DNA of 62,277 bases, the filler included. It is 4 parts of 4 records of this genome, joined end to end, with 100 filler letters (N's around TTAATTAATTAA, not from the genome) between each part and the next. Parts side by side here need not be neighbours in the genome. Positions count along the whole stretch, not along the records: positions 1 to 28,078 come from DRR378314_1959; 3 more parts are not named here. The stretch is one strand, 5' to 3'. Positions 1 through 62,277 of this stretch are shown piece after piece (within the stretch, counting starts at the first letter, position 1; each line of letters opens with the position of its first letter). The position numbers were made by a program, and so were the translations under genes. The notes below the pieces were generated by a model. It did not search any database and was not told where the DNA came from. It worked only from the letters and a program-made list of their open reading frames with translations.

Positions 1-531
1 GTCGCCCTTTTTCGCTGCAGCGCTGGATCGGAACGTCTCCCAAGTGGCGAGATGCCCTCATCCCCGTAAGAGGTGCCCAACGTTGCTGTGCTTCGTGTAA
101 AGGGAGCACTACACTGTTTTGGCCGCGCTCCGCGGTGTGATATCATGTGTCTGTGCGGGGAATACAAGTGCGGATTGTTCCACGGCAGTAGTGCCCCTGG
201 TCACTGCCGCTAGCGCAACGCAGAAAACTCACAATTGCAGTCTCGTAGGGTCTCGACGCGGATGCTGTTCGGCGCTGGCGTGGGCACGCGCCTCCAACAA
301 AAAAAAAAAAGAAAAGAAAACGTGGGAAAAGGGCATACACGGCGGGGATAGGAACACTAACAGGTGGAATGCAATCATGTATGTCGCATGCATACGGAAC
401 GCGCCATTTGCAGCGGCTGAGCTTGCGTCAGCACACCAGCGTCGGTAGCAACAGCAAGAACATTGTGACAAGTGCTCCGCTGGCAGGCACTGGGAAAGCG
501 ATCCTAGGACGCACGAAAGCGCCTCGGAGCA

Positions 532-3500
532 CTATGCAGACGGCTTGGCCTCGTCCCCGCCAGCTCCATCGGTCTTTGCCGCCGCTGCAGGAGCATCTCC
601 GTCGGCTCCGCCGCTCGTGGCATCATTCGCGACCTTGCGCAAGACAACGAAACCCTCCAGCACAGATGTCTGTGCCTCGTACTCGTCTGTGGCAAGCTCC
701 GCACGCTCGCCCACCTTGAGAAGCACGGGCGAGTCGTGCGTCTGAAACCCGGTGATGGTCTTTGGCCGGCCAGCCTGGCCGACTACGTCGACAGCTTGCC
801 CCACACGGAGTGGCACATTCACCGTCTTTCCCTCCTCATCCAGCGTCACAAGAAAGCGCGGGTTCATTGAGAGCACCAGGGAAAAGAGAAGATAATGATG
901 ATCGGCCAAAATCGTACCCGGCATATCGAGAGCAGCGTGCAGAACTACAAGCAATCCCGCAAGCCCCGAGCGCGACATCAGCAGTCCGTCTGACGAAAAC
1001 TGGCTCATCGACAAGAGGGACTTGCCAGCGTACAGCAATCCCTGCGCGGTGCGCACCACGAACAACGTGTTTGCCTCCCTCGAATAAAACGTCGCTAGCT
1101 GGCGAAGCATGCCGGCAATGCGCGCATTATTCGTGCCGGCTCCAATCAGCCCAAGCCCAAGAATGGCCGATCGCGCCACGTCGAGATCAGCATCGTGCGT
1201 GATCTTGCCCAGCGTGTCAGCCACCGCGTACGCAGGACTGGAAATGTTGAGAAGCGCCAGAGAAAGAGGGACGGCGCGCTTCACAGCGTCGTCGCCGTAC
1301 TGTGCGCACGTCAAAGCAAGCAAGAAGTAAACAGCCAGAGTCGACGCAACAAGATGCGGTGAGGAGACATAGCCCGATATTGCATGGAAATCAACTTTCC
1401 AACTACAAAGGGGCCGCATGCAACTAGGCACCGACCAAACTCAACCACACGAAGAGCTGACAGTGCAACGAACGAGAGTGCCAGCGCTTGCGTCGGCGTA
1501 TGCACTTAATACTATCTGAAGCAAGAAGCACCCCAGTCTAGCCCACCACAGCACCGCGGCATCCCAGGTGGCCCAGCGAGATATGCTGGCATCAAAAGTA
1601 ACAAAAAAGACAAAGACGCACACAACAAGGTCTAGCGATAGAATGCAGTCGCTCGGCCTTTCGCGTACCCAAAATATACGCTGGCGATAGCAAATATACG
1701 CGGGGGGGGGCAAATTCCGGGCAACGCATGCATCCCGACCCGCCGAAGGCAACGTACCTGCATCAAGTGGTCAAACGTGCGGAGTGACATCTCGCTGCCC
1801 AACTCTTCGCCCATCGCAACGAGCGACACTCCGAGAACTGCAAGCGATTGGTACGCTCGCTCGTATACCGACTTCTGCTCCTTACTCTGTGCACCGGACT
1901 CGCTGTTGCTGCTCGACGCATTCGCGCCTGAGCCCGATGCGCCGTTCGCGGCGCTGCTCGTGGCGGAATTCTGCGCGTTCGTCGCTGGCGGCGCTTCGCC
2001 TTCCTCGTTGCCCGCGCTCTCTTCGGAATTTTCGTCTTCGTGCTCGCCACAGATGTGAAGAAGCTTTTGCACCTTGAGAACGTTTCCCGTTGCGGCGTAT
2101 GCACACGTCTCGACGGTGAGCGCGCAGTACTTGGACATGGAAGAGCCCTCTCCGACAGCGGACAGTGCTTCAAGCGTCGCATCGCACTCCTCTTGCCGAC
2201 TCAGGAACAGGAGCCCAAGTCCGAGCGAGGCAAATCGCGCGATAGTATCGTTAACCTCGCTCTCCGGTCGCTCGATCAGGCCGCCAATGATAGCCTCAGC
2301 TACGCCTGAGTGACATGTACCCGTAAAGATCATTCCCAATGCCAGGGCACAGAAGGAAAACAGGTCGACAGGAGTCTCGCCATCCGCGAGAATAGGCATC
2401 AACAGCTCCAGAATGTCTTCGCGCTCCGACCCAGCGTACGCCAGACCGAGGCCGAGAATCGCTGACCGGCGGACAGTCGCGGCATCATCGTTTACATACT
2501 CGGAGAGCAGTGCAAACGCCGGATCGCAGTCGTTGAAGACACCAGAGTTGAGCATTCCGATCCCCAGTACAGCACCCGCTTTTATGTTCGTATCGGAAGA
2601 GTACAGGTGCTTGTCAAGGGCAGGCAGACCACCATCCACATCCCACAGCATTACCATTCCCAACGACGCGGTCGCGGTCAACATCGCATGGTCCTTGTTC
2701 TTGAAGATAAACGTACTTTCATTGGTCACCATTTTATCATGTCCATATCCGGCATTCACAAACGCATTTACGATGGACGCGGCCAAGTTTGCGCGCGCAG
2801 AGTTCATACTGCGGCGCGCCACGGAAGAAGCGTCGTCTTTGTACACGTCCTCGGGGTTCTTCGCCTCGTACACGTCGAGCTCTCGCGCCACACTCGCAAA
2901 ATGCTCCGAGAGACGCGTATTGTAGATAATTTCATTCAGATCGTCATCGGGAGTATCGAGATACATGTGCTGGCGGCCCAGCATGAAGCCAAGCTGCTTC
3001 TTCACAAGGGGATCGTCACATTCTTCGAAGATCTCCAGCACAAGAGCGCGGCTTCCGAGTCGAAGCGCAATGCGCAGCGCGTCTGGGAACTTTTTCAACG
3101 ACCGGTAAATTGCAAGTGCCACTCGAAGAATCTCTGAATCTTCTGGCTCAGGAACGTATTGAGCGCAGCTTACAAGGTACAGGCATATGCGCGAATAGTT
3201 GTTCTCATCCGCATAGCCAGCGATATCTTTTGTACGGTCCACCTCCATCAGCAAATCGCATCCCTCGTGCTCGGCATTGTGGGCAAAGTGATACGGAGCA
3301 ATGTCATCGACCAGAGCCATCAGCTTTGGTTGCAGAGCCTTGGCATCTTCGTCAGTGCGCTGAAACGCGATTCCAACTTCCATGGACAGTGTGCGTACAT
3401 AGCTATGACCCCACCAACCAGCGCCGCTTCCGGTACCTTCCAAACGATACCGCAGGCAGTCCAGGCTCCCTTCTTTCCCCATTGTCGTGCCAAGTACAGA

Positions 3501-5517
3501 TAGGATGTCGGCGAACAGGGCTCTATTCTCCGCTTCGATGCCCGCCGAAAAGAGCGCTTTCAGATTCTCATAGTGAGGACGGAGAAACTTGAGAGGCTTT
3601 GGTACGGATGTCATCGATGCTGTAGCAGACCGGATTTCCGTCTTGAGCTGCTCGAGAGCAGCTTCGCGAAGCTTGTCTTTGGTCTCCGTCAGAGTAGCGA
3701 CGAGTTCGTCCAGACGTTCCTTCAGCGCCTTGTCCTCGTCAGACTGCGTTCAAGTGGGCGCAACAGAGTGTGTCCAGCATACCGCATGAAAGCGTGCAGT
3801 TGGTCAACACAAACCGCGTACACATCTTTGCTTGCGCAGAGCAACTGCCGGTGCGGAACGCGCGGACAAAGTAGTCGATGACTGCAACCCTGCGAGCCCC
3901 GCCAGAGCGACTACACCGTTTTCTCGGCGACGACTGGCGCACGCTACAAAGTGCGGGCGCATGGCCCCCGCATGCGTACGCTAACGAGTATTGCGCATGG
4001 GGTACAGACGAGGGGAAATCTACAGCGCAAGAAAAGCTTCACCCAAAGAACACCCCTGCGCGCAACTCGCCGGGCTGCGCGCGCAAGAAATACTCCGCAT
4101 TGAACTGGACAGAACGTGCACGGAGTATTCGAGACGTACGAACTACGATCCACTCGCGGCGTTTCGCTAGTTTTCGTGCAAGAAAGGAGGGGCAGATTGG
4201 GATGAAACGAACGCAACGAACAAAACAAAAAAGCCGCTCCGAACAGAATCGGAGACGACGGTATGTGACAGTGTACAGCAGGTCAACAATGCGCTTCGAC
4301 AGAGCTGCAACTTGAAGCACAGAAAGTGGTAACATGCGCGCGTATTGCGACAAGCACGGCACAAAACGCTGCTACGCAGCCAAGCGGACACAAGCGAGAA
4401 GCTCCACAGATCGCCCTGACAAACAGAATCCACAGGCCCGGTGCGTGATCGCAATCTTAACCAAAACGCTATCAACGTTTGTATCTAAGCACCCAGAGAG
4501 AGTAATGAAATTGGGAAACATGGCAACTCCGCCGGTTCAAAAAGCACAGCAGAGTAACGCTGCAGTAGCGGGCTGGAACGGAACGGGCGCGTGGCGCTGA
4601 GGCAGCGTCGCAAGGCGTGAACCACCACCACTGCCCCGTCCACACGCCTGCAATACGATTACAAAATTCCGCCGTGCCTATCTTCATCAAATTGTGTTGT
4701 GGTACATTGAAAATTGTAACAACAAAAATTACTAAAGGCGGGGAGCACAAACAGCCGAGTCCTCTGGCCATGGGGGAACGGGATGCTGCGCGCTCCAGGA
4801 GCTCCACGCAAGTCTGCCCCGTTCTTAGGCGCGCAAACCAAACTACGGGAAATAGATTGCGCAATTGTATGCATCGGAAGCCGATTTACGTCCGAGCACA
4901 CATGATCGATATCAAAATCGCGCGCCTCTCTGCATTCCATAGGAAATATTCGTCCATCACTGTTGATCCGCTTGCACGGCCTCAGCGGACATAGGGCACG
5001 TGCACCCGAGGCGACGTGCGTCCGAGCGCGCTGCCGCGGTGCGCGCACTGACCGGCACCCCGTCGCACGCACCCGCGCGGAGACGCAAGCAACAGCGCGC
5101 CGCCGCTCCACTGCGTGCAAGCGCCCGGAGCGCGGGGCTCTTCGTCAATCAACATACGTGCGTGTCACGGGGTACAGGTAAATATGCAAGCCTCCAAATC
5201 TCCGCAACTACGTTCCGCAGCTGCCCGCGCACGTACGACAGCAACCGCAGACGAAGGCGTCGCGCGTATGTTCTGCGCTGCCAGAAGCAACGTGGCGCGC
5301 GCGCGTGAGCGTGCGCTGGATCGCGGCAGTGCGCAGCTCCGCGGTGCACGTAGCGAGAGAGGCGTACCATTTCCTGCACCTCTTCTTGCTTCTTCCCCTT
5401 CGCACCCGAGCCTTTCTTGGACTTATCCACGGTATCGAGCTGTTTCGTAGCATCGGACATCGCGGCGTCGCCGTCCGCGTCCGTATTGGTCTGTGAATTG
5501 GGCGTTTTCTCCACCAT
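532..5517 (-). CDS. RPN1: 26S proteasome regulatory subunit RPN1/PSMD2; 3 exons (5368-5517, 1758-3743, 532-1299)
   Basis: Conserved motifs MTSVPKPLKFLRPHY, NAEHEGCDLLME, GAGTNNARIA and VRVGQAVDVVGQAGRPKTITGFQTH-like. The GT-AG joins EEVQEM|SDEDKALKE and HLMQ|YGDDAVKRAVPL are in phase. Confidence 0.95.
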
Positions 5518-6212
5518 GGCAACGAGCGCGTCCACAGCAGGGAAATATGCTACACCGAATCACTGGGACACGCAAGCAGCGCAGGTAGCGCAGCAGTGAG
5601 ACGCGCTCAAGGAAACGACGTAGCCTAACCAAAGCGGCCAACAGTCGGTCGTCGCGGCGAAAAGAAACGTAAACCGCCTGCCCAATAGGAACGAGTTGGC
5701 AGACTATGATATACGGAATATATGAGAGAGCCTGACAATCGTCTGCGTAATCCGCTTTCAGCTACAAAGCCCGAGCGTTCGAGCGCGAAGACGGCGCGCG
5801 CACCGCTTTCGCCCGGCCAGCACGAGCACGCAGGCGCACCTCGCAGGTATTTCGCAGCACCGGGCGCGGGAAGCGGCGTACGAGGCGACGGTGACAGGAA
5901 AAGCCCGACGGGGCTACGGCTGCTCGGCTGGTCCGAAAACGCAGGAACGCTCCGTTCAATATGATCCTATACCACGGACATTTCTTATTCACTTTATTTA
6001 CTCGCGCACCGGAGCAGATTTCGATATGCGATTCACTGAGTGCAAAATGGCGGCGCAAACGTAGAAGAAGCCCTACCTGCATGAAAACCAGCAAGCTGTG
6101 CTGTGAGACGCGGAGGCTGGCGCGAGGTCGCTGCGCACGCCAGTGACGCCTGTGACCCTCTCGAAAGCGCGCCTCGCAACAGACAGCGTTTGCCGGACGT
6201 ATCCCGACGAAG

Positions 6213-9200
6213 ATGGATCCGGCAACGCGTCTCGTCGAACATGCTACAGATGATTTACTATTGCGTGAAGATTACGGAAGATTCTGCGCCGTGGTAGACC
6301 TTGTCCAGTCGCGCCCGGCCAGGTGCGCTGCAAAGCTGCGACGTTCCGGGTCAGCGGTGCAGGGAAGTGTCAGTCGCGCGCGTACAGCCGGCTGCAGAGT
6401 GAAACAGGCAGTGCAAAGAAGAAGGCTTGCAGGCGCGGTTTATTTTCATCGCGCATACAGACGCTGCATAGTACTGATTATATCTCTGCGCTAGCATGCG
6501 CCGCCAAAAACTTTTGTTTGTTCTTCTGTTTGTCTGCTATCGCTTGTGGACGGTCTCGTGCCGACGTGCGTTTGTGGTGCTCGCCGTGGCGATTCCTGCA
6601 AGGCTTGAAGGGAGCTACAATGGAGCCGAATGCTACCATCTTGGCTCGGTAGTTGTTCTTTTTTCTTTCTATCCGATCAGCCAAGATCAGGCGTGCCCAG
6701 ATTTGCAATTTGCGGATAACGAGAGAATTGTGCTGCTTTCGACGGCGCTTCTGCTTGCGCGCGTCCACGGCGCCGTTGCACTCCGCAGCGGTGAGGCAGG
6801 TGCTGCGCCCGCTTGTTTTCCGCAACCCGCAAACGGAATAAGTTTCTATCCCGCTCTGCCTGGAAGTGTTCCCGTCATGAAGTCGGGGCACATGCTACGA
6901 AACCTAGATATTCTTTTCCGCACCAGATTGGTACCAAGATTCGCTTGTGTGGTGTATGCGCAGGAATTGCGCGAACGCTACCTCACGCTGCGCTGTCGCT
7001 TGTCTTGGCTGTGCGCAGCATTCCGTCCGTCATTCGCGCGATTCGACGCCGACTTGGCAGCGCGCACTCGAAGAGCGTTCTTCTTGCCCTTGGTGTAAGT
7101 CCGGGCTGCATTTAAAGTCGATAAATTACTGGCATCCATGGGAGCTGGAAGGAAGGGAAAGTGGATTGCAGCTGGCTGCGTTTTGGGAACAGAGGCTGAG
7201 CGTGCTCGTCCGATGGGCTTGCCAGTGCTTGCAGCGTGTTGGGACGTGTTTGCGTTCTACCACCGCAGTGCTCTGCGCCTTTACATCTCTCCTCGTCAAT
7301 CGCTCCCTACGCCCGCATTTGCTGGTATTTTGTTCCTCTGTTATAGTTGATGTTGATATCGTTTTTTCGTATGCAAGCGCAGCGATGTTGCGGTAAATTT
7401 CGACACCCTTGGTGCCCAGCTTGGCACACGCCTTTTGATCAATGGTGCCCTGTTCCTGGTATTGTGCGTTTGTGGGTGCGCTGCCTTTGCTCCAGCTGCT
7501 CGATATGTGCCTGCTGAATTGCGACGTCCGCTTCCGGGAGCAGGCATGCTCCCGCCACTTCCTTCAGGTATGCCCAATGTCACCGATTGCAATCGTCAAA
7601 GATTCGGCGGGCGCGCATGTGCTCGTACGCCTTGGGGGTGGCCGCGCCTCACCGGTCCGCTGGCGTTGAAATCAGTGCAGTGCTTATTCCCCTTTCGTAC
7701 GGGGGCAACTGACTGCCTTTCTTTGCATTATTCACCGACAGGGCGTCCAAGCTGTTGCGGCACCAAAGGGAAAAGGGAAAATCGTGTCCAAGATGAAGAA
7801 GCTGGCGGCACGAAGAGACTTTGAAGATGTTTCTGTCCAAGCGCAAGACAAGGTGCGTATGTCCGTCCCTCGTTCCTCTAAGAAGAGGCAAACACGAAAG
7901 TCTCAGTGCGTGCCAGATCTGCTTTCTCCGAAAATAGGACCATTGGCAGCCGGGAAATTCTCCATATACTGAACTCTGCTTGAGCGGAGCGCCGCAAAGA
8001 GTACGGCAGCCGTCTTGTCTGGTCTTGCGCTGGCCCCCTCTGTGATATGTGAACAAGCATTCGAATGCACCAAAAATGGGTACCTTTGGCTTCGTTCGTG
8101 CGCACGATCGCCTTGCTGCGCACAAGGGCACAAGAAGCTAGCTGTACGCCTGCCATGAAGTTCCTTGGTTCCTTGGATATCGACGGGCATCCTGAATACG
8201 AAAACCCGTGGTCTTGTTGTGTAGGCACGGGAATGTTTGAAACGCTGGGCCATGCTATTCGGATCGGAACGGGATTTCCAGCTGTTTTCCATTGTCGTGG
8301 AGGAACTCGAAGCGCAGGTATGTCGAAAAGGGAATCGCGGAAGACCGCGCGCATACGTACACGAATTGTTTGGGTTCCTCCTCTCTGCAAATGGAAGGAC
8401 TGTTCAACTCGTCTGTCCTTCCTTCATACATCTGCGTACCTGTAATATCGTCCAGGGCATTGGATTTCCCGAGGTGGATCCTCCGTCACAAGCAGATCTC
8501 GAACGCATCCGAGCCGGTAGCCGCGGAGCTGGATTGCAGTCACAATCATATGATGCACGCGCCTACGATAGTCGCCACGATGATCAAAGCTATCGGCGCA
8601 GCGCACAGCCTGATCGCTCACCCGCCGGTGTGCGCATGCCGGGAGGCCACAATGAAAGGGAATCGACTGTCAGAGGCTCTGGCGTGCGCCGGACTATTCC
8701 TTCCACAGAACCGAGCATTGGCATGGGAAGTGTGGTCACGCTCCCAGCTCAGCGCGACTACGAAGTGGAAGAAGTCGTGCGGACGCTGGAAGAAGCCATT
8801 GAATCCGCAAGGTCCATCGGAGGTGACGAGAGCGTACGTTCCCCTTTCAGCGCCGGTCGGCGCAAGCACTGAGGATCGCAAGAGTGCTACTTGCTGCAGA
8901 GGCAGCAGTCCTTGGTTGAGATGTATTGCGCCATCGCTCTGTGGACACGCTTCGTAGCAAGTTGGCGGTGAATTTGTTCGTTCTTCTGACCGCGGAGGAG
9001 ATTGAGTGCTGATGCGCGTGTACGAGGCGGCGTGGTGTCCTGCCATCCAGGGTGAGGATGCGGCCCCGTGAGTTGTGTTCCGTTGATTAATACCTGTCCA
9101 TTCATGCTCGCTTGCGCATTCATTGCGATGGCGTAGTTTCGTCTCGCATCGGAGCTCTCCGATCGGGTCAAGAAGTTGCAGTCGCTTGTGGCTACTACCA

Positions 9201-11135
9201 TGCAGTACCTGGGTGATGAGGACAGCGACCGTATGATCAAGCTCCTGTCTGTCCACGATCGAATGGAAAAGGTGTGTGAGGCAGTTCCGCGTCCCGCTGG
9301 TTTCTGCGCCGCCTTGCTCGCACCCGTCAGTGCTAGTCGGTCTCTCTGCTACCTTATAATGCAAAAGGTGCTTCTTGTTTCTTGGTTCACTTGAGCCACC
9401 TGCCTTCAACACCAGTGCGCACCGGGCGGAGTGGTTTATAGCAACAGCGTCGAAGCCAACCATTCATGTATCTCTGCGCACGAGTCGCTTGCCCTATCTC
9501 AGTTTGTAGGCGCTCTGTTGAATGGAAAGACTAAGATCATACAGGCAGTGAACTCATATGCAAGCGCCCATTATTCATGTATCTTTCTCGGTTTTCGCCA
9601 TTCTTTTCGTATGCTCTTCTGCGGGCGAATCCCTAGGCATTGCAAGACGCTTTGCGTGTGGAGCAGCACCCGCCGATAATCGATCTGAAAGAAGCGCTGG
9701 GTCCGCATCCAGAAGCGAGCTCGCGTACCGCCGACCCGCCCACGGACGCTGAGAGCTTGCGTCGCACAGTTCCGGCAAGCGAACAGGATGACGACGAAGA
9801 CGACTTCAATCCGCGTGCTCAGCCGCGGAAAGATCGCCCACCCTCGCAGACAGCGAGAAGCTCGGCGGTCGCTGCACCAGCTGGCGGTTCGGTTGGGCCG
9901 CTGCCGCCGCCGCCTGGGCATATATCGCACGGGCCTGGTGGAATGAGCGCGCTGCAAAGTCCCGCAGGCGCTGTGCCGGCCTCGGCGCAGCCGCACCCAC
10001 AGGGATCTGCTGACCTGATGAGTATGACCGCGGTGCCTGCGGTGGCAAACGTGCAACAGTTTTCGCAGGGGCTCTCGCCGAGTTCCTTGGCAAGCATGGG
10101 CTACCCGCAGCATAGTGCGGCGAGTCACACGATGCCTCCTGGCGTTCAAATGCACACAGCCGCGTACATGCAGCCTATGGGTGCCCAGACAATGCCGCCG
10201 TCCTATCCTGCAAGCGCCGGTGCAACTGGGCACCAGAGCTACGGTGGCCTTGCTGTTAGTGCAAACGCAGGGCAGATGAGCGGAAACTATCCCACGCACC
10301 CGCAGCAGCTAGGGCAGGCCATGGCTGCGCCAGCGTACAGCGCTCCTGCTGGTGCGATGGCCGGGAGAAGCGCGGCAGATGATGTGCTTGCGTTGGGGAA
10401 CATTGGTGTAGGCCCGACCCAAACGGCTGGCGCTTCCCTTTTGGACAGTACTACCGTGCATGGCGAAGCAACGATGCACGCGGAAGCGTTTGCGCCGCGA
10501 CAACACGCCACGCAGAGCGCCGGTGCCTCGTTGGGCGGCGGCGCCGTGCTACGTGGCGCTGGAGTAGGTGCGTGGGCTCGTGCGATGGGTCAGTGCTCTT
10601 CCGATCAGAGATGGCAGGTTATATTCTTTTTGGTTGCATCATCAACTGCTCTGAAGAGAATGAAGTGTTTGTCAAGAGAAAGGCCATCAGAACAGAGAAA
10701 AGAAGCGCGGCCCTGGCAAACGCACGAGACAATCTCGTCCCTTTTTGCAGAGCCCAGGCTGGTGCGCCTGTGCAAGCTGCTGCCTTTCGTTCGCACGAGA
10801 TGTACATGCGCTCACCGCATTCGTGATGCGACGCCGCCCGCCGTTGCTTTGTGCGTTTGTATATTTTCGCAGGCTCAAGGAACAAAGACTCGTACGTTTC
10901 AAAAGCTGTTTGTTGTGCCCCCATACGCGAACTTCGCGGCGATGTTGCCCTGCGTTCGATGGCATCGTCAGTTGCAGCTTCGGCGACTGGCGTGCGCCTT
11001 TCCACGCATAGCACGAGTGAGACCACCATCCTCAACATTTTTTTTTTCTCTCTCTCTCCTTTCTATGCTATATTTTACACATACAGATTACGTGATCTCT
11101 CTGAAGCGATGAAGCGAGGAGCATCACTGAACTAA
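6213..11135 (+). CDS. TOM1/GGA-like VHS-GAT endosomal adaptor with long low-complexity tail; 10 exons (6213-6322, 7019-7094, 7496-7567, 7742-7852, 8225-8317, 8456-8833, 9137-9271, 9637-10567, 10873-10891, 11087-11135)
   Basis: The spliced protein gives a VHS domain (LVEHATDDLLLREDY...VIRAIRRRLGSAHSKSVLLALGLLDMCLLNC...LKRWA...GIGFP), GAT-like helices (ELSDRVKKLQ...KLLSVHDRMEKAL) and a Pro/Ala/Gln-rich tail. All joins are GT-AG and in phase. Confidence 0.8.
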
Positions 11136-11577
11136 ACAAACGAGCAACACGTAGTGGCAGGGCAGGGGACCACGCGCGAGCTCGCCGCCAACGGAGAGAA
11201 TCAAGGCGCTGCGCCTGCCTCTTGCTCGCTCGCTAGGGTTCTCATCTAGAGAATCTCGAATACAAGAACGTTCTCGAACCTGCGATTACCGAGACCTTGG
11301 CCTCCGCTTGCCTCGCGGGACCAGCGCAGCAGGCTACCGCGTTGTCTTTCGGCTCCGTGCGAACATCCGCTCGTGCCTATATTCCATCATTTAAGCAGCG
11401 TTACAATTCGCGGCACCTTTGTGCTCTTTTACGTGATAAACGACGTACGAAAACCGGTGACGCAATCGCTCTTCCCGTTCCTTGTTTCCCTGTCGTTCAT
11501 AGGCAGCTGCGAGTACCCGTTCCCAGAAGCGTGAGCTGTGTTGATCCGTTCGTTCTTCTCTGCTGCAACTGCTTCCG

Positions 11578-14500
11578 ATGGCGCATACCCCGCAAGACGC
11601 TAAACCCCAAAGCTTACCTGCAGCGCAGGTTCAGGTTGGGATGAATATCATTCTCTCTGGAGAACCGGTGCAGGTTATCTCGGTACGTGGTTGTCTGGCA
11701 ACGGAACAGCAGGCAGTGGTCTTCTCGGTGGGCGCAAAACGTGTTTCGCTCAGCTGGAGGTGGAGCCTGCGCGCCAGGAAGCTGCTTTCTCAATGCGAGC
11801 GCCGCAAGTCTGTGCGCCCGAATCGCTCGCGACATTGCAGTGATTTGCCTACTTTCTTTCATTCTATAAGCCGGTTATATGCACATCGACTCGATGATTT
11901 GATCGCCTCGGCATCGGTGAGAATGTGTAGCTTTGCCCGAGAGCGCGCGGCGAATCCTGGTTCACGTACTGCGTGCACGCGCGTGTGCGCTTCGACGCTT
12001 GCGCGGGCTCCTCACCAGCCCGCAGCCGCGAAACTCCAACGCGCTTGCGGAGCCGCCGTCTCGCCGTGCGCATCTTTTGTTTTTGTTTTAAAAAATGAAA
12101 AGGGCGCTCGTTAGCCATTTCGAAGCCATGATGTTCGGACCAATCCATAATGCTAATGCGCAACTTTCTAATGTAGCAGTGAACGGGCGGGATCGGCTTT
12201 GCCAACTCTTGTGCTGTGAATGCAAGCTTCTCAGGACGCAGCTTGCCACTTCACTGCTGTTCTCGAAGAGTCTGCGTGCCTTTGCACCTTGCCTGTTTAA
12301 CCACCAGTTGCTCGGCTTCTCCCACACCGTTGCTTTGGCTGCAACAGACCCAAATTGAGCAGATTGCGCTCACTGGTCGAAATGTACACGGTGACGAAAT
12401 TCGTGCTGTTCTGGTCGGCGATGAAATGGTGCCGATCACGGACACCATCGCTGTCGTACGTTTGTATCTTTCATCGCGAGGAAACACAGCAGCTGCTGCG
12501 GGTTGTACCGTTGGTTGTGTAGCGTCACGTGCCGTTCGAACAAGCCCAGCTGCGGCTGCACGTGTGCACTGGTACTCTCTCGCAGCCTTTTCCCGCATCG
12601 ACGACGAAGCTAATGCTCTGTTCGTGTTGTTTGCGTGCATATTTCCCTGACGATGGATAGGCTCCTGAAATCAAGCCATGTACGTTGCAGTCGCGTGGCG
12701 TGAGCGCTACTGCTGCCTTTGTCGTTGCCTGTTCCGAAACCAAGCAGGCTGCTTGCGCGCAGACCGCTTCAAACGAGAGGCCTAAACACGCGCGTCATGC
12801 CGTGCTCTATCGCTCGTCGCCGCCCGCGAAACTCCTCGCGTGCGATGTGTATAATATACTTGCAAGTACAGACACTCTTTACAGCGCAAATGCGCTCTGC
12901 TGTGTTCTAGCTCTTCTTGTGCTGAACCCGTGCCGTTCTCTGTGCGCGTGCTACCGTTGGCCTCTGGCAGGCAAGACTTTCCTCGTCGTGACCGGCCCAA
13001 GCGCCGCTGGTAAAACGACGATGATTCGACGGTTTCTGCGTGACTACCCTTCCAAGTTTGCCTTTTGGTACGATACCCGGCATGGAAGAGGACTACACCA
13101 GTGCGCCAGTTCATGGTTGTTTCTCTCTACGTCCCAAAGAATTGTGTGCCATGTCAACACAGCTCCGGTTTCCCTCCCGTTTCGCGCACTCTCGCAAGAT
13201 CTGGGCGGAGAAGGGGCAACGTTGTGCCGCTGCGCTACAGGTTGCCCTCGCAGAACCAATTCGTAGCAGCATTTTGCCGGCGCACTGGCCAGAGTATGGG
13301 CCGTCCTCCGGGCCCTTTTTCTCTGGTCCGCGATCAAATCAAATAAGATCATTCGGCACTTGCGTTTTTCTTCGGCTGTGTCTCTATGCGCGGGCTGGTG
13401 CAGCGTCTCGCATACAACGCGCGAGAGACGAAGCCAGGAGAAGAACGGCGCAGACTACCACTTTGTCTCAGAGGAAATGTTCCAGAAAATGGTTCAGTCT
13501 GGTCGGTTTGTGGAATGGACGAAAATCGGGGACGTTTACTACGGGACATCGTACGTTTTCGCCGAGCTGCTCCCGGGATCAACCGTGTTTGCGGGCGGTT
13601 TCGTCGCACGGCCTGCTGATGTATCACTGACCCGCCAGCGCCACGGTGCGCACGCCTCCCTTTCCCAGCTCCCGGGGCCCTTTTTTGTGTTAAGCAGACG
13701 CAGCCTCTGTCACATTCCATTCTCTACATGTACTGTTGACAGCACTGCATAAGTACTAGTGCAGCAACTGCCATGATTGTTCTGCGCCGTGTACGCTGCA
13801 GCGTATAGCACATTCGCAGCTGTGCAAGCACACTCGCTGCTCGTGTGGATAAAAAGACGGTGCAACGGCAGTCGTGCGCAGCATATACTTACCCATGTAG
13901 AACCCGACTGATTACATGCGCTGCAGGTTTGACGCCGTGCGGAAAGTGCTACGAGATGGCAGAATATGCGTTATGGACGTCGACGTGCGCGGCTGCAAGA
14001 ACCTGATGCGCGATCTTCTCGACGAGGCACTGGACATCGAGCCTGTTTTCATTTATCTGACACCACCTAATGTACACGAGCTCGAAAGAAGGTGCGAAAT
14101 AAGATAGTAGCACATATGATCGTTTCGCGTGCAGCTGTATATACTGGTCATCGCCCTCTGCCTCTTCTCAAGAAGAAATGCGAGCGAGGCTTGGGCGTCA
14201 CCCTCGCTTTACGTTGTTCGATTGGGGTAATGGCAGCGACAAGCGATGCGCCGATTGCATCGGATGCTGGTGGCTGGTTTCGTAGCCATCTGCAAAAAGA
14301 GGCAGACGACATCTATCCCCAATGCTCCTTTATTCAGGAATGCACGAAAGTCGTTTGCTCGCAGGAAGGGGTGGCTCCATCTGTTTACGAAGCCCCGCTC
14401 GTTGCAGGTGTCCACCACGCTGAGTTTCTTGATGGCGGCACCGATCGCTGCTCTTCGCGCAGACTTGCATTGACGGGCTCGGAAACTCCTGTCAGTATTC

Positions 14501-16046
14501 TTCATAAGCTTGAGCGTGTAAAAGAGGAACTGGCGGAAATCGACACGAACCTCTTCAATATGGTCGTCAATGACGACCAGGATCGCTGCTACGATGAGCT
14601 GGTGCGGATGCTGAAGGAAGAGCTCGGAGATACGCCTCCGCTGTGCAAGTGGTACGTGCGCGAGTGCAACGGCGACTGTACTCTACGGGCTAGCGCCACG
14701 CGTGAAAAACTCTTCTCATTGGCAATATTTGGGTGGATGATGGCGACGTTGCGAAAGCCGGGAAAAAAGTGAAACATTTTTCCTCTTCCCTAATAATAGC
14801 ACCGCTATGTCGGTCTCGACCTACGGTCATGATGCATACATTTGTGCAGCGCAAGTGCATTTTTGGCGAGTGAGGACAAAATCATCACGGGGACGGTTGG
14901 GTTCAGTCAGCGCGCTTCAGGTATGCTGAGTATCCGCTTGCCTCAAAGGATCGCCGAACGATGTTGTCCACATGCTTGTAGTTCTTGTAACATGTACACC
15001 GATGAAGGGGGAATCCCGGAAGGCTTTCTCTGCGCATCTGCGCCGGGCTCATTCACGCACTCGCTACGATATCGTTGCACTCTGCCCGCTCGTACCCGGA
15101 CTCTGCCGCGGCAGCGCCTTCCTCTCTTCCTGACGGATAATACTGCATTGATGTGTGCTCCATTTCATCCAGGAGGGCGCATTATGTGCCGCATTGATCT
15201 GGGCGGGATGCGAGAGCTCCATGGCTCATTCATCGTCGCGCTCAAGACTGCGCTACCCGTTCACATCGCCGCGCAAGAACGGCGAGCGGGAAGTTTTGTG
15301 GTGCGTTGGTTCCCACGCACAATGTTGCTGAGCGCGTGGCAGCGCCACCGATGCTGGCGCACGAACACCTGTCGCAAAAGAAGATGAAAACGCGAGTACG
15401 AGCCTTGACATGATGGGTTTCGGACGCCAATGTGTGCTCGTGGGTATGCAGAGCGACCAAGAACTTGCGAAGCGGAACTCGTATTTCAGAAGATTTATAC
15501 ATCGCCACGGCAAAACGCACAGCAATGCAGATGGTACGTGTGGAGGGAGCGTGCGCCCTCTCTTCCGGAGCTGTCGTTCCGGTTGCATGCAGCTACCAGA
15601 CAGCTATCTTGAGAGGCGCGGTAGGAGTCGGAAACTTTGCCACTTAGTTCGGTGCGTGCAAAGTTAGAGCGTTCTCTGTCCTGCTCCTTTCTGAAAGGAC
15701 TGCATCGTCGGCGTGTGATGCCTTGAGGTGCGCGGCGTTTCGCAGGCGCTTCAGCGCTCTCGGTGCCTGGTTCACGCCCGAGCCTGATGTTTGTTTTTTT
15801 TTCGCTGTTTGCGCTCTCGGACCTACTGCTGGCACTTGATCTACAGATGGTCTTGCGATCATTGCAGAATTTGAGCACAAGACGAATATGAGCGATGTTT
15901 TGGCAGAAGAAGTGCTTGTTGATGGCATTGCCAAAGTCGATCACCTCGTGGGAAAGCGCGTAGTACTGATGCGCGAGTACGTCCATACGCAGGGGCAGTC
16001 GGTGGTACCCGGGGCCCTCGCTGAGGGCATTTTGGAGTGGATTTGA
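11578..16046 (+). CDS. Guanylate kinase fused to an N-terminal eIF5A/EF-P-N-like domain and a C-terminal degenerate Cu/Zn-SOD-like domain; 11 exons (11578-11682, 12348-12455, 12661-12679, 12971-13067, 13404-13550, 13927-14091, 14463-14651, 14850-14920, 15173-15300, 15452-15533, 15847-16046), about 436 aa
   Basis: The GK core is clear: P-loop GPSAAGKTT, VSHTTR...E.NG.DYHFVS, FVEW...YYGTS, ICVMDVDVRG, VVNDD. The flanking exons join in phase through canonical GT-AG introns, and the exon total of 1311 nt is divisible by 3. The identities of the flanking domains are by-eye inference. Confidence 0.75.
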
Positions 16047-16838
16047 AGCAACGATTGTCACCCCGGACGCACAATCATCAGATGCAGCTGTTCGTGCGCG
16101 ATCAGGTGCACTTTTTGCTGCGAAAGTGTTTCTCGATGTGGCATCCGGTGCTCGCCGATCGGTGTGGGGCTCCCGCGCACGGCGACAGTATTGTCCGCTT
16201 GCGTCCATGAAGTTCGGGCGTTGTGGTGTCGCCAATTGATCAACGTTGGCCTCTGAAAGGATTCTGGTGCTGTACCAAAACGAAAATATACAACCGTTGC
16301 TTCAGGTTCCTTATCATAACGGCGCCGCCACGAATCTGTGTTGCGCTCGCACTGGGTCAGTCTTGCTGCGCGCTTGAGCTTCTCAGCACCCGAAGCGGCT
16401 GCGTGCAGCGCCTCCAGGAAGTTGTTCTTCGACCCTATCCATTTAACCTTGAGCACATGGGCAGCGCCCAGCCGCCACACGCTCCGCACGCCACGCCACC
16501 CACAGACTCGGCACGCGCGGATCGTGGTCCGCTGGCGGAAGGTGCGATCGTCCGCGCTACACCCTTGTGGTGCGTATTTGCTTCGCTACGAGAGAACCGG
16601 AGGCAAGCACCAAGAGTATTTGACTGGTTGTGCGCGCTACGTGCGCGCTACGTGCGCGACAGACGGCGCCCATAGCAGGACAGGTCCATTGTGCTCAGCG
16701 CGATCTCGCTCCCGAAGCGTCGTCGCAGGTAGCCCCTTGCGGCCAACCTCTGACCGGAGTTCGTACCGCGGTCAATCTGAACCTGTGCGTGTTTTCTCCC
16801 CCTTTTCCACGCATGCAGATCTTTTGCTGATAGTAGGC

Positions 16839-19704
16839 ATGAATGCGTGGCGCCGACTGGGTGGCATCACTACCGCGAACCGTCGGCTCGCTTCGTCGGT
16901 GCCGTCAGCCGCAGGCGCTGCAGCAGGCGCGCGCAGACGCCGTGTGCGCGCGTGGCCGCTCGCGCTCGCTCTATCAGGCGGTGTGGCCACGTACGTGTGG
17001 AGCGATGAGGGCGCGCAGCGATCGATAGTATTCTGGAGTCGCATGTTTCCTATTTATGCGCATTATCGTGCTACAGAGTTTCTTGTCAGCCGCTGGAGCC
17101 CGGAGGAGCAAGACGAGGCATACAGCAAGCTGCACCGCCGGTACAGTCATACTGTGCGTGACCTGGTGCTGCAGCTGAAAGGATTCTACACAAAGCTCGC
17201 GCAAGTGTGCTCTACGCGGGATGAGTTTATCCCCAAAGAGTATATGGAGTGGTGCAAGGACATGCAAGATCAAGTGCCTCCTGAAATGACTCCTGCGCAG
17301 ACCAGGGCGCTCGTCGAACAGGAGCTCGGTCGGCCGCTGAGCGATGTGTTTGTCGAGTGGGAAGACGTGCCGCTGGGCGCTGCCTCGATTGGTCAGGTAC
17401 GCTGCATGTTGTGCAGATGGTTGCGGCAGAGCGCATTCCAATGCCCTCGGACTTACCCAGGATAATTCTCGCATGCGCCTGAGTAGCTTCACTCGCGCGC
17501 AAAAACGGCGCTCCATTAAGCTTGGGTGTCTGCGCGGAGGGACTCGCGCTCCCGCGCGCAAGTGCGGCGGTCGACCCTGTACACAGCCATACGGCAGTCG
17601 CTAAGGGAATTCGGGGCGTGTTCGCAGCGCGGATGCAATTTTTGCCGAAAGCGATAGCACAGAAAATACGTAGGATCAGGTGTGTGCCACTGCTGTGATC
17701 GATTTCGCAGCGGAGACGTTTTCGCATTTCTTGATACAAATCGCCGCGTATTCGCTCGCTTCTTGCGCGTGCATGCGCTGCAGGTTCACCGCGCGCGGCT
17801 TCGCGACGGAAGACGTGTTGTCGTCAAAGTAATGTACCCGGACATTGAGCGCCGATTCCGCGCGGATATCAAGACAGTACTTGATTTCTGTGAGCTCGCC
17901 CAGCCGCAGCACGTGCCTGCCTTTCGGGAAATCGAGCGCCAATTCTTAACCGAGTTTGACTATCAAGCAGAAGCGAAGAACTTGGCGGAAGTGAGGGAGA
18001 ATCTTCGCAGTACTTGGTCGCACGCTGTTGTTGTTCCGGAACCGATGCATAGTCTTTGCACACAAAGCGTGCTCGTGATGGAGTACCTGGAGGGCGAGAA
18101 ACTTGTCGACGGTGTGAGATCGCAATTTGCCCGTCTCGCTGCGTTGCAAGGGCGAACGCTTGAAGATCTTGAGCGGGAGCAGAAGGAAAAATTGGAGAAA
18201 GGGATCCTACGACTGGAGACACCGGAAGAGGCCGCGAGGAGGACGAGGCGCACTGCGCTCCTTCTACGCGTGCTTGACACTGCAGCGAATGCAGCTATAT
18301 TGCTCTATAATGTTACACTCGGTCTCTTGTTTGGCGCAAAGGCGTACAGACGCTCTGAGATTCCGCTAGACTTGGGGAGTATCATGAGGACTCTGCTCGA
18401 GGTACACGCACACGAGATCTTTGTCGACGGCGTCTTCAACGGCGACCCGCATCCAGGGAATGTATTGCTGTTACCGGACGGGCGTCTCGGCTTAATCGAC
18501 TATGGACAGGTGAGTGCATAGTGCAGCGCTGCACTCCGTGAAACAATGTCACCTGTGAACAAATCGCGCGATCATCACAACGGTGAACGGCAAGTTCAAG
18601 TGAAAACCTCACTTGTGTTGTATGGATAACCTCTCGTGCGTTATCCTTTGAAGGCTAAACAAATCATTTGCTGCCGTAAGAACGCGCCGAAGTAGTTTCA
18701 TTACGCGGTGCTTGCACAGGAGAAGCGCGCTGATTGCCCACCAGGCAAGTTTGCCTTCTTGTGAGAGAAACAGGTGCACTTCAGAATGAACTGTCAGCAA
18801 AAACAAAAGTGTGGCAAGTTGCAACCGTGCACACATTCCATACGTGTGTAGTTGCCAGGCTGAGCTTTCGTGCTTCTGTTGCTGCCTTTTTGTCGTCGCA
18901 CAGGTAAAACGACTCAGTACCGAGCATCGCCGGAAATATGCGAAGCTGATCCTTGCACTCGAAGGGGGGAATGAGCAGGAGGTTTGCCGCCTCATGCGGA
19001 AGGAACTCGGGTTCCGCACGAAGCGCGATCGGGATGATATTTTGTTCATGTATGCAACATTTTGGAATGACTACGACAATGATCGCCTACGCGGAGGACG
19101 CAATGTTCAGCACTTTATGGAGTGGCTCGAAGAAGAGGATCCAATCGCGGTAAGCAATAGCGCCTTTCTGTTGCTGCAGTAGAGTCCGCCAAAAGTGCCA
19201 AATTTCTCCGTTCCAGGTTGCCCTCTTGTCACTTATTGCTTCGGAAAATCGAATGCACGAGCTCTACATCTTCCTGCTCGCGAATCGCCTTCAGTTGGCG
19301 CATGAATGGAGAGACGCTTGGAGTACGAGCTCCCCCTTCCTCGCCGGGGGCCTTTTCCGGCGAGCCATTCCGTAGACTAGCGTGCGTTCTATCCTTGGCA
19401 AAGATAGGTTTCCATTTGATTGTTGTGTAGTGTAGGACTGTATATTTATTTCTCAGTCGGCAGTTTCATTTTTTTCGCCGGAAGTTTGCAGCACAACGAA
19501 ATACCCGGTGGGTGCTCACGACTTGCGTTGTGCTTCTGTTTCTCTCGCTTGATTGTGCAGGATATGCCGGACGACTATGTGCTGGCGTCGCGCGTTTCGA
19601 TCTTGCTTCGCGGAGTGGGAAACGCGTTTGGCCTTCAAATACGAACGACCGATTATTGGGCACCTTACGCGCGTAGATTTCTGCTAGAGCATGGTGATGA
19701 GTGA
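16839..19704 (+). CDS. ABC1/ADCK/UbiB-family atypical kinase, probably mitochondrial; 4 exons (16839-17396, 17784-18509, 18904-19149, 19561-19704)
   Basis: Motifs LKGFYTKLAQ, PLGAASIGQ|VHRA, VVVKV.YP, EFDY..EA.N, LVMEYL.G and FNGDPHPGN...LIDYGQ; Arg/Ala-rich N-terminal presequence. Confidence 0.92.
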
Positions 19705-20180
19705 TGAATTGCATTCGGAAGCAGAGCAGTGCCGTTATTGTGGCCAATATGCGATGGAACGTGGCGCCCTCGCCCTCCCCGTGCTGGCGAAACCAAACCA
19801 AATCCATCCACCTCCGATGCAGTGGAGATCAATGTACGCAAGTATTAACTTGCCACAAGGGGACTGCTCTGGGACCAATGGATGAGACTGATTTATTCAG
19901 CGTACATGCCAGTACTGCCTCACCACGCGGCAGCACGTATGAGCCACTCGCCTTGTGACTCCGCACATTATTTTTTCACTCAACTCGGGCTTGCCTACCT
20001 ACCCCCACCTCTCAAGAGGCTTGGCTACGCAATCCAGTGCCCTGCATAGATCTTTCACATAGCCGCGCTCACTGCCTGCCGTACGAATTTGAGGGGAAGT
20101 TCTCGCTATCCACCAGCTCGCTCAAGGCGCGGGCTTGCGCGCTGCGCTGGCGAGCAGGCGGGAAGCACCTGCACCAAAGA

Positions 20181-20207
20181 TGGCCCACGCAATGATATTA
20201 AACCCTA
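20181..20207 (+). promoter_or_regulatory. Site II-like element (GGCCCA) followed by a telo-box (AAACCCTA), about 110-140 bp upstream of the orphan gene
   Basis: tggccca at 20181-20187 and aaacccta at 20200-20207. This pair is known from plant translation and mitochondrial gene promoters, but such short motifs could occur by chance. Confidence 0.3.
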
Positions 20208-20318
20208 GTATCCTAACTACGATGCCGCACGCGATCTCGCGCGCCCTCGACGGCGGACCCCGTAGATAGCGTGAGCGCAGACACGCAGCCTGCTTCGCGC
20301 GCTGGCCGGCTCTTTGCT

Positions 20319-21809
20319 ATGTTCTCGCGGCTCGTCGAACGCGCCCTCGGCGCCTTGCGCCAACCTGCGCGATCGTTTGCAACGAAGGCGAAACCTAAGA
20401 GCACAAGGTACGGTTGGCACGGGACAGTGTGCAGTGCAAGAGGGTAGTACGCACGACCGGTTGCCTACTCGTCGCTGCCCATAGCTGCGCGCCTGTGTCG
20501 CCCTCCATGCCGCTGTAGCACCGAGTAAGTCGCCGCACACTCGCAAGAACTGCCTCGAGCCTGCGGCGACGATTGCCGAGATATCCGATAATCCATGTCT
20601 TGACAGTGAATGATGTAAAATGCTCAATATAGAAACGGCTTGCGAGGCCTGCCTTTTGTAATCTCGCGCATCTCTTCGAACGCCCGTGGTTTGGTAAAGT
20701 GCTTCCCTCGGCGTTCTGGGAACGAGTCGTGCGCAAAGTGCTCCTTGGTGCCTGGCGATCCTCTATGCGAATCCGGATTCGCTGCCCTGCTAGCGTACGG
20801 CTGAACACGCGCACCCAAAGTCGGACGTAATGATTGTGCATAGTATTGCATGGAATCAATATGTTTCACCAATGACGAAAAAAGATAACGCGCTGGTTTC
20901 CGTGATGCGGTGGCGAGTAAGCGCGCGCACGTACACTGTATCCGCGCTGCGGACGAAAGGGTGTTTGTGACGGTACTCCGCGCGCGCTGACTCTTACTCC
21001 GTCGCGCGTCGTCTAGTTGCGGCCCGTGTGCGATTACGTTCTCTTCGTCTGCACCACGCGGCCCACTCTCGTTCTTGATCTGGTTTGAGCAAAAAGGAAT
21101 CGAAGCGATTTCTCTGTGATCCTTAACGCTGTGCGGAGTACGGTTCTGCTCAGCACGAAGTCGCTGCGTCGCCCCCGCTTGAGTCGCTGTAACGCAACCT
21201 GCTACGTACGCACTCGCGGCTCATACTCGTTGCAGGCGCAAGCGGTTTCGCCCCACCACAAAGCATCCTTTTCTCTACGTCAGCGAGAAGTCTGCCAACG
21301 CAGATCTTTTCGCAGGTATGGAGATGAAGCGACCTTCTTCGCTTGAAGAGCTGAGAAAGCTACCTGGATCCAAGTATTTTGCCAACGTACGTACCTTGCT
21401 TTCAAAACGGCTTGGCCACACTCCTTTGGACGCCAGCTGCGCGTGGTTCCGCACGCCACGCGGCGCGCGGGCCGAACTCTTTGCGCCGCTTCTCTATGTT
21501 CACGCGCTCGCCCCCAGCATTCCAATCCGGAAGCCAATGCATAAATCTCATTGACAGTGGGTGTACAGAGTATTTTTGGGTTTGGGCATCAAGTTGGCTC
21601 GTATGATACTGCTTGCCGCCGACGCGCAGCGATTTCGCGTGGTCCTGTGCTGACAACCTGACGCTGCCCGTTTGTTGCTTGCTGCTTTGGCGACTCGTTC
21701 GCACGCTGTGACTTTCCGCTTGCAGCTGAAACCACTGGACGAGACGCTGCGAGGCAAACCCCGTTCGCACGTCAGGCAGACAGTGCGAGGAGACAAGGAC
21801 AGCGCATAA
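20319..21809 (+). CDS. Small basic hypothetical protein with mitochondrial-presequence-like N-terminus; 3 exons (20319-20407, 21236-21386, 21726-21809), 107 aa
   Basis: MFSRLVERALGALRQPARSFATKAKPKSTR|RKRFRPTTKHPFLY...KYFAN|LKPLDETLRGKP...DSA*; donors GTACGG and GTACGT, TGCAG acceptors, consistent phases. Confidence 0.55.
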
Positions 21810-22315
21810 TGATATTGAATTGTGCCTGGCGCACGGGCGGACGTAAATCTACAGCTTTTGCGGGACGGAAGGAGGGGCGAGCGGGCGCACGCTGCTGGAC
21901 TGCTGGCTAGAGCGAACAGCTCGTGGAGATTCTGTCGTATGCGCGTATGCAGCCAGCCCCACGACAAGCGTTGGTTTCCCGTCCACGCCGCTTCACATTG
22001 CGGATATCCTTATTCGTCTACATGAAATGATAATACATGGTGAATGCTATCTCTGTGACACTTTTGGGGGGAGAAGCGGTAGAAGAGTATGTGCGCGCAG
22101 ACATCGGAGTTTGCCACTGCAACAGGGGGAGGCGAGCGACGTGTGTCCATGGAACCGAGGGCACACCATTGCCTGCTCTTAGGTCTTGCGGGCAGGAACT
22201 GCCTCTTCTCCCAGCTCGCAAATACAGCGACGAGCTCTACAACTAACATGGGTGGAATGCGAAATCGGTTCATTCATACTCGTGCAGAAAAAAAAAGCAG
22301 CGCGATATGCGTGTA

Positions 22316-24106
22316 CTACTGCAGCCCGAGGAAGTGCACGCGAGTTGAGTGGCCCGCCTCATGCGCTGCGTGAGCTTCTGCTGCAAACGCTGCTCGATCC
22401 TCAGCTTCCCAGTCTTCGTCATCGTCCTCAGAGCATATCAGAAGGAGTGGATCGTCTGCTATCACCGGTTTCATATATCTGCATGCAATATAGGGACCAC
22501 AAATGAGCACATTAACGCAGCATGCAATGGATGCGCCAAACCAAACCATTCAGTGGAGCACATAGCAAATCGCCGTCAACCAACCGCCGAAGACAAGTGT
22601 GCCGCAACATGCCCTGGCCTAAAAAGGAGCGCAGAAACGCACTTGTCATCCTCGAATAGGCCCGCATTAGCAACTTTACAGAGTGATGTATTCTCTTTGA
22701 GCATCTGCGATAGGCTCTTCGCTCCAGCGGCCGGCGACTCTCCGGTAGCAGGGCATACACCGGCCGCAGAGCAGGAGCGTAGATAGTTGACAAGGCGAAT
22801 GCGGCCATAGAGGTCGAGGCCCAAGCGGGCGCACTCTTCGTTCAGGTCGAACTCGTACAACTGCGCCGAAGCAAATAACACGTCATGCAAAGGCGCGTGA
22901 AATATATTTCTCATACATAATGACCGAATACGCGAAGAGACACGCGGGAACAGATAAGGAACCCGAGCTGCCAGCACGAGGAACAGCGGGGACCAACACG
23001 CAACAACAACGAAAACCGCAGGCTGTCCCAGCCGCTTCGTATGTCCCACGCTCCAACGTACATGTGCACGCACAGCGACCCCAATATGCAATGCATCGTT
23101 GTACGATTATTCTAACCGCTCCGACAACCATACTTATCCAAGCAAACACTCGGCAGTGGCGCCGGCCCTACGCAGAGACAATTAGGCGCGCCGGGCACGC
23201 TGCAGCAGAGCCTCCACGCGGAGTGGCGCCGCGCCGCGTACTCCGCCTGGCTGCGTACCTTGCGCATAGCAGCGAGGCACTCTTCGGGCGAGGAGTACTC
23301 GGTATCGTCAAACAATGATCGCACACACAGCTCCTGTTCGTCAGCACTTCCCTTGAGATCAACCCAATGGCTATCGTCCATCAATTTTTTGCTGATGCAT
23401 CGCCAGCAAAGCGAGAGAGAGCAGGACAGCACCGGCGCCACGGAACGAATGCAGAGAGCAGATAAGCTGGCTGCCAATATGGGAGAGCTCGGAAGGCACA
23501 AAGGAGCAGCACATGAGGAAGCACATGCGAAACATCGGACGGGCGAAACAACAAAACAGACGCGAAATGATCCCCGGTGTGATGTGATCGTACCGAATCG
23601 TTTCATTCTGCTCATAACCGTCCTCCGGTTCCTCCTCTGCATCCGAATCCACGACAAGGCTGCTCGAGTCGATGTACCGGCCGCCAAGGTTTTCGCCGAG
23701 CCACGAGCTGCGCAAAGAGCGAACACCAGTATCCCGCGTCAGGCGAGCGGGTGCACCCTCCTTATCACACACTGCTCTCCTCACGTAGAGTTCCAGTTTG
23801 ATATCGAATATTATGAATATCACGACAATGCTGCATACTTTGCACTGAAATGCGGTAACGCTAGTAAGCTTCACGTGCGCGTTCTGCTCTGTAGAGATGG
23901 AAGTGGTCGACAAGCGCTACACCGCAGCGCGCACGGCGAAGTTGGACGCAGAACCGCACGCATCGTCGCGCAGGAGAGTCGCGCGGCACTGCAACCGGAT
24001 CGCACCGGAATAGTGCTCCGCTACAAACGCACCCGTCATCGAGGCTCATTTGTTCGACACCATGGGTTGCATTCGCGGAGTCGGCGCGCTCGCTTGAGCC
24101 CTCCAT
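22316..24106 (-). CDS. Stand-alone PRMT3-N/ZNF277-like degenerate C2H2-finger protein; 5 exons (24033-24106, 23594-23707, 23259-23391, 22643-22860, 22316-22478), about 233 aa
   Basis: The motifs VRSLFDDTEYSSPEECLAAMRKLYEFDL...LDLYGRIRLVNYLR...DDKYMKPVIADDPLL match the PRMT3/ZNF277 N-domain pattern. Joins are in phase, and I see no methyltransferase motifs downstream. Confidence 0.7.
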
Positions 24107-24919
24107 TCTTGTGTACAGCAGAACGTAGCTGAAGGGCGACAAGGCAACGCGGCTGCAGAGAAGGCCAGGGTGTGCGGCAATCGCTGGCCTTGCGCGCATG
24201 CAAGAGCGCGAAGGCGGAAAGAAGGTAAAAATGTGTAGCCCTCTTGTAGGTGAAGGATCCGGTCACAACGAAAGCAATGTGGGGCCTGCGCGAATCTGGG
24301 AAACTGCGGCAGGGGTTCTGTCACGTTCCAGGGGGCTGGCTTCCCAGGGCTACGTGCAGTAATACCATGCGCTTTCCGCCACACCCGATTGTTTTCAGCG
24401 CTCTCTGTCTCTCCATGACACGCGATTAACACGTTTGTGTGGAGCAGTATACCGTTTGCAAGGTGGCGGGCGCATTGGTTCTTTATTATTCTTTGTCTCA
24501 GTCAGAATACGAAAGATGGAGAGCAAACGCTAACCGGCTCTGCAGCTTTCGTCAGCGCCTCTGCCGCGTGGCCGTATGTCCGTGGCAATTGTGAACCGAT
24601 CCGTCTCGCGCCCTCCACGGTCCGCTGATTCTTCTGTGAAATGTGAAGCTCTACATAAGCATGGTTTCTCGCCAGACCGAGAGCACCAAAATATTTGCAA
24701 TACACAGCAACAGAACGCACGAGAGGCCTCCTTTGTCGAAAGCTTTGACACGGGCTGCACGGCGCTGGCATATCACGCTTCCCTACCCCACCGCCCAACC
24801 GCAAGGCTGTGCGCGGGGAATCCGCGCCGCTTGCTGTCCGTGCGTGCGCACAGTTACCGCGCGTGCCAGACTGTGGGACTCTGCCTCGTTACCGCTCTCT
24901 CTCCGCAGCGCTTGCAGCC

Positions 24920-27578
24920 ATGGTTGGATGGCGCCCGGAGAAGAAGTACATTGAATCACAGAGGAAACAGTGCAACCGCTTGCTTGGACAGAATCGAAAT
25001 GGAGATTACGTTGAGAAAGAGCACAATTGGGATGACAAGGAAGTCTGTAAATTTCATCTAGCGGGCCTTTGTGTGCACGATCTCTTCGACAACACGGTGC
25101 GTAGCGGCTTCTCTGCAGTCGCGCGGAGAACCGAGCGCGGCGTGTCTACCACGGGCACTGGTTCCGTCTCCCGTGCCCCGTCGCGGCGAACGCTGAAGGT
25201 TTCCCGCACGTTCCGTTTGCCCAAAAATACTGCTTTTCATGGGATATGCGATAGATTGAAATGTGATTGTAGTGTTTCTTTTCGTGATTTTGTTGGTTTG
25301 CTGCTGTTGCTGCTCGGTTAGCATTTTTCTTCTTCTTCTTTATGCACTGGCAAGCGCGCGCATCCGCGCGGGGCCCACTGCCGTAGCAGAACGAAGAGCG
25401 GTCGCGACCCCTGCGGTTGCCGTGCCGCTTTGCTCCCTTGCTGCCGTTGGCACGACCCGTGATCACTAAGTACTGCATATTCGTCTTCGTAACTGGCGCC
25501 ATGGATGTACCTGAACTTGTGCCGAGATGTGGACGAAGGCTTTGCTCGCACCAAGCGCGCAGAACTTTCGCGTGTGGAGCCTGTGGAGAAGAGCGCTACT
25601 GTTGCTCCCCGCTGCACTCCATACGCTGCCGCCGTCGTTCCACACGCGCTGCGGTGAGCTCCGGCTAGGCCCTAACACCTCTGCGGGCACGCGAGATGAA
25701 ATGTAGAAATACGGGATACTTTTGTAGAGGCTCATGCAGAATACATTGGGGAGGGAAGAGGCGGCGAATCTCAGAGCACGCGCACGAGCGCCTGGGTCTT
25801 GCGCGCGGAGTACTGCGTCACCAAGTGCCGCCGCTCTCCTCGCCTACCCGCGGATCAGTATTATTACTTGTGCGGAATCCACAGCAAGCCGCCGTATGAC
25901 TGTCATTTTCCGATAAGCTGAGTTTACTCATGTTCTTTCTTAGTTTCAAAGTTTCGGCGGGAAGACTAATGGCTGGACCGGACATAACTCGCTCCTTGCG
26001 TGTGCGTACGTAGAAACTCGACCGCGGACCTTGCCCCAATGTGCACAAGTCGGAGCTCCGCGACAAGTACAAGGAATCAAGCCGCTTCGGGAAAATGGGT
26101 TACGAGAAAGATCTTCACAGTCTTCTCGTACGTATGATCGACGAGTGTGACGTGAAAATCTCTCGTCATATGAAGCGCATCAACGTAGAAGATGAACAGC
26201 GCGAAGCTGCCGAAACGGCGCACGAAAGGGTATGTTGGGGTGACTTCCAAGTCCCGCCAGAAGGGAGCGCGCTCCGCAAATCGAGGACATTCCGCCGCGA
26301 GCAGGTTCGAAACGTAGAGACTTGGCCAGCGCATTCTTACGGGTATGCTTTCGTTGGCGGGTGCTTCTTTTTTTTTTTTTTTTCTTGTGTAGGATCCCGC
26401 TGTCATCAAAGTAACGGACGAGATTAAGCGGTTGACGGACGAGGCGGAGAAGCTTGGTGAGGAAGGTGAAGTGGACAAGTCAATGGAGCTGTTGAAGCGC
26501 GCAGAGGCGTTGCGTGTGGAGAAGGCGCGATTGCAGATGCAAATTGCAGCAGAAGCCAAGGTGCGTTACGAGCGCTGGGTAAGGAAGCCAGAGTGCTCCC
26601 TGGCAGCGGCCTTGCCGAGCGTTGTGCATGCTGCGGTGTAGCTGTGAACTGCCCAGTAGGTGCAGCATGCGACAGACAGCATCTAGGCGCGGCACGCTTC
26701 CGTACAGGAGCACGAATCCCCCGCGCTTCCGACGTGCTTCCAGGCCGTTCAAGCTCATTGCCCCGTCGATTCTCTTACCCGCAACCATGGCTGCGTTGGT
26801 ATCTCCGCGTTTTATGAATAACAGAAATCGATCAACACGTCGCAAGTCCTGCGCGCCTGTGATGTGTGCGGCGCGCTTCTCTCGCTCACGGATTCAGATA
26901 CACGCCTGGCAGATCATTTCTCGGGCAAAGCGCACGTTGGGTACCAAATTATCCGGGATAAAGCGAAAGAGCTGGAGGTGCGTGCTGGCAGACAGCGATT
27001 CACGGTGTGGCTGCTGCGGTTCGGAATGGCGCGGCAATCGCGAAGATTCCGCTCTCCGCTACTGGCCCCAGATAACATCGGTCATCTTGGATCATAACGT
27101 GAATATTACGTCGACGTGGTGCGCTCATTGTGAGAAAAGAGATACAGGCAAATAGTTGTTTCTGTGCAGATGTGCAGCAATTGTTTTGTTCATGGAGCTG
27201 CGTGGACGCGCAGTGCTATGGTGTTCCGGGTTCCTGTCGTGTGCCGTGAAGGGAGTTTCCCTGCCCGTCTATACCTGGTTATGTTTCCTCCGCGCCCGCT
27301 GTGACATGCAGCAATGGCTTAAAGACCATCCGGACCACTCGTCATCACTTGGATCAGCAGCGCCAATGGATGCACACCGCGACGGTGATCGTCGTCGTGA
27401 CTATGATCGCGATCGTCGCCGTGACTACGATCGTGATCGTGATCGTGGCAGGGACCGCTCGCGCGACTACGACCGCGGCCGTGATCGAGATCGCCGTCGG
27501 TCACGCTCTCCGGGTGGCAGCCGCAGGTGCGACCGCGCAAAACCAATGCGTGTACTGCGAATGTCTTCGTCGTTGTGA
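24920..27578 (+). CDS. LUC7: LUC7-like U1 snRNP protein; exons 24920-25096, 26014-26229, 26393-26560, 26825-26977, 27312-about 27578 (the 3' end may splice again at 27527)
   Basis: ZnF1 VCKFHLAGLCVHDLFDNT|KLDRGPCPNVH, ZnF2 LRACDVCGALLSLTDSDTRLADHFSGKAHVGY, and an RD/RS-rich tail. Confidence 0.93.
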
Positions 27579-28053
27579 TTTTGAAGCTGCGATTTGCTGT
27601 GGAAGCTGTTGATCTGAAAGTAGAGCCTCTTCCCTGTCCAGGGCGGCGAAACGGCCCAGTGTAGCTCCTGTGCTTTCTCGTTTTCAATTGTTAGTTGCTT
27701 CGCGCGTCTCTATTTCCCTCCCATGTCATCACTGGACTCCATTTTACCCTCCACAAGGTCACTGACTCCCTTTTTTCGTTTCTCTTTTTTTCTTTCTGCG
27801 GGGCTGCTCGTCGGTTTCGCGCGCTTGACGATGCGCGCAACTGCCTGCGTGCAGAAGTTCTTCTCGTGATCGGAAGCGCGCCAGATACTAGCTTCTCGCT
27901 AGCGCAGTGGAGTGTGGCACCGTGAGCACAAGCGTGTGTCGTCACGAAGTTGATCTTTCTTTCCGCGTGCGGGAGCGCTGTGTACTGCACACCGTACAAT
28001 ACATGCTGTCTTGTTTTCTTGGCAACGTCTAGTCCTTAGCACGCTCTGCACCC

Positions 28054-28078
28054 ACACACACACACACACACACACACA
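28054..28078 (+). repeat. (CA)n microsatellite at the end of contig 1
   Basis: A cacacaca run leads directly into the N spacer and probably caused the assembly break. Confidence 0.9.
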
Positions 28079-28178
28079 NNNNNNNNNNNNNNNNNNNNNN
28101 NNNNNNNNNNNNNNNNNNNNNNTTAATTAATTAANNNNNNNNNNNNNNNNNNNNNNNNNNNNNNNNNNNNNNNNNNNN
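28079..28178. other. Artificial contig spacer N44-TTAATTAATTAA-N44
   Basis: Identical 100-nt block occurs three times; its core has stop codons in all six frames. Confidence 0.99.
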
Positions 28179-29910
28179 GCGGAGAGCGCTCGTGTCGGCC
28201 AGCATGAAGTAGGACCCGTGCGGCATCATTGGGGTGAGACCGACTTCCCGTAGCGCCGTAGCAAGGCGATCGCGCTGCGAGGCAGGCACGGCATTAAGCG
28301 TTTCATGTTCAGAATCCTTGCTATTACGGCGAGAGAAATATTTCAATGCGACATAGCAAGAATTATGCACCGATTCGTTTGGAAAGTCGACGGACGCACC
28401 CGGTAGAATAGTGGAGCGGCGCGCTACACTGGCAAGCTGCGCAGGGTGCTCCCGCGCTGCGCCGTGTGCGTACGCAGCCAGGCCATCATTGGATGTCACA
28501 CCTTGCCAGAAAACATATCCACGAGCCATGGAAAATAGCCGTCTCGTTCTGCGTTTTCGAACGCTACCGCAACCGCTTCCTGTGCGGAACACGAGGTTAA
28601 AGTCAAAGCGAAAGCATCTTTAGCGTCGCAGCTCGCGCAGTTCCATCTGAGAAAGGAGAACAATTGTGCTGCTGCGCGGCGTTTCAGCACAAGAGCGACA
28701 AGGGGCGCGCAGCCACTCTGCGCCTTGCGACGCGTAATGCCACCTGTGGTATATACACAAGCATCCAGGAACGACTAACACGACGATGCTTGTGTATATA
28801 AAATCAACGGCGATCTTTTCCTATTTACTTGGTGGACAGGGATGCTGAAGCATTTGCCGAGTGGCAGTCTGCCGCTACAGCGCCAGCGCCTGACACAGTG
28901 CGCCAGCCGCCTCAGCAGCGAGCGTGAAAGCGAGTACGAGGCAGCACGCTCATCTGCACCCATTTAGGCGCAAAGAAAAGCAACCGTAGCAATCGACGTA
29001 CCTGAAGCGGCGTACTTACGCAAAATGTGATCCATTGGTGCGCAAAGAAGGCAGCTTGGACGAGATCTTCTGGCCCGAGGGCCCAGCCAACTTTCCATCC
29101 AGTTGCCGAGAACGTCTTGCCAGCGCTGCCAAACGTCAGCGTCCGCTCCCACATCCCCGGCAACGTAGCAATGCGCTCGTGCTTCGCACCGTCATACGTA
29201 ATCCATTCGTAAACTTCGTCTGACAGTACCACGACATCATGCTTGATCGCCAGATCCGCGATCGTCTGGAGCTCCCCTCGGCTGAAGAGTTTTCCGACTG
29301 GGTTGTGAGGGGTGTTTAGAATGATGGCGCGAGTTTTGGCGGAGAACGATCGCTCAAGCTCCGCAAAGTCGAGTGCAAAAGCTCCTGAATCAGCAGCAGC
29401 TCCTTCGCGCCGCTGAAGAGGGACAAAGCGAGGCACACCGCCAGCCATAATGATCTGTGATGGATAACTATCGTAGAACGGTTCCATCACGATAACCTCG
29501 TCGCCTGGGCTGACGAGGCCTTGCAGAGCAGCGAACATGGACTCGGTTGCTCCGCAGCCGACCAGCACATTCCGGTCAGGATCCAGCTGACGGTCGAAGA
29601 GAGGACTGTACGCGTTTGCTAGCGCCCGCGTCAGGCGTGGATGGCCTGCACTCCGTGCGTACTGATTTATATTTCCATCGATAGCATCGATCGCAGCCTC
29701 TTTGAGCCCGGACGGAGCAGCAAAGTCAGGAAACCCCTGGCCAAGATTGACAGCCTTGTGTTGTGCCAAAAGCGGCGTAAAAACGCTCCACACTGACTCG
29801 CCAACTCCAAGCGCTCGTATCCTCTCCGACGGAATACCGCCAATATAGCAACGCTGTAACTTCACATGCGGAAATGCAAAGGCGCGCAAACGATTGGCGG
29901 CTGACGCCAT
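28179..29910 (-). CDS. Kynurenine/glutamine transaminase-like class I/II PLP aminotransferase (KYAT/YbdL family), 3' truncated; exons 29002-29910, 28502-28579, 28179-28274
   Basis: Motifs AVNLGQGFPDF, NQYARSAGHPRL, LNTPHNPVGK, SDEVYE, SAGKTFSATGWKVGW (PLP lysine) and P.GSYF. Confidence 0.93.
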
Positions 29911-30416
29911 GGCACCGCGCGGAATACAGACGCGTTTGCAACGGATGGGCAGCGCTGCAGTGCTCAGCAACGCAGCTTCACGGAGCTCGGAGCGCGAGTG
30001 GGCTTTCTTACTTTCCCCGGATACGAGACGCTCTGGTGGGGAAATACGGGTAGCTGTTTCGTGCGCGCGCGTGGACGGCGCGCTGGCACGCGGAGCAGCG
30101 AGCAGAGATTTCCCCCTCGAAATTCCGTGCAGGCTCTCTTTTCCAAAGAACGGCAAGCGAATCGAGCTGCTGGCGGCTAGTTTCTCGTGGTAATAGCGCG
30201 TTAGAATGCGCACTTGAATTGGTGGAAAAGGTGCCTAGGCACTTGTGCGCGCTGGCTCAGCACTGTTTTTTTGTTTGTTTTTTGCCGGACCTGCCGGTGC
30301 GCGCTCACGGGACACGTGGCCTGCTTAGAAGAACTATAATCGGAATCTCTTTGGCATCTGGAGAGGAAGGCATTGGTCTTCATTTTTTGTAAAATCGGTT
30401 TCCTTCGCTGTTGGCG

Positions 30417-31631
30417 ATGGAGGCACCTGTGATACTTGGAGAATCGCAGCCCGACGGCGGTGGGAGCGGAGTGCGTCGTCTCGTTTGCGAGTTGCCCTTC
30501 GCGTCGCCCGCGTGGCGCCAAGGCTGCGTTGACGATTCTCGAGATGGCGAGCACGAGAGCTGCAGAATACTGAATCATGCATCGTTTTCGCTTGTGCGGA
30601 GCTCGAATACAGGAACTGCGCGCGTCTTGTCTTGCGGAGGTAGTGACCACAGTATTCCAAGCGGGCGATGTTTCCTGTGCTCCATCGAAGAGGGTCGCGT
30701 GGAAACGAGCGCGCTTCCTTCCATGCAGTTGGAACGTGCAAATTTTTCGCTCGGCATAGGCGAGAAGCTCTTCCTCAGCGCACTTCTTCCGAGCGAACAT
30801 GAAGCGAGAACTTATACTTTGGAAAGCCGCAGTATGTGCAAGACAGCGGGTAATCCCTCGACAAGCGATGGGTCAGCTTTTGCGTCAACGCTCGCCGTCG
30901 CTGCAGGAGGCCGCACGCGCACGGAGCGCGCGACTGCAACTGCTGAGGTGTTGGATTTCGGCACAGAGCGCTGGGTCGACATTCCAGCCCTGTCGGTGGC
31001 ACGTTTCGACCACCGTATGATAATTCATGAATTTGCGGGGGAACTGTATATTGGAGGGGGTTTCGATTGCAATGGGTCGCCTGCTGGCGCCGCGGAGCGG
31101 CTCGACGTGCGCACGGGATCGTGGGTGAATCTTCCGCCTCTGCCGCGGCCAGACGGTTTTGCAGGGCATCCCATCGGACTCACACGCGATGGAGACATCT
31201 TGTTCTGGGTATCCGGCCATCATTCTTCGCAACGCATGTATTTCCGATCGGTACACTGTTTTGATCGCCGGGCAAGCACCTGGAGATATGTGCTTGAAAT
31301 CCCTGCGGGTGTCGATGAGCTTGCCGCCAGCAGCGATGTCCTTGCCGCTATCTGTAGGAAAGGCGAGCCCGAGGTGCTCCTAGCAAATGTGCAGCCGCTG
31401 TTGGAATCCTCTCAGAGTTTGGCAGGGATGGAAGGATGGACAGTGGTGAAATCTCCTGTTCCACTCGGAGGAGATGGAGCTACTATCGGAGTGCACGGAC
31501 GACGAGTTGTACTGCTGAATGCAGGAGGTGAAGCGGCGGAGCTTGTGTATGCCTGCGATTGTGAGTGTAACTGGACGTCGCTTCCTGGCTGTCCCCTGCA
31601 AACGCTTTATTCACCTATGCTGTGGAAGTAG
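30417..31631 (+). CDS. Kelch-repeat (beta-propeller) protein, intronless
   Basis: ORF of about 400 codons with Kelch-like units: AGG...AEVLDFGTERWVDIPALSVARFDH; LYIGGG...AERLDVRTGSWVNLPPLP; SVHCFDRRASTW. Confidence 0.75.
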   Translation: MEAPVILGESQPDGGGSGVRRLVCELPFASPAWRQGCVDDSRDGEHESCRILNHASFSLVRSSNTGTARVLSCGGSDHSIPSGRCFLCSIEEGRVETSALPSMQLERANFSLGIGEKLFLSALLPSEHEARTYTLESRSMCKTAGNPSTSDGSAFASTLAVAAGGRTRTERATATAEVLDFGTERWVDIPALSVARFDHRMIIHEFAGELYIGGGFDCNGSPAGAAERLDVRTGSWVNLPPLPRPDGFAGHPIGLTRDGDILFWVSGHHSSQRMYFRSVHCFDRRASTWRYVLEIPAGVDELAASSDVLAAICRKGEPEVLLANVQPLLESSQSLAGMEGWTVVKSPVPLGGDGATIGVHGRRVVLLNAGGEAAELVYACDCECNWTSLPGCPLQTLYSPMLWK

Positions 31632-32282
31632 ATCGTAATTGTAAGGAAATAAAGGCTTCTGCACTTGATCACGTTGAGCCGCTTTTGTCCTCGACCGACG
31701 AGCTTGATTCTGTTTGCAAGACCTCGATTTCCCGCTGCACGCACCGCGGAAGCGCAGTGGTGCCACGATTCATCGACCTTGCACGGCCTTTTCTCGTGGA
31801 GTGATGTGATCGCTGGTGCGATGTTAATCGCGTCACTTGATATGGAAAAGCCCTCTATAGGCGTTTGTTTGCGATAGATCAGGCGGCCGGGGCGTCGACA
31901 TTGCACCATTCTGTAGTGCAACCTGGCTCGCACAACGCTGGGGTCCACGCAACAGCGCTTGCGCTTTGCACGGTGCAGCAGAGTTGGACCAGAATAGCGG
32001 TAACTTTTCCAGCAAATTGAATCAATCGTTTTTCGCATGCGCACGAGAGAAAAGTGCGTCGTCGGCTTCTCGGTGCGTAGGGCGGGTCGCGAGGAGCGGG
32101 CGGCGATGTCGATTGGTAAGGCGTGCGCGGTGCTGCTCTGTGCGCTCATTGGTTGGCTGATAGGCTCGCCACGGGCTTCCGCTCCCGCGCCCTCGCTCTG
32201 CGGAGCCGCCTGGCTGCGCGGGCTCCAAGCCCAACGCTGTTTCTGTCACGCTGTTGCGCTGTAGCACGCGTTGTACTTCTTG

Positions 32283-35200
32283 ATGACGGAGGCGAAGAGA
32301 GACCTGTCACCTTTCCAGGCGTCTGTCACTGGGCACATACATGATACACGAGGCAATGTGGTACGCCCTCTGAAGCGCGGTGCGGGAAGAGTACTTTGAG
32401 CATCGGAGTTTTGTGTCGCCCAAGGGCAATGTTCCTGCAGACCTGGTGGCCTGTGGTCGCCCCGATGTGCACGCGCAACGCAAAAGCAAGAGCTGTTCTT
32501 CCTCAGTCGCCAGCCCTCGCTGTATCGTTGCGACACGGACAGCGCTGCATATAACATTGCGCTCGTCTGGTAGCTCGAGGTCTATATCTAGATTCCTACT
32601 GCTTTCTTTTTTTTGCTTGTAGCGCTCGCACACGGCAGCCTGCGGCGACTGACGAACGAGGCTGCTGTGCGCTTTCTCGGTTCCTGCCTGCGCTGTGCAC
32701 GGCGCAGCGCAGAGGTAGCAGCACCCGCCACGCGCGCTGTTTCGCGTAAGCGTGCACTGGCGAGTAAGATTTGCTTTTCCTGCATCTATACGTAGTGATA
32801 TGGTATTGAACGAGTTCACTTTCGTTGAAATATGCACTTTGGTTGGAAAACTTCTTTCGTTCGCCCGCTGTGCATGGCGCTCTGTGTGGCCGCTTTTGGG
32901 TTCCGCGCGCCACGAGCTGTCGGCCCATGGTCTCCCTCGACACAGCGCTTGCAGCGGCCCGCACGCTGAGTTCGCTTGCGATGCCCAGGGCGGTGCAGCA
33001 GGTATTTGCGCCGTCCCCTTCGAGCGCTGGAATGAATACCGGGAGAGACAAGAGAATAAGGACCCGTCTATTTGCTGATACGGATGAGAAATAACCCCAC
33101 GCATGCGCGCGTTGCATATCTTGGCGTGGTGACTGCGCAGCTGTACGAGGTGCAGGTGTCCAGCGGGTCGCGCGCTTGGATCGTCGAGAAGCGCTACAGG
33201 TGCGACACCGCGCCGAGCAACGCGCTCGGAGCGCCGCTTCCGCACGGGCATCCGTGGCCCTTTTAGCCAGCCAACAGCTGCCCTTTTGTCATTGGAGCGT
33301 CCGTATATCGCAAAGAAGAGATTTGTCAATGTGCTTTCTTGTACATTTGCTGACCGGGTTTGCGTTGCCTCATGCGATCGCTCTCACTCCAGCGAGTTCG
33401 CCGCGTTCGCGAATGCGATAAGGAAGCGCTCCTGGGCGCGCGGCGGCGTTCCAGCGCTGCCGCCGAAGAAATGGGTGAACCGCAAGGCAGAAACGTTTCT
33501 TTCTTCGGTACGAGGTTAGAGCTCCCGTGTCCTCATTGTGCGAGCGATTTATTAACGCGGTCATGCTGTGTTGGGTTTTGGCCTGGGGCAGCAACGGCAC
33601 GGATCTGTGCGAACCGATGTTGCTTGTCGGGGAATGCTGGCATGCACGGATTTCCTGCGCGCCATCGCACAGACCCCGCTGCTACTGCTGCCTTGGTCAG
33701 CATTGCCTAGCCTAACAGTCGCGTTTCGCCTTCGGTTGGGTATCTTTCAATACACACTACAGAGACAAAATGGTTTGAATAATTTCATTGATACCATGCT
33801 GCGGCTCGATGGGGCTTCTGAAGATAGCGACGTCCGCAAGTGGTTTGGACTGTGCGATGGCGTTCCGGTGTACGAGGTGCGTCGAGGATGGAGGCGGGCA
33901 CGGACGTCGCATACGCAGGGTTGTAGAGCTGCTCAATGACCGTGGCGACACACTCCGCCGGGACTCGTCCGTATTTCCTCTCGTGGAAGTTAGTCTGTGT
34001 TGATGAAGAGTCGTAGCATCGCGTTTGTGTGTAAATCCTGCTTCGTACGCAGTCATGTTGCCTCTTCCCGGCCGAGAGGATGTTTCCTTGCTCCTCCACG
34101 ACGGCGATTCACAGCTTTGGCGTCATTGCAATCGTCGTTCGTTGTCCTTTTCTCTGACGCAGGAGCCTATTGCGCCAGTGCTGCGATCTCATGAACAAGC
34201 ACGCAGGCACTATAATTCATTCTCCTCGCGCTATGATACGCTGGCGGGCAATGCGGAACGATTGTATCGCACAGAGGGGCTGAGCATGCTCGCTCTCCAA
34301 GAAGGCAAGCTGAGCAGCTGACCACGGTGTCGCACGCCAAGCACTGCACTCTTTGGTAACACAGCGAGAGGCGGTATGTATTCTCTCGAAAATACACAAT
34401 TTTACTTGATGATGTAGGAATATAGATGAAATATTTTTTTGTCAGAGTGGATGAGTCTGCATGGTTGGGGAACCAAAAACTCTGGCGCTGGAGCCATGCG
34501 TTGACAGGAGGAGGCATCTTTGGCCTCGCGTGCTAGCTGCTCGCGTTACGTCGTGGCAGGACAAAAAGTGGCAAACACAAATATATCTAATCTTTTTTCG
34601 AAACAATTTTGATAGAGAGTGCTGACAGCATCTAATGACGTGCATTGGAGCTCGCACCAGTCGCTGGTGCAAGGCGAAATATGTGGGTCCGTTCCGCGCC
34701 TGTACGCTGATTGGTCTCTCTCGCTCTCGCGTTCTCGCATTTAACACCACCGTGGTCTTTCCGGCAAAAAATCCTTGATTTACAGGAGAACGCGTACTCG
34801 AAATTGGATTTGGAACGGGTCACACTATTGTAGATATGGCTCGCAGAGTCGGTCCAAGTGGGAAGGTGTGAGACGGGCGAATGGGTTCGGCGCAGCGATT
34901 GGTCACCGTGAGCGGTTGCGAGTGCGCATTGTAGCGCTAGTCGCAGATCGTGCGCAAGGTGCCACTATGGCGACCTGCAATTCCATTCTTCCTCTTTGCA
35001 CGCGGCCCGGGAAAATAGTTCACATTGTACACTCCTCCGATCCTCCTGAATCGACTGAGCTGTACGACTCGTGGCGTTGTCGTGCAGGTGTACGGGATCG
35101 ACATCAGCGACAAAATGCTCGAAATCACGTACGAGCGCGCTTTACACGAAAACGTTGCGGACGTGTGTGTTCTCACCACGGCCAATGCCATTCGTGAGAT

Positions 35201-36554
35201 TCCGTTTCCCGACAAGAGTGTGCATGCCATTTTCAGCAGTTTCACGCTAGGTATGATACGATGGAGTTGCGACGATGAGGAGCAAAGATTATACGTATTT
35301 CCTGTGATTTTTTTTTTTCGTCTGCAACATCCCATCAGGCGTTTTGTCTGCTTCATGCTCAACAGCGCAGTGAATGCAAAGGCTGCGGGAAGGAGCGGAA
35401 CGCGACCGTATTGAGCTCTACGTTTTGGCCGACATGAAGCTACAGTGTTTTGTTCTTTTTTCGTTCTAAAATTCTGACATGGTGTTTTCATCGTTCACTT
35501 GGCCCGCGCTCTCGCGTGTTTTTGTGCTACGGGATACGCCAGACCTTGTCGATGCGAAGGAGATTCCCGATTTCTTTTCCCATGCGAGACGCGTGCTGCG
35601 GCCACGAGGCCGAATATGCATCGTTTCGTTATCCAAATGTGGTATGTATGTGCTTTCTGTAGAAAGTATCTCTTTTCCTCTCGTCGAACTGTACACGGAG
35701 ATGATTGTAATAGCAAACAGCTTCCTGTTTTGAAGCCACGGAGCACATTTTCGCACAAGGGACTGCATTTCCTGACTGTGAGCAAGCGTATCGAGTGACA
35801 CACAATACTGTTTGCGTTCGCCTGCGCTCGCGATTGGCAGTGGCAGATCTTTTCGTGGGCTTGGCTACACAGGCATCTGACGCATTCTGCACCCGTGTAA
35901 CGATGGATGATGCGTCCAGGAACGACGCGGATGGATCGGCTGTACGAGTGGTTCCACGAGAAGTTCCCAATCGCCGTTGATTGCAGGCCGATTTTTGTGC
36001 AGAAGGCGATGGAGGACGCGGGGTTCAAAACAAGGAGACTTCGGGTGCGTCTTTCACGCACCACGGGCACTGCCACGGAAGCTCTCTGACTTTGAAAGCG
36101 ATTTCCTGCATACCGTATCATGTTGTTTGTGCGCATATTACGTTGTTCTGCCCATGTGTCGCTTGTTGTCGCGGGAGGAGCTCACAGCGTCTTCGGCGGC
36201 TTGTTGACCTGTGTCTCGTGCCTCATGCCCTTCCGTGGTTCATTTCCTTGCTTCCGGTGCGCATTTTGTGGTGTATCTGCAGATTATGCATATGTGGGGA
36301 CTTTCAGGTACGTCATCATGTCGGGAAGAGGGTCGTTTGTTTGTTTGGGATTTGTTTGCAAAAGAAAAGAAACAAGCCGGCGCACCTGGTTCCGTCGCTT
36401 TCGCACGGCGACGTTGCGCGCCTTGAGCGACCTAGCGAGCTCAACGTTGCGCTATCGGCCAAGTGTGTCGCTGATTCCAATTGTTTCGTTCCCCTTTCCA
36501 TCGTTGATTTCTGATCAATGCACTGCAGTCGAAGTGGTTGTCGCCGAGAAATAA
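32283..36554 (+). CDS. PX domain fused to a class I SAM-dependent (UbiE/Methyltransf_11-like) methyltransferase; 11 exons (32283-32360, 33141-33199, 33393-33507, 33763-33876, 34163-34304, 34786-34865, 35088-35250, 35543-35641, 35920-36044, 36283-36307, 36529-36554), 341 aa
   Basis: PX motifs: LYEVQV...W.VEKRYSEF...PALPPKKW...FLSSRQNGLNNF. MTase motifs: GERVLEIGFGTG, VYGIDISDKML, RRVLRPRGRI, LYEWFH.KFP..VDCRPI. The exon total is 1026 nt in frame, with one GC-AG intron. Confidence 0.85.
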
Positions 36555-36808
36555 TTTGCTCCTCTCAGGTTCTGCACAGCGCGTGCTGCTGTGCAAGCCA
36601 AACACAGGACTGAGCGGCGAGCTCGCCGCCGCGACCTCCTCCTATTTAAATACAGCGGGTTCTGATTCAACGAACTAGGGTGACGTGGACCATTTCCCCC
36701 TCCCCTCGCCTTCGTGTTCCTGTCGCAGCGCGCACAGGTCCGCCCCGCTGCACAGCTGCGCGTTTCCGCCTCGGCTGCACCCGTCTCTGCCCGCTTGGCC
36801 CCATCGCG

Positions 36809-38076
36809 ATGAGCACAACAAAAGAAATTGCCGCCGCTATCGTGCGTTTCCTTCGGGATGTTCCGCGGTCGGAGGTTTCCGGGGACGCCGAGGGTTTGGA
36901 CGTTGCTGCCGCGTGCGTATCGACTGCGTTTGGCGTGCAAGAAGGGGACGTGTCGCAAGCGGTCGTGCTCTCGGACACGTGGAAACAGCTGCAAGGTGCT
37001 TCCTCCCGAAACGGGGCAGCGCACTTCGCCGTCTATTTCCATGCGACCTCCACTCACGAACGCATACGGGCATCTCGATGCACATCTACTGTAGCGTCGC
37101 TGTTCATTGTAGGGGTCAAGTCAAGCGCTTGCTTGAGCACGCGCCGCTGCCGCCTTCCTCGCCGCGTCGGCACGTGCAACCGACGCCGTACTGTGCGTGT
37201 TCCGCACAGTGGGCCGCTCAAGCAGCGTGGCGCGAGCGCGGCCTGGCTAGACCGCCCTTCGCTCCGGCGTAGCTTATTTTGCAAGCTTGGTGAATATTGA
37301 GAGTGGCCCCGGTAGCTACGCTCGTGGGTCGGCGTTTTCAGGTCCTCCGTGCTCCCGCGTGCGCGGCGCGTCGACGGCGCAGTCGCAATGGCGCGGCGCT
37401 ACGGCGCGGCGGAGGCTGCGCCGACCTGGCGCTCGCGCGGGGACAAGCCAGCCCGTGCTCTTGCGCCTGCGTCATCCATGCGCAGGCGGGCGGCGGCGTT
37501 CCGCCTTGATACGCCCTCCACCTTAAGAAAAAAAACAGGGGAATGATGGTCACTACTGGCTCACTTGCCCGAGTAGATTCGTGCACGGCAAGAAGAATGC
37601 CGGCTGTCGAGGCGATTTTCTGGCTGCCAACAAATCTGCGGCTGCTAGGAATTTCCCGCACGGCGTTTCCTGAAGCTGCGTCGCGTACTCACCACAGTTG
37701 TCGCCGCCCCTGTGGCTTTCGTTCGATCCCTGTTGTGTTGCAGGAAAGAAAGACATTTCGCCAGAGTCGTATGAAGAAAAATTGAGCAAATTCGTTCAGC
37801 TGTGTAAAGACAAGGGAATGTTCCGCGGCTTGGAGGAAGGCACTGCAGGTACTGCGGGCGAGCCGCTCCGTCGTCGTGCGCAGCGTGTATGCTGGGGCTC
37901 CTACGGTATCCGTTCACTGCCATATTTCCTTGCACAGTGTGCTGTGTATTCGCAAGTGCTAAGAAATATTCACTCAACGGCGTATTAATGGTTATGCAGC
38001 GTACGAAGAGCGTATCAAAGCGGTGAGGATGAAGTTCGAGCAGCGCCATGGCCCTGCACCTGCAGCAGCTGCTGCT
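36809..38076 (+). CDS. SGT/SGTA-like co-chaperone, N-terminal part only (truncated); exons 36809-36995, 37744-37848, 38000-38076
   Basis: Dimerisation-domain motif IAAAIVRFL...EGLDVAAACVSTAFGV, followed by KF...KDKGMFRGLEEGTAAYEERI...KF. The TPR repeats would lie beyond the contig end. Confidence 0.65.
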
Positions 38077-38176
38077 NNNNNNNNNNNNNNNNNNNNNNNN
38101 NNNNNNNNNNNNNNNNNNNNTTAATTAATTAANNNNNNNNNNNNNNNNNNNNNNNNNNNNNNNNNNNNNNNNNNNN
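38077..38176. other. Artificial contig spacer (eukaryote / alphaproteobacterium boundary)
   Basis: N44-TTAATTAATTAA-N44. Confidence 0.99.
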
Positions 38177-38605
38177 GTGATACCACCAGTCGATACGCTC
38201 GCCCGGTTTGCGATAGTCGGGCGTCCAGCCGAAATCCGGTGGGTAGATATCGGTCGTTAGCCGGTCCTCAAAGCCGTGCAGCTGGTCGGGGCCGACGAAA
38301 TGCATCTTGCCGGAGAGGCAGGTGTAATAGCCGGCGCGGCGCAGGTGGTGGGCGTATGTCGGGATCGAGGAGGCGAATTCGGCGGCATTGTCATAGACGC
38401 CGGTGGCGGAGGGCAGCTGTCCGGACATGAAGCTGGCCCGTCCCGGTGCGCAGAGGGGGCTGGCGGTATAGCAATTTTTGAACCGGGTGGAGCGTTCGGC
38501 CAGCGCCTTCATGTTCGGCGCGTGCAGCCAGTCTGCCGGACCATCCGGGAACAGCGTTCCATTCAGCTGGTCGACCATGAAAATCAGGATATTCGGGGAT
38601 GTCAT
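38177..38605 (-). CDS. betC: Choline-sulfatase, 5' part (truncated by contig end)
   Basis: PNILIFMVDQLNG.LFPDGPADWLHAP, formylglycine motif CAPGR, LSGKMHFVGPDQLHGFE and ERIDWWYH. Confidence 0.93.
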
Positions 38606-38763
38606 CAGGGACGTCTTTCTGGTGGCTCAATTGTGTGCCCGCCTAACAGGGGAAACTGATCGAAGTGATTGGCGTCTGCCTCCAAGCTGCTTCAACCTGT
38701 CCCGCGCACCGTTGGTGTTTCTGTTTCAGCGGCATCGTGGATCATGTCGCACACTATTCAGAC

Positions 38764-38781
38764 ATTGACTGATCAGTCAAT
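38764..38781. promoter_or_regulatory. Perfect 18-bp palindrome ATTGACTGATCAGTCAAT; putative BetI operator overlapping a TTGACT -35 element for betC
   Basis: Perfect inverted repeat about 160 bp upstream of betC that resembles TetR-family BetI sites. Confidence 0.7.
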
Positions 38782-38964
38782 CAAATCTCCTTCCGTCCAA
38801 TTTGGCGCACCCCACACACTGCAGAGCGGTCAAGGATTTGTCCGGCGGGAGGGCTTCGTCATAAACAGGGAGTAAATTCGACATACGAGGTCAGAGGTTC
38901 GCACCAGCATCATTGATTTCACGTTATTTTTACTGACAACCTGTAGTTGACAGGTGGGGCGTGA

Positions 38965-41043
38965 ATGCTACGGTTTATTCAGATCGGGAGGGGTCGAATG
39001 CTCTGCGGCAGGAAGCGGCAAAGGACGGCGTGGAGAACAGTCTCACGATGGATCGTTATGGTCTGCGCGAACCCGCTTCTCGCGCTCATTGGAGTGTCTG
39101 CATTTACTGCGACCGCGCTCGCGGACAGCAGTCGCGCCATTCTCAAGAAATCAGGGTTAAGTGGTCCTGACGCCATGGGCGCACATACAGCCCCGTCAGG
39201 AACAACAATCACCGAAGCATTTTACGCACAGCAATCGCCCGCTGTGGTCGCACTCTATCTGATATGTGCCGCCGCAATTCTCGCCTTGGCTCTCGCAGAG
39301 ACCTTTCGACGTCTCCGGCGCGCCCCGGTACAGGCACCGCAGTCTCCTGTGGCGACCTCCACCATAGCAACTTTCCGTCCCGGTACTGACAGCGTTGCTA
39401 TGCTAGATGCGGAAGCGCGCGTGATTGATGCCAATCCGCGTTTCCAGTCCGACACTGGATTGCCACTGGCCCAGATTCGGGGCCGCCCCATCTGGGCTCT
39501 CCATACCAAAGGATTTGGCAGAATATTCTGGGATAGCGCACTGGAAGAGGCACGACGGAGCGGTTCGTGGAACGGTGAGGCGCGTACGCTCGGTCATGGG
39601 CATTTGCCCGAAACCGAGAACATGTCTGTTCGCGCGCATAGTGGTACCGGCAGCGCCGATATGACTTTTGAGTTTCGATCACGCCGGCCCTTCAAGCCCG
39701 GTCCGAAGCATGCGTCTTCAATGGAAACCAAATTGCGTGATGCGCTCACCGGGCTCCCAACTCGAAGAGCAATGAAGTCACATGTCGAATTTGCAATTGT
39801 CCGCGCGAAGGCAACGCATAGTGAATTGGCGCTGATAATCATCGACTTGGACCGCTTCCGCGACATCAACTCCATTTTTGGAGACGACATCGGCGACCGC
39901 GTTCTGGAACGGCTTGCGAATGCTCTGCGTTTCGTAATGCGCCCGGGTGTCACCGTTGGTCGTATTGGTGGCGACGAGTTCGTTGTGCTGGTCGAACACG
40001 TCTCCAACGCCGAAGCCGTCCTGAGTATCGCCAACGAGATCAGCGCGGCGTTGGGAGATGAAGTTGTAGTCGACGGTCTGACTTGCAGGTTAAGCGCCAG
40101 CATGGGAATCGCTCAATACCCCAAGGATGGCGAAGGACAGCGTGGCCTGATGCAGGTGGCTGGCGTGTCGCTTTGCCACGCTAAAGCGAAGGGTCGTGGT
40201 CAGATTTGCTTCTATTCCGAGCATATGGAGCAACGTTCCAGCGACAACCTGCAGATGGAAATCGACCTGCGGCGGGCAATTTCGGACAGGGAATTGCTGA
40301 TGTTCTACCAGCCTCAGGTGGACCTGCGCACCGAGAGGTGTATCGGCGCAGAGGCCTTGTTGCGATGGCAGCACCCGAAGAAAGGGCTTCTGTTGCCCGG
40401 CGGGTTTGTCCCGCTTGCCCTCGATACTGGCTTAACCACAGCAATCGATAAATTTGTGATGCAGGAAGTCTGCGCTCAGATCGGGCAATGGCAGGATGCA
40501 GGCTTCGCACCGGGCAAGATTTCGGTCAACATGTCCGCAACGGCACTGCTGATCCCGGATTTTGCCAACGAACTAAAAACCACCGCGGACACCCACGGCC
40601 TGGACCTGAACCAGCTGGAAATCGAAGTATTGGAGAGCACGCTGTTTCCCCGCATGCGCAGCTCCCTGAATACAATCGACGACCTTCGCAACTTGGGGGT
40701 GACGCTTGCCATTGACGATTTTGGGACTGGGTACTCCTCGCTCGCTATGCTGAAGGATCTGCCGATTGATCGCATCAAACTCGACCGGCGCTTCATCAAA
40801 TCCCTACCCCATGACACCAAAGATGATCGCATCGTGGCAGCGATCGTCGCAATGGGGCGCAGTCTCGGGATTAGCGTGATCGCAGAAGGGGTCGAAACAC
40901 GTGAACAGCGGGATAGGCTGATCTCACTCGGCTGCACCGAGGCACAGGGGTTCCTCTTCAGTCGCCCGATCAGAGCGGATGACTTTTCCAGCGGCTGGCT
41001 GAGATGCAATCGCCCACAGGCCTTTGTCGGCTCCTCGACCTGA
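38965..41043 (+). CDS. Membrane-anchored PAS-GGDEF-EAL c-di-GMP enzyme (start uncertain)
   Basis: Hydrophobic segments, PAS-like region, D.LTGLP, DLDRFRDIN, intact GGDEF, EALLRW, DDFGTGYSS and AEGVET. Confidence 0.92.
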   Translation: MLRFIQIGRGRMLCGRKRQRTAWRTVSRWIVMVCANPLLALIGVSAFTATALADSSRAILKKSGLSGPDAMGAHTAPSGTTITEAFYAQQSPAVVALYLICAAAILALALAETFRRLRRAPVQAPQSPVATSTIATFRPGTDSVAMLDAEARVIDANPRFQSDTGLPLAQIRGRPIWALHTKGFGRIFWDSALEEARRSGSWNGEARTLGHGHLPETENMSVRAHSGTGSADMTFEFRSRRPFKPGPKHASSMETKLRDALTGLPTRRAMKSHVEFAIVRAKATHSELALIIIDLDRFRDINSIFGDDIGDRVLERLANALRFVMRPGVTVGRIGGDEFVVLVEHVSNAEAVLSIANEISAALGDEVVVDGLTCRLSASMGIAQYPKDGEGQRGLMQVAGVSLCHAKAKGRGQICFYSEHMEQRSSDNLQMEIDLRRAISDRELLMFYQPQVDLRTERCIGAEALLRWQHPKKGLLLPGGFVPLALDTGLTTAIDKFVMQEVCAQIGQWQDAGFAPGKISVNMSATALLIPDFANELKTTADTHGLDLNQLEIEVLESTLFPRMRSSLNTIDDLRNLGVTLAIDDFGTGYSSLAMLKDLPIDRIKLDRRFIKSLPHDTKDDRIVAAIVAMGRSLGISVIAEGVETREQRDRLISLGCTEAQGFLFSRPIRADDFSSGWLRCNRPQAFVGSST

Positions 41044-41256
41044 GCGCATCACCTGACAACTTCCAAAGTGAAAACCACGCAAAATCACTTCACCTCTTCC
41101 GTTGATAGTTACAAAAGCACCTAATAGCCCTGCTCCGGGGGCAATAGGATGGCTCAGCTTCATGCGTGCTTAAAAAACGGGCGCGACATCGAAGTCTCAT
41201 ACGGTAAGGTTGCCGTTGAGGAGCCGTAAATGGTCCCGGTCAAAGGGAGGAAACGC

Positions 41257-42303
41257 ATGACCACTCGCAGAGCAATTCTCGGTGCCGCCACCGCACTGGC
41301 AATATCCGCCATAGGCGCATTGCCCGTCGCCGCACAGGAGGTGACGCTAAAGATGCACCAATTCCTGCCCGCGCAGGCGAACGTACCAAAGCTGATCCTG
41401 GATGTCTGGGCCGACAAGGTCGAAGAGGCGTCTGGTGATCGGATCAAGATTGACCGCTACCCGTCGATGCAGCTAGGCGGCAAACCGCCAGAGCTGATCG
41501 ACCAAGCGCAGGACGGTGTTGCCGATATCGTCTGGACCGTCGTCGGCTACACGCCGGGCCGTTTTCCGTCGACCGAAGTCTTTGAATTGCCCTTCATGAT
41601 GACCAACGCGCGCGCGGTCAGCCACGCTTATTGGGATATGATGGAATCCCATTGGCTGGACAGCGAGTTCAAGGATTTCAAAATCCTAGCGGGATGGGTT
41701 CACGGCCCAGGCATGTTCCACACATCTGCCCCGGTTGAGACGCCGGAAGATCTCGAAGGCGTGAAAATTCGCGGCGGCTCGCGCTCCGTGAACGCGCTCC
41801 TGACGGAAATGGGTGCGACCCCCGTTGGCATGCCCGTGCCAGCCATCCCCGAAGCCCTGTCGAAGGGTGTGATCGACGGGACAACGATTCCGTGGGAAGT
41901 CACCACCTCTCTGAAGGTTCCGGAGCTGGTCGAAAACCACACCGAGTTCGAAGGGCGCGCGCTTTATACCCTGACCTTTGTTCTGGCGATGAACAAAGAG
42001 AAGTATGACAGCCTGCCGGATGACCTGCAGAAAGTCATCGATGACAACTCCGGCCTTGAAATGTCTGTTTTTGCAGGCGGCACCATGGCGGATGCCGACT
42101 TGCCCGCCCGTGAGAATGCGCTGGATCTTGGCAACAACGTCATCACTCTGGACGCAGAACAAACCGCCGTATGGCGCGAGCGGTCCCAACCCATCTACGA
42201 CAACTGGCTGGCTGACATGACCGAGCGCGGAATCGACGGTCAGGCGCTTCTGGATGAGGCCACCATGTTGATCGAAAAATACACGCCGCAGTACGAGAAC
42301 TAA
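41257..42303 (+). CDS. dctP: TRAP transporter substrate-binding protein
   Basis: GGGAGG RBS, signal peptide, YPSMQLGG, DGVADIVW...YTPGRFP, KIRG and ALSKGVIDG. Confidence 0.93.
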   Translation: MTTRRAILGAATALAISAIGALPVAAQEVTLKMHQFLPAQANVPKLILDVWADKVEEASGDRIKIDRYPSMQLGGKPPELIDQAQDGVADIVWTVVGYTPGRFPSTEVFELPFMMTNARAVSHAYWDMMESHWLDSEFKDFKILAGWVHGPGMFHTSAPVETPEDLEGVKIRGGSRSVNALLTEMGATPVGMPVPAIPEALSKGVIDGTTIPWEVTTSLKVPELVENHTEFEGRALYTLTFVLAMNKEKYDSLPDDLQKVIDDNSGLEMSVFAGGTMADADLPARENALDLGNNVITLDAEQTAVWRERSQPIYDNWLADMTERGIDGQALLDEATMLIEKYTPQYEN

Positions 42304-42317
42304 TCGAGACATCCATT

Positions 42318-42352
42318 GACGGGGTCCGCCTGCCTGTGCAGCGGGCCCCGTC
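42318..42352 (+). terminator. GC-rich stem-loop between dctP and dctQ (attenuator or mRNA stabiliser)
   Basis: GACGGGGTCCGC...GCGGGCCCCGTC inverted repeat with no U-tract. Confidence 0.55.
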
Positions 42353-42393
42353 GCATGCAATGGTGCTGTATAAAGCCAAAGGTGGGCAAAGGC

Positions 42394-42975
42394 ATGCATA
42401 ACTACATGATGGGGCTGGCGCGGATCATGGCGATGATCGGCGGCGCGGTCCTGACACTTCTCATTCTTCTGACCTGTATCTCGATCGCCGGGCGCCTGCT
42501 GAATGGCGTGTTTCACAGCGACGGGATCGAAGCCATGATGCCCCAATTCGCGGGCTGGATGACGGCGCATGTCGGCCCCGTGAACGGGGATTTCGAACTG
42601 GTCGAAGCGGGCGTTGCTTTCGCAATCTTCTCGTTCATTCCGCTGTGCCAGATTACTGCAGGTCATGCGGCGGTTGATGTCTTTGCCAATAGCTTTCCGC
42701 CCAAGGCAAACCGGATACTGCGCATGGTGACCGAGATAATCTTCGCCCTTGTGCTGGTTCTGATTGCTTGGCGACTGGGTGCAGGCACGGTCAGCAAATT
42801 CGAAAATGGCGAGACGTCGTTCCTGTTGGAATTCCCCACCTGGTGGGCCTATGGCACGAGCCTTGTGGCCGCTGTAGTGGCCGCAATCGTCGGAATATAC
42901 ATGGCCGCTGTTCGCAGCATCGAAGCCCTTACTGGCCGGATCCTCGTCCAGGACGGCGTGGAGACACAATCATGA
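42394..42975 (+). CDS. dctQ: TRAP transporter small permease
   Basis: About four TM segments, GDFELVE and GHAAVDVF; ATGA overlap with dctM. Confidence 0.9.
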   Translation: MHNYMMGLARIMAMIGGAVLTLLILLTCISIAGRLLNGVFHSDGIEAMMPQFAGWMTAHVGPVNGDFELVEAGVAFAIFSFIPLCQITAGHAAVDVFANSFPPKANRILRMVTEIIFALVLVLIAWRLGAGTVSKFENGETSFLLEFPTWWAYGTSLVAAVVAAIVGIYMAAVRSIEALTGRILVQDGVETQS

Positions 42976-44477
42976 GCGCACTCGAAATCGGTATCTGGTC
43001 GTTTCCCGTTCTGATGGGGTTGATCTTCCTGCGTGTTCCGATCGGGCTGGCAATGTTCCTGGTCGGACTGGGCGGTTTGGTTGCCGTCACTGGCGACACC
43101 CTGGTGGCTTTTGGTCGCCTGAAGAACGAGACCTACTCGACCTTCTCCTCCTATTCGCTGTCGATCATTCCGATGTTCTTCCTGATGGGGCAATTCGCAA
43201 CCCTGGGCGGCATGTCCACGGCTCTGTTCAAGGCCGCCGAAGGCTTTATCGGCCACCGCAAAGGCGGCGTGGCCATGGCCGCCATCGGTGCCTGTGCCGG
43301 CTTTGGCGCGATTTGCGGCTCCTCACTGGCGACCGCCGCCACCATGGGACGCGTCGCCCTGCCCGAGCTGAAGAACTATGGGTACGCCAGCGGGTTTTCC
43401 ACCGCTACGCTGGCGGCCGGCGGCACCCTCGGCATCCTGATCCCGCCCTCTGTGGTTCTGGTGATCTACGCCATTCTGACCGAACAGAATATCGCCAAGC
43501 TGTTCCTCGCCGCCTTCATTCCCGGCATTCTGGCAGCAATCGGCTATGTCATCGCAATCTCCGTCTACGTGCGCCTCTTCCCTGAAAGCGCGGGCACCCG
43601 GGAACCGATCCCGTGGCGCGAACGGTTTGCGCTGCTGATCGCAGTCTGGCCGGTGCTTCTGGTTTTTGGCCTTGTGGTGGGTGGCATCTACGCCGGTTGG
43701 TTCACCCCGACCGAAGGTGCCGCCGTGGGCGCGTTGGGAACCGGGTTGATCGCATTGGCCAACGGGGGCCTGACTCGCAGCACGCTGACCGATAGCTTTC
43801 TGGTCACCGCACGCTCCACCGCGATGATCTTCTTCATTGTGCTGGGTGCCGCCTTCTACAACGGCTTCCTCGCTCTGACGCAGGTGCCACAGGAACTGGC
43901 GAACTTCGTGGTGGCGCAAGGCCTCAGCCCATGGATGGTCCTTGCACTGATCCTTGTGTTCTACCTGTTCCTGGGTTGCCTGATGGACAGCCTTTCGATG
44001 ATCCTGCTGACAATCCCGATTTTCTATCCGGTGATCTCGGCAATGGATTTCGGCCTCGTATCGCTCCCTGCCATGCAGGCGGAGGCCGCGATGGAGGTCC
44101 TTCGAAATGGTGTGCCGGAGGGCATGGGTGCAGAAATGCTCGTCTCGATACAGGACGCGATCGCCAATGGCGCAGAGCTGACCCGCGAGCAAATGAAAGA
44201 ACTCGGGATTCGCGTGACGCAAGGCATCGCAAACCGGTTGGAGACTGAATATGTCGCCATCTGGTTTGGCATCCTGACGCTTATCGTCGTCGAGGTTGGC
44301 CTCATCACGCCGCCCGTGGGAATGAACCTCTTTGTCATCAATGCGATGGATCCCAAATCGCGCATGGTGGACACGTACAAGGCGGTCATGTTCTTCGTCG
44401 GATCCGATCTGATCCGGGTGGTGATCTTGGTGTTGTTCCCTGTGATCACACTCTTGCCCCTGATGCTGCTCTACTGA
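42972..44477 (+). CDS. dctM: TRAP transporter large permease with a C-terminal-region insertion
   Basis: Motifs AICGSSLATAATMG, AGGTLGILIPPS, FTPTEGAAVG and EVGLITPPVGMNLFVI. Confidence 0.93.
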   Translation: MSALEIGIWSFPVLMGLIFLRVPIGLAMFLVGLGGLVAVTGDTLVAFGRLKNETYSTFSSYSLSIIPMFFLMGQFATLGGMSTALFKAAEGFIGHRKGGVAMAAIGACAGFGAICGSSLATAATMGRVALPELKNYGYASGFSTATLAAGGTLGILIPPSVVLVIYAILTEQNIAKLFLAAFIPGILAAIGYVIAISVYVRLFPESAGTREPIPWRERFALLIAVWPVLLVFGLVVGGIYAGWFTPTEGAAVGALGTGLIALANGGLTRSTLTDSFLVTARSTAMIFFIVLGAAFYNGFLALTQVPQELANFVVAQGLSPWMVLALILVFYLFLGCLMDSLSMILLTIPIFYPVISAMDFGLVSLPAMQAEAAMEVLRNGVPEGMGAEMLVSIQDAIANGAELTREQMKELGIRVTQGIANRLETEYVAIWFGILTLIVVEVGLITPPVGMNLFVINAMDPKSRMVDTYKAVMFFVGSDLIRVVILVLFPVITLLPLMLLY

Positions 44478-44495
44478 CGGTGCACACATCCAACA

Positions 44496-44533
44496 AAGAA
44501 ACGCGCGCCCCATCAGGGTCGCGCGTTTTTCTT
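44496..44533. terminator. Bidirectional intrinsic terminator between dctM and the LacI gene
   Basis: aagaaacgcgcgccc-atca-gggtcgcgcgtttttctt hairpin with A and T tails, between convergent genes. Confidence 0.75.
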
Positions 44534-44550
44534 CATCCAAACGATTTAAA

Positions 44551-45576
44551 TCAGCGTCTTTTCAGCGTATCGCCGTATGAAATCGTCGGCGTCAGCGTCA
44601 CATGCTTCTCAAGCTCCACATCCGGATCTTCGAGTTGCGCCGCGATGATCTGCGCGGCCTTCATGCCGATTTCCTGACGGCACGCATCCATCGTAGCCAG
44701 CTGACGCGGCAAACCCGCTAGCAATTCGACCCCGTTAAAGCCTGCGAGCCCAATCTGGCCAGGCACGTCGATCCCCTGATCTATCAAGGACAACAGCCCG
44801 CCGGCGCCGATCATGTCATTGGAATAATAAAGAAAATCGAGTTCAGGCGAGCGTTCAAGCATCGCCTGCGTCATTTCACGCCCCTTCGCAAGCGCTGAAC
44901 CGCCAGAGTAAAACTCGCGATCCTCGATCTCAATACCCTCTTTCGCCAGCGCTTCGGTGAACCCTTCGAACCGTTTGCGGGCGCGATGGTCCAGCGGCAT
45001 TTTGGTCCCCATGAAGCCGATATGGCGGTACCCCGCCTTGAGGATCGCCTTGGCCATCTCTCGCCCTGCACGACGATGGGAAATCCCGACCATGGAATCC
45101 ACAGGGTTCCCGTCCGTATCCATGATCTCGACCACGGGGATGCCAGCAGCCGCCAGCATCGCGCGCGCTGGATCTGTATGCTCCAAACCTGCGATGATCA
45201 CACCGGAGGGCCGCCAGGACAGCATCTCGTAGAGGACTTTTTCCTCTTTCTCCGGCTGATAGTCAGTGACACCGACCACGGGCTGTAACTCGGTATCCTC
45301 CAGCACTCGGTTGATACCGGTCAGGACCTCCGGAAAGACCATGTTGGACAGCGAAGGAATGATCACGGCCACCAGGTTCACCCGCTTGGAGGCCAGAGCG
45401 CCGGCGATCTTGTTGGGAACGTAGCCAAGTTCCTTTGCGGCAAGCAACACTTTCTGACGGGTCTTCTCTGACACGTCCCCCCGGTTGCGAAGTACACGGC
45501 TGACGGTCATTTCCGACACACCGGTGGCATCGGAAACATCGCGCAGCGTCAGCGGACGCTTGGAGTCGTTGGTCAC
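44551..45576 (-). CDS. LacI-family transcriptional regulator (probable GTG start at 45576)
   Basis: HTH TLRDVSDATGVSEMTVSRVLR, hinge LGYVPNKIAGAL, and a sugar-binding domain with NDMIGAG and GFNG. Confidence 0.92.
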   Translation of the reverse strand: MTNDSKRPLTLRDVSDATGVSEMTVSRVLRNRGDVSEKTRQKVLLAAKELGYVPNKIAGALASKRVNLVAVIIPSLSNMVFPEVLTGINRVLEDTELQPVVGVTDYQPEKEEKVLYEMLSWRPSGVIIAGLEHTDPARAMLAAAGIPVVEIMDTDGNPVDSMVGISHRRAGREMAKAILKAGYRHIGFMGTKMPLDHRARKRFEGFTEALAKEGIEIEDREFYSGGSALAKGREMTQAMLERSPELDFLYYSNDMIGAGGLLSLIDQGIDVPGQIGLAGFNGVELLAGLPRQLATMDACRQEIGMKAAQIIAAQLEDPDVELEKHVTLTPTISYGDTLKRR

Positions 45577-45698
45577 GTGCTTGGCCTCTTTGCTTTGTTG
45601 CGTCGAGGTTAGCCAGTCCCGCAGAGGGACACAATGGCTCTTGCGTGCCCGCACAGCGCTTGTGGTAGCAAAGGCTATTTGCTATCGCCTGCACAAAT

Positions 45699-45744
45699 GG
45701 CCCCGTGGCTCAATTGGATAGAGCAGCCCCCTCCTAAGGGGCAG
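45699..45744 (+). tRNA. tRNA-Arg(CCT), 5' portion only (truncated at contig end)
   Basis: GGCCCCG-TG-GCTCAATTGGATAGAGC (D arm), then GCCCC-CT-CCT-AA-GGGGC (anticodon arm). Confidence 0.9.
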
Positions 45745-45844
45745 NNNNNNNNNNNNNNNNNNNNNNNNNNNNNNNNNNNNNNNNNNNNTTAATTAATTAA
45801 NNNNNNNNNNNNNNNNNNNNNNNNNNNNNNNNNNNNNNNNNNNN
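45745..45844. other. Artificial contig spacer (alphaproteobacterium / Bacteroidota boundary)
   Basis: N44-TTAATTAATTAA-N44; GC content drops sharply after it. Confidence 0.99.
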
Positions 45845-47276
45845 CCATATCTGCCGCCTTTCCTCTTCCAAATAAGAACTTCCAAGATTGTAATCCATAG
45901 TAAGACCAAGAAATCATTGTTGAAACTGCAAATAACACAACTGCTACTGTTAAGAATACATTAGAATAAGGAATGTATTCTGCAAACGCTTTAGATGTAA
46001 TTCCAGCTCCTTCATAAGCAACTCCGTCTATCATAACAGCTCCTGCTCCATCACCACCATATTGGAAAACTGTAGCTCCAGAAGCATCTCCTCCAAAGTT
46101 AAATATAATAATTACTAAGGCAGTCATAGTACAAATTACAACCGTATCAATAAATGGTTCTAATAGCGCTACCAATCCTTCAGAAGCAGAATATTTTGTT
46201 TTCACAGCTGAATGCGCAATAGATGCTGAACCTGCTCCAGCCTCATTAGAAAATGCTGCCCTTTTAAATCCAACTAATAATACTCCAATAAATCCACCAA
46301 CACCAATAGCTGTAGGATTAAAAGCTTCTCTAAAAATCAAAGAGAATGCATCATCAATTAAAGAAAAGTTAGCACCTAAAATATAAATACAAGCTAGTAA
46401 GTACATTACCGCCATTAATGGAACCACTTTTTCAGTAACCTGAGCAATTCTCTTAATTCCACCAATGATAATAATACCAACTACAATAGCCATAACAACA
46501 CCGATCCAGAATCCTGCACCAGTACTTTCAAAGCCCATTAATTCTTTTAACACAACAGTTGCTTGGTTAGATTGTGCTGCATTACCTCCACCAAAAGATC
46601 CTCCAATACAAAATATTGCAAAAATTACAGCTGCAATTTTTCCTAGTATTTCAAAACCTCTTTCTTTTAATCCTTTACTTATGTAATACATTGGCCCTCC
46701 ATAAACAGTACCATCTTCTCCAACATCTCTATACTGAACTCCTAATGTACACTCTACAAATTTTGTAGACATACCTAATAAACCACAAATCACCATCCAA
46801 AACGTAGCTCCAGGTCCTCCAAGTGCAATTGCCAAAGCAACACCTGCAATGTTTCCGTTACCAACAGTACCAGAAACGGCAGTTGCTAATGCCTGGAAGT
46901 GAGTAACCTCTCCTTCTTCACTCTCATCCTTGATAGTACCTTTAATATCTCCTCCAACAGCTAATTCTTCATTACCAGCAGAATGATGATCTAACTCATC
47001 ATATTTCCCTCTAACTACATTAATTGCAGTTTTAAAATGAAAAATATTAGGAAACTTAAAATAGATAGTGAAAAATGCCGCACTTGCTACTAATAAAAGA
47101 AGTACAAATGGTATCTCTACTGTTTCACTTTTGTAAATTGGAAAGAAAATAATGCTGCTAAAAAAGTCAGAAACTGGCTTAAATGCCTCGTCAATTTTTT
47201 GATCTAACCCTTTTTCTTGAGCAAATGTTAACATCGGAATTGCTAAAAAAAGCAATGATAGAAGTTTTTTCTTCAT
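45845..47276 (-). CDS. Alanine/glycine:cation symporter (AGCS/AlsT), 3' truncated
   Basis: Motifs HFQALATAVSGTVGNGNIAGVA...GGPGA.FWM, GGPMYY, RAAFSNEAGAGS and EPFIDT. Confidence 0.95.
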
Positions 47277-47364
47277 AATAAATATGTTAGTTTTTTAAAT
47301 TTAGTTGACCGCAATATCATAAAAAATTGAGCTTTTGGCAACTTTTGAGAGTTAAAAATGAATT

Positions 47365-48267
47365 TTACATCAACTTTAGCTTAAATCTTTGTAAATCTTC
47401 TTTAAATGTTTTTGGATTAAAAGATAAATCTCTTTTTATTTTTGTTAAATCAAACCCTGTTCTAACTGGTCTTGGAGCAGTTTGGTTTAAAGTTGATGTT
47501 GATATTGGCTTGATTAAACTTTTATCTAATTGAAAAGTAATTGCTATTTCATTAGCAATTTCATAAATACTTAACAATTCACTACTTGACACATGATAAA
47601 CTCCTTTGGCTTTCTTATCAATAGATAATTTACATGCTAACGCCAAATCTTCTACATACGTTGGAGTTCTAAATTGATCATCTACTATGGTTATTTCCTT
47701 TTTGTTTTCTAAAGATTCTTTAACCCATAATACAATATTACTTCTACTCATATCATTAACCAACCCATAGACTAAGATAGTCCTTAAAATTGTAAAATCT
47801 AAAGTTGAGTTTTGTAGAATTTTTTCTGATAATAATTTTGTTTCACCATAATAACTCAAAGGGTTTGGCTTATCCTCTTCTGTATAATTCCCTTTTACGC
47901 CATCAAAAATAAAGTCTGTAGACAAATGAATTAAATGTGTTTTATTCTCAACACAATAATCTGTCAAATTTTTAACTAAGTTTACATTTAAATTATAACA
48001 AGATTCCCGATTATTTTCACAAGCATCAACATTAGTCATTGCTGCTGTATTAATAATAAAATCTGGTTGAGCCTTAACTAATTCAGAAGACAACAAATCT
48101 TCATGTGTGATATCTATATTTACATATTCGAAATCAGTTCTCCCACTTCTATTTTCCCCTATAGAAAATCCAAAAATTTGATACTTCTCTTTTTCTTTTA
48201 GTAAAAGCTCTAATAAATTTTGCCCTAGCAACCCATTACTTCCAGTGATTACAACTTTTGTTTGCAT
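47365..48267 (-). CDS. RfbD/RmlD-like extended SDR (dTDP-4-dehydrorhamnose reductase family)
   Basis: Motifs ITGSNGLLG, NTAAMTNVDACE, STDFIFDG, YYGETK and DQFRTPT. Confidence 0.9.
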   Translation of the reverse strand: MQTKVVITGSNGLLGQNLLELLLKEKEKYQIFGFSIGENRSGRTDFEYVNIDITHEDLLSSELVKAQPDFIINTAAMTNVDACENNRESCYNLNVNLVKNLTDYCVENKTHLIHLSTDFIFDGVKGNYTEEDKPNPLSYYGETKLLSEKILQNSTLDFTILRTILVYGLVNDMSRSNIVLWVKESLENKKEITIVDDQFRTPTYVEDLALACKLSIDKKAKGVYHVSSSELLSIYEIANEIAITFQLDKSLIKPISTSTLNQTAPRPVRTGFDLTKIKRDLSFNPKTFKEDLQRFKLKLM

Positions 48268-49265
48268 TAAAATAATTTTCTCAGTTTTACTATTTGCTCT
48301 GGCCTTCCTAAAACGATTAAACTTGTATCTGTTACTAAAGTTATAGAAGCTTCTGGGTTAATTACATAACTTCCATCAGATGCTTTAAATCCAATTACTG
48401 TGCAACCTGTTTTTTTACGCAAGTCTAAATCTAAAATGGTTTTTCCTAAATATTCTTTAGGTAAATCGTTTACATCTACCTCTTCTAAATTTGCTGTTGT
48501 TTCTCCTTCAATAGTTAATCTATCAACAAACTCTAAAACATCTGGAGTAACTACTAGTGAGGCCATATGTGCTCCCCCTAACTTGTCTGGCATTATCACA
48601 TTATCAGCACCTGCAATTTTTAATTTATTATAAGAAGACTCATTAGAAGCTCTACTAATAATTCTACATTTTTTATTTAATTGATGAGCACTTAAAACGA
48701 CAAATAAATTATCTGCATCAGAAGGTAGTGCTGTAATTAAATTACTAACTTTTTCTATCCCTGCTTTCATTAATACTTCATCTGTGGTAGCATCACCTTC
48801 AACATACAACACTCCTTCTTCATCTAAAGTTTCTATAAGATCTTTGTTTTTTTCTATGACAACAAATTCTTTTTGATAGTTTTTTAGTTTAATTATAGCT
48901 TGCATACCATTTCTACCATAACCGCAAACAATGGTATGGTTTTTTAATTTATCTATTCTTTGCTGCACTCTCTTTAGTTTTAATTGTTTAAAAAAGACTC
49001 CACTTGCCAATGCTTCAGTAAAAGCTGAAACTGCATATCCAAATAAAGAAATACTTGTTAGTATTAAAAATATAGTAAATATTTTTTCATCATTACCCAT
49101 TGGATGTAGCTCTCTAAAACCAACAGTAGAAATTGTAATTACCGTCATATAAACAGCATCTACAAAATTAAACCCAGATAAAATCATATAACCCACAACA
49201 CCAATAGCAATTATTGATATTAGGAAAAATAAGGCTTTATGAAATTTTGATTTAAACTTTATCAT
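48267..49265 (-). CDS. Potassium channel with TrkA-N and TrkA-C (RCK) domains
   Basis: Pore signature TISTVGF, plus VCGYGRNG, GDAT and AGADNVI.P. Confidence 0.93.
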   Translation of the reverse strand: MIKFKSKFHKALFFLISIIAIGVVGYMILSGFNFVDAVYMTVITISTVGFRELHPMGNDEKIFTIFLILTSISLFGYAVSAFTEALASGVFFKQLKLKRVQQRIDKLKNHTIVCGYGRNGMQAIIKLKNYQKEFVVIEKNKDLIETLDEEGVLYVEGDATTDEVLMKAGIEKVSNLITALPSDADNLFVVLSAHQLNKKCRIISRASNESSYNKLKIAGADNVIMPDKLGGAHMASLVVTPDVLEFVDRLTIEGETTANLEEVDVNDLPKEYLGKTILDLDLRKKTGCTVIGFKASDGSYVINPEASITLVTDTSLIVLGRPEQIVKLRKLF

Positions 49266-49492
49266 TACAAATCGAAAACAGAACTACGTTTTGTATAAAT
49301 CATATCTTTTAAACGCAAAACAAATGCCAATGTTAAATACAAACCAAAAGACAATCCGATAGTAACAAAAGAAATGTAAATAAAGAATAACCTTACATTT
49401 AATGCACGCATTCCTAATCGATCTGCAAGTCTTGAAGAAACTGCAAAACCATGACGCTCAAAATAATGCCTTACCGAATGTACAAAGTTCAT
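49265..49492 (-). CDS. PspC-domain small membrane protein
   Basis: FERHGFAVSSRLADRLG...RLFFIYISF...YLTLAF, typical of the Flavobacteriaceae PspC family. Confidence 0.8.
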   Translation of the reverse strand: MNFVHSVRHYFERHGFAVSSRLADRLGMRALNVRLFFIYISFVTIGLSFGLYLTLAFVLRLKDMIYTKRSSVFDL

Positions 49493-49572
49493 TTTAGAAA
49501 TTTATTAAATGCAAGATAGCACTTTAAGATGAATTGCTCTTTGGATTTTGATAAAAAATAAATTGGTTTGTG

Positions 49573-49580
49573 TAACTTTG
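49573..49580 (+). promoter_or_regulatory. Bacteroidota -7 promoter element (TAnnTTTG) for uvrA
   Basis: TAACTTTG about 22 bp before the TTG start. Confidence 0.7.
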
Positions 49581-49602
49581 CTTTTTTCATAAAATTCCTA
49601 CT

Positions 49603-52425
49603 TTGAAACAACAAGAATACATAGAAGTTTTTGGAGCAAGAGCTCATAATTTAAAGAATATTGATGTTAAAATTCCACGTGAAAAACTTGTTGTAATTAC
49701 AGGTTTGAGCGGAAGCGGGAAATCTTCTTTAGCTTTTGACACTATTTATGCTGAAGGACAACGTAGATATATAGAAACATTCTCTGCTTACGCTAGGCAG
49801 TTTCTTGGAGGATTAGAAAGACCTGATGTTGATAAAATAGATGGACTTTCACCTGTGATTTCAATTGAACAAAAGACCACAAATAAAAGTCCAAGATCTA
49901 CCGTAGGAACCATTACTGAAATCTATGATTTTTTAAGGTTATTTTTTGCAAGAGCAGCTGATGCATATTCTTACAATACAAACGAAAAAATGATAAGTTA
50001 TTCTGATGAAAAAATTAAAGAATTGATTTTATCAGAATTTAAGGATAAAAAAATCGCTGTTTTAGCTCCATTAATTAAGTCTAGAAAAGGACACTATAGA
50101 GAATTATTTGAACAAATATCTAAACAAGGTTTTGTAAGAGCAAGAGTAGATGGTCAAATAGTAGAGATTGAAAAAGGCTTGCGATTAGATAGATATAAAA
50201 CACATGACATTGAAGTTGTAATTGATAGGATTATAGTAAATAACTCTGTTGAAAAAAGACTAGAAGAAACTATAAAAACCGCTCTTTATACAGGTAATAA
50301 TATTTTAATGGTAATTGATTTAGAAACCAATATACCAAGGTACTTTAGTAGAGACTTAATGTGTCCTACTTCTGGAATTGCCTATCCTAATCCAGAACCA
50401 AATACATTCTCTTTTAACTCACCAAAAGGAGCCTGCTCTTCTTGTAATGGTTTAGGAATCACTAATGAAGTAAATTTAAACAAAGTAATTCCTGACAACA
50501 CCATTTCTATTAAAAATGGTGGAATAACCCCTCTAGGAGAACAGAAAAATAGTTGGATTTTTAAGCAACTAGAATTAATAGCAGAACGCTACAACTTTAA
50601 ACTCAATGAATCTATAAGTAAAATACCTAAAGAAGCTTTAGAAATCATTTTATACGGAGGGAACGAGAAGTTTAAAATCACCTCTAAAACAGCAGGTGTT
50701 ACTCATAATTACGAAATTGATTTTGAAGGAATTATAGCTTTCATTAACAATCAATTTAAAAATAGCGAATCTACTTCAATTAAAAGATGGGCAAAAGATT
50801 TTATGGATGAAGTCTCATGTTCATCTTGCAAAGGAAATAGACTAAAAAAAGAAGCTCTTCATTTTAAAATCCAAGATAAGAATATCAGCGATTTAGCAAA
50901 AATGGATGTTACAGAATTAGCGCATTGGTTTGAAGTCATTGAAAGCAAACTATCAGACAAACAAATCATTATAGCTTCTGAAATATTAAAAGAAATCAAA
51001 ACTAGAATTCAATTTTTATTAGACGTTGGATTAGATTATTTAAACTTAGATAGAACTTCAAAATCATTATCTGGAGGAGAAGCTCAACGTATTCGTTTAG
51101 CTACTCAAATAGGATCTCAATTAGTTGGCGTTTTATATATTTTAGACGAACCAAGCATTGGGCTTCATCAACGAGACAATCAAAAGCTAATTGATTCTTT
51201 AGTAAAATTAAGAGATATAGGAAATTCTGTTTTAGTAGTTGAGCATGATAAAGACATGATAGAACATGCAGATTTTATTTTTGATATAGGTCCAGGAGCT
51301 GGAAGACATGGTGGAGAAATTGTTAGTGAAGGTACCATTGAAGAATTAAAACAGCACAATACATTAACTGCAGATTATATTACTGGAAAAAAAGAAATTA
51401 CCATTCCGTCTAAAAGAAGAAAAGGAAATGGAAAAACTATTAAATTAAATGGAGCTACAGGAAATAATTTAAAAAATGTATCTGTAGAATTTCCTTTGGG
51501 AAAAATGATTTGTGTAACTGGTGTTTCTGGAAGTGGTAAATCTACACTAATTAATGAAACACTTTACCCAATATTAAACGCACATATATATCGCGGGGTA
51601 AAAAAACCCATGCCTTACAAAAGCGTTAAAGGCCTAGAGCACATTGATAAAGTCATAGATATAGATCAATCTCCGATTGGAAGAACACCTAGATCTAACC
51701 CCGCTACTTACACAGGTGTTTTTAGTGAAATAAGAAGTTTATTTGCGCATACTCCAGAAGCAGCAATAAGAGGTTATAAACCTGGTCGTTTTTCATTTAA
51801 TGTAAAAGGTGGAAGATGTGAAACTTGTCAAGGTGGAGGAGTTCGAGTTATTGAAATGAATTTCTTACCAGATGTACATGTAGAGTGCGAAACATGTCAA
51901 GGAAAACGTTTTAACAGAGAAACTCTTGAGATTAGATATAAAGGAAAATCTATTGCTGACATATTAGCAATGACTATTAACGAAGCAGTAATTTTCTTTG
52001 AGAAAGTTCCAAAAATTCATCGTAAAATTAAAACAATTAAAGATGTTGGGCTTGGTTACATAACTCTTGGTCAACAATCTACTACTCTTTCTGGAGGTGA
52101 AGCTCAACGTATTAAGTTAGCTTCAGAGTTATCGAAAAGAGATACAGGAAACACTTTTTATATCTTAGACGAACCAACTACCGGACTACATTTTGAAGAC
52201 ATTAGAGTATTAATGGATGTGCTAAATAAATTGGCTGATAAAGGAAACACAGTATTAATTATTGAACACAATCTAGATGTTGTTAAACTAGCAGATTACA
52301 TTATAGATATTGGTTTAGAAGGAGGGAAAAATGGAGGGAATATTCTTTGTAAAGGAACTCCTGAAGAAATTTCTAAACATCCTAAAAGTTATACCGCAAA
52401 ATTCTTGAAAAAAGAACTATCTTAG
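49603..52425 (+). CDS. uvrA: Excinuclease ABC subunit A
   Basis: Two ABC cassettes ([27 protein letters not shown]) and zinc fingers. Confidence 0.98.
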
Positions 52426-52488
52426 CACGTTTGCCAAAAAAATATTTATGGCATATTTACGTTAATATATTAAAATTTTAGAGCGATT

Positions 52489-53199
52489 ATGAATCCGAAT
52501 GAAGACAGAAGAATTAGAGAGAAATTAGAACAGAAAACTTGGAATCAAATTAAAACAAACGACTCTTGGGCAATTTTTAAAATTATGTCTGAGTTTGTTG
52601 AAGGATATGAGAAGTTAAGTAAAATTGGTCCCTGTGTATCAATTTTTGGATCTGCAAGAACTAAACCAGATCATGAATACTACAAGCTTTCTGAAGAAGT
52701 TGCATACAAATTAACTCAAAATGGATTTGGAGTAATTACAGGTGGTGGACCAGGAATAATGGAAGCAGGTAATAAAGGTGCACATAGAGGAAAAGGAACT
52801 TCAGTTGGCTTAAACATTGAGTTGCCATTTGAGCAACATTACAATCCTTGGATTGATAGTGATAAAAACTTAGAATTTGATTATTTCTTTGTTAGAAAAG
52901 TAATGTTTGTTAAATACTCACAAGGTTTTGTAGTAATGCCAGGTGGATTTGGAACTCTTGATGAATTGTTTGAAGCCATTACACTAATACAAACTAATAA
53001 AATTGGAAGATTCCCAATTGTTTTAGTTGGAAGAAAATTTTGGGGAGGTTTATTAGACTGGATCAAAAACACTCTAATTGAAGAAGGAAATATTAGTCCA
53101 GAAGATTTAAATTTATTTAGAATTGTTGATACTGCTGATGAAGCTATTGAACACTTAAATAAATTTTATGCTAAGTACAGCCTGAAACCTAACTTTTAA
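52489..53199 (+). CDS. LOG-family (TIGR00730) Rossmann-fold phosphoribohydrolase
   Basis: Motifs FGSAR, TGGGPGIMEA, FFVRK and PGGFGTLDELFE. Confidence 0.93.
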   Translation: MNPNEDRRIREKLEQKTWNQIKTNDSWAIFKIMSEFVEGYEKLSKIGPCVSIFGSARTKPDHEYYKLSEEVAYKLTQNGFGVITGGGPGIMEAGNKGAHRGKGTSVGLNIELPFEQHYNPWIDSDKNLEFDYFFVRKVMFVKYSQGFVVMPGGFGTLDELFEAITLIQTNKIGRFPIVLVGRKFWGGLLDWIKNTLIEEGNISPEDLNLFRIVDTADEAIEHLNKFYAKYSLKPNF

Positions 53200-53206
53200 C
53201 ATTAAC

Positions 53207-53234
53207 ATACCTGTTACAATTGTAGCAGGTGTAT
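53207..53234 (+). terminator. Putative intrinsic terminator after the LOG gene
   Basis: tacctgttaca-at-tgtagcaggtgta hairpin followed by a T-rich tract. Confidence 0.5.
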
Positions 53235-53250
53235 TATTTTTTTTACAAAT

Positions 53251-56049
53251 TTGAAACTTAAACTTTTCACCTTTTTTACTTTAGCTTTTTTTTCAGTTGG
53301 AATTTTTGCGCAAAAAAATACAATAAAAATAAATGCAGAATTAGATGTAAAAAATGATCTTATTAAGATTCAACAAGAAATTATTTTCCATAACAATTCT
53401 AAGGATAATTTAAAAGAAATTTATTTTCATAATTGGCCAAATAGTTTTAAATCTAAAAACACTCCCCTAACAAAAAGACTTATTGAAAACTTTAATAAAT
53501 CGCTTTATTTTGCAGATCAAAAAGATAAAGGATATACAAATATATTAAACATAACATCTAACTACAAAGCTGTTAATTTTAGCTCAGAAAAAGATCATGA
53601 AGACATACTAAAAGTTACACTAAACAAAAGCTTAGCTCCAAATGATTCGGTTATTATTAATGCAACCTATACTGTTAAAATACCAAATTCTAAATTTACC
53701 AACTACGGAAAAACCAAATCTGGCTACCATTTAAGGTACTGGTATTTAACACCCGCTGTATACAAAAACAACTGGCAGTTAATGAGTAATTTAAATATCG
53801 ATGATTTATATATAGACATTGCTAACTATAACATTGATTTAAAAGTCACAGACAACTATAACATTGTCAGTAATCTTCAAATATTTAGAACAAATAATCT
53901 ATTCAAAATTTCTGGAATCAGCTCTACAGATGTTATTCTTTGTATCAGTAAAATCAATAATTTTAAAGAATTTCAAACTAAAAACATAGTAGTAAAAACC
54001 GATATCCCTATTAATAAACTTAGCAAGAAACTTACTTCAGATGTTTTAAACAGAGAAATCAATTTTATTGAAAGCTACTTAGGAAAATATCCTTTCAAGG
54101 AACTACTTTTAGATGAAATTTCTCAAAAGAAAAATCCGATTTACGGATTAAATCAACTACCAAGTATTTTAAGTCCATTCTCTGATGTTTTTGAAAGTGA
54201 TTTAACATTATTTAAAGCTATTTCTAAAAAATTCATAGACAATACGCTTTTAATCAACAAGAGAAAAGACTACTGGCTCTCTGATGGAATTCAGATATTT
54301 TTACTCATGGAGTACGTTAAAAAGTACTACCCTGACGTAAAACTTTTAGGAACTATCTCAGATACCTGGTTGTTAAAATCTTTTAATTTATCAAAATTAG
54401 ATTTTAATGATAAGTATCCATTTATATATCAATTTGTGGCTAGAAAATTTTTAGATCAAGCATTAACTACTCACTTAGATTCTTTATCTAATTTTAATAG
54501 AAAAATAGGAAATAAATATAAAGCTGGTTTAGGATTGCAGTATTTAAAAGGATATGTTGGTGATAGTGTTTTAAAATCCTCTTTTAGAGAATACTACAAA
54601 AAACATCAATTGAAAATTAGCAGCAGTAAAGATTTTAACAAAATAATTTCGAGTAAAACTAACAAAGATTTAAAATGGTTTTTTGGTGACTATATTAGTA
54701 CAAATAAAAAAATTGACTACACAATACAAAGTGTTGAATCTAAAAATGACTCCTTGTTAATTACCATAAAAAACAAAAGAAATATAACTGCTCCTGTTGC
54801 TCTTTATGGCGTAAAAAATAAAAAGGTGAAATTTAAAACTTGGATTACCAATGTAGATACCATAAAAAGAGTGAGTATTCCTAAAGGTGATTTTGATAAA
54901 ATCTCTTTAAACTACGAACAGTTATATCCTGAATATAATTCTTTGGATAACTGGAAGAATCTTAATAAAGGAATATTAAACAAACCTTTACAATTAAGAC
55001 CTATAAAAGACATGACTGACCCCTATTATAATCAATTATTTTATCAACCCGTTATTGATTATAATTTTTATGATGGATTAAGTCTAGGTGTAAAACTGCA
55101 CAACAAACCAATAATTCCAAGGAATTTTATTTTTAAAATAACACCTTCATATGCAACAAAAAGTAAAACTTTAACTGGTTCTGCGACTATAATGTATAAT
55201 CAATTTTTTGAAGACACTAAATTTCAAAAAATAGTATATGGTGTTTCTGGAAGCAACTTTCATTATGCTCCAGAACTTTCATACAGCATATTTGCACCTT
55301 ATGTTTCTGCAGTATTTAAAAGAAAAAACTTACGAAATGCAAGTGTAAATTACATAATGGCGAAATATGTAAACGTTAATAAAGAATCTGCACCAAATGT
55401 ATTATCTAAAGAACAAGATAAGTATAAGGTATTTAACTTTAAGTATGTATATGCAAATCCTAACATTATAAAAGGTAGCTCTTATAAATTTAACTTAGAT
55501 GTTGCTTCTAACTTTACTAAGTTATCAGCCGATATTAGATTTAGAACATTAACAGACAATAACAGACAACTAGATTTTAGATTTTTTGGAGGTGTCTTTC
55601 TAAACAATAAAACTACAGGAGATTATTTTAGTTTTGGATTAGATAGACCTTCTGATTATCTTTTTGAACAAGTGTATTTTGGTAGATCTGAAAGCTCAGG
55701 TTTTTTTAGTCAGCAAACCATTATAACAGATGGTGGATTTAAATCTGTATTACCTACAAGATTTGCAAATCAATACATGTTTTCTTTCAATTCTAGTATA
55801 GGACTTTGGAGGTGGATTGAACACTATAACGATGTTGCATTTCTTAAAAACAAAAATCAAGATATTTATTTTGCTTATGAAAATGGTATTCGTTTTAATT
55901 TTGTTCACAACATATTAGAGTTATACTTTCCATTATATTCAAATTTAGGCTGGGAAGTTTCTCAAGAAGCTTACCCTAGTAAAATTCGTTTTGTACTTAC
56001 TTTAAAACCATCCGCTATTTACAACTTTTTTAGAAGAGGCTTTTTATAA
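53251..56049 (+). CDS. Exported M1-aminopeptidase-like (gluzincin-fold) protein lacking HExxH, with C-terminal beta-barrel-like region
   Basis: Signal peptide, N-terminal beta domain (FHNNS...IYFHNWPN), WLSDG and NKYKAG motifs, and aromatic alternating strands in the C-terminal third. Confidence 0.75.
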   Translation: MKLKLFTFFTLAFFSVGIFAQKNTIKINAELDVKNDLIKIQQEIIFHNNSKDNLKEIYFHNWPNSFKSKNTPLTKRLIENFNKSLYFADQKDKGYTNILNITSNYKAVNFSSEKDHEDILKVTLNKSLAPNDSVIINATYTVKIPNSKFTNYGKTKSGYHLRYWYLTPAVYKNNWQLMSNLNIDDLYIDIANYNIDLKVTDNYNIVSNLQIFRTNNLFKISGISSTDVILCISKINNFKEFQTKNIVVKTDIPINKLSKKLTSDVLNREINFIESYLGKYPFKELLLDEISQKKNPIYGLNQLPSILSPFSDVFESDLTLFKAISKKFIDNTLLINKRKDYWLSDGIQIFLLMEYVKKYYPDVKLLGTISDTWLLKSFNLSKLDFNDKYPFIYQFVARKFLDQALTTHLDSLSNFNRKIGNKYKAGLGLQYLKGYVGDSVLKSSFREYYKKHQLKISSSKDFNKIISSKTNKDLKWFFGDYISTNKKIDYTIQSVESKNDSLLITIKNKRNITAPVALYGVKNKKVKFKTWITNVDTIKRVSIPKGDFDKISLNYEQLYPEYNSLDNWKNLNKGILNKPLQLRPIKDMTDPYYNQLFYQPVIDYNFYDGLSLGVKLHNKPIIPRNFIFKITPSYATKSKTLTGSATIMYNQFFEDTKFQKIVYGVSGSNFHYAPELSYSIFAPYVSAVFKRKNLRNASVNYIMAKYVNVNKESAPNVLSKEQDKYKVFNFKYVYANPNIIKGSSYKFNLDVASNFTKLSADIRFRTLTDNNRQLDFRFFGGVFLNNKTTGDYFSFGLDRPSDYLFEQVYFGRSESSGFFSQQTIITDGGFKSVLPTRFANQYMFSFNSSIGLWRWIEHYNDVAFLKNKNQDIYFAYENGIRFNFVHNILELYFPLYSNLGWEVSQEAYPSKIRFVLTLKPSAIYNFFRRGFL

Positions 56050-56152
56050 CAATTCTTTTATTGAATTATTCTCAGTTAATCCCTATTTTTATTGATTTAT
56101 ATTAAATAATTCTCGATAAAATAAATTATTTTTAAATTTCAATCAAAAAACC

Positions 56153-56160
56153 TACCTTTG
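56153..56160 (+). promoter_or_regulatory. Bacteroidota -7 promoter element
   Basis: TACCTTTG upstream of the E1 gene. Confidence 0.7.
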
Positions 56161-56186
56161 CAGAAGAACACAAAAAAACAAAAATT

Positions 56187-58640
56187 ATGACTCAAGATGC
56201 AGTAATTTCTAGTTCAAATACATTATCATTTGATGATTTTCGTAAAGAAGTATTGAACGATTATAAAATTGCTCGCATAAGTAGAGAATGTAGTTTACTT
56301 GGAAGAAGAGAAGTTTTAACAGGAAAAGCGAAATTCGGAATTTTTGGAGATGGTAAGGAAGTGCCACAATTAGCCATGGCTAAAGCCTTTGAAAAAGGAG
56401 ATTTTAGATCTGGTTATTATAGAGATCAAACCTTTATGATGGCACTTGGAGAATTAACCGCTCAACAGTTTTTTGCAGGTCTTTACGCACATCCTAATAT
56501 AGAAGCAGACCCTATGTCTGCTGGTCGTCAAATGGGTGGTCACTTTGCAACTCACAGCTTAGATGAAAATGGAGATTGGAAAAACTTAACTCAACAATAC
56601 AACTCTAGTGCAGACATCTCTCCTACTGCCGGACAAATGCCTAGGTTATTAGGGTTAGCTCAAGCATCAAAAGTATATAGAGATTTAAAGGATTTAGAAA
56701 ACAATACTAAGTTTTCAATTAAAGGAAACGAAGTTGCTTGGGGAACTATAGGAAACGCAAGTACAAGTGAAGGATTGTTTTTTGAAACTATAAACGCTGC
56801 TGGTGTATTACAAGTTCCAATGGTTATGAACGTTTGGGATGATGAATATGGTATATCTGTACATGCTAAATATCAAACAACTAAAGAAAGTATCTCAGAA
56901 ATCTTAAAAGGATTCCAAAGAGATGAAAAAAATAAAGGTTATGAAATTATCGTTGTTAATGGCTGGGACTATGTTCAACTTATAGATGTTTATAATAGAG
57001 CAGCTAAAATTGCAAGAGAAGAACATGTACCTGTTTTAATTCATGTTAAAGAACTAACTCAACCTCAAGGTCACTCAACTTCTGGTTCTCATGAACGATA
57101 TAAAGATGCTAATCGCTTAAAATGGGAAAGAGAATTTGACTGTATTGCAAAAATGAGAGCATGGCTTTTAGATTTTGAATTAGAAAATGAAACTGGAGAA
57201 ACTCTAAAGTTTGTTAATGCAGAAGACGAACTAATCACCATAGAAAAAGAAGCAAAAAAACACGTTTCACAAGCTAAAAGAAATGCTTGGAATGCCTATT
57301 TAAACGAAATTAAAGAAGAAGTTAATACAGCTGTATCAATTATTGACAGAGTTGCATCTGTGAGTAGTAATAGTAATTTTATTTCTAAAATTAAAAATGA
57401 TTTAGCGCAAATTACTGAGCCAATCAGAAAAGATGTTTTAATAGCTGCTAGAAAAGTTTTAAGATATGTTAAAGATGAAAATTTTTCTGAAAAGACAGAG
57501 TTACAAAACTTCATCAAAAACAAAATAAATCAAGGCTATCATTTGTTTTCAACAAATTTAACAAGTGAAACTGAATTTGCTCCAACAGAAGTTGCTCCTA
57601 AAGAACCAACTTATGGACCTGATAAGAAAATGGTTGATGCTCGAGTAATCATGAGAGATAATTTTGATGCTTTATTAAACAAATATCCAGAAATTCTAAT
57701 ATTTGGAGAAGATGCAGGTTTTATTGGTGATGTTAATCAAGGATTAGAAGGTTTACAAGAAAAATATGGAGAAACTAGAATTTCTGATACCGGAATTAGA
57801 GAAGCGACTATTTTAGGACAGGGAATTGGAATGGCAATGAGAGGTTTGAGACCCATTGCTGAAATTCAATATTTAGATTACTTATTATATGCTTTACAAA
57901 TAATGAGTGATGATCTAGCAACTCTTAGATACAGATCAGCAGGGAAACAAAAAGCGCCATTAATTGTAAGAACTAGAGGACATAGATTAGAAGGTATTTG
58001 GCATTCTGGATCTCCAATGGGAGGAATCATAAATAACTTAAGAGGAATGCATGTTTTAGTACCAAGAAACATGACTAAAGCTGCAGGGTTTTACAATACT
58101 TTATTAGAAGGTGACGACCCAGCATTGGTTATAGAATGTTTAAATGGATATAGATTAAAAGAAGAATTACCAACTAATTTAGGTGAATTTAAAACAGCAA
58201 TTGGAGAAATAGAAGTTGTAAAAGAAGGAACAGATATTACTGTTGTCTCTTATGGCTCTACCTTAAGAATTGTTGAAGAAGCTGCTATAGAATTATTACA
58301 AGTAGGAATTAATATAGAAGTTGTAGATGCTCAAAGCTTATTGCCTTTTGATTTAAACCATAGCACTGTAAAGAGTGTAGCAAAAACCAACAGGTTATTA
58401 ATTGTAGATGAAGATGTTCCTGGAGGTGCTTCTGCTTATTTAATGCAAGAAATATTAGAAAATCAAAATGGTTATCAATATTTAGATAGCAAACCTTATA
58501 CTTTAACCGCAAAATCACACAGACCTGCTTACGGAACAGATGGAGATTACTTCTCTAAACCTTCTGCTGAAGATATTTTTGAAGCTGCATATCAAATTAT
58601 GCACGAAGCAAACCCTCATAAATACAAGAGCTTATATTAA
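56187..58640 (+). CDS. Fused alpha/beta 2-oxoacid (branched-chain) dehydrogenase E1
   Basis: Motifs GKAKFGIFGDGKE, SGYYRD, TPP-binding GNASTSEG...WDD, GHSTSGSHERY, DTGIREATI and EIQYLDY. Confidence 0.93.
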   Translation: MTQDAVISSSNTLSFDDFRKEVLNDYKIARISRECSLLGRREVLTGKAKFGIFGDGKEVPQLAMAKAFEKGDFRSGYYRDQTFMMALGELTAQQFFAGLYAHPNIEADPMSAGRQMGGHFATHSLDENGDWKNLTQQYNSSADISPTAGQMPRLLGLAQASKVYRDLKDLENNTKFSIKGNEVAWGTIGNASTSEGLFFETINAAGVLQVPMVMNVWDDEYGISVHAKYQTTKESISEILKGFQRDEKNKGYEIIVVNGWDYVQLIDVYNRAAKIAREEHVPVLIHVKELTQPQGHSTSGSHERYKDANRLKWEREFDCIAKMRAWLLDFELENETGETLKFVNAEDELITIEKEAKKHVSQAKRNAWNAYLNEIKEEVNTAVSIIDRVASVSSNSNFISKIKNDLAQITEPIRKDVLIAARKVLRYVKDENFSEKTELQNFIKNKINQGYHLFSTNLTSETEFAPTEVAPKEPTYGPDKKMVDARVIMRDNFDALLNKYPEILIFGEDAGFIGDVNQGLEGLQEKYGETRISDTGIREATILGQGIGMAMRGLRPIAEIQYLDYLLYALQIMSDDLATLRYRSAGKQKAPLIVRTRGHRLEGIWHSGSPMGGIINNLRGMHVLVPRNMTKAAGFYNTLLEGDDPALVIECLNGYRLKEELPTNLGEFKTAIGEIEVVKEGTDITVVSYGSTLRIVEEAAIELLQVGINIEVVDAQSLLPFDLNHSTVKSVAKTNRLLIVDEDVPGGASAYLMQEILENQNGYQYLDSKPYTLTAKSHRPAYGTDGDYFSKPSAEDIFEAAYQIMHEANPHKYKSLY

Positions 58641-59911
58641 GTTCTTTTCATTAAATCATTTCCTATTGCGCAATGTAAACATCGTTTATTTGCGCAATAT
58701 TTCTTTTTAAGCAATAACAATGCTTGTGTATCAAATGCACTTTTAGATTCCACTCCTATTGAATCAAATTTAGAAATAATATTATTTTTTTCTGGTTTAA
58801 TTTTATGCAATACCTGCCAAAATTCTTCATCAAATTCTTTATTTATTTCTTTATAATAATGAAATTTTAAAGGAAATATAGAATTGATTAACAATAAATC
58901 TACAAAACTCTTTGAAATTCTTTTAGCCCTATTTGGAGATACTTTTTGAAACGTATAATGGGTTTCCCAAAACCCAATTAATTCTACAGAAAACAATGTG
59001 TAAAAATCTTCAATATTAGTAATCTGCATTAACTTAGAAAATAAGGAAACATTTAAATGATACAATTGCACTATTTGAGCAATTCTTACAGTTGGAAAAT
59101 TACTGGGACGCATTTTAAAAAACTGAAAATCATTACAATTTAATGATTCTAATTGATGCTTATGTTTTAAAAAACCATATTCGTTTTTTAATTCTTGATA
59201 ATATGAATCTTCAATGTTCTCTTTCAAAAATCCAGCTTGACCAAATAAAAGCGCATTTAATTTTAAAGAATTATGACGTACTTTTCTAATAATTGAAAAA
59301 TCAATAGAACTAGCGAGTTTCAAGAATACGTCTCCATTTGTTTTTAAACCAAAATTTTTCATCAACAGAGAAAATAATACTGCTTCATAATCATTGCTAG
59401 TTCGCAACAATAACTCATTTATAAGAATCGATTTATCTTCTAGTTTCTCTAAATACAATCTGGTTTTCCAATTGCTCATTACAAAACCGCCTACATGTTT
59501 TATTGTGTTCTGACAAGGAATCCATTGTGTATCTTTAAAAGATAATCGGTAATAGTTTTCAAGAATTTTATCAGGAACTATCCCCTTTAACACCAGTGTT
59601 GGTATCTGCTGATTAACAGCATTAAAAACAGAAACATCATCTTCCCAAACCACATGTAATATTATTGATTGATAATTTTCATCCTTTTCATGTTGATGCA
59701 AATACCAATCTGACGACTTTACATGGATTTCAACATTACCTGCCCAAGTAATATTATCTAAAACTAATTTTGAGTTAAAAAAATCTGGACCAGCATTTTG
59801 GTTATGATAACCTGAAGTCAGCACTTGCAATACTTGCCTATCTTCAGTTATTAGTTTTTTGACAGAGAACAATTGATGTTTCCATACATAATGAAGAAAA
59901 TCTTCTTTCAT
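58637..59911 (-). CDS. DUF2851 family protein
   Basis: Motifs MKEDFLHYVWK, NAGPDFFN, WAGNVEIH.KSSDWY.H.H..D, RPSNFPT.R and C-terminal YC..KRCL.CAIG. Confidence 0.88.
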   Translation of the reverse strand: MKEDFLHYVWKHQLFSVKKLITEDRQVLQVLTSGYHNQNAGPDFFNSKLVLDNITWAGNVEIHVKSSDWYLHQHEKDENYQSIILHVVWEDDVSVFNAVNQQIPTLVLKGIVPDKILENYYRLSFKDTQWIPCQNTIKHVGGFVMSNWKTRLYLEKLEDKSILINELLLRTSNDYEAVLFSLLMKNFGLKTNGDVFLKLASSIDFSIIRKVRHNSLKLNALLFGQAGFLKENIEDSYYQELKNEYGFLKHKHQLESLNCNDFQFFKMRPSNFPTVRIAQIVQLYHLNVSLFSKLMQITNIEDFYTLFSVELIGFWETHYTFQKVSPNRAKRISKSFVDLLLINSIFPLKFHYYKEINKEFDEEFWQVLHKIKPEKNNIISKFDSIGVESKSAFDTQALLLLKKKYCANKRCLHCAIGNDLMKRT

Positions 59912-60030
59912 AGCCTATAAGTTTCTTTTTCGTTAATCAATTTACAAAAAATTTAAATCACCCAAGAAATTATCTATAGATACATTATTATTTACAATCG
60001 GTTTTTAAAAGATATCCATCATCTTTCTTT

Positions 60031-60038
60031 TAATTTTG
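60031..60038 (+). promoter_or_regulatory. Bacteroidota -7 promoter element
   Basis: TAATTTTG upstream of the nitroreductase gene. Confidence 0.6.
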
Positions 60039-60057
60039 CCAAATAAAAATTAAATCA

Positions 60058-60690
60058 ATGAATATTATAGAAAGTTTAGAATGGCGATATGCCACTAAAA
60101 AGTTTAACGAAACAAAATACCTTACCAACAATCAATTAGATATATTAAAAAACGCTTTTAATTTAACTGCAACATCATATGGATTACAACCTGTTAAATT
60201 AGTAGTTGTTAAAAACAAAGAAATACAACAGCAGTTAGTTGCGCATTCTTGGAACCAACAACAAGTTGCACAAGCATCACATGTGTTGGTTATTTGTATC
60301 CAAGAAAACTTATCTTCAGAAGATATTGAAAACTATTTTAAATTAGTAAAAGAGATTAGAAATACTCCTGATGAAATATTAAATCCTTTTAAAGACTTTT
60401 TAAAAAGTAGCATTTCAACAAAGTCAGAAATTGAAATTTTTGAATGGATGAAAAACCAAGCATATATTGCTTTAGGAAACTTATTAAATGTTGCAGCTGC
60501 AGAAAGAATAGACACCTGCCCAATGGAAGGCTTTTCTCCAGAAAAGTATGATGAAGTTTTAGATTTAAAAAAGCACAATTTAAAATCAACCTTAGTTTTA
60601 CCTGTTGGTTTCAGAGCTGAAGATGATTACATGAAAGATTTAAAAAAGGTAAGAAAAAATCTAAAAGATGTTGTTATAGAAATTAATTAA
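60058..60690 (+). CDS. NfsB-like NAD(P)H nitroreductase
   Basis: Motifs LEWRYATKKF, TSYGLQP, WMKNQAYIALG and DTCPMEGF. Confidence 0.92.
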   Translation: MNIIESLEWRYATKKFNETKYLTNNQLDILKNAFNLTATSYGLQPVKLVVVKNKEIQQQLVAHSWNQQQVAQASHVLVICIQENLSSEDIENYFKLVKEIRNTPDEILNPFKDFLKSSISTKSEIEIFEWMKNQAYIALGNLLNVAAAERIDTCPMEGFSPEKYDEVLDLKKHNLKSTLVLPVGFRAEDDYMKDLKKVRKNLKDVVIEIN

Positions 60691-60705
60691 AATTTGAAAT
60701 AATTG

Positions 60706-60713
60706 TATCTTTG
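60706..60713 (+). promoter_or_regulatory. Bacteroidota -7 promoter element
   Basis: TATCTTTG upstream of pepD. Confidence 0.65.
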
Positions 60714-60742
60714 AAAGCATTATAATTACTTAAAATATCAAA

Positions 60743-62206
60743 ATGAATTCAGAAATTAGAACTCTAGAACCAAAAACAGTTTGGAATAATTTTGCAAATT
60801 TAAACGCAGTTCCTCGACCTTCAAAAAAAGAAGAAAGAGTGATTGCATTTATGGTTGAATTTGGAAAAAACCTTAAGCTAGAAACTATTGTAGACAATGT
60901 AGGAAATGTAATTATTAAAAAGCCTGCTACTTCTGGAATGGAGGATAAAAAGACTGTGGTTTTACAAAGCCATTTAGACATGGTTCATCAAAAAAATTCT
61001 GATACCGATTTTGATTTTGATACTCAAGGAATTGAAATGTATGTTGATGGAGATTGGGTTACTGCTAAAGGCACAACATTAGGCGCAGATAATGGTTTAG
61101 GCGTTGCTGCAATAATGAGTGTTTTAGAGTCTTCTTCAATTCAACATCCAGCAATTGAAGCATTGTTCACTATAGATGAAGAAACTGGAATGACCGGTGC
61201 CATGGGATTAGAAGCAGGTTATTTAAACGGTGAAATTCTCTTAAATCTTGATACAGAAGAAGATGATGAAATTGGAATGGGATGTGCTGGCGGTATAGAT
61301 GTTACAGCTAAAAGAAACTATTCTCTAGAAAATACACCAAACAATACTTTAGCATACACTATTAAAATAAGTGGTTTAAACGGGGGGCATTCTGGAATGG
61401 ACATTCATAAAGGATTAGGAAATGCTAATAAAATAATGAATCGTTTATTGTTAGACGGATTTGAAAACTTTGGATTAAGAATTTCTGAAATTCTTGGAGG
61501 TAGTTTACGCAATGCTATTCCAAGAGAAAGTAAAGCTACTGTTGTTATTGATGCAGTTTCTAAAGAGCCTTTCTTTTTTGAAATGAATGAATTAATTAAC
61601 AATATTTACAACGAGTATAAAAGTTTAGAAAAAGATATTTCTATTGAAATATATGAAACTGAATCTCCAAATAGTATAATGGAATTAGGTGTTCAAGAAG
61701 GTTTTTTAAAATCAGTTCAAACAACTTTAAACGGTGTTTACAGAATGAGTCCTGATATAGATGGATTGGTTGAGACTTCTAATAATGTTGCAAAAATTAT
61801 TGTAAAGGGCGGAAAAATACAAGTAAACTGCCTTACAAGATCTTCATCAGAGACCAATAAAATTGACTTAGCAAACTCAATTAGAGCTGCCTTTGAATTA
61901 TCTGGTTTTGAAGTTGAATATGCAGGAGCCTACCCTGGTTGGTTACCAAATATTAATTCAGAAATCCTGACAGTTTTAGACAGTTTATACGAAAAACTAT
62001 ATGGAGAAAAAGCCAAGATAGCTGCTTGTCATGCAGGATTAGAATGTGGAATACTAGGGCAAAACTACCCAAACATGGGCATGGTTTCTTTTGGACCAAC
62101 AATATTAGGAGCGCATTCTCCAGATGAAAGAGCTAGCATTACTTCTACACAAAAATTTTGGAGTTTTTTAAAAGAAATTTTAGAAAACATTCCGAATAAA
62201 GCATAA
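60743..62206 (+). CDS. pepD: Aminoacyl-histidine dipeptidase (M20C)
   Basis: Motifs PRPSKKEE, LQSHLDMV, TLGADNG, DEETGM, GGHSG.DI, HAGLECG and HSPDE. Confidence 0.95.
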   Translation: MNSEIRTLEPKTVWNNFANLNAVPRPSKKEERVIAFMVEFGKNLKLETIVDNVGNVIIKKPATSGMEDKKTVVLQSHLDMVHQKNSDTDFDFDTQGIEMYVDGDWVTAKGTTLGADNGLGVAAIMSVLESSSIQHPAIEALFTIDEETGMTGAMGLEAGYLNGEILLNLDTEEDDEIGMGCAGGIDVTAKRNYSLENTPNNTLAYTIKISGLNGGHSGMDIHKGLGNANKIMNRLLLDGFENFGLRISEILGGSLRNAIPRESKATVVIDAVSKEPFFFEMNELINNIYNEYKSLEKDISIEIYETESPNSIMELGVQEGFLKSVQTTLNGVYRMSPDIDGLVETSNNVAKIIVKGGKIQVNCLTRSSSETNKIDLANSIRAAFELSGFEVEYAGAYPGWLPNINSEILTVLDSLYEKLYGEKAKIAACHAGLECGILGQNYPNMGMVSFGPTILGAHSPDERASITSTQKFWSFLKEILENIPNKA

Positions 62207-62217
62207 AAAAGCTGATT

Positions 62218-62247
62218 AAAAACCGTTGATAACTCAACGGTTTTTTT
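62218..62247 (+). terminator. Intrinsic terminator after pepD
   Basis: aaaaaccgttga-taac-tcaacggttttttt. Confidence 0.85.
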
Positions 62248-62277
62248 ATTTCTAAGAATGTTCATTATCCTTAACAA

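What the first reader, a model, noticed from the sequence alone, without database searches (positions are those of the whole stretch)
11578..16046. Hidden three-domain fusion: eIF5A/EF-P-like domain + guanylate kinase + degenerate Cu/Zn-SOD-like barrel
Seen: 11 exons with canonical GT-AG ends join in one frame (1311 nt) from MAHTPQ... to ...ALAEGILEWI*. The ORF track shows only fragments of this. The middle is an unambiguous guanylate kinase. Established: eukaryotic GKs are usually stand-alone, MAGUK-fused or Kelch-fused. Inference: I do not know this architecture. It could be a repurposed GK scaffold or a nucleotide/redox-sensing protein. The P-loop (GPSAAGKTT) departs from the usual GPSGxGK, and the lid reads LALTGSET rather than L..RGTE, so catalysis may be altered.
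Basis: partly seen in the sequence, partly recalled or inferred. Interest (0 to 1): 0.82.

Follow-up and report, generated by a model that had tools for sequence, protein, structure and literature searches.

The report
Guanylate kinase with two orphan extensions
A marine eukaryote makes one spliced messenger RNA for a 436-residue protein whose middle is a guanylate kinase with an unusual ATP-side active site, flanked by two extra parts that resemble nothing found in the searches run here.

Summary
The 11-exon, 1311-nt model is real. It reproduces exactly. One 1785-nt contig of public run X1 spans 11349-16291 with the introns removed at the predicted GT..AG sites, and its length equals 229 nt 5'UTR + 1311 + 245 nt 3'UTR.

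Residues about 79-265 are a complete guanylate kinase domain. Against 72 other guanylate kinases it keeps 13 of 16 invariant residues. The three changed ones all lie on the ATP side: P-loop Gly to Ala, and two LID Arg to Thr and Lys.

The flanks use the organism's codon usage. Their proposed identities are weak:
- **eIF5A/EF-P-like:** only a 24-residue, 7.6-bit local match to the first hairpin.
- **SOD-like:** no support from the tests I could run.

The last C-terminal exon has no relative among 1.84 billion representative proteins. The spliced protein could not be sent to Pfam or AlphaFold, so both flank folds remain open.

Verdict: a real guanylate-kinase variant with lineage-specific extensions and probably weakened or regulated catalysis. 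Moderately interesting.

The parts
11349..11577 (+). 5' UTR as far as the X1 contig reaches; no ATG; in-frame TGA at 11542-11544
11578..11682 (+). exon 1, residues 1-35 (N-terminal extension; holds most of the stretch with the weak EF-P-hairpin resemblance, residues 15-38)
   Evidence: (joint 11681/12347)
12348..12455 (+). exon 2, residues 36-71 (N-terminal extension)
   Evidence: (bin 12608-12808 = 2.31)
12971..13067 (+). exon 4, guanylate kinase P-loop GPSAAGKTT (Pfam PF00625 positions 4-31)
   Evidence: (joint 13066/13403)
13404..13550 (+). exon 5, GMP-binding part of guanylate kinase (PF00625 positions 34-81, E 3.1e-14)
13927..14091 (+). exon 6, guanylate kinase core (PF00625 positions 84-130, E 2e-5)
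14463..14651 (+). exon 7, LID and C-terminal helix of guanylate kinase (TIGR03263 positions 134-179 of 180; aligns to yeast GK 135-179); Thr218 and Lys229 replace the two LID arginines
14850..14920 (+). exon 8, start of the C-terminal extension (residues 277-300)
   Evidence: joints 14650/14849 and 14917/15170
15173..15300 (+). exon 9, C-terminal extension (residues 301-343)
15452..15533 (+). exon 10, C-terminal extension, holds the His-rich stretch HRHGKTH
15847..16046 (+). exon 11, end of the C-terminal extension and the TGA stop; no relatives found
16047..16291 (+). 3' UTR as far as the X1 contig reaches

Best explanation
This is a genuine single gene of a marine eukaryote. It makes one spliced mRNA for a 436-residue, three-part protein.

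The core, residues about 79-265, is a eukaryote-type guanylate kinase fold. Its GMP pocket is fully conserved, and the P-loop Lys and Thr are kept, so it most likely still binds GMP and ATP (inferred). Three residues that never vary in other guanylate kinases are changed: the P-loop Gly, and both LID arginines that close over the ATP phosphates. I therefore think phosphoryl transfer is slow, or depends on something else. On this reading the protein is a specialised paralogue, a weak or regulated GMP kinase or a guanine-nucleotide-binding module, rather than the housekeeping enzyme (inferred).

The 77-residue N-terminal part is probably a small beta-barrel. The 160-residue C-terminal part is lineage-specific coding sequence of unknown fold. 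They would supply regulation, partner binding or localisation (inferred). Neither can be filed as eIF5A/EF-P or as Cu/Zn SOD.
For: - **Transcript:** one 1785-nt contig joins all the exons. It shows joints at 8 of 10 introns.
- **Coding flanks:** in-frame codon-usage log-odds are 0.243 bits per codon for the N part, 0.312 for the kinase and 0.287 for the C part. The other frames are negative and introns score 0.12 or less. The model was trained on 962 codons of two other genes in the window.
- **Kinase profile:** exon-wise matches are collinear. PF00625 positions 4-31, 34-81 and 84-130, then TIGR03263 positions 134-179 of 180.
- **Solved structures:** the best PDB matches are guanylate kinases.
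- **Active site:** 13 of 16 columns invariant in 72 comparators are kept, including every GMP-side one (T114, R116, R119, Y128, E147, Y156). The three departures are A89, T218 and K229.
- **Yeast alignment:** Thr stands at yeast Arg135 and Lys at yeast Arg146.
- **No relatives:** none found for exon 11.
Against: - No activity was measured. Reduced catalysis is inferred from residue conservation alone.
- The P-loop Lys and Thr and all GMP-site residues are intact, which is what an active enzyme would show.
- Arg180 stands where 69 of 72 comparators have Gln. It, or residues from the flanks, could replace the missing LID charges.
- No genome is held, so I could not check whether a second, canonical guanylate kinase exists. 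If this is the only one, it must be active.
- The 72 comparators are mostly prokaryotic metagenome sequences, picked by likeness to exon 5.
- The role of the two LID arginines in the transition state is recalled, not taken from a call.
- Run X1 is labelled RNA only as a guess.
Confidence: 0.45

Rival explanations
1. It is the organism's ordinary, fully active housekeeping GMP kinase. It has merely gained lineage-specific N- and C-terminal extensions, and the LID and P-loop changes are tolerated or compensated.
For: All GMP-binding invariants, the P-loop Lys and Thr, and Asp178 are kept. The transcript contig has a word depth of 24.4, though contig depth is a poor measure of expression. Arg180 is an unusual extra positive residue in the core motif.
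Against: Both LID arginines and the P-loop Gly are invariant in 72 of 72 comparators and are changed here. The same Arg positions are present in yeast guanylate kinase.
Confidence: 0.38
2. One reading: an eIF5A/EF-P-type N-domain, a guanylate kinase, and a degenerate Cu/Zn-SOD-type Greek-key barrel. All three would be true, if remote, homologues of those families.
For: The N part matches the first hairpin of a local EF-P N-domain profile at 7.6 bits, 0 of 2000 shuffles reach this, and hhalign gives P 5.7e-4. The C part is about the length of an SOD domain. The SodC profile's best local alignment falls on its first strands, at 0.8 bits only. Hydrophobic periodicity suggests some strand-like stretches in both flanks (a crude measure).
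Against: No Pfam, NCBIfam or PDB match of exons 1, 2 or 8-11 to these families. The joined C part against SodC profiles scores -1.5 and 0.8 bits; the 0.8-bit score is reached by 162 of 2000 shuffles, and hhalign probability is 0.1. The EF-P match ends before the conserved Lys loop, and there is no room for the OB domains. Exon 11 folded alone came out helical with pLDDT 70, but a fragment folded without an alignment is unreliable.
Confidence: 0.12
3. An SH3-GK module related to the MAGUK scaffold proteins. The N-terminal barrel would be an SH3-like domain packed on a guanylate-kinase-derived binding domain.
For: A small, probably beta-rich domain sits directly before a guanylate kinase fold. 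MAGUK GK domains score almost as well as enzymes against exon 5 (MPP5 4.3e-8). The LID is the part that diverged most in MAGUK GK domains (PMC3335814).
Against: No SH3 family matched exons 1 or 2. [quoted passage not shown] The hinge position next to the GMP-binding Ser is His, as in enzymes, not Pro (the mapping to yeast S35 is recalled). No PDZ or L27 domains are present.
Confidence: 0.04
4. The joined transcript is an artefact: a chimeric contig, or an intron-less DNA copy from another organism.
For: X1 is kept only as contigs and its RNA label is a guess.
Against: Eight joints fall on GT..AG sites to within the 1-3 letters that the joint table leaves ambiguous, and all keep one reading frame. 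There are no mismatches in the listed pieces, and the contig length fits to the base. Introns 1, 5 and 10 are bridged by the contig and have no depth of their own.
Confidence: 0.02

Closest known systems
Stand-alone guanylate kinase (GUK1/Gmk; PF00625, TIGR03263)
   Same: The whole kinase fold is covered collinearly. The GMP site and the P-loop Lys and Thr are conserved. The best solved matches are guanylate kinases, including 6mfu, 2qor and yeast 1ex6.
   Different: It carries 77 extra residues in front and 160 behind. The invariant P-loop Gly and both LID arginines are replaced. Identity to the 72 comparators is at most 39%.
MAGUK guanylate-kinase-like domain (Dlg/PSD-95, MPP5, CASK)
   Same: It is a guanylate kinase fold inside a multi-part protein, with its main divergence on the LID/ATP side and the GMP-pocket residues kept (PMC3335814).
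   Different: The P-loop is kept here. The hinge residue is His, not Pro. No SH3, PDZ or L27 domains were detected. MAGUKs are limited primarily to metazoans (PMC3335814).
Other multi-domain guanylate kinase proteins: LRGUK (PDB 9ijj) and the 270-residue AAA_33 + GK protein P0002
   Same: A guanylate kinase domain is joined to other domains.
   Different: The partner domains differ (leucine-rich repeats; a second P-loop kinase domain). Neither partner resembles the flanks here.
EF-P / eIF5A N-terminal KOW-like barrel (PF08207)
   Same: Residues 15-38 align to profile positions 4-27 of 65 of a local EF-P N-domain profile, at 7.6 bits.
   Different: The conserved Lys loop and the following OB domains are missing. 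No curated profile or solved structure matched.
Cu/Zn superoxide dismutase and SOD-like domains (PF00080)
   Same: Only the length, about 160 residues, and a His-rich stretch.
   Different: No profile match. The metal ligands invariant in 28 SodC sequences cannot be placed.

Membership tests
Guanylate kinase (PF00625 / TIGR03263) | Profile match over the whole domain | tested here: met
   Exon-wise and collinear. PF00625 positions 4-31 (E 0.0025), 34-81 (E 3.1e-14, 53.5 bits, cut-off 25.2) and 84-130 (E 2e-5); TIGR03263 positions 134-179 of 180 (E 0.0067). The joined protein could not be scanned as one piece.
Guanylate kinase (PF00625 / TIGR03263) | GMP-binding residues (Ser, Thr-Thr-Arg, second Arg, Tyr, Glu, Tyr-Gly-Thr) | tested here: met
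   S112, T114, R116, R119, Y128, E147, Y156, G157 and T158 are identical to the residues that are invariant or nearly invariant in 72 comparators.
Guanylate kinase (PF00625 / TIGR03263) | P-loop PSGxGK[ST] | tested here: inconclusive
   Lys92 and Thr93 are kept. Ala89 stands where 72 of 72 comparators have Gly. The effect on ATP binding is unknown.
Guanylate kinase (PF00625 / TIGR03263) | Two LID arginines | tested here: not met
   Thr218 and Lys229 stand where 72 of 72 comparators have Arg. They align to yeast Arg135 and Arg146.
Guanylate kinase (PF00625 / TIGR03263) | GMP + ATP to GDP + ADP activity | not testable with these tools
   Needs an enzyme assay.
MAGUK GK domain | Loss of nucleotide binding (degenerate P-loop) and a hinge Ser-to-Pro type change | tested here: not met
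   The P-loop Lys and Thr are present, and the hinge position is His. The features are as described in PMC3335814. The residue mapping to yeast S35 is recalled.
MAGUK GK domain | SH3 domain directly before the GK domain | tested here: inconclusive
   No SH3 family matched exon 1 or exon 2 alone. The joined 77 residues could not be scanned or folded.
EF-P / eIF5A | Curated N-domain profile match | tested here: not met
   No family matched exons 1 or 2 at E up to 10. No EF-P or eIF5A appeared among PDB matches.
EF-P / eIF5A | Full KOW-like barrel including the conserved Lys loop | tested here: not met
   The local profile match covers only positions 4-27 of 65 and ends before the KPGKG stretch seen in the EF-P rows.
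EF-P / eIF5A | OB-fold domain(s) after the N-domain | tested here: not met
   The kinase P-loop starts at residue 86, so there is no room.
Cu/Zn superoxide dismutase (PF00080) | Profile match | tested here: not met
   PF00080 hit none of exons 8-11. The whole joined model scored -1.5 bits against the enterobacterial SodC profile. The joined C part scored 0.8 bits against the diverse SodC profile, reached by 162 of 2000 shuffles, and hhalign probability was 0.1. Only bacterial SodC profiles could be built.
Cu/Zn superoxide dismutase (PF00080) | Copper and zinc ligands and the disulfide pair | tested here: inconclusive
These are invariant in 28 SodC sequences. With no significant alignment they cannot be mapped.
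Cu/Zn superoxide dismutase (PF00080) | Eight-stranded Greek-key barrel | not testable with these tools
Exon 11 alone gave a helical, low-confidence model.

The most novel reading that the evidence does not exclude
Outside animals, and independently of the MAGUK proteins, a guanylate kinase enzyme has been turned into a nucleotide-sensing or ligand-binding module. It keeps its GMP pocket, has lost its LID arginines, and has been joined to two domains that have no detectable relatives. That would be a second natural case of this enzyme-to-binding-domain transition.
Probability: 0.2. Interest if true: 0.6.

Novelty: new variant of a known kind. Interest (0 to 1): 0.4.

Why it matters
Guanylate kinase is the textbook case of an enzyme fold that evolution turned into a protein-binding domain, in animal MAGUK scaffolds. 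Suppose a transcript-supported protist protein really has lost efficient catalysis while keeping the GMP pocket and changing the invariant ATP-side residues. It would then be an independent natural experiment on that transition, and a handle on what the two unknown flanking domains do.

If it turns out to be fully active, it shows that the two 'invariant' LID arginines are dispensable in some context. That is of narrower, enzymological interest.

In either case, lineage-specific extensions on housekeeping enzymes are common in protists. The finding is solid but not startling.

Tried and rejected
- **RNA runs:** no RNA holder listed. The one run found, X1, is labelled RNA only as a guess.
- **No genome held**. 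So there was no search for a second guanylate kinase and no lineage assignment.
- **Earlier findings of this scan:** nothing on this place or genome, nothing like exon 11, and one unrelated fusion by words.
- **Exon 11 searches:**
  - Word-index search among longer proteins: 240 candidates, none scored.
  - HMMER over 1.84 billion representatives: one hit, P0001, E 3.3e-4 in 5 stretches. It is a bacterial tandem-repeat surface protein and I judge it spurious.
  - Metagenome contigs: 598 pattern matches, 0 relatives.
  - PDB: only designer pentatricopeptide repeats. Their score is a sum of about 5-bit matches to identical repeats, so spurious.
  - Protein atlas: no named family and a low recognition value.
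- **Other exons:**
  - Exon 9 against PDB: nothing.
  - Exon 2 in the atlas: nothing.
  - Exons 1 and 2 against PDB: one chance hit and none.
- **Exon 5 searches:** among longer proteins, only P0002 and P0003. In metagenomes, 305 relatives, of which the best 80 loci are ordinary kinases at 50-60% identity.
- **First EF-P profile**: it contained wrong-frame ORFs and gave -1.3 bits. I discarded it and rebuilt it from 30 of 53 rows.
- **SOD line:** the profile of 120 enterobacterial SodC proteins and the profile of 32 SodC domain stretches from 30 proteobacterial loci plus one E. coli SodC gave no signal. An attempt to reach eukaryote-like viral SODs through alignment A1 failed, because A1 has no stretch conserved enough to search with.
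- **AlphaFold on exon 11 alone** gave a long helix, pLDDT 70.4 and pTM 0.36, with the five models ranging from 34 to 70. I do not trust a fragment folded without an alignment.
- **Hydrophobic periodicity** is too crude to decide the fold.
- **Papers:** three full-text searches found no description of this architecture. This is weak evidence that none is in print.
- **Lineage:** the neighbouring Rpn1/PSMD2 gene scores 630 bits to mammalian, 541 to chain 8amz and 444 to yeast subunits. That does not place the organism.
- **Not used:** Complex prediction, the second fold job and fold search. I saw no query that would have answered an open question.
Full report
**Observation.** The region 11578-16046 holds no long open frame; the stop-to-stop list shows only pieces. 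The exons are 11578-11682, 12348-12455, 12661-12679, 12971-13067, 13404-13550, 13927-14091, 14463-14651, 14850-14920, 15173-15300, 15452-15533 and 15847-16046. All ten introns are GT..AG. Seven donors read GTACG, and nine acceptors are CAG. My first automated search found nothing only because I had set too narrow an acceptor range for exon 10.

**Transcript evidence.** One public run, X1, holds 35% of the sampled words of the region. Its record calls it RNA only as a guess.

When X1 was laid on 11000-17000, a single contig of 1785 nt ran from 11349 to 16291. It had no mismatches in the listed pieces and joints at eight of the ten predicted introns, each with GT..AG ends. The two introns around the 19-nt microexon are not listed as joints, but three things fit:
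- The stretch of the contig between the exon 2 and exon 5 pieces has the length expected of exons 3 plus 4.
- The total is 229 + 1311 + 245 = 1785.
- The depth bin 12608-12808 reads 2.31, that is 19 of 201 positions at depth 24.4.

Introns 1, 5 and 10 are bridged by the contig and carry no depth of their own. So the run behaves as spliced RNA rather than genomic DNA. A separate 343-nt contig at depth 4.3 covers part of intron 6 (14072-14414). It could be unspliced RNA or carried-over DNA.

This contig does not show either. The 5'UTR has no ATG. An in-frame TGA lies 33 nt upstream of the start. The 436-codon frame is the only ORF of 50 codons or more in the mRNA. The neighbouring contigs end at 11276 and resume near 16829, so the transcript is not merged with its neighbours.

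**Are the flanks coding?** I built a codon-usage log-odds table from 962 codons of two other conserved genes in the window. In the model frame it gives 0.243 bits per codon for residues 1-77, 0.312 for the kinase and 0.287 for residues 277-436. The other two frames are negative, and the ten introns score between -0.43 and 0.12. The flanks therefore look like ordinary coding sequence of this organism.

**The core.** Exon by exon, Pfam PF00625 is matched at positions 4-31, 34-81 (E 3.1e-14) and 84-130. TIGR03263 is matched at 134-179 of 180. The best solved matches of exons 5 and 7 are guanylate kinases, including yeast 1ex6.

I aligned the joined core with 72 other guanylate kinases: 70 open frames from the 80 best metagenome loci found with exon 5, plus P0002 and P0003. 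Sixteen columns are invariant in all 72. The window protein keeps 13 of them, including every GMP-side residue. It departs at three:
- Ala89 in the P-loop, where all others have Gly.
- Thr218 in the LID, where all others have Arg.
- Lys229 in the LID, where all others have Arg.

The alignment to yeast guanylate kinase puts Thr at Arg135 and Lys at Arg146. Arg180 replaces a Gln found in 69 of 72. The P-loop Lys and Thr remain.

[quoted passage not shown] That the two arginines stabilise the transferred phosphate is my recollection of the nucleoside-monophosphate kinase literature, not a result of a call.

**The N-terminal 77 residues.** No Pfam, NCBIfam or PDB match was found for exons 1 or 2, and the atlas gave nothing.

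So I built a local EF-P N-domain profile from 30 proteobacterial genomes and scored the joined 77 residues in the script box. A first profile was contaminated with wrong-frame ORFs and was discarded. The cleaned one gave 7.6 bits, which 0 of 2000 composition-matched shuffles reached (their maximum was 6.1), and an hhalign P-value of 5.7e-4.

The match covers only residues 15-38 against profile positions 4-27 of 65. That is the first hairpin, and it ends before the conserved Lys loop. In a library-wide search this score would not be significant. I read it as a hint of a small KOW/SH3-like barrel, not as membership.

**The C-terminal 160 residues.** PF00080 matched none of exons 8-11. I built two local SodC profiles:
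- One from 120 enterobacterial proteins. It scored the whole joined model at -1.5 bits.
- One from 32 SodC domain stretches out of the 30 loci returned by a scan of 301 proteobacterial genomes, plus one E. coli SodC. It scored the joined C part at 0.8 bits.

The 0.8-bit value is reached by 162 of 2000 shuffles, and hhalign gives probability 0.1. I could not build a profile of eukaryote-type SOD or CCS, and an attempt to reach viral ones failed.

Exon 11, the longest piece at 65 residues, has no relative anywhere I could look:
- None among longer proteins in the word index.
- None among 1.84 billion representatives, apart from one spurious repeat protein.
- None in metagenome contigs.
- Nothing credible in the PDB or the atlas.

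Folded alone it came out as a long helix at pLDDT 70, which I do not trust. The fold of this part is open. The SOD reading is unsupported but not excluded.

**What it most likely is.** Shown:
- One spliced mRNA.
- A complete guanylate kinase fold with an intact GMP site.
- Three changed ATP-side invariants.
- Flanks that are coding and have no detectable relatives.

Inferred: the protein binds GMP and probably ATP but transfers phosphate poorly or conditionally, and the flanks provide regulation or partners. I put this at 0.45. I put 0.38 on a fully active enzyme with tolerated changes. The two cannot be separated without an assay, or without knowing whether the genome holds a second, canonical guanylate kinase. 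No genome is held for this window.

**Comparison and novelty.** It works like a guanylate kinase and meets the fold and GMP-site criteria. It fails the LID-arginine criterion.

It is not a MAGUK-type domain. The P-loop is kept, the hinge residue is His, and no SH3 or PDZ was detected. Other multi-domain guanylate kinases seen here have unrelated partners: LRGUK, and the AAA_33 + GK protein P0002.

Three full-text paper searches turned up no description of this architecture. That is weak evidence of absence, and supplements were not consulted.

I rate it a new variant of a known kind, of moderate interest.

**Context.** The window is four contigs joined by spacers of N at 28079-28178, 38077-38176 and 45745-45844. 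Two are eukaryotic, with GC about 0.56. One comes from a Roseobacter-group bacterium. One is a low-GC, probably Flavobacteriia-like bacterium, judged by GC 0.28-0.31 and the look of its ORFs only. The finding lies wholly inside the first contig.

Noticed in passing
window 28079-28178, 38077-38176, 45745-45844: There are three spacers, each two runs of 44 N around 12 bases. The window is therefore four contigs laid end to end, not one continuous piece of a chromosome.
   Followed up: partly
window 38177-45744: This is a bacterial contig with GC about 0.58, carrying a GGDEF/EAL protein, a TRAP transporter and a LacI-type regulator. Its DctP-like protein (41230-42300) is 99% identical to that of Tritonibacter scottomollicae, so a Roseobacter-group bacterium was co-assembled with the eukaryote.
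   Followed up: partly
window 45845-62277: This is a low-GC (0.28-0.31) bacterial contig with dense long ORFs (UvrA, an M1-type peptidase, a 2-oxoacid dehydrogenase E1 and others). It looks Flavobacteriia-like. It is a second bacterial companion or contaminant, and no search was run to identify it.
   Followed up: no
window 14072-14414: A separate 343-nt X1 contig at depth 4.3 lies inside intron 6 of the gene. It may be unspliced pre-mRNA, intron retention or DNA carry-over.
   Followed up: no
window 12661-12679: A 19-nt microexon lies between introns of 205 and 291 nt and links the N-terminal extension to the kinase P-loop exon.
   Followed up: yes
window 532-3749 (-): A proteasome Rpn1/PSMD2 gene with a 705-codon exon. 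It scores 630 bits to mammalian PSMD2, 541 to chain 8amz and 444 to yeast Rpn1. This does not place the organism.
   Followed up: partly
window 9637-11276 (+): The upstream region holds a long frame rich in Ala, Pro, Gly and Gln. A 2186-nt X1 contig ends at 11276, only 72 nt before the start of the kinase transcript, so intergenic spacing is very tight.
   Followed up: no
window 16320-18521 (+): The downstream gene has ABC1/ADCK (UbiB-type) kinase-like sequence in at least two exons. X1 depth resumes from the bin 16628-16828, and more fully from about 16829. The family name is my reading of the translation and was not tested.
   Followed up: no
window 15495-16301 (-): A 268-codon stop-to-stop frame lies on the opposite strand over exons 10-11 and the 3'UTR. 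The GT..AG polarity of the joints puts the transcript on the + strand, so this frame is probably chance.
   Followed up: partly
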